Translations under genes and position numbers: made by a program | Part shown: piece after piece, positions 1 through 64,000 of the stretch | Position numbering within the stretch: position 1 is the first letter of the stretch | Layout of the letters: each line of letters starts with the position of its first letter | The notes under the pieces: model-generated | What the model saw: only the letters and a program-made list of their open reading frames with translations | What the model was told of the DNA's origin: nothing | The model's database searches: none | Assembly: GCA_012521555.1 (NCBI GenBank) | Contig: JAAYMC010000024.1 | Location: 1,437-65,436, forward strand | Source: Clostridiales bacterium | GTDB taxonomy: Bacteria; Bacillota; Clostridia; Oscillospirales; Oscillospiraceae | DNA: 64,000 nucleotides | Direction: 5' to 3'

Positions 1-314
1 ACGGCTGCGGTTTTTACGCCGCTGGGCAGCAGCAGCTCCGTTATGGCCGTGACCTTGCCCGACACGCCGCTGTGAATGGGCGCCGACACCGGGCGGTCGC
101 AGTCGCCGACGACCTGGCCGACCTCCACCGTATCGCCCGCTTTCACCAAAGGAACGCAGGGGGCGCCCGCGTGCTGGGACATGGGGAGGATGATGCGCTG
201 GGGCACGGGCAGAACGCGCGTTTCGCAGTCGGCCGTGTTTTTGCGGTGCGGCACATGCACGCCGCCGCGGGGCTTTAAGCGAATAGACTCCAGAACTCTC
301 ATTATGAAAACCAT
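1..314 (-). CDS. rnfC: Rnf/Rsx electron transport complex subunit C, N-terminal part (runs off window start)
   Basis: Manual translation from ATG at 314, preceded by GAAAGG: MVFIMRVLESIRLKPRGGVHVPHRKNTADC...IILPMSQHAGAPCVPLVKAGDTVEVGQVVG...SAPIHSGVSGKV. GGVH, LPMSQHxGAP and APIHSxVSGKV are typical RnfC N-terminal motifs. A PrdC-type paralog cannot be excluded from this fragment. Confidence 0.85.
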   Translation of the reverse strand, partial: MVFIMRVLESIRLKPRGGVHVPHRKNTADCETRVLPVPQRIILPMSQHAGAPCVPLVKAGDTVEVGQVVGDCDRPVSAPIHSGVSGKVTAITELLLPSGVKTAA

Positions 315-470
315 GCCTTTCCATATCGGGCGAATCTGTGCCCGGAAGTTACGAAGAGAGACGGCGCGGCAGAGCGCCGTAAAGCGCAGTAAAACATCAA
401 GAGGAAACCGCGCGTCGAAGGGGATAGAACCTGACGGGCTTTTGAGCAGGTTCCATCGTCAATCGAGTTT

Positions 471-499
471 ATTATAATATATTTGTACTCAATGTACAA
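471..499 (-). promoter_or_regulatory. sigmaA-type promoter for rnfC
   Basis: Minus strand TTGTAC (499-494), 17-nt spacer, TATAAT (476-471). Confidence 0.6.
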
Positions 500-600
500 T
501 ATTTGCGCGGCGAAGACTCAGATTTTTTGGACAATATTGTTAATTAAAATTATAAGTGCGTTAAATTTCAGGAGGAAAACCTTATCTTTCACACAATTCT

Positions 601-618
601 TTGTCAAATAAATAACAA
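601..618. promoter_or_regulatory. Rex-like operator upstream of rnfC
   Basis: TTGTCAA-ATAA-ATAACAA, 2 mismatches to the clostridial Rex consensus TTGTTAA-N4-TTAACAA. Confidence 0.5.
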
Positions 619-816
619 CTAGTCGGATTGCCATTCTGACTGCCGGAAAAAGCCGGGCTAAAGCGTATCGCCACCGGGTTGCGGGAGAGCTTCAAACCTC
701 CTTCGGCATAAAAAATCGAGCAGGCGCTAAAGCCTGCTCTGTATTATTCAGGGAAAACCTGCGGCAAAAGAAAAAAGTGTTCATCGGGACTAAAAATCCT
801 TCATGAACACTCGTTC

Positions 817-892
817 TGGTCCGAGTGACAGGACTTGAACCTGCGGCATCCTGCTCCCAAAGCAGGCGCGCTACCAACTGCGCTACACCCGG
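817..892 (-). tRNA. tRNA-Pro (anticodon TGG)
   Basis: Reverse complement CCGGGTGTAGCGCAGTTGGTAGCGCGCCTGCTTTGGGAGCAGGATGCCGCAGGTTCAAGTCCTGTCACTCGGACCA: 7-bp acceptor stem, D loop, TGG anticodon, GTTCAA T loop, encoded CCA. Confidence 0.97.
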
Positions 893-1099
893 GCGTTTAT
901 TCAGTTTTCGCGTTTTGCACGGTATATTATACAGGATGCGCCCGAAACGTTCAAGTGGGTACTTAGCGCGCCGCCACGCGCGTTTTGGCAGGACGCGAGC
1001 GGAATTGTGATTGAAGTTTGCCGGATGTGCTGTTATAATGCTTTTAGTTAAACTGGCACCGCACTTTAACGACTTATGATGTATTGTGGAGGTATACCT

Positions 1100-1978
1100 A
1101 TGGAAGTCAGGTTAGTTGACCACGGCAAGGGCAAGCTGAAAACGCTCGTCTATTTCGCGCCCGAGGACGGGTTCTCCGTCGCTTCCGTCATCGTGTACGG
1201 CGAGAAGGAGGCCGTTCTCATCGACACGCAGTGGAGACGTTCCGACGCGTACCGCGTGGCGGCCCTCATCAGCGAGCTGGGCAGGGATCTCACGCACATC
1301 TTCGTCACCCACGCCCACCCGGACCACTACTTCGGTACGGCGTACATCGCCGAGCAGTTCCCGGGCGTAAAGTGCGTCGCACCGAAGGACTGCTACAAGA
1401 TGATTTACGACCAGTTCTATGACAAGATTGACCACTGGACGCAGGTCATCGGCAAGCTCAACGTCTGCACGAAGCGCGTCGAGCTCGAGCCGCTCGGGGA
1501 CGACAAGTGCATCATGATCGAAGGCGAGCGCATCGAAATCTTCACCGAGCGCATGGGCGACGTGAAGTACAACTCCCTCGTCTGGATCCCCTCGATTAAG
1601 ACGGTCTACGGCAGCGACATTCTCTTCTCCGAGTCGCACCCGTTCACCTGCGAAGTGACGAAGGCCGAGCGCCAGAAGTGGCTCGAGGACCTCGACTTCA
1701 TCGAGAGCTTAAAGCCGGAAGTCATCATCCCGGGCCACGCCAAACCCGGCATGCCGTTTACGCTCTGCTCCGTCGATTTCACCCGTGCCTACCTGCACGC
1801 GACGGAAGAAGTCCTCGCGAGCACCAGGACGGCCGGCGAGTTCTTCCTCGAGATGTGCCGCCGCTTCCCGAACGCCAACCTGGTCATGCTCTCCAACGAG
1901 ATGAACGCCACGGTATTCAAGGGCGGCAGAGAGTGGAACTGGCGCGAAGACGACGTCGACCCGACGACTGGCGAGTAA
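1100..1978 (+). CDS. MBL-fold metallo-hydrolase, substrate unknown
   Basis: LIDTQW, THAHPDHYFG (HxHxDH) and IIPGH motifs. GGAGG RBS 7 nt before ATG 1100. Confidence 0.85.
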   Translation: MEVRLVDHGKGKLKTLVYFAPEDGFSVASVIVYGEKEAVLIDTQWRRSDAYRVAALISELGRDLTHIFVTHAHPDHYFGTAYIAEQFPGVKCVAPKDCYKMIYDQFYDKIDHWTQVIGKLNVCTKRVELEPLGDDKCIMIEGERIEIFTERMGDVKYNSLVWIPSIKTVYGSDILFSESHPFTCEVTKAERQKWLEDLDFIESLKPEVIIPGHAKPGMPFTLCSVDFTRAYLHATEEVLASTRTAGEFFLEMCRRFPNANLVMLSNEMNATVFKGGREWNWREDDVDPTTGE

Positions 1979-2019
1979 CTGACTTACTTACTGACTTACT
2001 TAAAGTACATGCAGAGAAA

Positions 2020-2052
2020 AAAACGCGTGCCGCTTTAAGCGGCACGCGTTTT
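2020..2052. terminator. bidirectional intrinsic terminator
   Basis: AAAACGCGTGCCGC-TTTAA-GCGGCACGCGTTTT between convergent genes. Confidence 0.85.
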
Positions 2053-2082
2053 CTCAAGCATGACATAAACAGCGGAAAAACC

Positions 2083-3135
<1,053 letters not shown>

Positions 3136-3500
3136 TCATTATAGCAACATTCCGACATAAATTAAAGACTTTCGATAAAGAAAGCGATATTCTCACAAAA
3201 ACATGAGAAAAAAGTCTTGAGTATATCTCGTCGTTTTGCTATCATTAAAAAGTGTATTTTGCACCAAAACATAGCCTGATACATAGATTTCGACATGGTT
3301 TTTACTGCGCCGGTGGAAAGCTTTTACGCGTATTTTCCGCCGGAAATGCCCACATAGTTTTAGTAGCGGGGCTATAGTCTGACTTATCCTTAGAACGTCA
3401 AAGCGCCGGATTTCCCGGCGGACTTTTTGTGCCGGATAAGGCTTTTACAGAAAAATACGATCGAAAGGTGTTTTGTCCCTTGGTTGTGCGTCGTGACAAC

Positions 3501-4550
3501 ATGTATTCGCCCCTGTCTGTTGTCGTCCTGAAAGACGGAGAGGTGCTTTACTATGATCCCGCTGCGGCGGAAATCTTCCCGGATATTGAAAACTTAAACC
3601 CTGAGGCGATTTTTGACGGGCCGATCCCGGGCGCGGACGAAGAGCCCGTCGCAAAGGAAATCACGGTGGACGGGCAGGCCGTTTTCGTCAGCGCCGTCAC
3701 GCAAAACGGCTATACCGTGCTGGTCTTGCGCAAATCGGACAGCGTCGGCGAGCAGGCGCTGTGCGCCATCGAAGCGGCAAGCGGCGAGATGCGCAATCTC
3801 CTGAGCGTGATGAAGATGGCCTCCGGCCTGATGATCCAGCACGTTGAGAGCTTCGCTAACACAAAGCTGAACAAGTACGTGTCCATGCTGACGCACAGTT
3901 ATTTCAGCCTGCTGCGCCTGACCAACAATCTGTCCGACTTCAGCAGCTACCTGCGCGGCACGTACTACTTAAACTGCGCGTTTTTCGATATCGCCGCGCT
4001 CGTCAATGAACTGGCCGATTCGCTCAACACCGTGCTGCAGGACAAGGACATCGCCGTCGACGTCATCGGCGGGGACAAGCCGATCCTCATCTTCGCCGAC
4101 CGCGAGAAAGTCATAAAGCTCATTTTAAACCTCGTGTCCAACGCCGTCGCCGGCATCGGCGACCGTGGAACAATCACGCTCTCCGTCGCGTCAAACAAAG
4201 AGCGCGTCGTCCTGTCCGTCGCGGACAACGGGAGAGGACTGACGGAAGAGGAGATCGCCGCGGTCTGGAACCGCTATCAGGCGCGGGGAAGCGGCGAGGC
4301 GCACAAGGGAGTCGGCCTCGGCATGACGATTGTGCAGATGATTGCCCGCCAGCACGGCGGGAATGTCGTCCTGGAGTCTCAGGCCGGCGTGGGGACGAAA
4401 GTCACGGTGTCGCTGCCCCTGTTCGCTCAGGAAGACACGAGCCTTAAGACGGAAAAAACCGTGTACGAGAGCTCCGGCTTCTCGCCGGTGCTGACGGAGC
4501 TGGCCGGCGTCCTGAATTATACGAAGTACGACCCCAGGTTTATTGAGTGA
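3501..4550 (+). CDS. cytoplasmic histidine kinase-like protein (HATPase domain intact, H-box His apparently replaced)
   Basis: N box KLILNLVSNA, G1 DNGRG, G2 GVGLGM. The H-box position reads ASGEMRNLL. No transmembrane segment. Start codon uncertain. Confidence 0.8.
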   Translation: MYSPLSVVVLKDGEVLYYDPAAAEIFPDIENLNPEAIFDGPIPGADEEPVAKEITVDGQAVFVSAVTQNGYTVLVLRKSDSVGEQALCAIEAASGEMRNLLSVMKMASGLMIQHVESFANTKLNKYVSMLTHSYFSLLRLTNNLSDFSSYLRGTYYLNCAFFDIAALVNELADSLNTVLQDKDIAVDVIGGDKPILIFADREKVIKLILNLVSNAVAGIGDRGTITLSVASNKERVVLSVADNGRGLTEEEIAAVWNRYQARGSGEAHKGVGLGMTIVQMIARQHGGNVVLESQAGVGTKVTVSLPLFAQEDTSLKTEKTVYESSGFSPVLTELAGVLNYTKYDPRFIE

Positions 4551-4580
4551 CGCGGCTTTTTTCACGGGGGTGAAAGGGCT

Positions 4581-5840
4581 ATGGAGACGACGAAGACCCT
4601 CGGCATTTATATTCATATACCGTTTTGCATGGCAAAATGCGCCTACTGCGACTTTTACTCCCTGGCCGACCGCGAGAAGCTCATGCCGGATTTCCAGCAT
4701 GCCCTTCTCCGCCACATCAAGGAGTACGCGCCGCAGCTGGACGGGTACCTGATCGACACCGTCTATTTCGGCGGCGGCACGCCCAGTTTCTACGGGAGCG
4801 ACCGCCTCATCCGCATTTTCAACGCCCTGAAAAAATACGGCAACGTCCTTATCGACTCGGAGGTGACCGTCGAGGTCAACCCCGGCACCATCACGAAGGC
4901 GGATATGCAGCGCCTCATCCGCACCGGGTTTAACCGCATATCCATCGGCGTGCAGACGTCGGACGACGGGCTGCTCAAAAGCCTGGGCCGCCGCCACACC
5001 TTCGCCGACGCGGAGGAGACGGTGAAAAACGCGCGCGAGGCCGGGTTTAAAAACGTGAGCATCGACCTCATCTACGGCCTGCCGTCCCAGACGCGCGACG
5101 CGTGGGCGGAGACGCTCAACCGCGCCGCCGCGCTCAAGCCGGACCACATCTCGTGTTACGGCCTGAAAATTGAGGAGGGGTCGCAGCTTTATATCTACAA
5201 GAACTCGCCCTTCATCCCGGACGACGACGCGCAAGCCGATATGTACCTGTACGCGGTGGAGGCCCTCGAGCGGTTCGGCTACAGGCAGTACGAAATCTCA
5301 AACTTCGCCCGCCGCGGGTTTGAGTCGAAGCACAACCTCAAGTACTGGATGGGGGACGAGTACCTCGGCTTCGGCCCGGGGGCGCACTCCTACATCGGCG
5401 GCAAACGGTACAACTTCATCGCCGACCTCGAGCGGTATATCGAAAACGTCCTCAGCGGCAAGTCTGTGGTGGACTTAAGCGAGGAAATCACCGATTTCGA
5501 GCGCGCGAGCGAGTACCTCATGCTCCGGCTTCGCACGACGCGGGGCATCTCCGAGGAGGAGTACTACGAGATCTACCCGTGCAGCATGGAAAAGGCGGTC
5601 GAGCTCTTCAAGCAGTATGAAAAGCACGGCTGGGCGCAGTTTAAGGACGGGCGGTGGAGCTTCACGCCCGAGGGCTTTTTACGCTCGAACATCCTCATCG
5701 GCCAGCTCCTCGAGACGCAGACGAAGCAGCGCTCGCTGATGACGCGCCCGTGGGAGCAGCCGGAAGACGCCCTGCTGCGCTCGCAGCTGACGCTGTTCGA
5801 CTTAAAGCCCAAGGAAGTGCAGATGTTCCGCGGGATTTAG
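4581..5840 (+). CDS. hemW: radical SAM heme chaperone HemW (HemN-like)
   Basis: IYIHIPFCMAKCAYCDF (CxxxCxxC), YFGGGTPS, YEISNFA, HNLKYW, YLGFGPGAHS. Confidence 0.92.
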   Translation: METTKTLGIYIHIPFCMAKCAYCDFYSLADREKLMPDFQHALLRHIKEYAPQLDGYLIDTVYFGGGTPSFYGSDRLIRIFNALKKYGNVLIDSEVTVEVNPGTITKADMQRLIRTGFNRISIGVQTSDDGLLKSLGRRHTFADAEETVKNAREAGFKNVSIDLIYGLPSQTRDAWAETLNRAAALKPDHISCYGLKIEEGSQLYIYKNSPFIPDDDAQADMYLYAVEALERFGYRQYEISNFARRGFESKHNLKYWMGDEYLGFGPGAHSYIGGKRYNFIADLERYIENVLSGKSVVDLSEEITDFERASEYLMLRLRTTRGISEEEYYEIYPCSMEKAVELFKQYEKHGWAQFKDGRWSFTPEGFLRSNILIGQLLETQTKQRSLMTRPWEQPEDALLRSQLTLFDLKPKEVQMFRGI

Positions 5841-5983
5841 GGGAGCGCCCTGAAAGAGTAACAGATATTGTATCTAAATGTAATCGATTGTTCTTGAATT
5901 TACGGCGCTCGACTCGTTAGACTAATAGAAAAACCGCTGTGTTTTGCGGCGGTTTTTGGGAGAATGTGGACTTTTACGTAGAA

Positions 5984-7744
5984 ATGAGTGTTATGGTGAA
6001 GAAAGCAGCAGAAAAAAAAGGAAACAAGACGGTAAAAGTCATTATAATAACCGCTTTGGCGCTTGTTGTCGTCGTCGTGGGCGGCATACTCGGCGCCGGG
6101 CTTTACGCCGGCGGGATGGGCACCGTTTTTCCCAACGTCTCGGCAAGCGGCGTCCCCCTCGGGGGGCTGACGCTTTCTGAGGCGGCGCGCGCCCTTGCCG
6201 GCGCCGGATACGATAAGAGCCTTGAGCAGGTCTACGCCGTCATCAATTTCCCCGACGACGAGTCGCTCGTCGTGAAAGGGACGGAGGCGGGGCTTTCGCT
6301 CACGTCGCAGCAGGCGGCGCAGGTCGCCTACGATTACGGCAGGTCGCCGAACGTGTTCCGCCGCGGCGTCAACTATTTAACCTCGTTCTTTAAAAGCGTG
6401 GACGTGCTGCGCGATAAGCTCGGCCCGCTCAACGAAGGGTACCTGCGCGGCGTTGTCAGGGAGCGCGTGGAGGCTTTCAACCGCAAGGCCGAGAAAGACA
6501 GCTACACCGTCACCGAAACGCAGATTCTCATCACGAAGGGCAGCGCGGGCCGGAAGGCCGACGAGGACGCCGTGTACACGATGCTCGTCGACGCGCTGGT
6601 CAAGTCGGCGGAGCAGAACGCGCCCGTCGAAGTGGAATACAACATCGGCAGCGAGGGCGGGGACACCATCGACCTCGAGGCCATCTTAAACGACGTCAGG
6701 GTCGAGCCCGTCAACGCGCGGTACGACCCGGAGACGTACTCCATCGTCCCGCATGTAAACGGCGTGAGCTTCGACCTCGAGGCGGCCAGAAAAGCGCTCG
6801 AGAGCGCCGATACGGGCGAGACGGTGGCAATTGACCTCGTTATCGCCCCGCCGGATGTCACGACGGAGGCGCTCGAGAAAATCTATTTTGCCGACGTGCT
6901 CGTCGAGAAGACGACGCATGTGGCCGGCACGAGCAACCGCCGCCACAATGTGCGCCTTGCGGCCGAGACCATCAACAACCTCGTGCTCAATCCGGGCGAC
7001 ACCTTCTCGTTTAACAAGACGGTCGGCCAGCGCACGCTCGAGCGCGGCTACAAGCCGGCCGGCGCGTACGTGGGCGGCGAAGTCGTCGACGAAGTCGGCG
7101 GCGGGATATGCCAGGTCTCGTCGATGCTCTACCACAACGCGTTGTACGCGGATCTGGAAATCGTCAGCCGCAAAAACCACATGTTCACCGTCTCGTACCT
7201 GCCGCTCGGCATCGACGCCACAATCAACTGGGGCACCATCGACTTTAAGTTCAAAAACAACACCGATTACCCCATCCGCATCGTCACGCACTACGACGAG
7301 GAGAAACACGACCTGACCGTCACGTTCTACGGGACGAAGACGTCCGACAAGAGGATTGAGGTCGTCTACGAAGTCATAAAGAAGACGAACCCGGAGACGA
7401 TTTATAAAGAAGACCCGAGCGTCGCCGAGGGGAAGACCGTCACGAAGCAATCGGGCAGCGCCGGCTACACGGTGGACACCTATAAGCTGGTGTACGACAA
7501 GGACGGCAAGCTCGAGAGCAAGACGTACATCGACCGCAGCACGTACCGCCCGCAAAACAAGATCGTGCTCGTCCCCGTCGGCTCGCTCACCCAGGGCGAG
7601 GCGGGAGCGCCGGCGCAGGAGACGGGCGCAAATGAGTCGCCCGCGCCCGAAGCGCCTGAGACGCCCGTGACGCCGCCGCCCGCGCCCGAACCTCCCGCCG
7701 GAGAGCCCGCGGATGCTCAGACGGCCGGCGAGGCGGCGGAATAA
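5984..7744 (+). CDS. membrane-anchored VanW family protein with peptidoglycan-binding and G5-like regions and a Pro/Glu/Ala-rich tail
   Basis: N-terminal basic stretch plus TM helix. VanW core NRRHNVRLAA...FSFNKTVGQRT...GGGICQVSSMLY...DATINWGTIDFKFKN. Start uncertain (5984 or 5993). Confidence 0.85.
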   Translation: MSVMVKKAAEKKGNKTVKVIIITALALVVVVVGGILGAGLYAGGMGTVFPNVSASGVPLGGLTLSEAARALAGAGYDKSLEQVYAVINFPDDESLVVKGTEAGLSLTSQQAAQVAYDYGRSPNVFRRGVNYLTSFFKSVDVLRDKLGPLNEGYLRGVVRERVEAFNRKAEKDSYTVTETQILITKGSAGRKADEDAVYTMLVDALVKSAEQNAPVEVEYNIGSEGGDTIDLEAILNDVRVEPVNARYDPETYSIVPHVNGVSFDLEAARKALESADTGETVAIDLVIAPPDVTTEALEKIYFADVLVEKTTHVAGTSNRRHNVRLAAETINNLVLNPGDTFSFNKTVGQRTLERGYKPAGAYVGGEVVDEVGGGICQVSSMLYHNALYADLEIVSRKNHMFTVSYLPLGIDATINWGTIDFKFKNNTDYPIRIVTHYDEEKHDLTVTFYGTKTSDKRIEVVYEVIKKTNPETIYKEDPSVAEGKTVTKQSGSAGYTVDTYKLVYDKDGKLESKTYIDRSTYRPQNKIVLVPVGSLTQGEAGAPAQETGANESPAPEAPETPVTPPPAPEPPAGEPADAQTAGEAAE

Positions 7745-7747
7745 GTG

Positions 7748-7780
7748 AAAAAACAGCCGAACGCCGTTCGGCTGTTTTTT
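7748..7780 (+). terminator. intrinsic terminator
   Basis: AAAAAACAGCCGAAC-GCC-GTTCGGCTGTTTTTT. Confidence 0.8.
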
Positions 7781-7860
7781 GCCGCGCTCTCAAAGCGGAA
7801 TATCTCCGCCGCCGCGCCAATATCGTAAGAAAGGCAGTATGCAGAAAAGGAAGCCGGAGT

Positions 7861-8430
7861 ATGAGTTTTATTGAAATTATTGCGCTCGCATTTGGCCTTG
7901 CGATGGACGCCGTCGCCGTCGCAATCTGCAAGGGGCTTGGCGCCGTGCGCCTGACGTGGAAGAATACCCTGACCGTCGGCGCGTGGTTCGGCGGCTTTCA
8001 GGCCCTTATGCCGGCGCTCGGCTTCCTCCTCGGCACGACGTTTGCCGGCTACATCAAGGCGTATTCCGGATGGATTGCCTTTGTGCTCCTCGCCGTCATC
8101 GGCGTGAACATGATCCGCGAAGCCATTTCGGGAGAAGGCGCGGAGGACCACCCCGCCGTCTGCTCCTTTTCGGCGCGCTCGATGTTTCTGCCCGCCGTCG
8201 CCACCAGCATCGACGCTCTCGCCGTGGGCGTGACGTTTTCGTTCCTCGACGTCGATATCCTGCCCGCGGCGGCCCTCATCGGCGTGATGACGTTTATCCT
8301 CTCCGGCATCGGCGTGCGCATCGGGCACTTCTTCGGCAAGCGCTTTCAAAAGCCCGCGGAAATCACGGGCGGGTGCATCCTCTGCCTGCTGGGCGTGAAA
8401 ATCCTCCTTGAGCAGCTCGGCGTGCTGTAA
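7861..8430 (+). CDS. mntP: manganese efflux pump MntP family
   Basis: Two repeats GLAMDAVAVAI and ATSIDALAVG; six hydrophobic segments. Confidence 0.9.
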   Translation: MSFIEIIALAFGLAMDAVAVAICKGLGAVRLTWKNTLTVGAWFGGFQALMPALGFLLGTTFAGYIKAYSGWIAFVLLAVIGVNMIREAISGEGAEDHPAVCSFSARSMFLPAVATSIDALAVGVTFSFLDVDILPAAALIGVMTFILSGIGVRIGHFFGKRFQKPAEITGGCILCLLGVKILLEQLGVL

Positions 8431-8460
8431 GCGTCGAAGGTTATATGGCCAATAAAATAA

Positions 8461-8490
8461 AAAACCGCGCACTTGCCAGTGCGCGGTTTT
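8461..8490. terminator. bidirectional intrinsic terminator
   Basis: AAAACCGCGCACT-TGCC-AGTGCGCGGTTTT between convergent genes. Confidence 0.8.
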
Positions 8491-8565
8491 TCGCGTTTTG
8501 GCGGCTTGCCGCCGCTTTTTTGCAATTCGAGCGTTTTTGCGCGATGCAGCCTCATCGCGGTTGCT

Positions 8566-9693
8566 TTAGGCGTCCGGGCTGTCAGCAAGCCACGTGACGA
8601 GCAGGTCCACGCACGCACCGTAGGAGCGGACGCCGAGCTCCTGCCCGTAGCTTTTGAGGAACCCGTCGTACAGGGTCGACGCCGCCTCCGACGCCGGCGT
8701 CTCGAAACGCTCCCAGTAGGCGCTCTGCTCGGCAAAGTCGGAAAGGACTTCGGCGCTGAGCGTCTGGGACAGGGCGTACCACGCGTCGGGGTCGGCCCCG
8801 TAGAGCGCGTCGGAGAGGTAGAGCAGGCCGCCGAAGTACCCGGAGTAGGCGTAGACGTCGTTTCCGGAGGTGATGCAGGCGGCAATCGAGGCGAAGTTGG
8901 CCTCGTCCTCCGAGTGGACGCCGCGCTGGTGCGCCATTTCGTGGGCGATTGTAAACGGGATGGTAAAGACCGGCACGTCCACGTTGACGTTCGCCTCGCC
9001 CGTAAACCCGTAGTACACGCCCGTAAAGCCGAGGTAGCTCATGATTCTGGAAAAAATCATCGGCTTCGGGGGGTAGGCGGGGGCGTCCATCACGGGAAAC
9101 TCCGAGACAATCCCGTCGTACACGGCGGCGGACTGGTCGAAGATCTCGCGCAGGGGGACGCGCACGCGCCCGTTTTCATCCCGCGGGACTTTTCTGGAGT
9201 ATTCGCTCGCCTTCTCGGCAAACAGCGCCGTAACGCGCCTTAAGTCCTCGACGGAGACGCCGTCGCTTATCAGGCCGGTCTTTTCCGCGAGATTGCGGCC
9301 GCTGTAGCCGATGCCCCACGTCCACGAAAACAGCGCCGCTACCCACGCCGCCACGGTGACCATGACGGACAGGTGCCGCAAAACAGCCTTCAGCCGCGCG
9401 GTGCGGCGGATGAGCGCGACGATGAGCGCGGCAAGCGCCGCAAATACCCAGACAACGCACGCGGCGATGAGGATTTCGCTGACGGATATGTAGCGCAGCG
9501 GCCCGAGCGAGGTGACTTGAGCGAGAAAGCCGCGCAGCGGGGCGGAAATCGCTTGCTCCGCCCGGTCCGCCCGGGTCGGGTCCCCCCGCATGATAAGGAA
9601 GAGCAGGAGAGAGAAAAGCGGTATGATGAGCGCCGCAATGCGGACTGCAAGGGCGCAGCGCGCGGCGCGTTTTTGTCTGAGCTTATGTACCAT
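8566..9693 (-). CDS. DUF3810-like membrane zincin protein
   Basis: N-terminal TM helices; GFTGVYYGFTGEANVN, TIAHEMAHQRG (HExxH), EDEANF. Confidence 0.8.
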   Translation of the reverse strand: MVHKLRQKRAARCALAVRIAALIIPLFSLLLFLIMRGDPTRADRAEQAISAPLRGFLAQVTSLGPLRYISVSEILIAACVVWVFAALAALIVALIRRTARLKAVLRHLSVMVTVAAWVAALFSWTWGIGYSGRNLAEKTGLISDGVSVEDLRRVTALFAEKASEYSRKVPRDENGRVRVPLREIFDQSAAVYDGIVSEFPVMDAPAYPPKPMIFSRIMSYLGFTGVYYGFTGEANVNVDVPVFTIPFTIAHEMAHQRGVHSEDEANFASIAACITSGNDVYAYSGYFGGLLYLSDALYGADPDAWYALSQTLSAEVLSDFAEQSAYWERFETPASEAASTLYDGFLKSYGQELGVRSYGACVDLLVTWLADSPDA

Positions 9694-9899
9694 TGCGGCA
9701 CCTCCTTGCCGGTTCTACCGACAGTATAGAGGCCCGGGCGCCCGGACGCAAGCCATAAAACATGGCGGCGCAACCAGTTGCTCCATTACGCGCAAAAAAG
9801 ACGGAAAACGCCATCAGACCGCGGGTATTAACATTCTCGCTTGCAAGTCCGCGAAATTGTACTATAATGGTAATAACACAATATTTGGGAGGCGGCGTC

Positions 9900-10697
9900 A
9901 TGCTCGGTGCAATTATTGGCGACATCGTCGGTTCTCGGTTTGAGTGGCAAAACCACAAGAGCAAGGAGTTTGAGCTGCTCACGAAAGAGTGCTTCGTGAC
10001 GGACGACACCGTCATGACGCTGGCCGTCGCGAAAGCGCTGCTTGAGAGCTGGCCGGGCTTTGACGATCTATCGGAAAAAGCGGTGCGGTACATGCGCGAG
10101 CTCGGGAGGATGTATCCCGACTGCGGGTATGGAGCGCGTTTCGAGCAGTGGCTGCTCTCGCACGACCCGGAGCCCTACAACAGCTGCGGAAACGGCGCGG
10201 CCATGCGCGTGAGCGCCTGCGGGTGGGCGGCGCGAAGCCTTGAAGAGGTTAAAAAGCTTTCAAAAGCCGTCACGGAAGTGACGCACAACCACCCCGAAGG
10301 GCTCAAGGGCGCCGAGGCGACGGCCGCCGCCGTCTTCCTCGCCCGGACGGGGGCGAGCATATCCGAGATCCGCAGCTACATAACGGCGCACTATTACCCG
10401 ATTGACTTTACGCTCGACGAGATACGCGACAGCTACGCGTTCGACGAGTTCTGCCAGGGGACAGTCCCGCAGGCTCTCGAGGCGTTTTTCGAGTCGACGG
10501 GCTTTGAAGACGCGCTCCGCAACGCCGTCTCCATCGGGGGCGACAGCGACACAATCGCCGCCATAGCGGGGAGCGTCGCGGAAGCCTACTACGGCATCCC
10601 GACGTGCCTGCGGGCGCGCGCGATGAAGTACCTCGACGGGCGGCTGATGAAAATCCTTCTGGACTTTGAGGCGCAGTACCCGCCGAAAGTGATTTAA
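9900..10697 (+). CDS. ADP-ribosylglycohydrolase family protein
   Basis: GAIIGDIVGS, TDDT, SCGNGAAMR, GGDSDTIAA. GGGAGG RBS before ATG 9900. Confidence 0.9.
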   Translation: MLGAIIGDIVGSRFEWQNHKSKEFELLTKECFVTDDTVMTLAVAKALLESWPGFDDLSEKAVRYMRELGRMYPDCGYGARFEQWLLSHDPEPYNSCGNGAAMRVSACGWAARSLEEVKKLSKAVTEVTHNHPEGLKGAEATAAAVFLARTGASISEIRSYITAHYYPIDFTLDEIRDSYAFDEFCQGTVPQALEAFFESTGFEDALRNAVSIGGDSDTIAAIAGSVAEAYYGIPTCLRARAMKYLDGRLMKILLDFEAQYPPKVI

Positions 10698-10785
10698 GCG
10701 CGCGGGCAAAAAGTCAAACGCCGCGGCAAGGCAAAAGCGGCCAGGGGCGCCGCATTGCGCGCTTTAAAGCCGCTCGGGAGGCACC

Positions 10786-11521
10786 ATGGACTTTTTTCTC
10801 ACCCTTGCGTTTTTGTTTTTTATCGGCTCCGTCGCGGGCTGGGTCGTAGAGCTTTTATTCCGGCGGTTTTTCTCCTCGGCCAATCCGGACAGGAAGTGGA
10901 TAAACCCCGGTTTTTGCTCCGGCCCGTACCTGCCGCTTTACGGCGTCGGCCTTTGCCTGATGTACGTCATCGCCCTGCTCGAGGGGACCGGCCCGTTTCA
11001 AAGCCCCGTCCTCGGGGAAATCCTTTTGTGCCTTATCATGGCGCTTTGCATGACGGCGCTGGAGTTTGCCGCGGGCAGCCTCGCCCTGAAAATCGCCAAC
11101 GTGCGGTTGTGGGACTATACGGGGCAATGAGGGAACGTGCGGGGCGTTATCTGCCCGAAATTTTCGCTCGTCTGGGCGGCGTTCGGCGCGCTGTACACGT
11201 TTTTCGTGCACCGGCATGTGAAAAGCGCCGTGGCGTGGCTGTTCGGGCACCTATCGTTTTCGTTTTTCATCGGGCTGTTCTTCGGCGTCTTCCTCGTCGA
11301 CCTGGCGCAGTCGGCGCAGCTCGTGTCGAAGCTCAAGAAATTTGCGGAGGACTACGACGTCATCGGTCCGCTACGAGGCCCTCAAGGCCAAAATTCGGGC
11401 AAAGCGCGTGGAGGCCAGGCTCAAATACTACTTCTTCCGCCCGTTTTTCACAGAGCGCCCTTTAATCGAGCACCTTCTGGAGCTTAAGGAGTCCTTCGAG
11501 CGGAGGATAAAGCGCCGGTAA
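10786..11521 (+). pseudogene. disrupted putative ABC-transporter type IV (CmpB-like) membrane protein
   Basis: NPGFCSGPYLPLYG and WDY motifs. An in-frame TGA at 11128-11130 sits where W is expected (WDYTGQ*GNVRGVICPKFS). A +1 shift at 11365-11366 restores VRYEALKAKIRAKR...ending TAA at 11521. Confidence 0.7.
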
Positions 11522-11587
11522 AAACAAGCAGCGGCCACATTGTGCCGCTGCTTTTCGTTAAGACATAAGTTCGCCGGCGCTTCCGGC

Positions 11588-12115
11588 CTATTTGATAAAC
11601 GCCGTTTTGATTTTGTTCTCGGGAATCTCACGCGGCGCGTAGACCTCGTCCGTCCTGCCGACGATGATGCCGCAGCAGGGCGTAAACCCTTCCGGCAGGT
11701 TGACTTCCTTAAGAAGCGCCTCGTCGGAAGCCAGCGCGCGGACGGCGCCCCAGATATGGCACGCGCCGAGGCCGAGTTCGACGGCGGCCAGCGCCATGTT
11801 CTGGACGATGCAGGCGCAGTTGGAGTAGCCCACGTTGTCGTTGGGGCCCGAGAGCTTTGCCGACACGAGGATGAACACGGGCGCGCCGTACAGCGGGTGC
11901 ATGGACGGGTTTTGCATCATGGCCGCGCCGGCGCGGTCGATTTTATCGAGCAGGTCTTTTCTGGTGATGACCGTCAGGTGCACGTTTTCAAAGAGCGCGC
12001 GGCCGACGGGGGCGGCGTACGCCGCTTTCAGAAGGGTGCGGAGCTGTTCCTCAGTGATGTCGCCGGTAAAGGCGCGGACGGTTTTGCGGCTGAAAATGGC
12101 TTCGAGCGTGTTCAT
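11588..12115 (-). CDS. nitroreductase family protein
   Basis: MNTLEAIFSRKTVRAFT, AAYAAP, VQNMALAAVELGLGACHI. AAGGAGG RBS. Confidence 0.9.
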   Translation of the reverse strand: MNTLEAIFSRKTVRAFTGDITEEQLRTLLKAAYAAPVGRALFENVHLTVITRKDLLDKIDRAGAAMMQNPSMHPLYGAPVFILVSAKLSGPNDNVGYSNCACIVQNMALAAVELGLGACHIWGAVRALASDEALLKEVNLPEGFTPCCGIIVGRTDEVYAPREIPENKIKTAFIK

Positions 12116-12308
12116 GCAGTTTCCTCCTTTGTGGATGAGTGGGAAATGATTCATCTGAAGCCAATTATAGCATGCCTGTCTTCGTATGCAAGGCGGGATA
12201 AGCCGCCGCGAAAATATCTGTGAAAAAATCTTTTCTTTTGACGGGATTTGTGTTTTGATTATCATAAATAAAGCCGCGTGCGCGGCTTTTGTGAAGGAGG
12301 CGTTCATA

Positions 12309-12965
12309 ATGCCGGCATTCGACTACAAAAAAGCGTACAAGGACCTTTACGAGCCGAAGGCGGCGCCGGCCATCATCGACGTGCCGGCCATCAGCTTCAT
12401 CGCCGTGCGGGGCGAGGGGGACCCGAACGAGGAAGGCGGAGCGTATCAGAACGCCGTCGAGCTGCTCTACGGCGTCGCCTACACGCTGAAAATGAGCGAG
12501 AAGGCCGGATACAAAATCGACGGATACTTCGACTACGTCGTCCCGCCGCTGGAGGGGTTCTGGTGGCAGCCGGGCGTGAAGGGCGTCGATCTCACGCACA
12601 AGGAAAGCTTCCACTGGATTTCCGCCATCCGCACGCCGGACTTCGTCACGGAAGGGGACGTGAAATGGGCGGTGGAGACGGCCTCGAAAAAGAAAAAGCG
12701 GGACTTTTCCGCCGTTGAGTTTCTCACGATTACGGAGGGGCTTTGCGTCCAGTGCCTGCACGTCGGCCCATACGACTCAGAGCCGGAGACCGTCGCCGCC
12801 ATGCACCGGTTTATCGACGAAATGGGCTACGAAACGGACTTTTCCGACACGCGCTTTCACCACGAAATTTACCTGAGCGACCCGCGCAAGGTCAGCCCCG
12901 AAAAACTCAAAACCGTGATCCGGCACCCGATCAAAAACCGTTACGCGGCGCTCCGGAAGGCCTGA
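12309..12965 (+). CDS. GyrI-like small-molecule-binding domain protein
   Basis: FDYKKAYKDLY, GEGDPN, VVPPLEGFWW, LHVGPYDSE, HHEIYLSDPRK. Confidence 0.85.
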   Translation: MPAFDYKKAYKDLYEPKAAPAIIDVPAISFIAVRGEGDPNEEGGAYQNAVELLYGVAYTLKMSEKAGYKIDGYFDYVVPPLEGFWWQPGVKGVDLTHKESFHWISAIRTPDFVTEGDVKWAVETASKKKKRDFSAVEFLTITEGLCVQCLHVGPYDSEPETVAAMHRFIDEMGYETDFSDTRFHHEIYLSDPRKVSPEKLKTVIRHPIKNRYAALRKA

Positions 12966-13035
12966 CAGGCCGCCCGGAGCTTTGTTTTGCCGCTCGCGCG
13001 GAGCCTAAAAAGCAGCCGAAACTGCCCCGCAAGGG

Positions 13036-13064
13036 TTGACAAGATGGAAATTGTATGGTATCTA
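13036..13064 (+). promoter_or_regulatory. sigmaA-type promoter
   Basis: TTGACA (13036-13041), 17-nt spacer, TGn-TATCTA extended -10 (imperfect). Confidence 0.65.
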
Positions 13065-13068
13065 GTAA

Positions 13069-13095
13069 TTAGCACTCTAACCCGTCGAGTGCTGA
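13069..13095. promoter_or_regulatory. CIRCE element (HrcA operator)
   Basis: TTAGCACTC-TAACCCGTC-GAGTGCTGA, 17/18 match to TTAGCACTC-N9-GAGTGCTAA, just downstream of the -10 box. Confidence 0.85.
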
Positions 13096-13290
13096 CGAAA
13101 GTGAACAAAACAGTGTGACTGTATAGCAAATACAGAGCTGTCTTCCAAAAGAAGAGAGAAACGGTTTTGTGAAGCTTTTGCCTTGTATCGGGTGAACTTC
13201 GCGTTATCCCGCCGGATAACATTATCTTCCCATCAAAGCTGAATGAAGTTCATGACAAGGCGCTGTATCTGGTATACGGCGCCTTTTTCT
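13096..13290 (+). ncRNA. candidate structured leader or small RNA ending in an intrinsic terminator
   Basis: Nested stems identified by eye (see findings) and terminator AAGGCGCTGTAT-CTGGT-ATACGGCGCCTT-TTT at 13257-13288. No recognised family. Confidence 0.45.
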
Positions 13291-13344
13291 GTCTTCTTTT
13301 GCGTCAGCACCGGCGAAAATCCTAAAGAAGAACGAGGTGATGAA

Positions 13345-15192
13345 ATGCAGGCTTTGATACTCGCAGCCGGAATGGGGACGCGGCTGAAGGACCTGACGAA
13401 AAACGCCGCGAAATGCATGGTCAAGGTGGACGGGAAACCGCTGATTGAGCGGATGCTCTGCCAGCTTGACGAGCTGGAGCTGAGTGAGATTCACATCGTC
13501 GTCGGATACATGGCGCGGGACGTCATCTCCTTTGTCCGTTCCCTGAAGATACGCACTCCCGTCCGGTTTATTGAAAACGAACTGTACGCGACGACGAACA
13601 ACATCTACTCGCTGTACATGGCGCGGGAGGTGCTCAAAAAGGACGACACGCTGCTGCTTGAGTCCGACCTCATCTTGAGCGACGGCATCCTCGGCCGGCT
13701 CGCGGACAGCCCGCACCCGAACGTGGCCCTCGTTGCGCCTTATGAAAGCTGGATGGACGGCACCGTCGTCAAAGTCGACGGGGAAGGGAATATCACGCGG
13801 TTTATCGAGAAGAAGGAGTTTGATTTCCGGGAGATCCCGAGCTATTACAAGACCGTCAACATCTACAAGTTCAGCCGGGAGTTTTCCGAGCGGTATTTCG
13901 TGCCGTTCCTCGCCGCCCACATCGAGTCTGAGTGCAAAAACGCGTATTACGAGCACGTTTTGAAGGTGCTGAGCTTCATCGACGGCTCCCTGATAAAAGC
14001 GGAAATTCTGGGCGGCGAGGCATGGTATGAAATCGACGACGCGCAGGACCTCGATATCGCCGAGTCCCTCTTTACGGACTTAAAGTACGACAAAATCAAA
14101 AGCCGCTACGGGGGTTACTGGCGATACCCGAAGCTTTTGGATTTCTGCTACCTTGTCAATCCCTACTACCCGCCGCGCCGGATGCTGGACGAGCTGAAGG
14201 CGAATTTCGAGGCGCTGATTTGCAGCTACCCGTCGGGCATCGAAGTCAACAGCCTGATTGCGGGGAAATACTTCGGCCTGAAGAAAGAGCACGTCTGCCC
14301 GGGTAACGGCGCGGCCGAACTCATCCGCTCCCTGATGGGGGCCCTGAGCGGCAACGTCGGCATCGTATATCCCACTTTTGAGGAATACCCGAACCGCCTG
14401 TGCAAAAACAAAATCGTGCCGTACTACCCGAAAGGCAGGGATTTCACGTATACGGCCAAAGACCTGGCCGATTATTACGGGCGGTTTGCCGTCGAGGCCG
14501 TTATCCTCGTCAACCCGAACAACCCGACGGGCTTTATGCTCGGCCGGGACGAGGTGCTCGCTCTCGCCAAATGGGCGGGGGAGAGAGGAATCCGGCTTGT
14601 GGTGGACGAGTCGTTTGTCGACTTTTGTGACGCGCCGGAAAAGCAGACCCTGCTCTCGGAGGCGATTTTGCAGGACAACACAAACCTTGTCGTGATAAAA
14701 AGCATTTCCAAGTCCTTCGGGGTGCCCGGGCTGCGCCTCGGGATTGCCGCAAGCGCCGACGAGGAGCTCATTCGTTCCCTCAAGAGCGACGTGGCGATCT
14801 GGAACATCAACTCCATCGCCGAGTGCTTCCTGCAGATTTTTGAAAAATACAAAAAGGATTACGACCAGGCCCTTGAGACATTCCGCCTCGTCCGCAGGCA
14901 GTTTATCGAGAAGCTGCGCCATGTCCCGAATCTCAGGGTGCTGCCCACGCAGGCCAACTTCGTCCTGTGCGAAGTCCTGGGCGGGTGCTCGGCGGAAAAG
15001 CTCGCCGAGACGCTGCTGTGCGAGCATAACATCCTGATAAAGGACCTTGGCGGCAAAAAGGGCATCAGCGGCGAGTATATCCGCGTGGCCGTCAGAACGC
15101 GGGAAGACAACAGCCGTCTTGCCGCCGCCTTGAGCAAGGTCCTCGGGCAGTCCGGCCGGGTCAGGCAGTACAATCTCGGCATGAGCGGATAG
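13345..15192 (+). CDS. fused LicC-like nucleotidyltransferase and class I/II PLP-dependent enzyme (CobD/HisC-like)
   Basis: N-terminus MQALILAAGMGTRL...KCMV...TNNIYSL...LLESDL...WYEIDD. C-terminus GNGAAELI, NPNNPTG, VVDESF, KSISKSFGVPGLRLG (PLP lysine). GAGGTG RBS. Confidence 0.85.
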   Translation: MQALILAAGMGTRLKDLTKNAAKCMVKVDGKPLIERMLCQLDELELSEIHIVVGYMARDVISFVRSLKIRTPVRFIENELYATTNNIYSLYMAREVLKKDDTLLLESDLILSDGILGRLADSPHPNVALVAPYESWMDGTVVKVDGEGNITRFIEKKEFDFREIPSYYKTVNIYKFSREFSERYFVPFLAAHIESECKNAYYEHVLKVLSFIDGSLIKAEILGGEAWYEIDDAQDLDIAESLFTDLKYDKIKSRYGGYWRYPKLLDFCYLVNPYYPPRRMLDELKANFEALICSYPSGIEVNSLIAGKYFGLKKEHVCPGNGAAELIRSLMGALSGNVGIVYPTFEEYPNRLCKNKIVPYYPKGRDFTYTAKDLADYYGRFAVEAVILVNPNNPTGFMLGRDEVLALAKWAGERGIRLVVDESFVDFCDAPEKQTLLSEAILQDNTNLVVIKSISKSFGVPGLRLGIAASADEELIRSLKSDVAIWNINSIAECFLQIFEKYKKDYDQALETFRLVRRQFIEKLRHVPNLRVLPTQANFVLCEVLGGCSAEKLAETLLCEHNILIKDLGGKKGISGEYIRVAVRTREDNSRLAAALSKVLGQSGRVRQYNLGMSG

Positions 15193-15202
15193 AGGTCATG
15201 GC

Positions 15203-15835
15203 ATGATGGAGAAAAAAGAAAAAGAGTACACAATGCTGCACTTCCTGGCAGACATACCCAATCTCTGTTCCCTCGCGGGGCTGCTCTGCTCGTTTCTCGG
15301 CGTCTATTTTGCAATCCGCGGGCAGTTTCACTATGCCCTCGTGGGCGTTTTGTGGGCCGTCGTCTTCGACTGGCTGGACGGGATGGTCGCCAAAAGGATG
15401 AAAGACAGGGACGATAAGCACCGCGCCGTGGGCGTGCAGCTCGACTCGCTGATTGACATCGTCAGTTTCGGCGTCTTTCCGGCCGTCTTTCTGCTCAGTT
15501 TCGGGGAGTTCAAACCCGCCTTCATCCCGGGCGCGTTTCTCATCGTGGGCGGCGCGGCGCTGCGGCTCGGCTATTTCAACGTCTTCGGGATGATCGACAA
15601 GCACACGTACAGGGGGCTTGCGCTGGACAACAACGTCCTCCTGCTCGCGCTGATTTTCCTGCTGGAGCGGCTGATCCCGCGCGGGGTGTTTGCCGCCGTC
15701 CTCTACGCCGTCCTGATGGCGCTGCTCGCGCTCAATCTGGCGCCCATCCGCACGTATAAGTTCGGCGGCAAGTGGTTTTACGCGCTGCTGGGCTATGTCG
15801 TCGTCATGACGGCCTGCTACGTCTTTCTTTTGTAA
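15203..15835 (+). CDS. CDP-alcohol phosphatidyltransferase family protein
   Basis: DWLDGMVAK...GVQLDSLID matches the DGxxAR...GxxxDxxxD signature; multiple TM segments. Confidence 0.9.
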   Translation: MMEKKEKEYTMLHFLADIPNLCSLAGLLCSFLGVYFAIRGQFHYALVGVLWAVVFDWLDGMVAKRMKDRDDKHRAVGVQLDSLIDIVSFGVFPAVFLLSFGEFKPAFIPGAFLIVGGAALRLGYFNVFGMIDKHTYRGLALDNNVLLLALIFLLERLIPRGVFAAVLYAVLMALLALNLAPIRTYKFGGKWFYALLGYVVVMTACYVFLL

Positions 15836-15881
15836 CGCTCGCGCCGTAAGGTGCGCGCGCTAATAAGCGCGTTTCATATAA

Positions 15882-15916
15882 AGGACCCGGTTTGCGTCTT
15901 TCGCAAACCGGGTCCT
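15882..15916. terminator. perfect hairpin between convergent genes, probable terminator
   Basis: AGGACCCGGTTTGCG-TCTTT-CGCAAACCGGGTCCT. Confidence 0.75.
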
Positions 15917-15959
15917 GTGTGTGTCTGGGTGTGATTGGGCTGAAAGCGGGGCGGCGCGC

Positions 15960-16745
15960 TTATCCCGCCGGGATCATGCGCCCCGTGTGGTCGATGGTGT
16001 ACTCGCCCTTGAGCAGCAGCTCCGATACCGGCACAATCTGATACCCGTTTGCCAGCAGGTACTCGATGATTGCCGGCAGGGCGGCGGGCGTGTTCTTCGC
16101 CGCGTTGTGGAAGAGCACGATGCTGCCCGGCTGCACGCGGGACGTGACGCGCTGGACAATCTGGTCGGCCGTCAGGTCCTTCCAGTCCAGGCTGTCGACA
16201 TCCCACTGGATCGTGTACATGCCCATGGAAGTCAGGGCTTTAATCACGTGGTCGTCGTATTCGCCGTAGGGGCAGCGGAAGAGGGTGGGCGTCACGCCCG
16301 TGACGGCGGCGATTTTTTCGTTGCACTTTGTGACGTTGCTGATAATCTGGTCGGTGGACAGGCGCGAGAAGTGCGCGTGGTCGTTGGAATGGTTCATCAC
16401 CTCGTGCCCGGCGTCGTGCAGGGCTTTAACGGACTCGGGGTATTTGTCCACCCAGAAGCCCACGACGAAAAACGTGGCTTTCACGTTGTATTTGGCGAGA
16501 ATATCAATCAGCTCCTCGGTGTCCTCGTTGCCCCAAGCCGCGTCGAAAGTAAGCGAAACGGCCTTGTTGTCCCGCTTGACGCAGTAAATCGGCAGCTCCC
16601 GCTTTGTCGCCGACACGCCCACGATGGCCGGGGAGTTGACGGCCGTGAAAATCAAAACGGTGGCGAGCGCGGTAAGCAGCGCTGTTTTTATCTTCCGGTT
16701 TGAGATTTTCGGAAGCTTCAGCCCCATAATCTGCATGCGGCGCAT
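15960..16745 (-). CDS. polysaccharide deacetylase (CE4, PdaB-like)
   Basis: N-terminal TM segment, LTFDAAWG, NHSNDH, FRCPYGEY, IQWDVDSLDW, VLFHN. Confidence 0.9.
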   Translation of the reverse strand: MRRMQIMGLKLPKISNRKIKTALLTALATVLIFTAVNSPAIVGVSATKRELPIYCVKRDNKAVSLTFDAAWGNEDTEELIDILAKYNVKATFFVVGFWVDKYPESVKALHDAGHEVMNHSNDHAHFSRLSTDQIISNVTKCNEKIAAVTGVTPTLFRCPYGEYDDHVIKALTSMGMYTIQWDVDSLDWKDLTADQIVQRVTSRVQPGSIVLFHNAAKNTPAALPAIIEYLLANGYQIVPVSELLLKGEYTIDHTGRMIPAG

Positions 16746-16884
16746 GGTTCTCCCTCCAAAAACAGTCTTTCCGCTTGCGGCGGAAAGGCGGATGTTTCTA
16801 GTTGGAGCTTATGACAATCGGCGCGCTATTATACGCTGAAAAAATCACCACCATAATACGATGACATAATAGTAATCATTAAAA

Positions 16885-17850
16885 ATGAGGACAGGCGCAA
16901 GCCTGCCCCCATATATGGCAAACACTGAGACTTCTGGGCGCAATGTCGATAGATATGAGGCAATGTCCTCGAATGAAATAAACGTCGGCGGGGCGACCGT
17001 CCTCGACTGCGGCGTGCACGCCGAAGGCGGCTTTGAGGCCGGCTTGCTGCTGGCCCGCGCGTGCCTCGGCGGCCTTGCGGACGTGACGCTCATCTGGGCC
17101 GATTACGAGGGCTACCGCTGGCCGAGCGTCTCGGTGGCGACGGACCATCCGGTCCGCGCCTGCATGGCGTCCCAGTACGCGGGCTGGCCCATCAAATGCG
17201 GCGGGAAGCTGTACATGGGCTCCGGCCCGGCCTGCGCCGTCGTCTGCCGGGGGAGCCTGTTCCGCGAGCTCGAGTACAAGGATGAGACGGACGTTATCGT
17301 CCTCTGCCTTGAGTGCCCGCGCCTGCCGGACGAAGACGTCGTCCGCCTCGTAGCCGGAGAGTGCGGGTGCTCTCCCGAACGGCTGTACATCCTCGCCGCG
17401 CCGACGGCGTCCGTCGCCGGGACGGTGCAGGTGGCCGCCCGCGCGCTGGAGACGGCGCTGTTTAAGCTCAGGCGGCTCAAATACGACCTCGGGAAAATCG
17501 TCTCCGGCATGGCCGTGTGCCCCTTATCGCCCGTCGCGGGCTCGACGAAGCACGCGCTCGGCCGCACGAACGACGCCATCTCCTACGGCGCCGTGGCGCA
17601 GATTCATGTGCGCGACGAGGACGATGCGCTGCGTAAAATCGTCCCGCTGGTGCCGTCGTGCGCGGCGCCGGAGTACGGGAAGTCGTATGTCGACATCAAA
17701 ACCGAGCACAACAACTTCTTTAATCTCAGCCCGGAGCAGTTTAACCCCGCCGTCATCGAGATGTGCAACTTAAGCACGGGCCGCGTGTTCCGCGCCGGCG
17801 CCATCCGGGCGGACATCCTCGCGCGCTCCTTCGCCGTCGAAGCCTTTTAG
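16885..17850 (+). CDS. mch: methenyltetrahydromethanopterin cyclohydrolase homolog
   Basis: GATVLDCG, CLGGLA, TDHP...CMASQYAGW, MGSGPA, APTASVAGTVQVAARALET, GRTNDAI, YGKS and a C-terminal NLSTGRVFRAG follow the Mch family in order. Start uncertain (16885 or 16915). Confidence 0.85.
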   Translation: MRTGASLPPYMANTETSGRNVDRYEAMSSNEINVGGATVLDCGVHAEGGFEAGLLLARACLGGLADVTLIWADYEGYRWPSVSVATDHPVRACMASQYAGWPIKCGGKLYMGSGPACAVVCRGSLFRELEYKDETDVIVLCLECPRLPDEDVVRLVAGECGCSPERLYILAAPTASVAGTVQVAARALETALFKLRRLKYDLGKIVSGMAVCPLSPVAGSTKHALGRTNDAISYGAVAQIHVRDEDDALRKIVPLVPSCAAPEYGKSYVDIKTEHNNFFNLSPEQFNPAVIEMCNLSTGRVFRAGAIRADILARSFAVEAF

Positions 17851-17871
17851 GGGCGGTATGAGCAAAAAAGA

Positions 17872-17910
17872 AAAAACCTGATTTAAGGCGGGGCCTTAAA
17901 TCAGGTTTTT
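17872..17910. terminator. bidirectional intrinsic terminator
   Basis: AAAAACCTGATTTAAGGC-GGG-GCCTTAAATCAGGTTTTT. Confidence 0.88.
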
Positions 17911-17921
17911 GTTTTGGTGCG

Positions 17922-18269
17922 TCAGTCGCGGAGGAGCTTTTCGCCAAGCTTTCTGCCGGCGAGGACGTGGAAGTGCAGGTGGTGGACCGTCTGGCCCGCG
18001 TCGGCACCGTTGTTCGTGATGACGCGAAAGCCCCCGGCGAGGTTTTCCCGCTCGGCAAGCATGGCGATGACCTCAAAGCACTTTGCGACGAGATGGGAGT
18101 TTTCCGGCGTGACGGCCGCGGCGCCCGGGATGTGCGCGCGCGGAATCACGAGGAAGTGGACGGGCGCCTGAGGGCTGATGTCGTGGAAGGCGACGACGTT
18201 TTCGTCTTCATAGAGCTTGTTGGACGGAATCTCTCCCGCCGCGATTTTGCAAAAGATACAGTCGGACAT
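17922..18269 (-). CDS. HIT family nucleotide-binding protein
   Basis: MSDCIFCKIAAGEIP...HDISPQAPVHFLVIP...GQTVHHLHFHVLAG. Confidence 0.93.
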   Translation of the reverse strand: MSDCIFCKIAAGEIPSNKLYEDENVVAFHDISPQAPVHFLVIPRAHIPGAAAVTPENSHLVAKCFEVIAMLAERENLAGGFRVITNNGADAGQTVHHLHFHVLAGRKLGEKLLRD

Positions 18270-18301
18270 TATGAGCGCCTCCTCTTTATATTGCCGGCGG
18301 A

Positions 18302-20938
<2,637 letters not shown>

Positions 20939-21102
20939 GAACAAACATCCTTAAAACCAAGTGATCTGTGTTTTTTCTCCATCAGGTTACAAAGGAACCC
21001 TAACCTCGTTATACTATAATAATCATTTGCGCGTTGTCAATGCCCGCGCGCACGAAAGCCGTTTCCTTTTCGGAAAACGGCTTTCGTGCGTCCTCTTCCG
21101 GT

Positions 21103-21531
21103 TTAGCGTTTCCTGACGTTTGACGAAATTTCGGCCAGCGCTTTCGACGCCTCCATGGTAAACTGGTGCGTCTTTGCCATATCGCCGAGGGCGAGCATCC
21201 CGACGAGCCTGCCGCCCTCCACGACGGGCAGGCGGCGCACCTGCGCCTGCGCCATGCGCTCGGCCGCCTCCTCGACGGTGTCGTTCGGCGAGATGGTGAC
21301 GAGCGAGCGGGACATAATCTCGCCGACGGTCGTGCGGTCGGGGTCGTTATCGGTGGCGACGCAGCGCAGCGTGATGTCCCGGTCGGTCAGGATGCCGCGC
21401 AGGCGGCCGTCCGCCGTGCAGACGGGGATGGCGCCGATGTTGTGGCGGTAGAGCAGCCGAGCGGCGACGGACACCGGCTCGTCCGGCGAGACGGTGACGA
21501 CGGCGTCGGTCATGAGATCCGAAACGTTCAT
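21103..21531 (-). CDS. CBS-domain pair protein
   Basis: Two CBS repeats (IGAIPV...GILTDRDI; VRRLPVVE...VGMLALGD). Confidence 0.88.
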   Translation of the reverse strand: MNVSDLMTDAVVTVSPDEPVSVAARLLYRHNIGAIPVCTADGRLRGILTDRDITLRCVATDNDPDRTTVGEIMSRSLVTISPNDTVEEAAERMAQAQVRRLPVVEGGRLVGMLALGDMAKTHQFTMEASKALAEISSNVRKR

Positions 21532-21686
21532 ACAGTACCTCCTCCATTACGCTTCAAGCAGCGTGTTATAAAGGCATTATTTCCCGCTTCGCCATACAGT
21601 ATACAAAGGGGAGGCGCGTTGAACGTTTACAGCCCCAAAGTGGTTATGATAGGATAGGGTAAGCAGATTTTTCCTGTGGAGGAAGT

Positions 21687-22187
21687 ATGGAACACGAAGC
21701 GAGAATGCGTCTGGCTTTAGAGGAGGCGCGCCGCGCCGCCGAAGAAGGGGAAGTGCCCGTCGGCTGCGTGATTGTGGACGCTCAAGGGCGCGTCATCGGC
21801 CGCGGGCGCAACCGGCGCGAGCAGAAAAAAAGCGCGCTTGCGCACGCTGAAATAGAAGCCATCGAACAGGCGTGCCGCGCCCTCAATGACTGGCGGCTGA
21901 CCGGCTGCTTTATGTATGTCACGCTCGAGCCGTGCCCGATGTGCGCCGGCGCGGCGATCAACGCCCGCCTCGCGCGCATCTACTACGGCGCCCGCGAGGA
22001 GCACAGCGGCGCCTGCGGCAGCGTGTTTAATATGTTCGTGGAAAACCTGCCGAACAAGCCGCAGATTTTCGGCGGGATTTTAGAGGCCGAGTGCGCCGCG
22101 CTGCTCTCGGAATTTTTCCAGGGGCTGCGGCGGAAGGGTCAGACCGGCAGCGGCCTGCCTGACCCGTCAAACAGCGGCAGCTCGTGA
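21687..22187 (+). CDS. tadA: tRNA adenosine(34) deaminase
   Basis: GEVPVGCVIV, AHAE, TLEPCPMCAGA. Confidence 0.9.
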   Translation: MEHEARMRLALEEARRAAEEGEVPVGCVIVDAQGRVIGRGRNRREQKKSALAHAEIEAIEQACRALNDWRLTGCFMYVTLEPCPMCAGAAINARLARIYYGAREEHSGACGSVFNMFVENLPNKPQIFGGILEAECAALLSEFFQGLRRKGQTGSGLPDPSNSGSS

Positions 22188-22696
22188 AGGTAGAGGATGT
22201 CCTTCCTCTTGACCGCATCGCCCTCGGCCAAAACGGCCATGCGCCCCATGACAATGCCGCCGGCTTTCGTCACCAGCGCCTCCACGGCCGCAAGGGACTG
22301 GCCCGTGGAGATGACGTCGTCGACGATGACGATTTTCCGCCCCCTCATCTTTTCCGCGTCGGCGCCGTCTATGTAAAGGCGCTGCGCCGCGGCGGTGGTG
22401 ATGGAGCGCACCTCCGCCTCGAAGACGTCCCGCATGTAGAGCTTTTTGGCCTTGCGGGCGACGATGTACGTGTTGCGCCCGCTCTGACGGGCCATTTCGT
22501 GGATAATCGGGATGGCCTTGGCCTCCGGCGCGATGAGATAGTCGAACTCCGGCGCGATTTTCAGAAGCTCCCGCGCGCACGCGCAGGTGAGCTCCACGTC
22601 GCCGAAGGGGTTAAACGCCGCGATCATGAGGTTGTCCCCGATGGGGCACAGGGGAAGGGCGCGGCGGCACCCGGCAATCGTCATTTCATAGACCAT
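22139..22696 (-). CDS. adenine phosphoribosyltransferase-like PRTase
   Basis: PRPP-binding IVIVDDVISTGQS, APEAKAIP, VARK. Confidence 0.8.
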   Translation of the reverse strand: MVYEMTIAGCRRALPLCPIGDNLMIAAFNPFGDVELTCACARELLKIAPEFDYLIAPEAKAIPIIHEMARQSGRNTYIVARKAKKLYMRDVFEAEVRSITTAAAQRLYIDGADAEKMRGRKIVIVDDVISTGQSLAAVEALVTKAGGIVMGRMAVLAEGDAVKRKDILYLHELPLFDGSGRPLPV

Positions 22697-22738
22697 GCTA
22701 TCGCTCCTTCCTACTAAGGCGGCTATAAGCCGCCTTTT

Positions 22739-24001
22739 TTACTCGGCCATGAGCTCCTGGAGGCGGCTTTTGTAGTATTCCGCCGACTCCGTTTTGCCGA
22801 CGGCCGAAAACGATACCTGCGAGAAATCGAACGTCCGCTGGGCCAGCGCGTAGATGCGCTCGGACGTGACGGCGTCGTACGCGGCGATGATTTCGTCCGG
22901 CTCCATCACGCGCCCGAAGTACAGCTCGCCCCGCCCGAGGCGGTTCATGCGCGTGTTCGTGGACTCCAGGCCCATCAGGACGTTGGCCTTGACCTGCTCG
23001 CGCGCGCGGCGCAGCTCTTCGTCCGTCACGCCGTACGCCTTCATCTTTTTGATTTCCTCGACGATGAGCGCGAGCGCTTCGTTTTCCGTCTCGCGGCCGA
23101 GCGCCGTGTAGACGCACAAGAGTCCCGTGTCGATGTAGCTTGAGCCGTAGGAGTAGACCGAGTAACACAGCCCCCGCTCCTCGCGGACGGTCTGGAACAG
23201 GCGGGAGCTCATCCCGCCGCCGAGGATGTCCGAGAGAAGCTGCAGGGTAAAGCGCTCCGGATCCGTGACGCGCACGCCGGGGAAGGCCAGCTTCAGATGG
23301 TTTTGCTCGAAGGCCTTGCGCCGGACCGTAAAGGACGGGGTGTACTTTGCCGGCGTAAACGTGCTTTTCTCGCCCGGCTCGGCGGCGGCAAACAGCCGGC
23401 ACAGCGCGTCGACCTCCGAAGCGGGGTAGCTGCCCGAAAGCGCCACGACGATGCGCTCGGCGCCGTACTGCGCCTTCATGTACGCCTTGAGGGACTGGCC
23501 CGTCATGCGCTCAAGGGTTGATTTTTTCCCGAGGATGGGGCGGGCGAGAGGGGTGCCGCGGAAGACGGCGGCGGAAAGGCACTCGGAGACGAGGTCTTCC
23601 GGCGTGTCGCGGTACATGTCGATTTCCTCAAGGATGACGCCGCGCTCGTTTGCCACGTCCGACTCGTCGAAGCGCGCGTTGAAGAACATGTCGCACAGCA
23701 CGTCGCGCATTTCCGGAAGGTGCAGGTCAAGGGAGCGGCCGTGAAAGCAGGTGCACTCCTTCGTGGTGAAGGCGTTGATCTGGCCGCCGATGCCGTCCAT
23801 CATCCGCGCAAGCTCCGCGGCCGAGCGGGTGGTAGTGCCCTTGAACACGAGGTGCTCGATGAAGTGGGACGCGCCGTTCATGGCGGCGCTTTCGTACCGC
23901 GAGCCGGTGCCGACCCACAGCCCGAGCGAGCAGGAGCGCACGTGCGGGATGTGCTCGTGGAGGATACGCACCCCGTTGGGGAGCGTTATTTTTTCATACA
24001 A
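22739..24001 (-). CDS. M16 family peptidase (MlpA-like)
   Basis: GASHFIEHLVFKGT (HxxEH), INAFTTKECT, GGGMSSRLFQTVREERGLCYSVYS. TTG start after GAGGTG. Confidence 0.92.
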   Translation of the reverse strand: MYEKITLPNGVRILHEHIPHVRSCSLGLWVGTGSRYESAAMNGASHFIEHLVFKGTTTRSAAELARMMDGIGGQINAFTTKECTCFHGRSLDLHLPEMRDVLCDMFFNARFDESDVANERGVILEEIDMYRDTPEDLVSECLSAAVFRGTPLARPILGKKSTLERMTGQSLKAYMKAQYGAERIVVALSGSYPASEVDALCRLFAAAEPGEKSTFTPAKYTPSFTVRRKAFEQNHLKLAFPGVRVTDPERFTLQLLSDILGGGMSSRLFQTVREERGLCYSVYSYGSSYIDTGLLCVYTALGRETENEALALIVEEIKKMKAYGVTDEELRRAREQVKANVLMGLESTNTRMNRLGRGELYFGRVMEPDEIIAAYDAVTSERIYALAQRTFDFSQVSFSAVGKTESAEYYKSRLQELMAE

Positions 24002-24079
24002 ACAAATCACCTCAAAGAAAGCAGGCAAGGCGGGCGCCCTGCCTGCTCATTCGCTTTTGTGGACTGCCGACGGCAGGAT

Positions 24080-26266
24080 TTACTTGCCGCGCCCCTTCTT
24101 CGGCTGAGGCTGTGGCTGGGGCTGAGGCTTATGTGTCTGAGTCTGGCCCTGAAGCTCACGCAGCGCGTCGCGCCGGGAGAGGTTGACGCGGCCTTTTTCG
24201 TCGATGTCAGTGACCTTGACCCACGTCATGTCGCCTTCCTTGAGAACGTCCTCGACCTTCTCGACGCGGCGGTTTTCAAGCTTGGAGATGTGGATCATGC
24301 CGTCCTTGCCGGGGGCCAGCTCGACGAAGGCGCCGATGGGAATCGTGCGCACGACTTTGCCGTAATAGAGCTTGCCGACTTCCGGCTCGAAGATGATGTT
24401 CTCGATGGCTTGCTGCGCGGCGCGGCAGGCCTCGATGTCGGAGCTGGCGATGAAGACGCTGCCGTCGTCCTCGATGTCGATTTTGCAGCCCGTGTCGGCC
24501 ACAATCCTCTGGATGACCTTGCCGCCCGTGCCGATGACTTCGCGGATTTTGTCCGGGTGAATCTTCATGGTGATGATCTTCGGCGCGGTGGGGGCCAGTT
24601 CCTTCCGCGGCGCGGGGATGACGGGGAGCATGCACTTGTCGAGGATTTCAATGCGCGCCTCCCGCGTTATTTCAAGGGCGTTCTTGATGATCTCGTACGT
24701 CAGGCCGTCGTTTTTTAGGTCCATCTGGATGGCGGTGATGCCCTTCTTCGTGCCACCGACCTTGAAGTCCATTTCGCCGTGGAAGTCCTCGACGCCCTGG
24801 ATGTCGATGAAGGTGGTCCACTTGTCGCCCTCGGTAATCAGGCCGCAGGAGATGCCGGCGACGGGGGCCTTAATCGGCACGCCGGCGTCCATGAGCGCGA
24901 GCGTGGAGCCGCAGATGGAGCCCTGCGACGTCGAGCCGTTGGAGGAGAGGACCTCCGAGACGATGCGGATGGTGTAGGGGAACTCCTCCATGGAGGGCAG
25001 CACCGGCTCGATGGCCTTTTCCGCGAGGGCGCCGTGCCCGTATTCGCGTCGGGAGGGCGAGCGGCTCGGCCGCGCCTCGCCGACGGAGAAGGCGGGGAAG
25101 TTGTAGTGGTGCATGAAGCGCTTGCTCTCTTCCTCGAAGATTGTGTCAAGCCGCTGCGCGTCCGACACGGTGCCGAGGGTGACGATGGAGAGGACCTGCG
25201 TCTGGCCGCGCGTGAACAGGCCGGAGCCGTGGACGCGCGGGACGACGCCGACTTCGCAGGAGATCGGGCGGATTTCGTTCATGCGGCGCCCGTCGACGCG
25301 CTTGCCCTGAAGCAGCCACTCCTTGACCACGATTTTCTGAATCCGGTAGATGATTTCGTTGAGCTGCTCGTTGATTTCGGGGTATTCCTCGCCGTACTGC
25401 TCGAGCCATTTGTCCACGATGGCGTTCATGCGCTCCTCGCGGACGTTCTTGTCGTCCGTGTCCATGGCGTAGCGGACGTCGTCGAGGTAGCCTTCCACGA
25501 GCTTATTGAACAGTTCTTCGTTGAAGGGCGCCTTTTCGTACTCAAACTTCGGCTTGCCGACTTCGGCCACCATCTGGTTAATGAGCTGGATGATGGGCTT
25601 GATGGCCTCGTGGGCGTAGATGATGCCACCCAGCATCACATCCTCGGGGATTTCCTTGCCGCCGGCTTCAATCATGACGATTTTCTCCATCGTCGCGGCG
25701 ATGGTGCAGTACATTTCGCTCGTCTTGCGCTCTTCGGACGTGGGGTTGATGATATACTTGCCGTCCTTAAGGCCCAAAGCGACGGCGCCGATGGGGCCGG
25801 CCTTCGGGGAGAAGGGGATGTCCGAAATGCTCACGGCGGCCGACGCGCCGATCATCGCGGCGATTTCGGGGGAGTTGTCGTAGTCGTTGGACAGGACAGT
25901 GCAGGTGATGACCACGTCGTTGCGCAGGTCGCTGGGGAAGAGCGGGCGCATCGGGCGGTCGATCATGCGCGCGGCGAGGATGCCGCGCTCGGACGGACGG
26001 CCTTCGCGGCGGAGATACCCGCCGGGGATGCGGCCGACGGCGTAGATTTTTTCCTCAAAGTCGACGGACAGCGGGAAATAGTCGATGCCGGCCTTGGGGC
26101 GGGGCGACGCCGTCGCCGTGACGAGGACGGTCGTCTCGCCGTAGCGGACTAAGACGGAGCCGTTGGCCAGTTCCGCGAGTTTGCCGACTTCCAGCGTAAG
26201 CGGGCGGCCGGCGAGCGTCATGGAATAGACTTTGTGGTTCGGGAATTCTCTCTTGCTGATAATCAC
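24080..26266 (-). CDS. pnp: polyribonucleotide nucleotidyltransferase
   Basis: FPLSVDFEEK, HGSGLFTRGQTQ, SNGSTSQGS, KH and S1 domains. GTG start inferred from the AAGGAG RBS. Confidence 0.96.
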   Translation of the reverse strand: MIISKREFPNHKVYSMTLAGRPLTLEVGKLAELANGSVLVRYGETTVLVTATASPRPKAGIDYFPLSVDFEEKIYAVGRIPGGYLRREGRPSERGILAARMIDRPMRPLFPSDLRNDVVITCTVLSNDYDNSPEIAAMIGASAAVSISDIPFSPKAGPIGAVALGLKDGKYIINPTSEERKTSEMYCTIAATMEKIVMIEAGGKEIPEDVMLGGIIYAHEAIKPIIQLINQMVAEVGKPKFEYEKAPFNEELFNKLVEGYLDDVRYAMDTDDKNVREERMNAIVDKWLEQYGEEYPEINEQLNEIIYRIQKIVVKEWLLQGKRVDGRRMNEIRPISCEVGVVPRVHGSGLFTRGQTQVLSIVTLGTVSDAQRLDTIFEEESKRFMHHYNFPAFSVGEARPSRSPSRREYGHGALAEKAIEPVLPSMEEFPYTIRIVSEVLSSNGSTSQGSICGSTLALMDAGVPIKAPVAGISCGLITEGDKWTTFIDIQGVEDFHGEMDFKVGGTKKGITAIQMDLKNDGLTYEIIKNALEITREARIEILDKCMLPVIPAPRKELAPTAPKIITMKIHPDKIREVIGTGGKVIQRIVADTGCKIDIEDDGSVFIASSDIEACRAAQQAIENIIFEPEVGKLYYGKVVRTIPIGAFVELAPGKDGMIHISKLENRRVEKVEDVLKEGDMTWVKVTDIDEKGRVNLSRRDALRELQGQTQTHKPQPQPQPQPKKGRGK

Positions 26267-26440
26267 TTTTAATGGATGCTCCTTTCTACAAAAACGGCGT
26301 TCGTCTTGTATGAGGAGCGGCAATCCCTTAGCATTTGAAAATACACCCGAAGGAGCGTTCGGATCCATTTTCAACTGCTACGAAACTGCTACTCCACATA
26401 TACAGGACGAACGGTTTGCCCAAACATAGTATAGCGTAAG

Positions 26441-26480
26441 AGGGCTGATCTGATACGCATAACACGCACAGATCAGCCCC
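26441..26480 (-). terminator. hairpin after rpsO, probable terminator
   Basis: GGGCTGATCTG...CAGATCAGCCC inverted repeat 12 nt after the rpsO stop. Confidence 0.6.
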
Positions 26481-26491
26481 GTTTGGCAACT

Positions 26492-26758
26492 TTATTTTCT
26501 GATGCCGAGCTTTTGGATACAGGCTCTGTAGCGCTCGATGTCTTTTTTAGCGAGGTAGTCGAGCAGGTTGCGGCGGCGGCCGATCAGCTTGTACATACCG
26601 AGTCGGCTGTGATTGTCCTTCTTGTGGACGCGGAGGTGTTCCGTCAGCTGGTTGATGCGCTCGGTCAGAATGGCGATTTGCACTTCCGGCGAGCCGGTGT
26701 CTGTTTCATGCTGGCGGAATGCCTCGATAACGGCGGATTTTTGTTCCTTGGTGATCAT
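26492..26758 (-). CDS. rpsO: 30S ribosomal protein S15
   Basis: [16 protein letters not shown]...[14 protein letters not shown]...LGIRK. Confidence 0.97.
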
Positions 26759-26900
26759 GCTAGGTTCCTTTCTTTGATGAGATTTCCTCGGGCTGAGTAA
26801 CGGGCGGAAAGGCACCGGAGAAAACCGGCTGTATCCCGAAACTAAGACCCGGGATTTACAAAAGCGATTGTATTCTAACACACCGCTTGCCGCTTGTAAA
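26759..26900 (-). promoter_or_regulatory. rpsO promoter and probable S15 autoregulatory leader
   Basis: TTTACA-N17-TAGAAT (26900-26872) and a ~105-nt leader with an ATCCCG/CGGGAT stem. Leader function inferred from known rpsO autoregulation, not from a motif match. Confidence 0.5.
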
Positions 26901-26914
26901 GCATTATTTCCAGA

Positions 26915-28780
26915 TTATGCTTTTCCCAAATAAATCATCAGAGCCGCGATATCGGCGGGGGAGACGCCGGAGATGCGCGAGGCCTGTCCCAGATTCAGCG
27001 GGCGGATGCGCGAGAGTTTCTGCCGCGCCTCGATGCGCAGCCCCGGCAGGGTGTTGTAGTCGATGTCCGGCGGCAGCGGGACGTTTTCCATCCGCCGCAG
27101 CTCCTCGATCTGGCGCGCCTGCCTTTTGAGGTACCCCTCGTACTTGATCATGATTTCGACCTCCTCGCACACGGCGCGGGGAAGCTCCGGGCGGGCGGCG
27201 TCGAACGGGGCAAGGCTGAAGTAATCGAGCTCCGGGCGGCGCAGCAACGAGGCGAGGCTCACGCCGGACGCGGGCGCCGCCGTGCCGCGCGCCGTGAGGA
27301 AAGCGGCAAGCTCCGGCGAAGGCGCGATGAACGTCTTTTCAAGGCGCCTGACTTCCCGCTCGACGGCCTCGTATTTTTCCACGACGCGCCGGTACTGCTC
27401 CTCGGAGACGAGCCCGATGCGCCGGCCGATGTGCGCGAGGCGGAAGTCGGCGTTGTCCTGCCTGTGCAGCAGGCGGTATTCCGAGCGGGACGTCATCATG
27501 CGGTACGGCTCTTCCGTGCCTTTCGTCACGAGGTCGTCGATGAGCGTGCCGATATAGCCGTCGTCGCGCCGCAAAATCATCGGCTCGCGGCCAAGGATTT
27601 TCAGCGCCGCGTTGACGCCGGCGACAAACCCCTGGACGGCCGCCTCCTCGTAGCCGGAAGTGCCGTTAAACTGCCCTGCGCCGTAAAGCCCCTTGATTTT
27701 CTTCGTCTCAAGGGTGGGCAGCAGCTCGAGGGGGTCGATGCAGTCGTACTCGATGGCGTAGCCGCAGCGCATCATCTCCGCGTGCTCAAGGCCGGGAATG
27801 GTGCGCATCATCTGAAGCTGTACGTCCTCCGGCAGGCTGGAGGAAAATCCCTGCACGTACACCTCGTCCGTCCCGAGCCCCATCGGCTCGATGAACAGCT
27901 GGTGGCGCTTTTTATCGGCGAAGCGGACGACCTTGTCCTCGATGGACGGGCAGTACCGCGGGCCGACGCCTTCGATGACGCCCGAGTAGAGCGGGCTGCG
28001 GTGGAGGTTTTCGCGTATAATTCTGTGCGTCTCCTCGGTCGTATATGTGAGGTAGCAGACGGCTTTGTTTACCGGCTTTTCCGTCGTCTGGAAAGAGAAG
28101 GGGACGGGGTCGTCGTCCCCGGGCTGGACTTCCATTTTCGAGTAATCGATGGTGCGGCCGTTCAGGCGCATCGGCGTGCCCGTCTTAAAGCGGCGCAGGG
28201 AGAGCCCCATATCGCGCAGCCGCTGGCCAAGCGGCACGGAGGCGAACATCCCGTCCGGCCCGCCTTCGCGGATGACGTCGCCGATGATGGTGCGGCCTCT
28301 TAAGTACGTGCCGGAGCAGACGACGGCGGCCCTGACCTTAAAGACCGCGCCCGTGTGCGTCACAACGGCGGAGACGGCGCCGTTTTCCGTCTCGATATCG
28401 ACGACTTCCGCCTGGCGCAGGGTGAGGTTTTCCTGGCGCTCAAGCGTGTTTTTCATGATTTTCTGGTATTCGCGCCGGTCGGCCTGCGCCCGAAGGGAGT
28501 GGACGGCCGGCCCCTTGCCGCGGTTGAGCATGCGGAACTGGATGCACGCCTTGTCCGCCGCTTTTGCCATTTCGCCGCCGAGGGCGTCAAGCTCCCGGAC
28601 GAGATGGCCCTTCGCGGTGCCTCCGATAGAGGGGTTGCACGGCATGTTGCCGACGGCGTCAAGATTGAGCGTAAAACAGATTGTTTTCAGGCCGAGCCGC
28701 GCGCAGGCGAGCGCCGCCTCGATGCCGGCGTGGCCGGCGCCGATGACGGCGACGTCGTATTCTCCCGCAAAGTAGCGCAT
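26915..28780 (-). CDS. mnmG: tRNA uridine-5-carboxymethylaminomethyl synthesis enzyme MnmG
   Basis: [44 protein letters not shown]. Confidence 0.97.
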
Positions 28781-28911
28781 TGTCGCCCGCCTCCTTTGGT
28801 GCAAAGCAATAAGGCCGAATGGTATCGTCCCAAACGGTAACAATACATTTTACGAAAAAGGAAAATAAAATGCAAGACGCAGGAAATGGTCGGATTTGGG
28901 AGTTACGGCAA

Positions 28912-28939
28912 TTGACAAGGTATGTGGAAAGGGTATAAT
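28912..28939 (+). promoter_or_regulatory. sigmaA promoter for glyQS
   Basis: TTGACA, 16-nt spacer, TATAAT. Confidence 0.65.
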
Positions 28940-29011
28940 AAGTAAATATGTATCCTGCACAAAACACACAGTATCCTGTAGGTGTTTTCGCTGCAGATGT
29001 GGGAGGAAAAC

Positions 29012-30415
29012 ATGCTGAAAAATACAGAAAAAACGATGGACAAAATTGTCGCTCTCTGCAAGGGGCGCGGTTTTGTGTACGCCGGCAGCGAAATTTACGG
29101 CGGTCTCGCCAATACGTGGGACTACGGCCCGCTCGGCGTGGAACTGAAAAATAACGTTAAACGCGCGTGGTGGAAGAAATTCGTCCAGGAAAGCCCGTAC
29201 AACGTCGGGCTGGACGCCGCCATTCTGATGAACCCGCAGGTGTGGGTTGCCTCGGGACACGTCGCGACGTTCAACGACCCGCTCATCGACTGCAAATCCT
29301 GCAAAACGCGCCACCGGGCCGACAAGCTTGTCGAAGAATGGAACAAGCAAAACGGCGTGGAAGGCGTCGTCGTCGAGAAGATGGGCAACGACGAGCTGAT
29401 CCAGTACATCCGCGAGAAGGGCGTCTCCTGCCCGAACTGCGGCGCGAAGGACTTTACGGACATCCGCAAGTTCAACCTCATGTTCAAGACGTTCCAGGGT
29501 GTGACGGAGGACTCCGCTTCGCTCATCTACCTCCGCCCCGAGACGGCGCAGGGCATCTTCGTCAACTTCAAGAACATCCTGCGCACGACGCGCAGGAAGA
29601 TCCCCTTCGGCGTGTGCCAGATCGGCAAGTCCTTCCGCAACGAGATTACGCCCGGCAACTTCACGTTCCGCACGCGCGAGTTCGAGCAGATGGAGCTGGA
29701 GTTCTTCTGCAAGCCGGGCACGGACCTCGAGTGGTTTGACTACTGGCGCGACTTCTGCCACAAGTGGCTCCTGAGCCTCGGCATGAAGGACGAGAACATC
29801 CGCCTGCGCGACCATGAAAAGGAAGAGCTCTCGCACTACTCCAAGGCCACGACGGACTTTGAGTTCCTCTTCCCGTTCGGCTGGGGCGAGCTGTGGGGCG
29901 TCGCGGACAGGACGGACTTTGACCTCAGCTCTCACCAGAAGGTGTCCGGCGAGAGCATGGAGTACTTCGACCAGGAGACGAACGAGAGGTATATCCCGTA
30001 CGTCATCGAGCCGTCCCTCGGCGTCGACCGCGTGACGCTGGCGTTCCTCATCGACGCCTACGACGAGGAAGTCCTCGACGCGGAGAAAAACGACGTGCGC
30101 GTCGTCCTGCACCTGCACCCGGTGCTCGCGCCGTTTAAGTGCGCGGTGCTGCCGCTTTCCAAGAAACTCTCCCCGCAGGCGGAGGCCATTTACATGCGCC
30201 TGAAGAAGCGCTTTAACGTCGACTTCGACGACAGCGGCTCCATCGGCAAGCGCTACCGCCGCCAGGACGAAATCGGCACGCCCGTGTGCGTGACGTACGA
30301 CTTTGAGTCCGAACAGGACGGCTGCGTCACCGTGCGCGACCGCGATACGATGAAGCAGGAGCGCATTAAGATTGACGCCATCGAGGCGTATCTTGAGGAG
30401 ATGCTTCAGTTCTAA
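29012..30415 (+). CDS. glyQS: glycine--tRNA ligase (alpha2 type)
   Basis: [48 protein letters not shown]. Confidence 0.96.
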
Positions 30416-32241
30416 TGGAACAGGTGGAACAGGAATCAAAAAGCAGCTGCAGCAAGCTTAAGAGCTTTCAGCGCAAGGTCGCGGAGAAACCCGCGCTTAC
30501 CATAATCGGCCTCTTTATACTGTCGTTGGGGACAGGTTTTGTCACGCTCCTGCTCGGCGCGTCGTATTTCGGGCTGCCGATGTTCTGGGCGTATTTCAAC
30601 CAGCCGCTGCTTGTCGTCCTCAACGTGCTGCCCGCCGTACTCATCGCATTTCTGCTTTACGCGGCAGTCGGCCGCGCGTGGATTGCCTTTTTTGGCACGT
30701 CTTTAGTCATGGAACTGCTCGCCCTTGTGAGCTTCTTTAAGTGCCAGCTGCGCGGGGACCCGCTCATCCCCACCGATTTCCTGCTCACGGGGGAGGCGCT
30801 CAAGTTCCTCCCGAACTACACGCTCAACTTTAACTGGAAGGTATGGGTGGCCGTCTTTTATCTCATCGCCGCGACGGTTTTCGCCTTTTACTTCCTGCGG
30901 TACAGGCCGCGCCCCGCTTTCCGCGGCGGCGTGGGCGCCGCCATGGCTGTCTTTAGCGTCGTCCTCTACATGACGGCGTACACGGACGCCGACCTTTACA
31001 ACTCCATGGAAATCATGGAAGGCGTGAACAAGTGGTCCAACGCCGAGATGATGATCGCGCGCGGATTTACATATCCGTTCATCTACCACTTCGTCGACGA
31101 GGAGACGCGCGACTTCGAGCCCGGCTGGCGCGACAAGGCCGCCGAGACGCTTGCGTCTTACGAGGACGGCGTCATTCCCGAGGACAAGAAAGTCAACGTC
31201 GTGGCCATCATGCTCGAGTCGTTTGCAGACCTGACGGAGTTTGACGCCATCGACTTCACCGAGGACGTCTTCGCCCCGTGGCACGCGCTGCAGCAGGAGT
31301 CCGTCTACGGCAGTCTCATCGTCAGCACGTTCGGCGGCAACACCATCGACACCGAGCGCAAGTTCATGACGGGCTTCGTCCACCTCAAGGACTTCCAGCA
31401 CCCGACGAACAGCTACGTGCGCTTCTTCAAGGAGCAGGGGTACTACGCGGAAGGGTACCACGCCGGCAACAACTGGTATTATGACCGCCAGACGGTGCAC
31501 GCAAATCTCGGGTTTGACAGCTACTACTTCCTCGAAGACTACGAGGGCTCCGACAGGACCGACGAGTTTTTCTTCAAGACCATCAAGGAGCTCTACTCCA
31601 GGCGCGACAAATCCACCCCGTACTTCATGTACAACTTAACGTACGAAAACCACGGCCCGTATCCCACGGATTACACGGGCGAAAAAGCGTATTTAAGACG
31701 CGGAAATCTCTCTGACGAGGGGTATAATATCCTCAACAACTATCTGACCGGCGTCGCCGGCACGGCGCAGAAGGTGTACGAGTTCATCGACTGGCTGCGC
31801 AGCGACGAGGAGCCCGTCGTCGTCGTGCTCTTCGGCGACCACAAGCCGTGGCTCGGCAACGGGTGCAGCGTCTACCACGAGCTGGGCGTGAACATCGACA
31901 CGTCCACGCCGGAAGGGTTTTACAACTTCTACTCCACGCCCTATATCATCTGGGCCAACGACGCGGCGAAAGAGGTGCTCGGCCGCGACTTTACCGGTTA
32001 CGGCGGGGTCATCTCCCCGAACTTCCTCATGAACAAGCTTTTCGAGGAATGTGGGTGGACGGGAAACGCGTGGATGCAGATTTCCGACAACTTCCGCAAA
32101 AATGTGGACGTCATCAGCTCCGCGGCCGTGTACTTCAGGGAAAACGGGGAGTATACGGCGGAGCTGTCCGAGGAGTCGAAAAACGCGTACAGGGAGTTTC
32201 GGCAGATAGAGTATTACTGGCAGCTAAATTTTAAAGGATGA
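30415..32241 (+). CDS. LTA synthase family / alkaline-phosphatase-superfamily membrane protein
   Basis: Five N-terminal TM helices, IMLESF, FGGNTIDTE, TYENHGPY, LFGDHKP. Start overlaps the glyQS stop (TAATG). Confidence 0.85.
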   Translation: MEQVEQESKSSCSKLKSFQRKVAEKPALTIIGLFILSLGTGFVTLLLGASYFGLPMFWAYFNQPLLVVLNVLPAVLIAFLLYAAVGRAWIAFFGTSLVMELLALVSFFKCQLRGDPLIPTDFLLTGEALKFLPNYTLNFNWKVWVAVFYLIAATVFAFYFLRYRPRPAFRGGVGAAMAVFSVVLYMTAYTDADLYNSMEIMEGVNKWSNAEMMIARGFTYPFIYHFVDEETRDFEPGWRDKAAETLASYEDGVIPEDKKVNVVAIMLESFADLTEFDAIDFTEDVFAPWHALQQESVYGSLIVSTFGGNTIDTERKFMTGFVHLKDFQHPTNSYVRFFKEQGYYAEGYHAGNNWYYDRQTVHANLGFDSYYFLEDYEGSDRTDEFFFKTIKELYSRRDKSTPYFMYNLTYENHGPYPTDYTGEKAYLRRGNLSDEGYNILNNYLTGVAGTAQKVYEFIDWLRSDEEPVVVVLFGDHKPWLGNGCSVYHELGVNIDTSTPEGFYNFYSTPYIIWANDAAKEVLGRDFTGYGGVISPNFLMNKLFEECGWTGNAWMQISDNFRKNVDVISSAAVYFRENGEYTAELSEESKNAYREFRQIEYYWQLNFKG

Positions 32242-32249
32242 GGTGCAGT

Positions 32250-33125
32250 ATGGAAAGAAAAAGCGCAAAGGAGCTGCGCGTGATCGCCGAGGGGATACGC
32301 CTCGTGACGCTCCAGACGCTCGCGAGCTTCGGCGCGGGGCATATCGGCGGCGCGATGAGCATCGTCGAAACGCTCGCCGTGCTCTACGGGTGCGAACTCA
32401 GGTGCGACCCGTCTAATCCCCAGTGGGAGGGGCGGGACAGGCTCGTTTTGTCAAAAGGGCACGCCGGCCCGGCGCTTTACGCCACGCTTTCCCTGAAAGG
32501 CTTCTTCCCCAAGGAGATGCTCTCGGAGCTCAACAAGGGCGGCGGCCGCCTGCCCAGCCACTGCGACCGCAACAAGACGCCGGGCGTCGATATGACGACG
32601 GGCTCGCTCGGCCAGGGCATCTCCGCCGCCATCGGCATGGCGCTCGGCAACCGCATGAACGGGTCGGACAGCATCACTTATCTCATTATGGGCGACGGCG
32701 AGTGCAACGAAGGGCAGGTCTGGGAAGGGGCGATGTTTGCCGCCCACCACAAGCTCGACAACCTCATCGCCTTCGTCGACTGCAACAAGCAGCAGCTTGA
32801 CGGGTACACGAAAGACGTGCTCGACATGGGCGATATCGGTGAGAAGTTTAAGGCCTTCGGCTGGTTCGTCCAGAAGGTCGACGGGCACGACACCGGCGCC
32901 ATTCTCGACGCGGTCGAGGCCGCGAAAGCCCACAAGGGCAGCCCGTCCGTGATTATCCTCGACACCATCAAGGGGTACGGCACCTTTGCCGCGGGGCTTG
33001 AGAACAACCACCACATGAGCCTGTCCAAGGAGCAGATTGAAGACGCCGTCCGCGAGGTGACGGCGCGGCTCGAGGAAGCGAAGGCGCTGGCCGAGTCGGA
33101 GAGGGAGGTGCTGTCGAATGTTTAA
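32250..33125 (+). CDS. transketolase N-terminal subunit
   Basis: GHIGG, LSKGHAGP, TGSLGQG, MGDGECNEG (ThDP motif). Confidence 0.93.
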   Translation: MERKSAKELRVIAEGIRLVTLQTLASFGAGHIGGAMSIVETLAVLYGCELRCDPSNPQWEGRDRLVLSKGHAGPALYATLSLKGFFPKEMLSELNKGGGRLPSHCDRNKTPGVDMTTGSLGQGISAAIGMALGNRMNGSDSITYLIMGDGECNEGQVWEGAMFAAHHKLDNLIAFVDCNKQQLDGYTKDVLDMGDIGEKFKAFGWFVQKVDGHDTGAILDAVEAAKAHKGSPSVIILDTIKGYGTFAAGLENNHHMSLSKEQIEDAVREVTARLEEAKALAESEREVLSNV

Positions 33126-34101
33126 GGTGCGCGAAAAGCTCGAAAAATCCGCGAAAATGATGCGCGAGGCCTACTGCGAGACGCTCATGGCGCTGGCCGA
33201 GGAAAACAAGGACATCGTCGCGCTCGACGCGGACCTCGTCAGCTCCTCCGGCATGAAGCCGTTTTTCAAAAAGTTCCCCGAGCGGGCCATCAACGTCGGC
33301 ATCGCGGAGGCGAACATGATCGGCATCGCGGCGGGCCTGTCCGCCGTGGGGAAAATCCCCTTCGCGCACAGCTTCGGGTGCTTCGCCTCGCGCAAGACGT
33401 GCGACCAGGTCATGATTTCGGCGGCGTACGCGAAGCTCAACGTGAAAATCCTCGGCTCCGACCCGGGCGTCACCGCCACGTACAACGGCGGCACGCACAT
33501 GCCCTTCGAGGACGTCGGCGTGCTGCGCTCCATTCCGGAGATTACGATCATCGAGATGACGGACCCCGTCATGGTCGCCGATATCGTGCGCCAGGTGGCG
33601 GGCATCTACGGCGTGCACTACCTGCGCATGGCGCGCAAGAACGTCACGGCCATATACGAGGAAGGCTCGACCTTTGAAATCGGCAAGGGCAATATCCTCC
33701 GGGACGGGAAGGACGTGACCATTATCGCCAGCGGCATCATGGTCGCCGAAGCGCTCCGCGCGGCGGATATGCTCAAGGAAGAGCGCATTATGGCCCGCGT
33801 GGTGGATATGTTCACGATCAAGCCCGTCGACGTTGAGCTCGTGGAGAGGTGCGCGCGGGAGACGCGCGCCATCGTCACGGCGGAAAACCACAACATCTAC
33901 GGGGGGCTCGGCTCGGCCGTCAGCGAGGCCGTGTGCGCCACGCACCCCGTCCCCGTCGAGATGGTCGGCGTCAAGGACAGGTTCGGCCAGGTCGGGACGG
34001 AGGACTGGCTGAAGAAGGAGTACGGGCTTACGGCGGAGGAGATTGTCGCGGCGGTCAAACGCGTCCTGCCGCGAAAGAAGCGCGGAATCCTCCCGATTTA
34101 A
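33118..34101 (+). CDS. transketolase C-terminal subunit
   Basis: NVGIAEANM, GGTHMPFED, ENHNIYGGLGSAV. 8-nt overlap with the upstream gene. Confidence 0.93.
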   Translation: MFKVREKLEKSAKMMREAYCETLMALAEENKDIVALDADLVSSSGMKPFFKKFPERAINVGIAEANMIGIAAGLSAVGKIPFAHSFGCFASRKTCDQVMISAAYAKLNVKILGSDPGVTATYNGGTHMPFEDVGVLRSIPEITIIEMTDPVMVADIVRQVAGIYGVHYLRMARKNVTAIYEEGSTFEIGKGNILRDGKDVTIIASGIMVAEALRAADMLKEERIMARVVDMFTIKPVDVELVERCARETRAIVTAENHNIYGGLGSAVSEAVCATHPVPVEMVGVKDRFGQVGTEDWLKKEYGLTAEEIVAAVKRVLPRKKRGILPI

Positions 34102-34252
34102 CTGCAAGACAAAGCGCGGGCAGCGGCTTATGGCCTCTGCCCGTGCCGCTGTGTTTTAGCGCGGGCTTTTAAGCCCGCGCCTTCAATCGTCCGCACAGCG
34201 GTATGTATGATGCCCGCGGCATACAGCCGCGGGCGGGAAGCGAGGGAACAAA

Positions 34253-35623
34253 ATGGCTGACACGATCGCCGCTGTGGCAACGGGCGGCGGCATATCGGCG
34301 ATTGGCGTCATCCGCGTCAGCGGGGACGACGCCATCGGCATCGTCTCGAAAGTCTTCCGGCCGAAAAGCGGGCGGAGCATAGACGAATACGAGAGCGGCC
34401 GCCTTGTCTACGGAGAGCTCATCGGGGCGGACGGGGCGGCCATCGACCTGTGCCTGTGCACAATCAGCCGCGCGCCCCATAGTTATACGGGGGAGAACAC
34501 GGCGGAGCTGCACTGCCACGGCTCGCCCGTCGTGCTGGCGGAAGGGCTCAGGGCGCTCTTTAAGGCCGGCGCGCGTCAGGCGCTGGCCGGCGAGTTTACA
34601 AAGCGCGCCTTCCTCAACGGGAAGATGGACTTATCGCAGGCCGCCGCCGTCATCGACCTCATCGACGCGCAGACGGAAATCGCCGCGCGAAACGCCCTGG
34701 GTCAGCTCAAAGGCGCCGTCGGGCGGAAAATCGAGGAGATTTACTCAGGCCTCCTCGACATCCGCTCGCACTATTTTGCCGTCATCGACTATCCGGACGA
34801 GGACATCGAGCCGTTTCTCCTCTCGCAGTACAAGGAGACGCTCGGGCGCATCGAGGCGCAGCTTGAGCGGTTGCACGGCACGTACGAGAGCGGCCGCGTC
34901 CTGAAGGACGGCGTTGTGACGGCGATTATCGGGCGGCCGAACGTGGGCAAATCGTCGCTCCTCAACGCCCTCGCCGGGTACGACCGCGCCATCGTCTCGC
35001 CCTACGCGGGCACGACGCGGGACACCATCGAGGAGCGGGTGCGCCTCGGCAGCGTCGTGCTGCGCCTGACGGACACGGCGGGCCTTCGCGACACGCGCGA
35101 CGAGATTGAGCGGCTCGGCGTGGAGCGCTCGAAGGCGGCGGCGGAGTCGGCGGCGCTCGTCCTGGCCGTGTTTGACGGCTCCGAGCCGCTTTCAGAGCAC
35201 GACCGCGCCGTCATGGACGCCGCCGCCGGCGCGCGGCGGTGCATCGCGGTTGTCAATAAATCGGATCTGCCGCGCCGGATTGAGACGGCGGAGATTGAAA
35301 AGGCCCTCGGCGTGCCCGTTTTTGTCTCGGCCAAAACGGGGCAGGGGACGGAGGAACTGAAAAAGGCCGTCGAAGACCTTTACGGCTTAGGGCGGCTGCA
35401 GCCGGACGGCGAAGTCCTCACCAACGCCCTGCAGGCCGACGCCGTCCGTCGTGCGCTTTATTCCGTGGGGCAGGCGCGGCGCGCGCTCGACGCCGGGTAC
35501 ACGCCCGACGCTGTTCTGTATGATCTGGAGGAGGCGATGACAGCGCTTGGCGAGATTACGGGGCGCACCGTAAAGGAAGATACCATATCGCGCATTTTCG
35601 AGCGTTTCTGCGTCGGCAAATAG
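34253..35623 (+). CDS. mnmE: tRNA modification GTPase MnmE
   Basis: DTIAAVAT, SYTGEN, GEFTKRAFLNGK, GRPNVGKSS, DTAG, NKSD, FCVGK end. Confidence 0.97.
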   Translation: MADTIAAVATGGGISAIGVIRVSGDDAIGIVSKVFRPKSGRSIDEYESGRLVYGELIGADGAAIDLCLCTISRAPHSYTGENTAELHCHGSPVVLAEGLRALFKAGARQALAGEFTKRAFLNGKMDLSQAAAVIDLIDAQTEIAARNALGQLKGAVGRKIEEIYSGLLDIRSHYFAVIDYPDEDIEPFLLSQYKETLGRIEAQLERLHGTYESGRVLKDGVVTAIIGRPNVGKSSLLNALAGYDRAIVSPYAGTTRDTIEERVRLGSVVLRLTDTAGLRDTRDEIERLGVERSKAAAESAALVLAVFDGSEPLSEHDRAVMDAAAGARRCIAVVNKSDLPRRIETAEIEKALGVPVFVSAKTGQGTEELKKAVEDLYGLGRLQPDGEVLTNALQADAVRRALYSVGQARRALDAGYTPDAVLYDLEEAMTALGEITGRTVKEDTISRIFERFCVGK

Positions 35624-35805
35624 GGCCTGGTTTTCAGTCTGATTTTGCCATAAAACGCCGGAAAAAACGGTATTTTCAAACTGAAATACTGTAAAATTAA
35701 ATGATGTTTTTTGCCCCTTGTTGTTTTTGACACAGGCCTGGTGCTATAATTTATTGTAAAATTCTCATTCGGCTTGCACCGGAGTTTAATCTTAGGAGGA
35801 TTTTT

Positions 35806-38436
35806 GTGAGCAAAAAGTATGTATACCTCTTCTCCGAGGGCAACGGCAATATGAGGGAGCTCCTTGGCGGTAAGGGAGCAAACCTTGCCGAAATGACGAA
35901 TCTCGGTTTGCCGGTCCCGCGCGGTTTCACGGTGACCACCGAAGCGTGCACCCGCTACTACGAAGACGGCGAAACGATTGCGCCCGAGATTGAAGAAGAG
36001 ATCATGGTGTATGTGAACAAACTCGAGGAGATGACCGGGAAGAAGTTCGGCGACTCCGAAAAGCCGCTTCTCGTCTCCGTGCGCTCGGGGGCGAGGGCGT
36101 CGATGCCCGGCATGATGGACACCATTCTCAACCTCGGACTCAACGAACAGGTCGTCGAAGTCATGGCCAGGAAGTCCGGCAACCCGCGCTGGGCTTACGA
36201 CTGCTACAGGCGCTTTATCCAGATGTATTCGGACGTCGTCATGGGCGTCGGCAAGAAGCACTTTGAGGAACTCATCGACGAGATGAAGGAAAAGCGCGGC
36301 GTTCAGCACGACACGGAGCTGACGGCGGAAGACCTCCGCGAGCTGGCCGAGATGTTCCTGAAAGAGTACAAGGAGAGCACGGGCAGCGAGTTCCCGCGCG
36401 ACCCGAAAGTGCAGCTCATGGGCGCCGTCAAGGCCGTTTTCCGCTCCTGGAACAACGAGCGCGCCATCGTCTACCGCCGCCTCAACGACATCCCCAGCTG
36501 GTGGGGCACGGCCGTCAACGTCCAGGAAATGGTCTTCGGCAACCTCGGCAACACGTCCGGCACGGGCGTCGCCTTCACCCGCAACCCGGCGACGGGCGAA
36601 AAGAAAATCTTCGGCGAATTCCTTCTCAACGCGCAGGGCGAGGACGTCGTCGCCGGCATCCGCACGCCGCAGCCCATCGACCAGCTTAAAGAGATCATGC
36701 CCGAGGTCTACGAGCAGTTCGTCGAAATCTGCGACAAGCTCGAAAAGCACTACCGCGACATGCAGGACATGGAGTTTACCATTGAAGACCGTAGACTTTT
36801 CATGCTCCAGACGCGTAACGGCAAGAGGACGGCCCGGGCCGCGCTGAAAATCGCGTGCGACCTTGTGGACGAAGGCCTCATCGACGAAAAGCAGGCCGTT
36901 TTGATGATCGACCCGAAAGTCCTCGACTCGCTGCTCCACCCGCAGTTTGACGACGAAGCGCTCAAGAAAGCCAAGCCCATCGGGCAGGGCCTCGCCGCGT
37001 CGCCCGGCGCCGCCACAGGGCGCGTTGTCTTCACGGCGGACGACGCCAAGGCGTGGGCCGCCCGCGGCGAAAAGGTCATCCTCGTGCGCCTTGAGACGTC
37101 CCCCGAGGACATCGAGGGCATGGTCGCCGCGCAGGGCATCCTCACCGTCCGCGGCGGCATGACGTCCCACGCGGCCGTCGTCGCCCGCGGCATGGGCATC
37201 TGCTGCGTGGCCGGCTGCGGCGCCATCAAGATGGACGAGGAGAACAAGACATTCGAGCTGGGCGGGCGCGTCTTCAAGGAAGGCGACTGGATCAGCCTCG
37301 ACGGCTCCACCGGCAACATCTACGGCGAAGCCATCGCCACGACGGACGCGACCATCAGCGGCGAGTTCGGCCGCATCATGGCGTGGGCCGACAAATACAG
37401 AAAGCTCAAGGTGCGCACGAACGCCGACACGCCGCGCGACGCCAGGCAGGCGAAGAAATTCGGCGCCGAAGGCATCGGCCTGTGCCGCACGGAGCACATG
37501 TTCTTCAACGAAGACCGCATCCCGGCCTTCCGCGAGATGATTTTCTCCGACACGGTGGAAGAGCGCGAAAAGGCGCTTGCCAAGCTCGAGCCCATGCAGC
37601 AGGCCGACTTCGAGGGCATCTACGAGGCGATGGAGGGCCTGCCGGTCACCATCCGCTACCTTGACCCGCCGCTGCACGAGTTTGTCCCGACGGAAGAGGA
37701 AGACATCAGGGCGCTGGCCGAGGCGAAAGGCAAGACCGTCGCCCAGATCAAGGCGGTTATCACCTCGCTCCACGAGTTTAACCCGATGATGGGCCACCGC
37801 GGCTGCCGCCTGACGATTACATATCCGGAAATCGCCGTCATGCAGACGCGCGCCGTCATCAAGGCGGCCATCAACGTCCAGAGGCGCCATCCGGAGTGGA
37901 AAATCGAGCCCGAGATTATGATTCCGCTTGTCGGCGAGGCCAAGGAGCTCAAGTTCGTTAAGAAAATCGTCTGCGAGACGGCCGACGCGCTCATCAAGGA
38001 AGCCGGCATTTCGATGCGCTACTATGTCGGCACGATGATTGAAATCCCGCGCGCCGCCCTCACGGCCGACGAGATCGCCAAGGAAGCCGAATTCTTCTCC
38101 TTCGGCACGAACGACCTCACCCAGATGACCTTCGGCTTCTCGCGCGACGACGCGGCCAAGTTCCTCGACGCGTACTACTCCAAGAAGATTTTCGAGTCCG
38201 ATCCGTTCGCCCGCATCGACCAGGTGGGCGTCGGCAAGCTGATGGAGATGGCCGTAAAGCTCGGCAAGCAGACGCGCCCCGACATTAAGCTCGGCATCTG
38301 CGGCGAGCACGGCGGCGACCCGTCCTCCGTCATCTTCTGCCACAAGATCGGCCTCAACTACGTCTCCTGCTCGCCCTTCCGCGTGCCGATCGCCCGCCTT
38401 GCCGCGGCGCAGGCGGCCATCCAGGAAGGAAATTAA
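35806..38436 (+). CDS. ppdK: pyruvate, phosphate dikinase
   Basis: LLGGKGANL, SVRSGARASMPGMMDT, GGMTSHAAVVARG, GICGEHGG. Confidence 0.97.
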   Translation: MSKKYVYLFSEGNGNMRELLGGKGANLAEMTNLGLPVPRGFTVTTEACTRYYEDGETIAPEIEEEIMVYVNKLEEMTGKKFGDSEKPLLVSVRSGARASMPGMMDTILNLGLNEQVVEVMARKSGNPRWAYDCYRRFIQMYSDVVMGVGKKHFEELIDEMKEKRGVQHDTELTAEDLRELAEMFLKEYKESTGSEFPRDPKVQLMGAVKAVFRSWNNERAIVYRRLNDIPSWWGTAVNVQEMVFGNLGNTSGTGVAFTRNPATGEKKIFGEFLLNAQGEDVVAGIRTPQPIDQLKEIMPEVYEQFVEICDKLEKHYRDMQDMEFTIEDRRLFMLQTRNGKRTARAALKIACDLVDEGLIDEKQAVLMIDPKVLDSLLHPQFDDEALKKAKPIGQGLAASPGAATGRVVFTADDAKAWAARGEKVILVRLETSPEDIEGMVAAQGILTVRGGMTSHAAVVARGMGICCVAGCGAIKMDEENKTFELGGRVFKEGDWISLDGSTGNIYGEAIATTDATISGEFGRIMAWADKYRKLKVRTNADTPRDARQAKKFGAEGIGLCRTEHMFFNEDRIPAFREMIFSDTVEEREKALAKLEPMQQADFEGIYEAMEGLPVTIRYLDPPLHEFVPTEEEDIRALAEAKGKTVAQIKAVITSLHEFNPMMGHRGCRLTITYPEIAVMQTRAVIKAAINVQRRHPEWKIEPEIMIPLVGEAKELKFVKKIVCETADALIKEAGISMRYYVGTMIEIPRAALTADEIAKEAEFFSFGTNDLTQMTFGFSRDDAAKFLDAYYSKKIFESDPFARIDQVGVGKLMEMAVKLGKQTRPDIKLGICGEHGGDPSSVIFCHKIGLNYVSCSPFRVPIARLAAAQAAIQEGN

Positions 38437-38470
38437 ACGCAGGGAAAGCGCTTTAAGCCAAACAGCATGA

Positions 38471-38509
38471 AAAAAGGGTATTGCATCGAAACGGTGCAAT
38501 ACCCTTTTT
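38471..38509. terminator. bidirectional intrinsic terminator
   Basis: AAAAAGGGTATTGCATCG-AAA-CGGTGCAATACCCTTTTT. Confidence 0.85.
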
Positions 38510-38549
38510 GCATCCTAAGAGTTTTTGGAGTCTTTTGCATGAGGCAAGC

Positions 38550-39779
38550 CTACTCATTTTTTGCCCTTGCGACGCCGCGCTTTAATAGCACCTGAAACAC
38601 GACGGAGAGGATCGGCAGCACGCAGCCTAAAAGCACCGCCGCGCGCAGGCCGAACTGTTCCGCCGATATGGAAAAGCTGTCGGGCACAAGGGGAGCGAGC
38701 AAATCCGCCGCCGTTCCCACCAGGAATGAGGAGATGGCGGTGCCCAGGTCGCCCGCCGCGGCGAGCAGGCCGAAAAGGGCGGCGCCCGCCGCGGGCAGGG
38801 CGGAAGCGGCCACCACGAGCGTCTCCGGCCAGAGCAGGCAGGTGGCGGCGCCGGCAACCCAGCAGGCGAAAACGGTCAGCGCCGTCGAAGGGGAAAGGGC
38901 GACGACAAGATAACACGCCGCCGCCGCGGCCGAGCCGTAAATCATCAGCTTATGGGTGTCCCACTTTTTGCCGAAGATGCTGAAAACGAGCCGCCCCAGG
39001 CCGAAGCACAGGGCAAATCCGCACAGGCCCAGCAGGTCCCCCGCCAGCTTCGACATGCCGGTGCCCCGCTCAAGGAAGGTGGAAATCCACTGCATCAGGG
39101 TAATTTCCGCGGCGGCGCCGAAGAAAATGGCCAAAAACGAGAGGATGAAGACCCTGTTTTTAAGAAGCGATCTTGTCTTCATCAGCTGTTCCTGCGGCTT
39201 CGTGGAGGGCAGGGGCGCGCCCCAGAACTGGATGAGGTTAATAAGCGGCAGGATCGACCAGATCAGGACGATAAGCTGCCATCCGCGGGCGCCGAAGACC
39301 TTGAGCAGGAGGGTCGTCCCCGCGATGCCCGCAATCATCCCCCAGGCGAGGAAGGAGTGGAGAATCGCCATGGACGACTCCTTGTGTTCGCCCGGCAGGC
39401 CGTTGATGATGGGGCTGAGAATGACTTCCCAAATCCCAAGCGAAGCGGAGAAGATGGCGGTGGCGACGCACAGGCCGGCAAACGTAAAGCGCCCCGCCCA
39501 GCTGGGAACCGACGCGAAGAGGGCAAGGCCTAGAAAACACGTCAGGGGAGCAAGGCGCGAGAAAGCCTTGAATCCGAACCGGTCGAGCGGCTTTGAAAAG
39601 ACCACGTCCGCGAGGAGCTGAAAGACGAAATTGATAAACACCAGCGTCCCCAGCTGGGTGTATGTAAACCCGTAGAGGGTCTGCAGGGGGACGAAGAGGA
39701 CGGCCGTCAAATTCATGACGATGCCCTGGGTAAAGTACGAAACGTAGCAGGCAAGTTTTGTCCGCAAGAAGCTGCGCAC
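38550..39779 (-). CDS. MFS transporter (sugar/FucP-like, substrate unknown)
   Basis: About 12 hydrophobic segments, PLDRFG loop motif, FFGAAAE. GTG start after AAGGAG. Confidence 0.85.
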   Translation of the reverse strand: MRSFLRTKLACYVSYFTQGIVMNLTAVLFVPLQTLYGFTYTQLGTLVFINFVFQLLADVVFSKPLDRFGFKAFSRLAPLTCFLGLALFASVPSWAGRFTFAGLCVATAIFSASLGIWEVILSPIINGLPGEHKESSMAILHSFLAWGMIAGIAGTTLLLKVFGARGWQLIVLIWSILPLINLIQFWGAPLPSTKPQEQLMKTRSLLKNRVFILSFLAIFFGAAAEITLMQWISTFLERGTGMSKLAGDLLGLCGFALCFGLGRLVFSIFGKKWDTHKLMIYGSAAAAACYLVVALSPSTALTVFACWVAGAATCLLWPETLVVAASALPAAGAALFGLLAAAGDLGTAISSFLVGTAADLLAPLVPDSFSISAEQFGLRAAVLLGCVLPILSVVFQVLLKRGVARAKNE

Positions 39780-39911
39780 GATTGAGCGTCTCCTTTTCCT
39801 TGTGTAATGGTCAGATGAACGATATAATTATATCGCAGCCGAACCGACTAAAATAGAAAAGAATACTCATAAAATATAACAATATTACCACTTTGCAAAG
39901 GAATGGGCGGC

Positions 39912-40817
39912 ATGAACCGGCAGGCCATCTCAACGGACAGCTCCCTGCAGTCCCTCAATGATTACGGCGGATACGATTTCCCGATGCGGCTTTATCTGGA
40001 CGATTTTCGCAGTCTCCCTCTCGGGCACATCAACTGGCACTGGCACAAGCAGCTTGAGTTTTCCTGCGTGCTGCGGGGCGAAATTGAATACAGCGTGGGG
40101 GAGGCGAAAATCCGGCTGGGGCAAGGAGAGGGTGTTTTCATCAACGCCGGGCGGCTGCACGCAATAAGGCCCGCCGCCGGCCATGAAAACGCGATGGCCT
40201 TTTCCCTCGTTTTCAGCCCGGCAATCCTGTCTTACGGCGTGGAGAGCATCGTTTACCAAAAGTACGTCCTGCCGGTCGCGCAGGACAGGCGCCTGCACTG
40301 CTTAACGCTCAGACAGGACATCCCCTGGCAGAGGGAGATGCTGGCGCTGCTGGCTCAGCTTTACGGCCTTTTTCAGGAGCGGCCCTACGGGTTTGAGCTT
40401 TCCGCCCAGTCGCTTCTGGTGCAGGCCTGGCGGGAGATGGTTCTCCACCTTAACCGGAATACGGCGGAAAAGGGCGGCGCGGGAGACGCGAGCGAAGAGA
40501 GGCTCAAGCGCATGATCTCCTGCATTCAGGCAAATTTCAGCGAGGCTCTGACCCTTCAGCAGATTGCGTCGGCCGCCAGCGTGAGCAAAAGCGAGTGCAT
40601 CCGCTGCTTTAAGAAGCGGCTTGGCGTCACGCCGGTTGAATACCTGATTGAGTACCGCCTGTCAAAGGCGATGGAGTATTTGGACGGGACGGATTTGCCC
40701 GTTGCGGAAATCGGCCAGCGCTGCGGCTTTGAAAGCGCCAGCTATTTCGCGAAAACCTTCAGGCGCCGGACGGGGCTGAGCCCCTCCGGCTACCGGAAAA
40801 GGCGCGCGTCCGGCTGA
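39912..40817 (+). CDS. AraC family transcriptional regulator (cupin sensor plus HTH)
   Basis: WHWHKQLEF cupin; C-terminal LQQIA...ECIRCFKK...GFESASYFAKTFRRRTGLSPSGYRK. Confidence 0.93.
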   Translation: MNRQAISTDSSLQSLNDYGGYDFPMRLYLDDFRSLPLGHINWHWHKQLEFSCVLRGEIEYSVGEAKIRLGQGEGVFINAGRLHAIRPAAGHENAMAFSLVFSPAILSYGVESIVYQKYVLPVAQDRRLHCLTLRQDIPWQREMLALLAQLYGLFQERPYGFELSAQSLLVQAWREMVLHLNRNTAEKGGAGDASEERLKRMISCIQANFSEALTLQQIASAASVSKSECIRCFKKRLGVTPVEYLIEYRLSKAMEYLDGTDLPVAEIGQRCGFESASYFAKTFRRRTGLSPSGYRKRRASG

Positions 40818-41011
40818 AAACAAACCGAAGGCTCCATGACGCGTTTGCGGCATGGAGCCTGGGTGTTTTGGCGGAATTTGCCTAATTTTAGGTATAAGAT
40901 GATGATATTTTTGCATTTTACAAAGAAAAAACAGGCTGGTAACATTTGATTGCGGGTACCAGAAAGGTATACAATGAAAGAAAGACCGCACATAAAAGGG
41001 GGCTTACAGGG

Positions 41012-43465
41012 ATGTATCAGTTCAGGCCGGTGACAGAACGCATGGAGCGGATGCACCAGCTCATTCGGGACCGCGTCATTCAGACAGACTCTGAGATTGC
41101 GCTGATTATCACGCGTGTTTTTCAGGAGAACGAAAACCTCGTCCCGATGATTCGCCGTGCGAAGGTCCTCAAAGCGATTTGCGAGGAGATGACCGTTCGC
41201 GTTGAAGATTTTGAGATGCTTGTGGGCAGTATCAGCCGGTACTTTTGCGGCCGGAGCGTTTTCCCCGACTGGGAAGGCGCCGGCCTCGTGCCGCACTTTG
41301 TGGAATCCGGCGTCTGGACAATGCGGGAAGACGGGCGGTACCATAACCCCGACGACGAGATGGTGCGCCTGTGCATCGCGCCGGAGGATTTGGAGAAGCT
41401 CAAGTCGATCCAGCCCTACTGGAAAGGCAGGACGTACAACGACATCGCCTCGGCGTGGCTGCCGCCCGGATACGAGGAGCTTGCCCGCATGGAAGTGTCC
41501 GCCACGAAAAAGGGGATGCCCGTCCTCATGATGCCGTCCGGGCACCTCACGCCGGGCTTTAAGAAGATCATCGACTTAGGTTACGGGGCCATCCGCCGGC
41601 AGGCGCAGGAATGGCTCGACGCGCACTACAACAACCTCATGGGCGACGACGCGACGAAAGCGATGTTTTACACCGCCGTCGTGATGTGCTGCGACGCGGC
41701 GTCGACGCTGCTGCGGCGCTACGCGAAAAATTGCCTTGAGAAGGCCGCCGTCTGCGCGGATCCAAAGCGCAGGGCGGAGCTTCAGTCCATGGCGGACAGC
41801 CTGGCGTGGATCTCCGAAAACCCCTGCCGCACCTTCCGCGAGGCCTGCCAGGCGGCCATCACATACCAGTACATCCTGCGTTTAAGCTACATCAACGACG
41901 TCAGCTCCTTCGGCCGGTTCGACCAGTATACGTGGCCGTACCTGAAGAAGGATCTGGAGGAAGGGCGCCTGACGATGGACGAGGCGCAGGAAATCGTCGA
42001 CTGCTTCTTCCTCAAGGTCAACTCCATGTACTACGGCGGCGCCGGCGACGGGAAGCTCGCGGCCATCATCGGCATCGGCAACACCTACCTGCACACGACC
42101 ATCGGCGGCGTCGACCCGAAGACGGGGGAGGACGCGTCCAACCCCGTCACCTACATGGTTTTAGAGAGCCTGTCCCGCCTGAGCCTGCACGACCCGACGA
42201 TTTCGCTGCGTGTGAGCAGCAAAACGCCGGATGCGCTGTGGAACCTCGCGCTGCTCACGTCGACGAAAGTCGGCGGCCTGCCGCTGTTCCAGAACGACGA
42301 CGTCATCATCCCCGGCATCGTGCGCGAGCTGGGCTTTACGCTGGAGGACGCGCGGGATTACGCCATTATCGGCTGCCAGGAGATCACCGGCTCCGGCAAC
42401 GACTATTCCGCGGCCAACGGCGTCTGCCCGCCCCACTCCTCAATCCACTACAGCGCCGTCCTGGCGACGGCCCTCAACAACGGCAAAAACCCCATGAACG
42501 GGGAGCAGTGCTCCATCAAGACGGGGTATCTCTACGAGATGAAGTCCATAGAGGAAGTCAAGGAGGCATGGCTGAAGCTTGCCAAGTACTTCCTCAAGGC
42601 GCAGGTGTCCCTCAACAACTACTTAGAGTACATCGTCCAGTACCACACGCCGCACCCGATGCTCTCCATGTCCATCGAAGGGTGCATGGAGTCAGGCAAG
42701 GACTGCACGTGGGGCGGCGCCAAATACAACTCGTACGGCGGCACCGCGACGGGCCTTGCCACCGTGGCCGACTCCCTCACGGCCATCCGGTACATGGTCT
42801 TTGACAAGAAACTGTGCACCGCCCGCGAGATGTACGACGCCATCATGGCCAACTGGGAAGGCTACGAAGAGCTCCAGCAGAGAATCATCAGCGAAGTGCC
42901 CCACTTCGGCAACGCCGACCCGTACGCCGACGAGATGATGGCGTGGGTCATAAACGCCTACTACGAGGCCTGCAGGGAGTGCTACTCCAGCCGGGCGAAG
43001 GTTTTCAAGGCGGGGCTCTACGGCGCGGCCGACCACGTCGGGCAGGGCTACACGACGTGGGCCACGCCCGACGGGCGCAAGGCCGGCACGCCGATTGCCG
43101 ACGCGGCTTCCCCCGTCCAGGGGCGCGACACAAACGGGCCGACGGCCGTGTTCGTCTCGTCCCTCTGCTACGACCACTCCAAGTTCATGGACGGCGTGTG
43201 CCTCAACGTGAGACTGCACCCGACGGTTTTAAGCCGAGAAGACGGCATCTATAAGCTGCGCGACATGGTCAAAGCGTACATGGCCGCCGGCGGCGCGGAA
43301 GCGCAGTTTAACGTCGTGTCCACCGAGACGCTGCGCGCCGCGCAGGCAAAGCCCGACGAATACCGCAACCTCGTCGTCCGCATCGCCGGCTACTCGGCCT
43401 ACTTCGTCGAGCTCACGCGCGACTGCCAGGACGACCTCATCTCCCGCACCGAAAATCTGCTCTAG
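41012..43465 (+). CDS. glycyl radical enzyme (PFL2/dehydratase-like, uncharacterised subfamily)
   Basis: 817 aa; GRFDQY, Cys loop AIIGCQE (42371-42382), ATPDGRKAG, glycyl loop VVRIAGYSAYF (Gly at 43388-43390). Confidence 0.92.
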   Translation: MYQFRPVTERMERMHQLIRDRVIQTDSEIALIITRVFQENENLVPMIRRAKVLKAICEEMTVRVEDFEMLVGSISRYFCGRSVFPDWEGAGLVPHFVESGVWTMREDGRYHNPDDEMVRLCIAPEDLEKLKSIQPYWKGRTYNDIASAWLPPGYEELARMEVSATKKGMPVLMMPSGHLTPGFKKIIDLGYGAIRRQAQEWLDAHYNNLMGDDATKAMFYTAVVMCCDAASTLLRRYAKNCLEKAAVCADPKRRAELQSMADSLAWISENPCRTFREACQAAITYQYILRLSYINDVSSFGRFDQYTWPYLKKDLEEGRLTMDEAQEIVDCFFLKVNSMYYGGAGDGKLAAIIGIGNTYLHTTIGGVDPKTGEDASNPVTYMVLESLSRLSLHDPTISLRVSSKTPDALWNLALLTSTKVGGLPLFQNDDVIIPGIVRELGFTLEDARDYAIIGCQEITGSGNDYSAANGVCPPHSSIHYSAVLATALNNGKNPMNGEQCSIKTGYLYEMKSIEEVKEAWLKLAKYFLKAQVSLNNYLEYIVQYHTPHPMLSMSIEGCMESGKDCTWGGAKYNSYGGTATGLATVADSLTAIRYMVFDKKLCTAREMYDAIMANWEGYEELQQRIISEVPHFGNADPYADEMMAWVINAYYEACRECYSSRAKVFKAGLYGAADHVGQGYTTWATPDGRKAGTPIADAASPVQGRDTNGPTAVFVSSLCYDHSKFMDGVCLNVRLHPTVLSREDGIYKLRDMVKAYMAAGGAEAQFNVVSTETLRAAQAKPDEYRNLVVRIAGYSAYFVELTRDCQDDLISRTENLL

Positions 43466-43530
43466 CGGATTTATGCCGCCAAAGACCGCAATATCATCCT
43501 CTTTGCCCGGAAACGAGGCTTTTTTGCCGG

Positions 43531-43563
43531 AAAGGGCGCCGCTGACAAAGCGGCGCCCTTTTT
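43531..43563 (+). terminator. intrinsic terminator after the GRE gene
   Basis: AAAGGGCGCCGCT-GACAA-AGCGGCGCCCTTTTT. Confidence 0.8.
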
Positions 43564-43731
43564 GTATTTTCTTTAGGAGGAGGGAGACTGACAGTACAAA
43601 TTTGAGCGCAGTCATTCCGACTAAAAATACTACAAATTAATTATGAGTAATTAATATCAATTAGGCAAATACGAAATTTTGTAAAAATTCTTGCAATTTT
43701 ATAACTATCCGATGGACATTCGGCTTTGAGA

Positions 43732-43760
43732 TTGACAAAAATTTATCAAACTTCTATCCT
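43732..43760 (+). promoter_or_regulatory. sigmaA promoter of the hbd operon with an overlapping Rex-like palindrome
   Basis: TTGACA-N17-TATCCT; TTGACAA-AAAT-TTATCAA (43732-43749) covers the -35 box. Confidence 0.55.
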
Positions 43761-43859
43761 GACAGTAGATAAATCGTTATATTGTTGACAGCATGCACGA
43801 AGGCGTCGCGAAAAAGCGGAATACGGCATCGGCAACAATGAGAAAGAGGAGATCGTTAT

Positions 43860-44747
43860 ATGGAAAAGGTATTTATCGTCGGCGGAGGCATTATGGGAAC
43901 CGGCATGGCGCAGGTGTTTGCCCAGAACGGTTTTGAGACGATTCTCCGCGTCCGGAATCTCGGCGGCGGCCGGAAAGAGGAGCTCGCGGCCGGGTTTGAA
44001 AAGAGCTTTGGAAAGCTTGTCAAAAAAGGCAAGATGACCGAAGACGAGGCGTGGGCGGCGCTCGCCAGGATTACATACACGGAAAATCTGGCGGACGCAA
44101 AGGACTGCGATCTCGTCATCGAGGCGATTGTTGAGGACCTGGAGCTGAAGAAGGAGCTGTTTGCGGAGCTCGACGCGATCTGCAAACCTGAAACGATTCT
44201 GGCGACGAACACGTCGTCCCTGTCCATCACGGCCATCGCTCAGGCGACAGGCAGAGGCGACAAGTGCATCGGCATGCACTTCTTCAACCCCGTTCCGGTG
44301 ATGGCGCTCGTCGAGGTCATCAAGGGCGCGCACACCACGGACGAGACGAAGGACAAGGTGTTTGAGATTGTCAGGGCCATCGGCAAAACGCCTGTGCTCG
44401 TCAACGAGGCGCCGGGCTTCGTCGTCAACCGCCTGCTTGTCCCCATGATCAACGAGGCCGTTTTCTGCCTGCAGGAAGGCGTCGCCACCGCGGAAGATAT
44501 CGACAACATCATGCGGCTCGGCGCGAACCACCCGATGGGCCCCCTCGCGCTGGGCGACCTCATCGGCCTGGACGTGTGCCTGAACATCATGGACGCGCTC
44601 TACGAGGAGACGCGCGACTCCAAGTACAGGGCGTGCACGCTGCTGAGGAAGATGGTCGCGGCGGGACTGCTCGGGCGCAAGACGGGCCGCGGCTTCTTCG
44701 ACTACACATCGTCCGAGACGCAGAAAGAGAACCAAAAAGTGGGATAA
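43860..44747 (+). CDS. hbd: 3-hydroxybutyryl-CoA dehydrogenase family
   Basis: GGGIMG, IEAIVE, ATNTSSLSIT, GMHFFNPVPVM, GANHPMGP. Confidence 0.92.
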   Translation: MEKVFIVGGGIMGTGMAQVFAQNGFETILRVRNLGGGRKEELAAGFEKSFGKLVKKGKMTEDEAWAALARITYTENLADAKDCDLVIEAIVEDLELKKELFAELDAICKPETILATNTSSLSITAIAQATGRGDKCIGMHFFNPVPVMALVEVIKGAHTTDETKDKVFEIVRAIGKTPVLVNEAPGFVVNRLLVPMINEAVFCLQEGVATAEDIDNIMRLGANHPMGPLALGDLIGLDVCLNIMDALYEETRDSKYRACTLLRKMVAAGLLGRKTGRGFFDYTSSETQKENQKVG

Positions 44748-44763
44748 AACCTAGGAGGAAACA

Positions 44764-45906
<1,143 letters not shown>

Positions 45907-45931
45907 CCCTTAAGCTTAAAGGAGTGAAATT

Positions 45932-46705
45932 ATGAACGTCCTTTACGAAGTGAAAGACCACGTCGCCGTCCTTACCATAAACAGGCCTGAGGTCCTCAAC
46001 GCGCTGAATCTCGACGTGTTTGCGGAAATAAAAGACGCCGTCGAGAAGGCGGAGCGGGACGAGGACGTCTATGTGGTTGTGATTACCGGCGCGGGGCGCG
46101 CCTTCGTTGCCGGCGCGGATATTAAACAGATGAAGGATCTCGGCCCCATGGAGGCGCGCCACTTCGGCGAGTTCGGCAACGAAGCGCTTTATAAGATCGA
46201 AACGCTCACGAAGCCCGTCATCGCCGCCGTCAACGGCTACGCCCTCGGCGGCGGGTGCGAGCTGGCCTGCGCGTGCGACATCCGCATCGCCAGCGACCGC
46301 GCCAAGTTCGGCCAGCCCGAGGTGGGGCTCGGCATTATCCCCGGCGCGGGCGGGACGGTGCGGCTGCCCCGCATCGTCGGCGCCGCGAAGGCGAAGGAGC
46401 TCATCTTCACGGGGCGCATCATCGACGCGCAGGAGGCGCTGCGCATCGGCCTCGTCAGCGACGTCGTCCCCGCCGAGTCGCTCATGGAGAAGGTCATGTC
46501 CCTCGCCAAGGAGATTGCGGCCAACGCGCAGATTGCCGTGCGTCAGGCGAAGGCGTCGATCAACAACGCGCTGCAGTGCGACGTTCAGTCGGCCCTGAAG
46601 TTTGAGGCGCAGGCGTTTGCCGTCTGCTTCTCGACGGAAGACCAGAAAGACGCCATGACGGCTTTTGTCAACAAAAGCAAGGTCACGGCATTTAAGAATA
46701 AATAA
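45932..46705 (+). CDS. crt: enoyl-CoA hydratase (crotonase)
   Basis: NRPEVLNALN, FVAGADI, GGGCEL, FGQPEVGLG. Confidence 0.92.
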   Translation: MNVLYEVKDHVAVLTINRPEVLNALNLDVFAEIKDAVEKAERDEDVYVVVITGAGRAFVAGADIKQMKDLGPMEARHFGEFGNEALYKIETLTKPVIAAVNGYALGGGCELACACDIRIASDRAKFGQPEVGLGIIPGAGGTVRLPRIVGAAKAKELIFTGRIIDAQEALRIGLVSDVVPAESLMEKVMSLAKEIAANAQIAVRQAKASINNALQCDVQSALKFEAQAFAVCFSTEDQKDAMTAFVNKSKVTAFKNK

Positions 46706-46733
46706 TGGCTAATCCACCAAAGGAGTCTGCTCA

Positions 46734-47522
46734 ATGAACATCATTGTCTGTATCAAACAGGTGCCGGATACGACGGAAGTCAAGCTCGACCCGGTGACCA
46801 ACACGCTGATTCGGGAAGGCGTCCCCTCCATTATAAACCCCGACGACAAGGCCGGCATTGAAGCCGCGCTTCGCATAAAGGAGACGCACGGCGCGCACGT
46901 TACCGTCGTCTCCATGGGCCCCGCGCAGGCGGACAAGGCGCTGCGCGAGGCTCTCGCCATGGGCTGCGACGAGGCCGTCCTGCTCTCGGACAGGGCTTTC
47001 GGCGGCGCCGACACGTGGGCGACGTCCTCGACGATCGCCGGCGCGCTGAAGAAGATGAAGTTCGACCTCGTCATCTGCGGCCGCCAGGCCATCGACGGCG
47101 ACACGGCCCAGGTCGGCCCGCAGCTGGCCGAGCACCTCGGCATCCCGCAGGTCAGCTACGTCGAAGACCTGAAAATCGAGGGCGACAAGGTCATCGCAAG
47201 GCGGCAGTTTGAGGACAGGTACCACATCATCGAAGTGAAGATGCCCTGCCTGCTCACGACGCTGTCGGAGCTTAACAAGCCGAGATACATGTCCGTCGCC
47301 GGCGTGTTCGACGCGTACCGCGAGAAGGAAGTGCGCGTCATGACGCTGGAAGACATTAAGGATACCGTCGACGTGGCGAACATCGGCCTGAAAGGCTCGC
47401 CCACGCGCGTGAAGAAGTCCTTTACGAAGACGGCCAAGGGCGCCGGCACGAAGTACGAGCTCGAGCCGGACGAAGCCGTCAAGGTCATCATGGAAAAACT
47501 GGCCCAAAAGTGCCTCATTTAA
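46734..47522 (+). CDS. etfB: electron transfer flavoprotein beta subunit
   Basis: VCIKQVPDT, GADTWATS, GRQAIDGDTAQVGP. Confidence 0.96.
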   Translation: MNIIVCIKQVPDTTEVKLDPVTNTLIREGVPSIINPDDKAGIEAALRIKETHGAHVTVVSMGPAQADKALREALAMGCDEAVLLSDRAFGGADTWATSSTIAGALKKMKFDLVICGRQAIDGDTAQVGPQLAEHLGIPQVSYVEDLKIEGDKVIARRQFEDRYHIIEVKMPCLLTTLSELNKPRYMSVAGVFDAYREKEVRVMTLEDIKDTVDVANIGLKGSPTRVKKSFTKTAKGAGTKYELEPDEAVKVIMEKLAQKCLI

Positions 47523-47534
47523 GGAGATAAGGAT

Positions 47535-48542
47535 ATGAGCGAGAGCAAGAATGTCTTTGTATTTTGCGAGCAAAGGGACGGCCTGATCGCCAAGGTCTCC
47601 ATCGAACTGATTGGCAAAGGGCGTGAGCTTGCCGACGCGCTGGGCCAGAAAGTCGTCGCCGTTTTGCTGGGGCACAACATCAAGGATAAGGCGCAGCTTC
47701 TCATCGACCACGGGGCGGACGAAGTCCTCGTCGTCGACCACGAGATGCTCGCCGAATACGTCACGGAGCCTTACGCCAAAGCGATGACGCACGTCATCAG
47801 GACGTACAGGCCTGAGATTCTCCTCTACGGCGCCACCGCCATCGGCCGCGACCTCGCGCCGCGCATCGCCGCGCGCATCCACACGGGCCTGACGGCCGAC
47901 TGCACGGGGCTCGAGATCGACCCGGAGACGAAGCTGCTGCTCATGACGCGCCCGGCCTTCGGCGGCAACATCATGGCGACCATCGTCTGCGAAAACCACA
48001 GGCCCCAGATGGCCACCGTCCGCCCCGGCGTGATGAAGGCGCTTGACCGGATGGACAGAACCGGCACCGTCACGGAAGTGCCTGTAGACTTTAAGCCTGA
48101 GGACATGAACGTCACCATCCGCTCCGTCGTCCGCGAGACGAAGCATAAGACCGACATCACCGAGGCGAAAATCCTCGTCTCCGGCGGCCGCGGCCTCGGC
48201 AAGCCCGAGGGCTTTGAGATGCTGAAAGAGCTCGCTGACGCCCTCGGCGGCGACATCTCCTCGTCGAGAGCGGGCGTCGACGCCGGCTGGCAGCCGAAGG
48301 ACAGGCAGGTCGGCCAGACGGGCAAGACCGTCCGCCCGAACCTGTACATCGCCTGCGGCATCTCCGGCGCCATCCAGCACCTTGCGGGCATGGAGTCCTC
48401 GGAATACATCATCGCCATCAACAAGGACGCCGACGCGCCCATTTTCGACGTGGCGGACTTAGGGATTGTGGGCGACGTGTACGCCATCGTCCCGAAGCTC
48501 ACGGAAGCCGTCCGCAAGTACAAGGAGGCCGGCCGCCTCTAA
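47535..48542 (+). CDS. etfA: electron transfer flavoprotein alpha subunit
   Basis: [34 protein letters not shown]. Confidence 0.96.
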
Positions 48543-48629
48543 GCGGACGCCTCCTCATACAGAAGAAAATTACGGCTACAATAAATGCGGCCGGCTTTTA
48601 GACCAAGGGAGAGTACAGGGAGACAGAGC

Positions 48630-49535
48630 ATGCTGAAATCTTTTGAAGAAATAAAGGCGCGACTGGGCGGATATGAGCAGAAAAAGCGCATCGGCGTCGT
48701 CTGCGCTCAGAACGAGCACACGCTCGACGCCGTCATGCTGGCCGCGCGGGAAAACCTTGTGGAGCCGGTTCTCATCGGCAAAAAGGGCGAGATAGAGCGG
48801 CTCCTGAGCAATATGGGCGACAAACCCGGCGACATAGAAATCATCGACCTGGATGAGCCGGAAGCGTGCGCCGCCGAAGCGGCGCGGCTTGTGAGGGAAG
48901 GGCGGCTTGACTGCATCATTAAGGGCAACATCGAGACGGGCGTCATGATGAAGGTCCTCGTCAGCCGCGAGCAGGGGATCCGGGAGAGCAAGACGCTCTC
49001 GCACATCTCGTTTTTCGAGTCGCCGTACTACCACAAGATGTTCGCCATGACGGACGGCGCCCTGCTTGTCTACCCCACGGTGGAGCAGAAGCGCGATGCG
49101 ATTGAAAACGCCGTGCGCGCCTTCCACAAGCTGGGGATTGAGGAGCCGAAAGTCGCCGTTCTCGCCGCGGTGGAGCATGTCAACCCCAAGATGAAGGAGA
49201 CCGTCGAGGCGGCGGAGCTGAAGAAGATGTGGGAAGAGGGCGCCTTTTCCCGCTGCATCGTGGAAGGGCCGATTTCCTACGACCTTGCGATGCAGAAAGA
49301 CGCCGCCGAGATTAAAAAATTCGACAGCCCCGTCGCCGGAGACGCGGACATTCTCGTCGTGCCGGACATCGCAACCGGCAACATTCTCCTCAAAGCGCTG
49401 AGCGGGACGGGCGGCGCGAAATTTGCCGGCACAATTATCGGCGCGCAGGTGCCGGTTATCGTCACGTCGCGCTCCATGCCGATGCGGGACAAGTACCTGT
49501 CCATCGTGCTCACCGCCGTCATCGGAAAAATGTAA
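48630..49535 (+). CDS. ptb: phosphate butyryltransferase family acyltransferase
   Basis: VAVLAAVEHVNPKM, EGPISYDLA, VAGDADILVVP, PVIVTSRS. Confidence 0.85.
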   Translation: MLKSFEEIKARLGGYEQKKRIGVVCAQNEHTLDAVMLAARENLVEPVLIGKKGEIERLLSNMGDKPGDIEIIDLDEPEACAAEAARLVREGRLDCIIKGNIETGVMMKVLVSREQGIRESKTLSHISFFESPYYHKMFAMTDGALLVYPTVEQKRDAIENAVRAFHKLGIEEPKVAVLAAVEHVNPKMKETVEAAELKKMWEEGAFSRCIVEGPISYDLAMQKDAAEIKKFDSPVAGDADILVVPDIATGNILLKALSGTGGAKFAGTIIGAQVPVIVTSRSMPMRDKYLSIVLTAVIGKM

Positions 49536-49550
49536 GAGGGGGGCTGCCTG

Positions 49551-50669
49551 TTGAAGACGTATCGCATTCTCGCCATCAACCCCGGCTCCACCTCGACGAA
49601 AGTGGCGCTGTTTGAAAACGACAAGGTTATCTTTCGCGTCAACATCGAGCACAACATGGAGGAACTCAACAAGTTCCCCGAAGTGTCCGACCAGAAGCCG
49701 TACCGCCTCGAGAAAATCAGGGAGGTTTTAAAGGAGCACGGCGTCGATCTAGCGTCGATAGACGCCTTCGTCGGCCGCGGCGGCGGGCAGGAGGCCATGG
49801 AGGGCGGCACGTACCGCGTCAACGACCTCGCCTACGAACACGCCCGCATCGGGTACAGGCTCGTGCACCCGTGCATCCTCGGCTCGCAGCTCGCCCGCGA
49901 CCTGGGCGACCAGTACGGCAAGCCGTCCTTCTTCGTCAACCCACCGTGCGTGGACGAGCTGGAAGACGTCGCGCGCGTGTCCGGCATGAAGGAGATTCTC
50001 CGCCGGCAATACGTCCACGCCCTCAACCAGAAGGAAGTCGCCAAGCGCTTTGCCGAGTCCATCGGCAAGCGGTACGAGGACATAAACCTCATCGTCTGCC
50101 ACATCGGCGGCGGGCTGTCCGTCACGGCGCACCGCCGCGGGCGCATGGTGGACTCCAACGACGCCCTCGGAAGCACCGGCCCGTTTTCGCCGACGCGCAG
50201 CGGCGACGTGTCCGCCATCGGGCTTATGCGCATGTGCTTTTCGGGCAAGTACACCGAGCAGGATATTTACAACAAAATCACGAAAAACGGCGGCCTCGTC
50301 GATTACCTCGGCACGAACGACGTCCGCGAAGTGAAGGCCCGCATCGCCAGGGGCGACAAATACGCGCGGCTCATCCTCGACGCCATGTACTACCAGATCA
50401 AGAAGGAAATCGGCGCGATGAGCGTCGTTCTGGAAGGGCAGGTGGAGGCGATTATTCTCACGGGCGGCGTCAGCTACGACGAGGACCTCGTCGAGAGCGT
50501 GCGGAAATCGTGCTCGTTTATCGCCCCCGTCGTCGCCATGCCGGGCGAATTTGAGATGGAAGCCCTCGCCAGAGGCGCGCTCGCCGTCCTCACGGGTGAG
50601 GAGGAGGCAAAGGAGTACACCGGCGTCTCCCCCATAAACCCCGAGCTCTTCGGCGACGCAATCTGGTAA
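49551..50669 (+). CDS. buk: butyrate kinase family
   Basis: ILAINPGSTSTK, HALNQK, HIGGGLSV, GPFSP, PGEFEMEAL. TTG start. Confidence 0.88.
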   Translation: MKTYRILAINPGSTSTKVALFENDKVIFRVNIEHNMEELNKFPEVSDQKPYRLEKIREVLKEHGVDLASIDAFVGRGGGQEAMEGGTYRVNDLAYEHARIGYRLVHPCILGSQLARDLGDQYGKPSFFVNPPCVDELEDVARVSGMKEILRRQYVHALNQKEVAKRFAESIGKRYEDINLIVCHIGGGLSVTAHRRGRMVDSNDALGSTGPFSPTRSGDVSAIGLMRMCFSGKYTEQDIYNKITKNGGLVDYLGTNDVREVKARIARGDKYARLILDAMYYQIKKEIGAMSVVLEGQVEAIILTGGVSYDEDLVESVRKSCSFIAPVVAMPGEFEMEALARGALAVLTGEEEAKEYTGVSPINPELFGDAIW

Positions 50670-50714
50670 AGTTATAAAGCTCTACCTTTCGCGTTCATTC
50701 CGACCCAACCACTT

Positions 50715-50755
50715 AAAGCGGAAAGACCCCGGAAACGGGGGCTTTCCGCTTTTTT
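50715..50755 (+). terminator. intrinsic terminator after buk
   Basis: AAAGCGGAAAG-ACCCCGGAAACGGGGG-CTTTCCGCTTTTTT. Confidence 0.85.
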
Positions 50756-50914
50756 CCGGCAATATGGAAGGGGCAAGGCGCGCCCGGATGGTAAAATATC
50801 ACAATCCCGGGCGGACAAGTTGATGAATTTTCTCAATAGGAAAAAAATAGAGGATGTGATAGGGTGTAAATCAGAAACGTCATCTGACACCAATAAGTGG
50901 AAGGGAGAGAAGGT

Positions 50915-52636
50915 ATGTTTTTCAAAAAGTTTACCCGGCTGTCAGCCGAAGTGATTGACGAAAAGCTCAGCCAGTGTACCGGGCCGAAAAGCGGGAACGT
51001 ATCCTTCGAGGCGCTTCCGCCGGGGAACATCGACATCGTCTTCGACGACGGCCTCACCCTCAGCTACGCCATCGAGTCGGGGGACACGCTCTCCTTCAGC
51101 GAAAACGGCGGCGCGCCCGTCACTGTCAGGTACGGGGCGCTCAAGATGGAGCAGATCGTCCTCATCTCGCACCTTATCCCCAAAACGCGGTACGCGTATC
51201 ACGTTGCAATCGACATGCGCACGGGGCTTGTCACGGCGTTTGAGACGTGGTTTTGCGGGTTTGAGCACGACCTGCGGGAGGTGCACCGCCATATCCGCCA
51301 CGGGTATGTCAAGCGGGAGGGCGCGGCGCCCCCGGAAAAGCGGCACACGCTGACAAACCGCGTGGAAGGGAAGGGCTTTTACTGGAAAGACAGCACCGGT
51401 TACGAGACGCTCACGTTCTACCCTTCCGTGATGTGGTCCTCCTTCATTGAGCTCAATACCCCCGACGGCGGGCTGACCGTCACGGCGCCCTCCGATTTCA
51501 TCCGCATCGACGACGTGTTCTTCATCTACTCGCGCGTGGAGTGCGAGTATTCGGGGACGCTTACCCTCGAGGTCATCGACCTGTTTCACATCGCCAAAAT
51601 CGGCGTGCGCATCGGGTTTGACGAATACGACAACCTCGAGTACGTCATGTACACGGGCAGGGGGAAAATCACGGGGCACTCCAGCACCTTCGAGCCGTTT
51701 AACGACTACGGCACGGAGATTGTCCTGTCGCCGGACAGCAAAAACCGCCCAAAGCCGGGGAAAGGGCAGAGGCCCGTCTACCGCCCGCGCTTTCTGTACA
51801 AGGACTTTACGAAAGAAGAAGTGGACGCGCTCATCAGGGAAAAGCTCAGGCTGTTTGAGGGCAAGACGATTATGTCGAGCTACAACACCATGGAAGAGAC
51901 GGACGCGCTCGCGGGCAGGACGCTGACCCTTAAATACGACGACGGCCCCGCATGGGAGTACACGTTTGTCGACGGCAGGACGCTAAAGTTCCGCCCCGCA
52001 GGGAGCGATAAGTGGCAGGAGGAGCAGTACCGCGCGTTCGAGCCGGCGAAGGACATTTTCTTCTTCTCCCACATCGTCACGGGGAGCGACCCGTTCCGCA
52101 ACCTCACCCACGCGGTGGACGTGTCCACGGCGCTGTGCACCTGCATCGACGCGCAGGTGGGCAACGGCCGCAAGGTCTGGGAAGTGGGGCATAAGGCGCT
52201 GTTCGGCGTTGTGGAGGGCTGCGGCGTCACGCCGCCGAGCGTCCGCCGCCACGGCTTTACGACCGACCTTGTGGGCAAGGCCTTCGCGTGGATTTACAGC
52301 GACGTCATGAGCTCCATCCACGTCTACTCCTCGCCGGAGTCGTACTCGTGGACGATTATGCTCCCAAACTACGCCGGCGGCTTTATGTGGAGCTCGCCGT
52401 GCCTGTACATAAAGCTCCGGGAGGACGCCTACCTCTTCAGCTGGACGGAGGATACCTGCAACGGCAACCAGGGCACGATGGTCTTCAACCCGAACCTGAT
52501 GCACGACGCGGGCTTTTTCTTCGGCGTCGGGGACGACGACGTCCACCTGTCCGCCATGGGCGCGTATGCCCGCGCGGCCGGCGGGTTCGATATTCTAAAG
52601 TACTTCGATATCAAACGCCCGGGTTCGGAGCTTTAA
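50915..52636 (+). CDS. protein with two tandem MoaF-like (N plus C domain) repeats, function unknown
   Basis: Internal duplication: LTNRVEGKGFYW...FIRIDDVFFIYSRVE versus FTTDLVGKAFAW...YIKLREDAYLFSWTE. Family assigned from memory of MoaF C-terminal motifs. Confidence 0.6.
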   Translation: MFFKKFTRLSAEVIDEKLSQCTGPKSGNVSFEALPPGNIDIVFDDGLTLSYAIESGDTLSFSENGGAPVTVRYGALKMEQIVLISHLIPKTRYAYHVAIDMRTGLVTAFETWFCGFEHDLREVHRHIRHGYVKREGAAPPEKRHTLTNRVEGKGFYWKDSTGYETLTFYPSVMWSSFIELNTPDGGLTVTAPSDFIRIDDVFFIYSRVECEYSGTLTLEVIDLFHIAKIGVRIGFDEYDNLEYVMYTGRGKITGHSSTFEPFNDYGTEIVLSPDSKNRPKPGKGQRPVYRPRFLYKDFTKEEVDALIREKLRLFEGKTIMSSYNTMEETDALAGRTLTLKYDDGPAWEYTFVDGRTLKFRPAGSDKWQEEQYRAFEPAKDIFFFSHIVTGSDPFRNLTHAVDVSTALCTCIDAQVGNGRKVWEVGHKALFGVVEGCGVTPPSVRRHGFTTDLVGKAFAWIYSDVMSSIHVYSSPESYSWTIMLPNYAGGFMWSSPCLYIKLREDAYLFSWTEDTCNGNQGTMVFNPNLMHDAGFFFGVGDDDVHLSAMGAYARAAGGFDILKYFDIKRPGSEL

Positions 52637-52767
52637 GCGGCTTAAGACAAGGCAGGGGAGGGGACGCCTTCCCTGCCTTGTTTTGACGCAGGCTGCCGTG
52701 TTGCACGGGCCTCACAGATTGCCGCACGGCAGGAGCCTTGCGGCGCGGGAGATGCTTAAATAAAAAG

Positions 52768-52794
52768 AAAACCGGCGCTCAAGGCGCCGGTTTT
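52768..52794. terminator. bidirectional intrinsic terminator
   Basis: AAAACCGGCGC-TCAAG-GCGCCGGTTTT. Confidence 0.8.
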
Positions 52795-52851
52795 GTTCTG
52801 CGTGGGAGATGTTGATTTTCGCTGCGGGCAATCGGCAGGATAGCGCCGGAG

Positions 52852-53895
52852 CTATGACTTGATCTTCACCCATAGCTCGTCGTAGAGGTTGAGGATATCC
52901 TGCGGAAGGTTGAGGAAGACCTCGGTGTTGGCCAGGATCTCGTCGCTCGGGAACAGGATGGCTTTGGCGTGGTCGTCCAGCATCGCGGCGTACTGCTCGG
53001 ACGCCTCCCTGTTGGCGGACGTGTACACGACGACGTCCATATTCCGCAGGCTCGCTTCCGTGCTGCACATGAAGTTGATGAAGAGCTCGGCGTTCTTCTT
53101 ATTTTGCGCCCCTTTGGGGATGCACATCGCGTCGACGAAGCGGTTGGTGCCCTCCTTGGGGAAGACGAACTCGAGGTCGGGGTTGTTTTCGAGCATAATC
53201 AGGTAGTCGCCGGCGTAGTACGGGCCGATGGCCGCCTCACCGCTTTCGAGCTTGTCGAAAATCTGGTCCATGACGAAGGCCTGGCGGACGGCGCCCTGCG
53301 CTTTAATCAGCTCGTACGCCTCGTACAGTTCGTCCGGGTTTGTGGTGTTCAGCGAGTAGCCGAGGTATTTGAGGGCCACGCCGAACGCGTCGCGCGAGTT
53401 GTCGAACATGAGGATCAGCCCGGCGTAGCGCTCGTCGAACAGGGCGCCCCAGCTGTCTATCTCATCGGGAATCATGGCCTTGTTGTAAATGAGCCCAACC
53501 GTGCCGGTCATGTACGGGACGGAGTATTCGCCGGTCGGGTCGTACTCGAGGTTTTTATACTTGTCGTCGATTAGGCTGTAATTCGGGATGTTTGAAAAGT
53601 CGAGCTTTTCAAGCATCCCCTCGCTGATGAGGCGGGAGATCATATAGTCCGATGGAATGATCACGTCGTAATGCGCGCCGCCCGTTTTGAGGACGGAGTA
53701 CATCGCTTCGTTGCTCGTAAACGTGCTGTAATTGACCTTAATTCCCGTTTGCTTTTCAAACTCCTTGAGCAGGGATTCGTCAATGTACTCACCCCAGTTG
53801 TACACATTGACTTCTTCTTTGCTTGTGGAGCATCCGGAAATCAGGGCAAGTACGAAGACGAGAGCGGCAAACAGGGCCGCAAGCCTTTTTTTCAA
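52852..53895 (-). CDS. potD: spermidine/putrescine ABC transporter substrate-binding lipoprotein
   Basis: Lipobox LISGC, VYNWGEYI, YDVIIPSDYM, DNSRDAF. TTG start. Confidence 0.92.
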   Translation of the reverse strand: MKKRLAALFAALVFVLALISGCSTSKEEVNVYNWGEYIDESLLKEFEKQTGIKVNYSTFTSNEAMYSVLKTGGAHYDVIIPSDYMISRLISEGMLEKLDFSNIPNYSLIDDKYKNLEYDPTGEYSVPYMTGTVGLIYNKAMIPDEIDSWGALFDERYAGLILMFDNSRDAFGVALKYLGYSLNTTNPDELYEAYELIKAQGAVRQAFVMDQIFDKLESGEAAIGPYYAGDYLIMLENNPDLEFVFPKEGTNRFVDAMCIPKGAQNKKNAELFINFMCSTEASLRNMDVVVYTSANREASEQYAAMLDDHAKAILFPSDEILANTEVFLNLPQDILNLYDELWVKIKS

Positions 53896-53912
53896 CTTCG
53901 TTGTCTCCTCCT

Positions 53913-54737
53913 TTACTTTGATTTGAGTGTTCTGAGCTTTTTTTCACGCTCTTCCTGCCGGATCTGCCGCACGTTGATGATAATCAGAAGCAGCAGGATG
54001 AACAGGAACAGCAGTGTTGACACGGCGTTGATTTTCGGGCTGACGCGCTTGCGCGTCATCGCGTAAATCGCCATGGACAGCGTCTGGACCTTTGAGCCGG
54101 CCGTAAAGTAGCTGATGACGAAGTCGTCGATGGACATGGTGAAGGCGATCATCATGCCGTTGATGATGCCGGGCATGATTTCCGGAATGATGACCTTGTA
54201 AAACGCCTGGAACCACGTGCAGCCGAGGTCCATCGCCGCGTCCACGAGGTTTCTGTCCATCTGCCGGAGCTTCGGCAGGACGGACAGGATGACGTAGGGG
54301 ATGTTGAACGTAATGTGCGCGATGAGCAGCGTCCCGAACCCGAGCTGGTATTTGAGCACCGAGCCGAGCGAGACGAACAGAAGGCACAGCGACACGCCCG
54401 TGACGATATCGGCGTTCATGACGGGGATGTTGTTGATCGCCAGAAGCGGGCTTCTCCAGCGCTTGCGCATATTGAAAAACCCGATGGCGGCGAACGTGCC
54501 GGCGATCGTCGCGACGATGGCGGCAAGGACGGAGACGCCGATCGTCGTCGTCAGGGAGGAGATAATCATGCTGTCGCTGAAAAGCTCGGTGTACCAGTCC
54601 AGGGTGAAGCCCGACCAGACGGAGCGGCTCTTCGACGCGTTGAACGAAAAGACGATCATGATGAAAATCGGGGCGTAGAGAAAGAGGTAAATCAGGGCAA
54701 GGAAGATGCGGCTTGCAACGCGCGGTCTTCTTCTCAC
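53913..54737 (-). CDS. potC: spermidine/putrescine ABC permease
   Basis: YLFLYAPI, FSFNAS, EAA-like DAAMDLG, FTMSIDDF. GTG overlaps the potB TGA. Confidence 0.92.
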   Translation of the reverse strand: MRRRPRVASRIFLALIYLFLYAPIFIMIVFSFNASKSRSVWSGFTLDWYTELFSDSMIISSLTTTIGVSVLAAIVATIAGTFAAIGFFNMRKRWRSPLLAINNIPVMNADIVTGVSLCLLFVSLGSVLKYQLGFGTLLIAHITFNIPYVILSVLPKLRQMDRNLVDAAMDLGCTWFQAFYKVIIPEIMPGIINGMMIAFTMSIDDFVISYFTAGSKVQTLSMAIYAMTRKRVSPKINAVSTLLFLFILLLLIIINVRQIRQEEREKKLRTLKSK

Positions 54738-55546
54738 AGCATGACAGCCTCCTCTCCGCCGGCGCCGAATTTGTTCATCAGCCACATGCAGATCATGACG
54801 ATGACCATCATGACAAGCGCGATGGCCGAACCGAGGTGCGGGTTGTACGCGGCGCCGAGAAATTGCATTTCAATGAGGTCGCCGAGGAGCATGTTCGCGC
54901 CGCCGCCGAGCAGCTGGGAGATGACGAACGTCGAAACGGCCGGCACGAAAACCATCGTGATGCCCGAGAACACGCCGGGCAGGCTCAGCGGGAAGATGAC
55001 GCGCCGGAACACGGTGACGGCGTTGGCGCCGAGGTCCTGCGCCGCCTCGATGAGGCTGCGGTCGATTTTCACGATGACGGAGTAGATGGGGAGAATCATA
55101 AACGGCAGGAAGTTGTAGACCATGCCGATGACGATGGCCGTGGGCGTGTTGATGATGTTCACCGCCGGCAGGCCCAAAAGCGTAAGCAGGCGGTTGAGCA
55201 GTCCCGTGTTTTCAAGGATGGACATCCACGCGTAGGTGCGCAGGAGGAAGTTCATCCACATCGGCAGCATGATGAGCATGATGAGAATGCGCTGCTGCCG
55301 CGCCCGCTCCTTCGAGAGAATGTACGCCACGGGATAGCCGATGATGATGCAAATCGCCGTGGAAATAATGGCGAGAAGGAACGAACGGGAAAAGACGGAG
55401 ACGTACCCGCCCATTTTCGCGAAGTTGTCGAAGGTGAACTCACCTGCAGCGCTCGTAAAGGCGTACACCACCACGATAATGACGGGGGCGACGACAAACA
55501 GCGCCATCCAGACGATATAGGGCGCGCTCAGGTACTTAAGCTTCAT
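54734..55546 (-). CDS. potB: spermidine/putrescine ABC permease
   Basis: [31 protein letters not shown]. Confidence 0.92.
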
Positions 55547-56702
55547 AGAGCTTATCCTCCGAAACGGTCTCTTCCGGCCCAAGCTCCGCGTCGCTGATTT
55601 CCTCGTATTCGGCGCTGTAGGAGCTGTAGTCGCCGAACATGCCGGAATACTGGCTCTTGTGCATGACATGTATCCCGTCCGGGTCGATTTTGATGCCAAT
55701 GCGGGAGTTGACGGGGCAGTAGTCCGTGGTCTGAATGAGCCACTTAAAGCCCTTGAAGTCCACGATGACGTCGTAATGCACGCCTTTGAACGTGACGTTC
55801 GTGACCGTCCCTGTGAGCATGCCGTCCTTGATGTCGACGATGTCCACGTCCTCGGGGCGGATGACGACGTCGACGGGCTCGTTCGGGGCAAAGCCCGCGT
55901 CGAGGCAGGCAAACTTCTTCCCAAAGATTTCCACGACGCCGTCTTCTATCATGATGCCGTCGACGATGTTGCTCTCGCCGATGAAGTCGGCGACGAACGC
56001 GTTGACGGGCTCGTTGTAGATGTCTTCCGGCGTCCCGATCTGCTGGATGACGCCGCCGTCCATGACGACGACGGTGTCGCTCATCGAGAGCGCCTCTTCC
56101 TGGTCGTGCGTGACGTAGACGAACGTAATGCCCGTCGCTTCCTGGATGCGCTTGAGCTCAATCTGCATGTCCTTGCGAAGGCGCAGGTCCAGCGCGCCGA
56201 GCGGCTCATCAAGAAGGAGTACTTTCGGGCGGTTGACGAGCGCCCGCGCAATGGCCACACGCTGCTGCTGCCCGCCGGAAAGGGACGTGACGTCGCGGTG
56301 CTCGAATCCCTTGAGGCTGACAATTTCCAGCATTTCCATGACGCGGGAGTGTATCTCGTCCTTGGATAGTCGTCGCCCCTCGTGCCTGTTGATGCGGAGA
56401 CCGAAAGCGATGTTCTCATACACGTCAAGATGCGGGAAAAGCGCGTATTTTTGAAAAACCGTGTTGACGGTCCGCTTATGAGGCGGAACATCATTAATCC
56501 TCACACCATTAAAGAAGACGTCTCCGGATGTCGGTTTCACGAAGCCGCCAATAATCCTCAGCGTCGTCGTCTTGCCACAACCGCTGGGCCCTAACAGTGT
56601 GAGGAACTCGTTATCTTTAATTGAAAGGTTGATTTTGTTGAGAACAACGTCGTCGTCAAACACCATCGTGCAGTCACGGAGGCGAATCAACTCTTTTGCC
56701 AT
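55536..56702 (-). CDS. potA: spermidine/putrescine ABC ATP-binding protein
   Basis: [35 protein letters not shown]. Confidence 0.93.
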
Positions 56703-56780
56703 TTATCGTACCCCATTCGTGATGATACTTGTTCCATTGGATTGGAAACAGATTAAATATACATTTAACATAGGGTGTTG

Positions 56781-57746
56781 TCAATTAAAATTAAAGTATT
56801 TTTCGACAAAATCTATTGAGCTGATTTTGAACTCCTTACCATTTAAATAGTTAAGCGCGCCGCCGTCTGTTTTGAAGTTGAAAACGAGGCGCCACGAGCA
56901 CAGCGCCTGGCTGCTCTCGCCATACTGCCTGTTGAGTTTTTCGCGCCCGTATTTGCCGTCGCCGAGGAGGGGGCAGCCCGCGTGCGCCAGCTGCGCGCGG
57001 ATCTGGTGCGTGCGCCCCGTGATAAGATGGCACTCGAGAAGGCTTAAGTTTCCCGCCGTTTTGACGGTGCGGTATTCCAGAATCGCCGTTTTCGCGCCGG
57101 GGACGCTTTTGTCCGAGACGTACACCTGGTTTTTCGCGGCGTCTTTAACAAGGTATCCCACAAGCCGCCCGCTTGGGGGATTCATCCGGCCGTGCACGGC
57201 GGCGTAGTAGTACTTGTCGATCTCCCGCAGGCGGATTTTTTCGTTCATGATGCGCAGCGCCTCGGCGTTTTTCGCGGCGATGACGATGCCGGAGGTGTTC
57301 CGGTCGATGCGGTTGCACAGGGCGGGAGTGAAGGCGTTTTCCTCCTGAGGGCGCCACTCTCCTTTTAGATAAAGGTAGGCCTGGATATGCGCGATGAGGG
57401 TATTGTGCGCGTTTCCCTCCTCGTCGCTGTGGCACAGCTGGCCGGAGCGCTTGTTGACAAGCAGGATGTTCTCGTCTTCATATACGATAACCAAATCCGG
57501 TTTGGTGATGCGCAGGTACGCGTTCTCTTCCGTCGGTTTTTCAAAAAACTCATCGTTTATATAAAGCTGCAGCGTGTCGCCCTCCCGGAGCTTGTACGCC
57601 CGGTCGGCCCCGCGGCCGTTGACTTTGATGCGTTTGAGGCGTATATATTTCTGGAGCAGGGACGCGGGCAGCAGCGGGACGGCTTTCGACACGAAGCGGT
57701 CGAGCCGCTGGCCGGCGTCGTTTTGCCCGACGATGATTTCTTTCAA
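56781..57746 (-). CDS. RluA family pseudouridine synthase with S4 domain
   Basis: QRLDRF S4 domain, catalytic NRIDRNTSG, TGRTHQIR. Confidence 0.92.
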   Translation of the reverse strand: MKEIIVGQNDAGQRLDRFVSKAVPLLPASLLQKYIRLKRIKVNGRGADRAYKLREGDTLQLYINDEFFEKPTEENAYLRITKPDLVIVYEDENILLVNKRSGQLCHSDEEGNAHNTLIAHIQAYLYLKGEWRPQEENAFTPALCNRIDRNTSGIVIAAKNAEALRIMNEKIRLREIDKYYYAAVHGRMNPPSGRLVGYLVKDAAKNQVYVSDKSVPGAKTAILEYRTVKTAGNLSLLECHLITGRTHQIRAQLAHAGCPLLGDGKYGREKLNRQYGESSQALCSWRLVFNFKTDGGALNYLNGKEFKISSIDFVEKYFNFN

Positions 57747-57842
57747 AGTAACTCCGCCTTTTTCGGGTAATAATAGAAGAAAAAGGGCGCCGGTGATGCA
57801 TAAAGCGCCTCGGTGATTTCACTATACAAGATAAAAAATAGT

Positions 57843-57871
57843 TTGACAATACATGCTTTATCACTTATAAT
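57843..57871 (+). promoter_or_regulatory. consensus sigmaA promoter for DUF177-rpmF
   Basis: Perfect TTGACA-N17-TATAAT. Confidence 0.85.
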
Positions 57872-57897
57872 GTCAAGGCGAATATGCGAGGTGGGCT

Positions 57898-58386
57898 ATG
57901 CAGCTTGATCTTCGTGACATCATAAATGCTCCGGGCGAGGCCGTCAGCTTTGACTACGAGCCCGATTTGTCGGACGCCGCCGGCGGCTGCATCGTCGCCG
58001 TGAAGCCCGGCGCGAAAGCGAAGGGGTCGGTGCGCAACAGCGCCGGCGTTCTCTATTTTGAGGCCGACGTGGACGCCGTGCTGGAGTGCGCGTGCGCCCG
58101 CTGCCTGAAGGAATTTGAGCTGCCCGTTCACCGTCATATTCACGCCGTCCTATCCGAGGGAGAAAACGAAGACGACCCCGATGTTTACGCGCTCTCCGGC
58201 GAAAGCGTCGACGTCGACGAAATCATCCTCACGGACTTTATCCTTAACACGGACCAGCGCCTCTTATGCAGGGAAGACTGCAAGGGGCTCTGTGTAAAGT
58301 GCGGCGCCGACCTAAACGCCGGGCCGTGCCGTTGTAAACCGGAGACAGACCCCAGGCTCGCTGTCCTAGAACAGCTCCTGGAATAA
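57898..58386 (+). CDS. DUF177 (YceD) family protein
   Basis: CARCL, LCREDCKGLCVKCGADLN, DPRLAVL; upstream of rpmF. Confidence 0.92.
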   Translation: MQLDLRDIINAPGEAVSFDYEPDLSDAAGGCIVAVKPGAKAKGSVRNSAGVLYFEADVDAVLECACARCLKEFELPVHRHIHAVLSEGENEDDPDVYALSGESVDVDEIILTDFILNTDQRLLCREDCKGLCVKCGADLNAGPCRCKPETDPRLAVLEQLLE

Positions 58387-58407
58387 AGAAAGGCAGGAGG
58401 TGTCAAC

Positions 58408-58596
58408 ATGGCGATTTGTCCGAAGAGAAAGGTATCGAAGGCGAGAAGGGACAAGCGGCGTTCCTCACACTGGAAGCTCGAGGCCCCGGGTCTTGTCAAG
58501 TGTTCAAAGTGCGGCGAATTCCGTCTTCCCCACAGAGTATGTAAAGCCTGCGGCACATACAATGGGCGAGAGGTCGTTAAAGTCAGTGCGAAATAA
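58408..58596 (+). CDS. rpmF: 50S ribosomal protein L32
   Basis: [14 protein letters not shown], CxxC...PHRVCxxCGxY. Confidence 0.96.
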
Positions 58597-58719
58597 ATGC
58601 CAAGGCGGGGGAACACGCACCCCCGCCGCATTTTTCTTGTTTTCCCCGCACGTTATAACCCCTCGTCCCGCCAAAGCGGCTTTTTAGCACCATCGAGCGA
58701 CCGACTGGAACGGAACGAC

Positions 58720-60021
58720 ATGAGCGCTGTCATCAAATCGATTGCAAAGGGGAGCCCCTGCGACGGACGCCGCATTGCGCCTGGGGACCGCCTTGTGAAA
58801 ATCAACGGGCACAGAATACGCGACGTGCTCGACTACAAATACTATTCAGCCGAAGCCTGCCTGCTGCTTGAGTTGCACACAGCGGAGCAGGCTATTCGCC
58901 TTGTCCGGATTTACAAACGCGAGGAGGAAGACCTCGGGCTGGAGTTTACGTCCTACCTCATGGACGCGCCGCGCGCGTGCGTCAACCGCTGCATTTTCTG
59001 CTTTGTCGACCAGCTGCCGCGCGGCATGCGCAAGACGCTCTATTTTAAGGACGACGACGTGCGGCTGAGCTTCCTGCAGGGCAATTACGTCACGCTGACG
59101 AATCTCACGGAGCGGGATATAAGGCGCATCATCGCGATGCGCATCTCGCCGCTGAACGTCTCCGTCCACTCGACGGACCCGGCCCTGCGCAGCTTTATGC
59201 TCGGCGTGGGGCACATCGGCGCGGGGCTTGACGCGCTGCGCCGCTTTCAGGACGCGGGCATCCGGATGAACTGCCAGATCGTCTGCTGCCCCGGCGTCAA
59301 CGACGGCGCGCACCTGCAGCGCACGATGGAGGACCTCGCGGCGATGCACCCGTCCGTTATGAGCGTGTCCGTCGTCCCCGTGGGGCTGACGAAGCACCGC
59401 GAGGGGCTTTTCCCATTAGAGCCGTTCCGCGCGGAAAACGCGCTGGAGACGGTCCGGCAGGTGGAGCGGTTTGCGCGGCTGTGCAAGGTCCGGCTCGGGA
59501 CGAATTTTGTCTTTCCCGCCGACGAGTTTTATGTGAAGGCGGGCCTTCCCATCCCACCGGACGCGTTTTACGAAGACTACCCGCAGCTTGAAAACGGCGT
59601 GGGGCTCCTGCGCCTTTTAAAAACGCAGTTTGACGCGGCGCTGCCGGAAATATCTCAGGCGTCGGACAAGCCCTTTTCCATCGCGACGGGGCTTGCCGCG
59701 CTGGAGTGGATCAAAGGGCTTGCCGGCGAGGCGAAGGGGAAATTTCCGCAGATAAATGTAAGCGTCTTCGGCATTGTCAACGACTTTTTCGGCGATACTG
59801 TGGATGTGGCGGGCCTCATCACGGGGCGCGACCTTATCAGTCAGCTGCGCGGCAAAGACCTCGGCGAGCGCCTTCTCATCGCGCGCAACATGCTGCGGCA
59901 CGGCGAGACCGTCTTCCTCGACGACACGACGGTCGAGGACGTGGAAAAGGCCCTCGGCGTGCCCGTCCGCGTTGTCGAGCAGGACGGGGCGGACCTCGCC
60001 CGCGCGCTGTGCGGCAACTAG
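58720..60021 (+). CDS. DUF512 / PDZ-associated radical SAM-like protein
   Basis: N-terminal PDZ-like segment, CVNRCIFCFVDQ, FKDDDVRLSFLQGNY, YPQLENGVG. Confidence 0.88.
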   Translation: MSAVIKSIAKGSPCDGRRIAPGDRLVKINGHRIRDVLDYKYYSAEACLLLELHTAEQAIRLVRIYKREEEDLGLEFTSYLMDAPRACVNRCIFCFVDQLPRGMRKTLYFKDDDVRLSFLQGNYVTLTNLTERDIRRIIAMRISPLNVSVHSTDPALRSFMLGVGHIGAGLDALRRFQDAGIRMNCQIVCCPGVNDGAHLQRTMEDLAAMHPSVMSVSVVPVGLTKHREGLFPLEPFRAENALETVRQVERFARLCKVRLGTNFVFPADEFYVKAGLPIPPDAFYEDYPQLENGVGLLRLLKTQFDAALPEISQASDKPFSIATGLAALEWIKGLAGEAKGKFPQINVSVFGIVNDFFGDTVDVAGLITGRDLISQLRGKDLGERLLIARNMLRHGETVFLDDTTVEDVEKALGVPVRVVEQDGADLARALCGN

Positions 60022-60272
60022 CGTTTCCGAGACCCGCCGCGCTCTGGCGGCGCAAAACCCCGGCGCGCGCCCGCTGCGGATGAAGCGAAGCGCCCCGCTT
60101 TTTCTCCCTCGGCGTGTTCGCTGTTTTGAAAACATTTGTAAATTTTTTTAAACGAACCGGGGACACGAGTAGACGGCGGAACAAGTCTTTGATATGATAT
60201 TATGAGCGGCTTGTCCGCACTTTTAAAAAGGAACCTCCTGCGGCCGATTTCGCAGGTTTGGGAGGTGCTTTT

Positions 60273-61592
60273 GTGGCAAAACCACTGGTCGCCATCGTGG
60301 GGCGGCCGAATGTTGGAAAATCCATGCTGTTTAACAGGCTCGTCGGGAAGCGGCTTGCGATTGTGGAGGACACGCCGGGCGTCACGCGGGACCGCATCTA
60401 CGGCAAGACCGACTGGGCCGGCCGCGAGTTTTCCATTGTCGACACCGGCGGCATCGAGCCGACGACGGACAACGAACTGCTTGTTTTCATGCGCGAGCAG
60501 GCGCTACTGGCCATCGAAATGGCGGACGTGATTGTGTTCGTCACGGACCTGACGACGGGCGTGACGGCGGCGGATCAGGAAATCGCCACGATGCTGCTTA
60601 AATCGCGCAAGCCCGTCATATTGGCGGTGAACAAAGCCGACTCCGTCGGCCCCACCGACCCCGGCGTGTACGAGTTTTACGCGCTCGGGCTGGGCGACCC
60701 CATTCCCATCTCCGCCATACACGGCCACGGGACGGACGAACTGCTCGACAAGTGCCTCGAGTACTTCCCGCCCGAAGCGGAGGAGGAAGAGGACGATGAG
60801 AGCATCCGCGTCGCCGTCATCGGAAAGCCGAACGTGGGGAAGTCGTCCCTTATCAACAGGATTCTCGGCGAAGAGCGCGTCATCGTCAGCGAAATCGCCG
60901 GCACGACGCGGGACGCCATCGACACGCCGTTTGAAAACGAAAAAGGAAAGTATGTGTTCATCGACACTGCCGGCATCCGCCGCCGCTCGAGGATAGACGA
61001 CCGCATCGAAAAATTCAGCGTGCTGCGGTCGGAGATGGCCATCGAGCGGGCCGACGTGTGCCTCGTTATGATAGACGCCCGCGAGGGCGTGACCGAGCAG
61101 GACACGAAAATCGCCGGGCTCGCCCACGAGGCGGGCAAGGCGAGCATCATTGTGGTCAACAAGTGGGACCTCGTCGAAAAAGACAGCAGCACGATGGACC
61201 GGATGCGCCGGGAAATCCAGAGGGACCTCGCGTTCATGGCGTACGCCCCGATTCTCTTTATCTCCGCGCAGACCGGCCAGCGCGTCGAACGGCTGTTTGA
61301 CCTCATCAACTATGTGTACGAGCAGGCGTCCATGCGCGTGACGACGGGGATGCTCAACAACGTCCTCGCCGATGCGACGATGCGCATGCAGCCGCCTTCG
61401 GACAAGGGCAAACGGCTGAAAATCTACTATATGACGCAGGCGAGCGTCCGCCCGCCGACGTTTATCTGCTTCTGCAACGACGCCGAGCTGTTTCATTTTT
61501 CGTATCAGCGTTACTTGGAAAACAGAATACGCGCCGTTTTCGGACTGGAGGGGACGCCGATCCGGCTCATCATCCGGGAAAGAGGCGACTAG
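60273..61592 (+). CDS. der: ribosome biogenesis GTPase Der
   Basis: Two G domains (GRPNVGKS, GKPNVGKSS) and a C-terminal KH-like PPTF segment. Confidence 0.97.
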   Translation: MAKPLVAIVGRPNVGKSMLFNRLVGKRLAIVEDTPGVTRDRIYGKTDWAGREFSIVDTGGIEPTTDNELLVFMREQALLAIEMADVIVFVTDLTTGVTAADQEIATMLLKSRKPVILAVNKADSVGPTDPGVYEFYALGLGDPIPISAIHGHGTDELLDKCLEYFPPEAEEEEDDESIRVAVIGKPNVGKSSLINRILGEERVIVSEIAGTTRDAIDTPFENEKGKYVFIDTAGIRRRSRIDDRIEKFSVLRSEMAIERADVCLVMIDAREGVTEQDTKIAGLAHEAGKASIIVVNKWDLVEKDSSTMDRMRREIQRDLAFMAYAPILFISAQTGQRVERLFDLINYVYEQASMRVTTGMLNNVLADATMRMQPPSDKGKRLKIYYMTQASVRPPTFICFCNDAELFHFSYQRYLENRIRAVFGLEGTPIRLIIRERGD

Positions 61593-61630
61593 GCAGCTTA
61601 TAAGCGGTTATTCTTTTTGAGTAAGGGCGT

Positions 61631-62278
61631 TTGTGGAGGAGTCCGACCTTGTTTATCCTACTTCATGTATTTGTTGCTGTCTTGGCCTACCTCATCGGAG
61701 GCATCAACGGCGCAATCATTACGTCTAAGTACTTTTACAAGAAAGACATCCGCCAGTACGGCAGCGGCAATCCGGGCCTGACGAACTTCTACCGCGTCTT
61801 CGGGAAGCGCGCCGTGACGGGTGTCATCCTCATCGACATGCTCAAGACAATTGTCCCCGTCGTCATCGGAAGGGTGCTTTTCCGGAACTTCTACGACATG
61901 GAAGTCTACGGGAGCATTTTCGCCGGGCTGTGCGTCATGCTCGGGCACAGCTACCCCGTCTATTACGGCTTTCAGGGCGGCAAGACCGTCATGGCCATCG
62001 GGACGTTTGTGTTCTTCGTGGACTGGCGCCTTGCGCTGATTGCCTGGGGCGTCTTTCTTGTGGTCTTTGCGGTGACGCGATACGTCTCCCTCGGCGCCAT
62101 GATCGCCGCGCTCACGTACCCCATATTGATTTACGCCCTTGGGATCGGCGGGACGCGGGAGATTATCGTTTCCGTGCTGAGCGTCTTGCTCCTCGTTTTC
62201 CGGCACAGAGACAATATCCGCCGGCTGATAAACGGGACGGAATCGAAGTTCAGGATTAAAAAAGACGACGAATCCTGA
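61631..62278 (+). CDS. plsY: glycerol-3-phosphate acyltransferase PlsY
   Basis: DIRQYGSGNPGLTN, GHSYP, FQGGK, HRDNIRRL. Confidence 0.93.
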   Translation: MWRSPTLFILLHVFVAVLAYLIGGINGAIITSKYFYKKDIRQYGSGNPGLTNFYRVFGKRAVTGVILIDMLKTIVPVVIGRVLFRNFYDMEVYGSIFAGLCVMLGHSYPVYYGFQGGKTVMAIGTFVFFVDWRLALIAWGVFLVVFAVTRYVSLGAMIAALTYPILIYALGIGGTREIIVSVLSVLLLVFRHRDNIRRLINGTESKFRIKKDDES

Positions 62279-62316
62279 CGGGAAGGTGTACGAAGGAAAG
62301 GCAGGAGCAGGTCAAC

Positions 62317-63327
62317 ATGAACATTTCGATTTTGGGCGGCGGCGCGTGGGGCACGGCGCTGGCGACGGTTCTGGCAAACAACGGCCACGGTGTGACGCTC
62401 TGGCTCCGCAGCCCGGACGCGGCGCGGGCCGTGGAGGAGACGAGAGAGAACAGGAAGCTCCCGGGCGTCATTCTCGATAAAAGCGTGAAGGTGACGAGCG
62501 ACCTTGAAAAGGCCGTGGGAAGCGCCGAAGCCGTCGTGCTGGCGACGCCGTCTTACGGCGTTTCGGAGACGGCACAGAAAATCGCCGGGATGCTGCCGAA
62601 GGACGCCCTTGTGATTTGCGCCTCGAAAGGGATTGAAAAAGACACGTCGCGCCTCTTTTCGGAAATCCTGCGGGAGACGCTGGGGGAGGGCGTGCGCCTC
62701 GCGTCCATCTCCGGCCCCATGCACGCGGAGGAAGTGGCGCGGAAGGTCCCGACGGCGTGCGTCGCCGCCTCGGCGGACGTCGGGACGGCCCTGCTGGTGC
62801 AGGATATCTTTATGAACGACTACCTGCGCGTGTACACGACGACGGACGTCGTCGGCGTGGAGCTGGGCGGGGCGCTGAAAAACGTCATCGCGCTGTGCGC
62901 CGGCGTGTGCGACGGGCTGGGGTTTGGCGACAACACCATCGCCATGCTCATGACGCGCGGCCTTGCTGAAATCGCGCGGCTGTGCAGCCGCCTCGGCGGA
63001 AAGATGGCGACGCTCGCGGGGCTGGCGGGGCTCGGCGACCTTATCGTCACGTGCACCTCGCGCCACTCGCGCAACAGGCGCGCCGGCGTGCTCATCGGCA
63101 AGGGGTACGACGTAAAAAAGGCGATGGAAGCAGTCGGCGCCGCCGTGGAAGGGTACTACGCCGCGAAGGCGGCGTACGAGCTGGCGCAGAAAACCGGCAT
63201 CGAGATGCCGATTTTTACGGAGGCGTACCGCGTCCTGTACGAAGGCAAGCCCGCGACGGACGCCATGCGCGAGCTGATGCAGCGCGACAGAAAACACGAA
63301 TCAGGCGAGGTAGACTGGGTAACTTAA
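62317..63327 (+). CDS. gpsA: NAD(P)H-dependent glycerol-3-phosphate dehydrogenase
   Basis: GGGAWGTALA, GVELGGALKN, GLAGLGDL, TCTSRHSRN. Confidence 0.96.
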   Translation: MNISILGGGAWGTALATVLANNGHGVTLWLRSPDAARAVEETRENRKLPGVILDKSVKVTSDLEKAVGSAEAVVLATPSYGVSETAQKIAGMLPKDALVICASKGIEKDTSRLFSEILRETLGEGVRLASISGPMHAEEVARKVPTACVAASADVGTALLVQDIFMNDYLRVYTTTDVVGVELGGALKNVIALCAGVCDGLGFGDNTIAMLMTRGLAEIARLCSRLGGKMATLAGLAGLGDLIVTCTSRHSRNRRAGVLIGKGYDVKKAMEAVGAAVEGYYAAKAAYELAQKTGIEMPIFTEAYRVLYEGKPATDAMRELMQRDRKHESGEVDWVT

Positions 63328-63461
63328 GTCTACATAGAAAACAAGGCACGGGATACATCCCGTGCCTTTTCGCTTAAAAAGACGCGAATGAGCGAAGCGC
63401 GCGAAAAAAGCGGCGCTTACTGCGCCGCAGATAAGTAGGTTTTCAATCGGCAGAGCGGGAG

Positions 63462-64000
63462 CTAAATCATCTTCTCGTACGCCTTGCGCACGGCGCCTGA
63501 GATGATGGCGTAGACGCCGGCGGCGTCCATGTGCAAAATGCCCTGCTCCGTCGCGCCGCCGCGCGTGGCGACGGCTTTCACCGTGCCCTTGTAATCGCCG
63601 CGGTTGAGGGCGTTGCGGAACGTGATTTCCGCGATTTTAAGGCTGTCCTGCAGCGAAAAGCCCATCATCTCGCCGGCGGAGACGAACGCGTCGATGAGGT
63701 ACGCGGCAAAGCCGAGCCCGCACGAGGAAAACGCCATGACCTTTTCGATTTCATCCGGCTTAACCTCAAAAGCGTAGCCGAGGCGGTGGAAGAGCGCCGC
63801 GACGGGTTCCGGCGCGCTCGTGTAGCCGATGACGCCGTCGCACGACGCGATGGCGAGGGACGGCATGGCGCGCACGATCTCGGCGTCCCCGAGTTTTACG
63901 CGCAGCGTATCCAGCGGCACGCCGGCCATGAAGCTGACGATTGTTTTCCCATCCAGCGAGACGGACGCGATGATTGGCGCCATCTCGTCAAACACATGCC
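63462..64000 (-). CDS. pyrroline-5-carboxylate reductase family, C-terminal part (5' end beyond window)
   Basis: IVSFMAGV, VRAMP, GGAT near the C-terminus; ProC-like but divergent. Confidence 0.7.
   Translation of the reverse strand, partial: HVFDEMAPIIASVSLDGKTIVSFMAGVPLDTLRVKLGDAEIVRAMPSLAIASCDGVIGYTSAPEPVAALFHRLGYAFEVKPDEIEKVMAFSSCGLGFAAYLIDAFVSAGEMMGFSLQDSLKIAEITFRNALNRGDYKGTVKAVATRGGATEQGILHMDAAGVYAIISGAVRKAYEKMI

Follow-up and report, generated by a model that had tools for sequence, protein, structure and literature searches.

A glycyl radical enzyme of an uncharacterised IGCQE clade, probably transcribed separately from the adjoining MFS and AraC genes

Glycyl radical enzymes (GREs) make possible anaerobic reactions that would be difficult by other means, and with every clade assigned so far a new gut or environmental pathway has come to light, as for choline, hydroxyproline, sulfonates and anhydro-sugars. 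[quoted passage not shown] The GRE described here lies in a 64-kb window, the whole stretch of DNA that was analyzed, and its identity to every solved or characterised GRE is about 30%. Its best match in sequence (420 bits) and structure (TM 0.87/0.90), and also its best match in the PDB, is the glycerol dehydratase of Clostridium butyricum (DhaB1; PDB codes 1R8W and 1R9D), with which it shares the fold, the glycyl motif and the Cys-x-Glu loop. The 1,2-propanediol dehydratases (Roseburia inulinivorans, 5I2A/5I2G; GRM3 PDH, 9RCO–9RCR) have the GH motif and the CXE loop in common with the GRE (TM 0.87–0.88), but are 28–30% identical to it, and the clade-specific residues of the GRE are polar rather than hydrophobic. 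The CXE loop is also found in the hydroxyproline-type dehydratases and isomerase (HypD, 6VXC; HpyG, 8ID1; HpzG, 8IOF; HplG, 7VUA), of which HypD provides the best alignment of the C-terminal half of the GRE (245 bits); identities are nevertheless 28–29%, and no proline-pathway genes are located near the GRE. CutC, IseG, IslA and HpsG share the CXE loop and the overall fold. Finally, the 1,5-anhydro-hexitol-6-phosphate ring-opening isomerases YbiW/PflD resemble the GRE in the CXE loop and the whole fold (TM 0.85–0.88), and probable further likenesses are a sugar-like polar substrate and C–O cleavage that needs no partner enzyme from the operon; identity is 26–27%, however, and the GRE clade has no specific basic residues to hold a phosphate.

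The coding sequence of the GRE (positions 41012–43465, plus strand) encodes 817 residues, with the PFL-like barrel domain (PF02901, 502.7 bits) and the C-terminal glycyl radical domain (PF01228, 96.6 bits) that place it in the PFL-like branch of the superfamily. The likely translation start is the ATG at 41012, with a Shine-Dalgarno sequence (AAAGGGGG) 9 nt upstream. It is favored over the TTG at 40946, the mechanical start of the open reading frame, because RNA contigs begin at 40960–41000 and database homologues, which include a nearly identical cluster (P0001), have 815–817 residues. The MFS, AraC and 817-residue GRE reading frames of the original prediction were all found in place, as were the GRE peptides quoted in it (PSGHLTPG, INDVSSFGRFDQY, YYGGAGDGKLAAIIGIGNTY, GCQE followed by ITGSGNDYSAANGVCPPHS, and the glycyl motif RIAGYS with Gly793). 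The gene is intact, all its catalytic motifs are present, and a dN/dS of 0.094 relative to the related locus L008, with dS equal to that of the flanking PPDK gene, indicates purifying selection. An AlphaFold2 model of the enzyme (pLDDT 84.7) matches 50 GRE structures with TM values of 0.81–0.89, and the GRE eliminases with values of 0.87–0.90. Because the confidence of the model drops below 50 precisely at the active-site loops (residues 175–177, 353–359, 453–475 and 667–672), the residue roles given below are derived from sequence alignment only.

The GRE scores below every NCBIfam equivalog cut-off. The best values are 455 bits for HpsG and 436 bits for HpfG (DHPS sulfolyase and dehydratase; NF048011 and NF048009, cut-off 1000), 437.4 bits for HypD (NF043068, cut-off 1100) and 412.5 bits for CutC (TIGR04394, cut-off 1050). 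Pyruvate formate-lyase is more distant, with 119.6 bits against the 994 of TIGR01255 and a Cys-Cys pair where the GRE has C-Q-E. The GRE instead groups in a compact clade, with 172 non-identical members and an invariant IGCQE Cys loop, whose sequences come from rumen, termite gut, digesters, peat, acetogens and Coriobacteriia. The clade spans at least five phyla and a wide range of anaerobic habitats, with a median identity across phyla of 65%. Clade hosts include acetogens, rumen and termite-gut Oscillospiraceae and polyphenol-transforming Coriobacteriia, as well as peat Acidobacteriota and the aromatic-degrading Desulfatiglans and Syntrophorhabdales. A literature search found no paper or preprint describing the clade. 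The view of the enzyme as an uncharacterised eliminase-type GRE is thus upheld, because it has no close characterised relative, keeps the CXE motif and belongs to an undescribed clade with an invariant GCQE; tight clustering with a characterised GRE and a common set of active-site residues were not observed.

The glycyl radical motif RIAGYS (43379–43396, plus strand; Pfam Gly_radical), of the RVxG[FWY] type, contains Gly793, the predicted radical site, and VVRIAG is found in 172 of 172 clade members. The catalytic Cys455 lies within IIGCQE and is equally invariant, as are the other residues of the CXE motif, Gln456 and Glu457. In the alignment to 1r8w, the Cys loop (G454-C455-Q456-E457) and a clade-specific extension, ITGSGNDYSAANGVCPP, span positions 42371–42433 (plus strand); the extension contains a 4–5-residue insertion with respect to glycerol dehydratase, and N463, D464 and Y465 are each kept in 94% or more of the clade. 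In the PDB alignments, His178 (codon 41543–41545, plus strand; 172 of 172) corresponds to His164 of glycerol dehydratase and His166 of propanediol dehydratase, the proposed general acid. Tyr359, in the GIGNTYLHTT segment (G354–T363; 42071–42100, plus strand), aligns with Tyr339 of glycerol dehydratase, and Tyr670, in the YGAADHVGQ strand (Y670–Q678; 43019–43045, plus strand), with its Tyr640; the three residues are 98–100% conserved in the clade. N357, T358, H361 and T363 are hallmarks of the clade, and H675 and Q678 are invariant across it; together with Y359, Q456, N463, D464, Y465 and Y670, they make up the invariant polar residues near the site. No clade-specific Arg or Lys was found among the conserved residues of the 172 members. 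The substrate-contact segments had been described as unusual, which is only partly the case: there is nothing remarkable about GRFDQY or the GH of PSGHLTPG, both of which glycerol and propanediol dehydratases share, and INDVSS varies even inside the clade. The distinction drawn between GCQE and GCVE holds in that Gln, at the position of Val434 in glycerol dehydratase, is invariant in the clade, but the central CXE residue varies among known enzymes (Ile in HplG, Thr in the GCTE of IseG).

The GRE is heavily transcribed in anaerobic digesters, probably separately from the MFS and AraC genes. Its promoter region (40917–40975, plus strand; promoter scan) contains P1 (TTTACA-17-TAACAT, 40917–40945), whose hexamers, though not the spacer length, are conserved in L008 and L102, and a possible P2 (TTGATT-18-TACAAT, 40946–40975). 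A terminator scan located an intrinsic terminator at 43528–43573 (plus strand), with a 16-bp stem of 10 G-C pairs followed by a T-run. The ends of the RNA contigs agree with both predictions: GRE contigs start at 40960/40961 in three runs and at 40993–41000 in three, they stop at about 43485–43508, and the next contigs begin at about 43780. Directly 3' of the AraC stop codon, a hairpin (40829–40860, plus strand; 14-nt arms, 93% complementary, 4-nt loop) probably halts transcription before it reaches the GRE, and no RNA contig bridges 40765–40960 in six of eight metatranscriptome runs. RNA word depth over the GRE is 40–300 in the eight digester metatranscriptomes, at least that of PPDK and the butyrate genes. 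By contig depth, which is a poor measure of expression, GRE RNA is some 10–100 times deeper than MFS or AraC RNA in six of the eight, and the difference is only 2–5-fold in the other two; AraC depth is 0–8 in most runs.

The two neighbours are an MFS_1 transporter gene (38550–39779, minus strand; 409 aa) and a gene for an AraC-family regulator (39903–40817, plus strand; 304 aa, Cupin_2/AraC_binding and HTH_18), which most likely regulates the divergent MFS gene. The transporter had been called sugar-type, a label that the Pfam and NCBIfam searches did not bear out, as it matched Pfam MFS_1 alone (66.5 bits), with no Sugar_tr or NCBIfam match. In the original prediction, the GRE acts on a sugar, polyol or hydroxy acid that the MFS protein imports and AraC senses; in such a module, AraC would activate the GRE that degrades this compound. 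The genes are indeed adjacent, with AraC and the GRE co-oriented, and the same three-gene order recurs in a second related lineage (L102–L105; identities of 84% for MFS, 61% for AraC and 87% for the GRE); unrelated MFS, GPH or sugar-binding ABC genes are found near some clade members (L004, L010, L058 and L071). The trio is, however, confined to the window and that one lineage. L008 retains the GRE at the same chromosomal site, under strong selection, without MFS-AraC. Homologues of the MFS protein (58–84% identity) occur without a GRE in six contexts, alone or with AraC, and some stand alone amid housekeeping genes. AraC pairs with MFS in five lineages, three of which have the divergent pair without the GRE (L096/L097, L098 and L107), and no homologue of MFS or AraC was found in 80 other GRE loci. 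The GRE, moreover, has a conserved promoter and a terminator of its own, no convincing operator is common to both intergenic regions of the locus, and high levels of GRE RNA coincide with almost no MFS and AraC RNA, the decoupling being seen in six of eight runs. Comparative genomics and RNA thus do not tie the GRE to the adjoining genes, and a co-inherited and co-expressed transporter-enzyme module under AraC control is unlikely. A lineage-specific regulatory link may nonetheless exist, because the trio is also adjacent in L102–L105.

It is also improbable that the GRE is simply one more B12-independent dehydratase of the small diols glycerol or 1,2-propanediol, as an isozyme. Its best sequence and structure matches belong to these enzymes (1r8w; 9rco/5i2g), it keeps the His, Glu, Cys and two Tyr of glycerol dehydratase, and Fe-ADH genes adjoin some clade members as dhaT adjoins glycerol dehydratase. 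Identity is only about 30%, however, the eliminases all score nearly alike (TM 0.83–0.89), and the GRE remains below even the subfamily cut-off of TIGR01774 (487 vs 678). Among the glycerol-binding residues (His164, His281, Ser282, Tyr339, Asp447 and Tyr640), His164, Tyr339 and Tyr640 alone are kept. His281 is replaced by D296 (Asp in 97 and Pro in 64 of the 172 clade members) and Ser282 by V297, which is variable in the clade, while Asp447 aligns with P474 and is lost inside the insertion after the Cys loop, so that the analogy is only partial. The clade also has over ten additional polar residues that are invariant, which suggests that its ligand is larger. The window contains neither microcompartment genes, a further difference from the propanediol dehydratases, nor an activase adjacent to the GRE or a 1,3-propanediol dehydrogenase (dhaT).

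Activity as a C–N or C–S lyase on an amino alcohol or a sulfonate, as in CutC, IslA and HpsG, is very unlikely. The CXE motif is common to these enzymes and the GRE, HpsG and HpfG are among its top equivalog matches, and the invariant D464, or D674, present in most members, could bind ammonium; the scores nevertheless fall far under the cut-offs, the position of Asp216 in CutC is taken by His178, no clade-specific Arg pair comparable to the sulfonate clamp of IslA, IseG and HpsG is evident among the invariant residues, and sulfite reductase, BMC or amine-handling genes do not recur near the clade loci. The possibility that the gene is an inactive or decaying paralogue with no separate function, which might account for its being solitary in most clade genomes and having no activase within 64 kb, is hardly credible and already contradicted by the intact catalytic motifs, the low dN/dS with a rate equal to that of PPDK, the cross-phylum identity and the very high transcription.

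We consider it probable that the GRE is a functional, separately transcribed member of the uncharacterised IGCQE clade that performs CXE-type C–O cleavage, and that MFS-AraC is a separate unit. The reaction is best inferred to be of the 1,2-eliminase or isomerase type, probably C–O cleavage on a polar substrate, because the enzyme retains the CXE Glu, the equivalent of His164 of glycerol dehydratase and the two Tyr. A radical SAM activase from another part of the genome would generate the radical on Gly793, which would be passed to Cys455 as a thiyl radical that takes a hydrogen from the hydroxyl-bearing carbon of the substrate. Deprotonation of the hydroxyl by Glu457 would yield a ketyl radical, and protonation of the neighbouring leaving group by His178 would allow the C–O bond to break, either in a dehydration or in a ring- or ether-opening isomerisation, before the product radical regains hydrogen from Cys455. 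The MFS-AraC pair would stand beside the GRE by local synteny in a genus-level group. Within the window, an HMM of the adjacent activases of the clade detected no GRE activase (best E = 0.3), and the two radical SAM genes are HemN/HemW-like and DUF512; an activase adjoins the GRE in 14 of 80 related loci. The neighbourhoods of the clade are heterogeneous, with 132 Pfam families among 120 immediate neighbours. Three gene types recur near clade members, Fe-ADH at 7 loci and SDR and OYE/FAD reductase at 12 loci each, which fits an aldehyde, ketone or enone product.

With its many invariant polar residues and no clade-specific Arg or Lys, the site suggests an uncharged, polyhydroxylated substrate that exceeds glycerol in size. 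A bolder proposal, which we regard as a long shot, is that the clade performs a radical C–O cleavage carried out by no known GRE, on an abundant plant-derived compound and with Gln456 taking part in catalysis. Candidate substrates would be a cyclitol (quinate, shikimate), a methylated or anhydro sugar, or a lignin-type beta-hydroxy ether, subject to dehydration or to ring or ether opening. Such a reaction would explain the cross-phylum spread as a single gene, the host range, the very high expression in digesters, and the clustering with enoate-reductase-like, SDR, Fe-ADH and URO-D-like genes. The more modest claim, that the clade acts on a substrate so far not known for any GRE, is probably correct.

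These results bear on how the substrate of the clade should be sought. MFS and AraC should be disregarded for this purpose, and more can be expected of the richer multi-GRE operons in Blautia, Acetobacterium, Sporomusa and Oscillospiraceae. The substrate is probably abundant, because transcription in digesters is at the level of central-metabolism genes. The clade is compact and easily recognised by its IGCQE loop, and knowing which reaction it catalyzes would close a genuine gap in the picture of anaerobic carbon flow.

The three genes of the original prediction were recovered as open reading frames at the positions claimed for them. For the MFS transporter gene (38550–39779, minus strand; 409 aa), the general MFS_1 model is the sole Pfam match and NCBIfam gives none, and the AraC regulator (39903–40817, plus strand; 304 aa) combines cupin/AraC_binding and HTH_18 domains and falls below every NCBIfam equivalog cut-off. 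The glycyl radical enzyme (GRE; 41012–43465, plus strand; 817 aa) matches the PFL-like domain with 502.7 bits and the glycyl radical domain with 96.6 bits (Pfam). It contains all the peptides quoted originally, including GCQE (G454–E457) and RIAGYS with Gly793. Its true start is the ATG at 41012, and the mechanically assigned TTG at 40946 is rejected, because AAAGGGGG precedes the ATG, the homologues measure 815–817 aa, and RNA contigs start at 40960–41000.

A gene-order comparison revealed four related arrangements that share PPDK, the gene flanking the region, as an anchor. The window and one other related lineage (loci L102–L105) have the order PPDK-MFS-AraC-GRE, with identities of 84% (MFS), 61% (AraC) and 87% (GRE) in L102; the idea that the trio is unique to the window was thus dropped. 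In a Papillibacter MAG (L008) the order is PPDK-GRE-hbd, hbd being the first gene of the butyrate operon in the window; the GRE is 90% identical, and the 2.6 kb with MFS and AraC are replaced by 363 bp. Conversely, L096 and L097 carry PPDK-MFS-AraC followed by unrelated genes, and the GRE is absent. Divergent MFS-AraC pairs lacking the GRE also occur in mobile-element contexts in L098 and L107, where recombinase, relaxase or TnpV genes adjoin the pair (L098 735–4868; L107 3219–6176), which suggests that the pair can move as one unit. MFS homologues with neither AraC nor GRE sit among housekeeping genes. The lasting association is that of AraC with the divergent MFS. No homologue of the window MFS or AraC was found in 80 genome loci with GRE clade members, and Pfam counts over 120 immediate neighbours of these GREs do not place AraC-type domains among the frequent ones. 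The search for an AraC operator common to the MFS-AraC spacer and the DNA upstream of the GRE returned a single 17-nt repeat (76%) in the GRE 5′ UTR, which we judge to be a chance match. In L008, a perfect palindrome, TGTCATCA-N5-TGATGACA (8072–8094), abuts the GRE −35 element; the window retains its right half only (40895–40910), at the boundary of the indel that holds MFS-AraC. The palindrome is a possible operator for some regulator.

The GRE is preceded by a sigma-70-type promoter (TTTACA-17-TAACAT; 40917–40945), whose hexamers are conserved and whose spacers diverge in the two nearest relatives. A second candidate promoter (TTGATT-18-TACAAT) lies 3′ of the first, a 14-bp hairpin directly follows the AraC stop, and a strong terminator follows the GRE (43528–43573). 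No notable Rfam match to a riboswitch or leader RNA was found in 38000–44200. Many metagenomes (anaerobic digester, biogas, bioreactor) contain the sequence, as do at least 24 digester metatranscriptomes. In eight of the latter, GRE RNA contigs reach a word depth of 40–300; they start at 40960/40961 (three runs) or 40993–41000 (three runs), several immediately beside adapter sequence, and end at ~43485–43508. MFS and AraC have depths of 0–14 in six of the eight runs; in the two largest runs they reach about one-half to one-fifth of the depth seen for the GRE. The GRE is covered at least as deeply as the flanking PPDK and the hbd-bcd-crt-etfBA-ptb-buk genes; contig depth is a rough measure of expression, and the pattern is consistent across runs. 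The complete butyrate operon (hbd, bcd, crt, etfB, etfA, ptb, buk; 43860–50669) has its own promoter (~43732–43760) and is also transcribed in the digester metatranscriptomes that carry GRE RNA. Because GRE and MFS-AraC pair are each kept without the other, and in view of the transcript data, a common substrate is unlikely, although this lineage may be an exception. The original prediction, in which the MFS imports and the AraC senses a substrate that the GRE degrades, accords with the gene order of the window and L102–L105; the GRE without the pair in L008 and the pair without the GRE in L096/L097, L098 and L107 count against it, and it is now an unlikely explanation. The GRE is probably independent of MFS-AraC.

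Comparison with characterised enzymes brought up none that is close to the GRE. It scores below all NCBIfam equivalog cut-offs (score/cut-off: HpsG 455/1000, HypD 437/1100, HpfG 436/1000, CutC 412/1050, indoleacetate decarboxylase 401/1100, PFL 120/994) and below that of the PFL2/glycerol dehydratase subfamily (487/678). The AlphaFold2 model (pLDDT 84.7, pTM 0.88) predicts the fold confidently and the active-site loops not. It superimposes on glycerol dehydratase (GD; B12-independent), propanediol dehydratase (PD), HpzG, HypD, CutC, YbiW, HplG, IseG and others with TM scores of 0.83–0.89 at 26–30% identity each, so the GRE is about equidistant from eliminase and isomerase GREs. The absence of tight clustering with a characterised GRE agrees with the original prediction. 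Confidence below 50 is confined to active-site loops (residues 453–475, 353–359, 667–672 and 175–177; 57-sequence alignment), which may be shaped differently in known GREs. Among solved structures, GD is the top sequence match (420 bits). His178 occupies the proposed general acid position of GD His164 and PD His166 (Asp in CutC), and Tyr359 and Tyr670 occupy those of GD Tyr339 and Tyr640. GD His281, Ser282 and Asp447, however, are lost, and an ordinary isozyme of glycerol or propanediol dehydratase is rather improbable.

The middle residue of the Cys-x-Glu (CXE) loop, originally given as Val for GD, CutC and HypD, is Val in these and in PD and HpzG, but Ile in HplG and Thr in IseG; the Gln of the GRE is a new variant at a variable position. 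Among the segments originally called unusual, GH and GRFDQY are common to GD and PD, and INDVSS varies within the GRE's own clade, the GCQE clade. Protein and genome searches returned hundreds of relatives at 56–90% identity. Carriers include Oscillospiraceae (Papillibacter, Sporobacter and others from rumen, termite gut and digesters), Blautia, Lachnospiraceae, Acetobacterium, Sporomusa, Acetitomaculum, Coriobacteriia (including Eggerthellaceae and Ellagibacter), Acidobacteriota, Desulfobacterales, Desulfatiglandales, Syntrophorhabdales and one Thermoleophilia MAG; Acetobacterium paludosum, Sporomusa acidovorans and Acetitomaculum ruminis are carriers that can be cultivated. The loop I-G-C-Q-E-[IV]-[TV]-G is invariant across 172 non-identical clade sequences (49–100% identical to the query, median 65%). 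Also invariant or nearly so are G177-H178, G354xGNTYxHTTxGG, S461-G-N-D-Y465, N469-G, P473-P474, G668-x-Y670, H675, Q678 and the VVRIAG793 motif; residues 345–346 (Gly-Asp) are an insertion found in close relatives only. When a library is clustered at the 50% identity level, the clade falls into approximately one cluster, and its nearest outside relatives (38–43% identity) have GCIE or GCVEPGG loops. MAGs of Acidobacteriota, Desulfobacterales and Thermodesulfobacteriota (L010–L019, L023) encode clade members ~80% identical to the window GRE; this identity across phyla implies an apparent recent transfer of the GRE as a single gene.

A review of the superfamily from June 2026 (PMC13450708) names the characterised enzymes, none of which matches the GCQE clade, and emphasises that whole clades still lack an assignment. 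No description of the clade was found in the literature on ether cleavage/PEG or on enoate reductases and dehydroxylation, via protein accession numbers, or among bioRxiv "glycyl radical" preprints since 2023; a cyclitol/polyol search was uninformative. Two leads were discarded: PDB 9RCO proved to be a GRM3 propanediol dehydratase, and the "TDR glycyl radical enzyme" of a polyphenol review has no relation to the clade. The GCQE clade is a distinct unassigned subfamily within a well-known superfamily, and there is little doubt that it is real and functional.

No GRE activase was found in the 64-kb window by tblastn with the Sporomusa activase, a clade-activase HMM or a CxxxCxxC scan. The two radical SAM genes of the window (4581–5840 and 58597–60021; HemN/HemW-like, and Radical_SAM_2 with DUF512) do not resemble GRE activases. 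Elsewhere, an activase lies within 10 kb of a clade member in 14 of 80 loci; one of them adjoins the Sporomusa acidovorans orthologue WP_093794574.1 (L004 8948–9901). The GRE is mostly a solitary gene: its 120 immediate neighbours represent 132 Pfam families, and neither their counts nor all-versus-all ORF clustering of 83 loci revealed a universal partner. Weak recurrences were seen for OYE/FAD enoate-reductase-like proteins and SDRs (12 loci each), Fe-alcohol dehydrogenases (7 loci), LysR regulators and ABC transporters, and for a weakly URO-D-like protein. The last, ~330 aa long and with a weak match to PF01208, is encoded immediately 5′ of the GRE in L020 (7563–8546), L081 (8935–9960) and L067 (8863–9972); the URO-D fold serves corrinoid methyltransferases in anaerobes. 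Twenty-odd loci hold 2–4 GRE paralogues, in tandem clusters of unassigned GREs in L024 (9177–21636), L025 (573–21100), L058, L067, L080 and L081. The order in Blautia is SBP_bac_5 ABC transporter, PEP_mutase-like, SDR, GRE, GRE, OYE/FAD reductase, Fe-ADH, LysR, activase, 2-hydroxyacid dehydrogenase, GRE(GCVEP). Companion GREs have this canonical GCVEP loop; all fall below NCBIfam cut-offs and were abandoned as functional anchors. In Sporomusa acidovorans (L004 613–3029, minus strand), the gene of a second GRE (756 aa) overlaps a following 54-aa ORF with the glycyl radical domain; this domain is either split off or separated by a frameshift.

The catalytic residues of the window GRE are intact (glycyl site G793, Cys455 and Glu457). 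The dN/dS against the nearest relative is 0.094 and the dS, 0.62, is that of PPDK, indicating a vertically inherited, strongly constrained gene; the chance that it is an inactive relic is negligible. By the mechanism established for CXE GREs (PMC13450708), a trans-encoded activase would generate the Gly793 radical, and the Cys455 thiyl radical would take a hydrogen from the carbinol carbon. Glu457 would remove the proton from the substrate hydroxyl, His178 would protonate the vicinal leaving group with breakage of the C–O bond, and hydrogen would be handed back from Cys455. The loss of the three GD residues, together with many extra invariant polar residues and no clade-specific basic residues, argues for a substrate that would be neutral, polyhydroxylated and larger than glycerol. 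A carbonyl or enone product would suit the reductases and alcohol dehydrogenases encoded near the GRE in other genomes. A C–N or C–S lyase, which CutC and HpsG scores far below cut-off do not favour, is very improbable; the chances lean slightly towards a C–O eliminase or isomerase. With moderate confidence, we regard the gene as a separately transcribed GRE of an uncharacterised clade that would cleave C–O bonds in a polar substrate. Many GRE clades lack an assignment and the window offers no dependable substrate clue, but the breadth, apparent cross-phylum transfer and very high expression of this one make it an above-average orphan.
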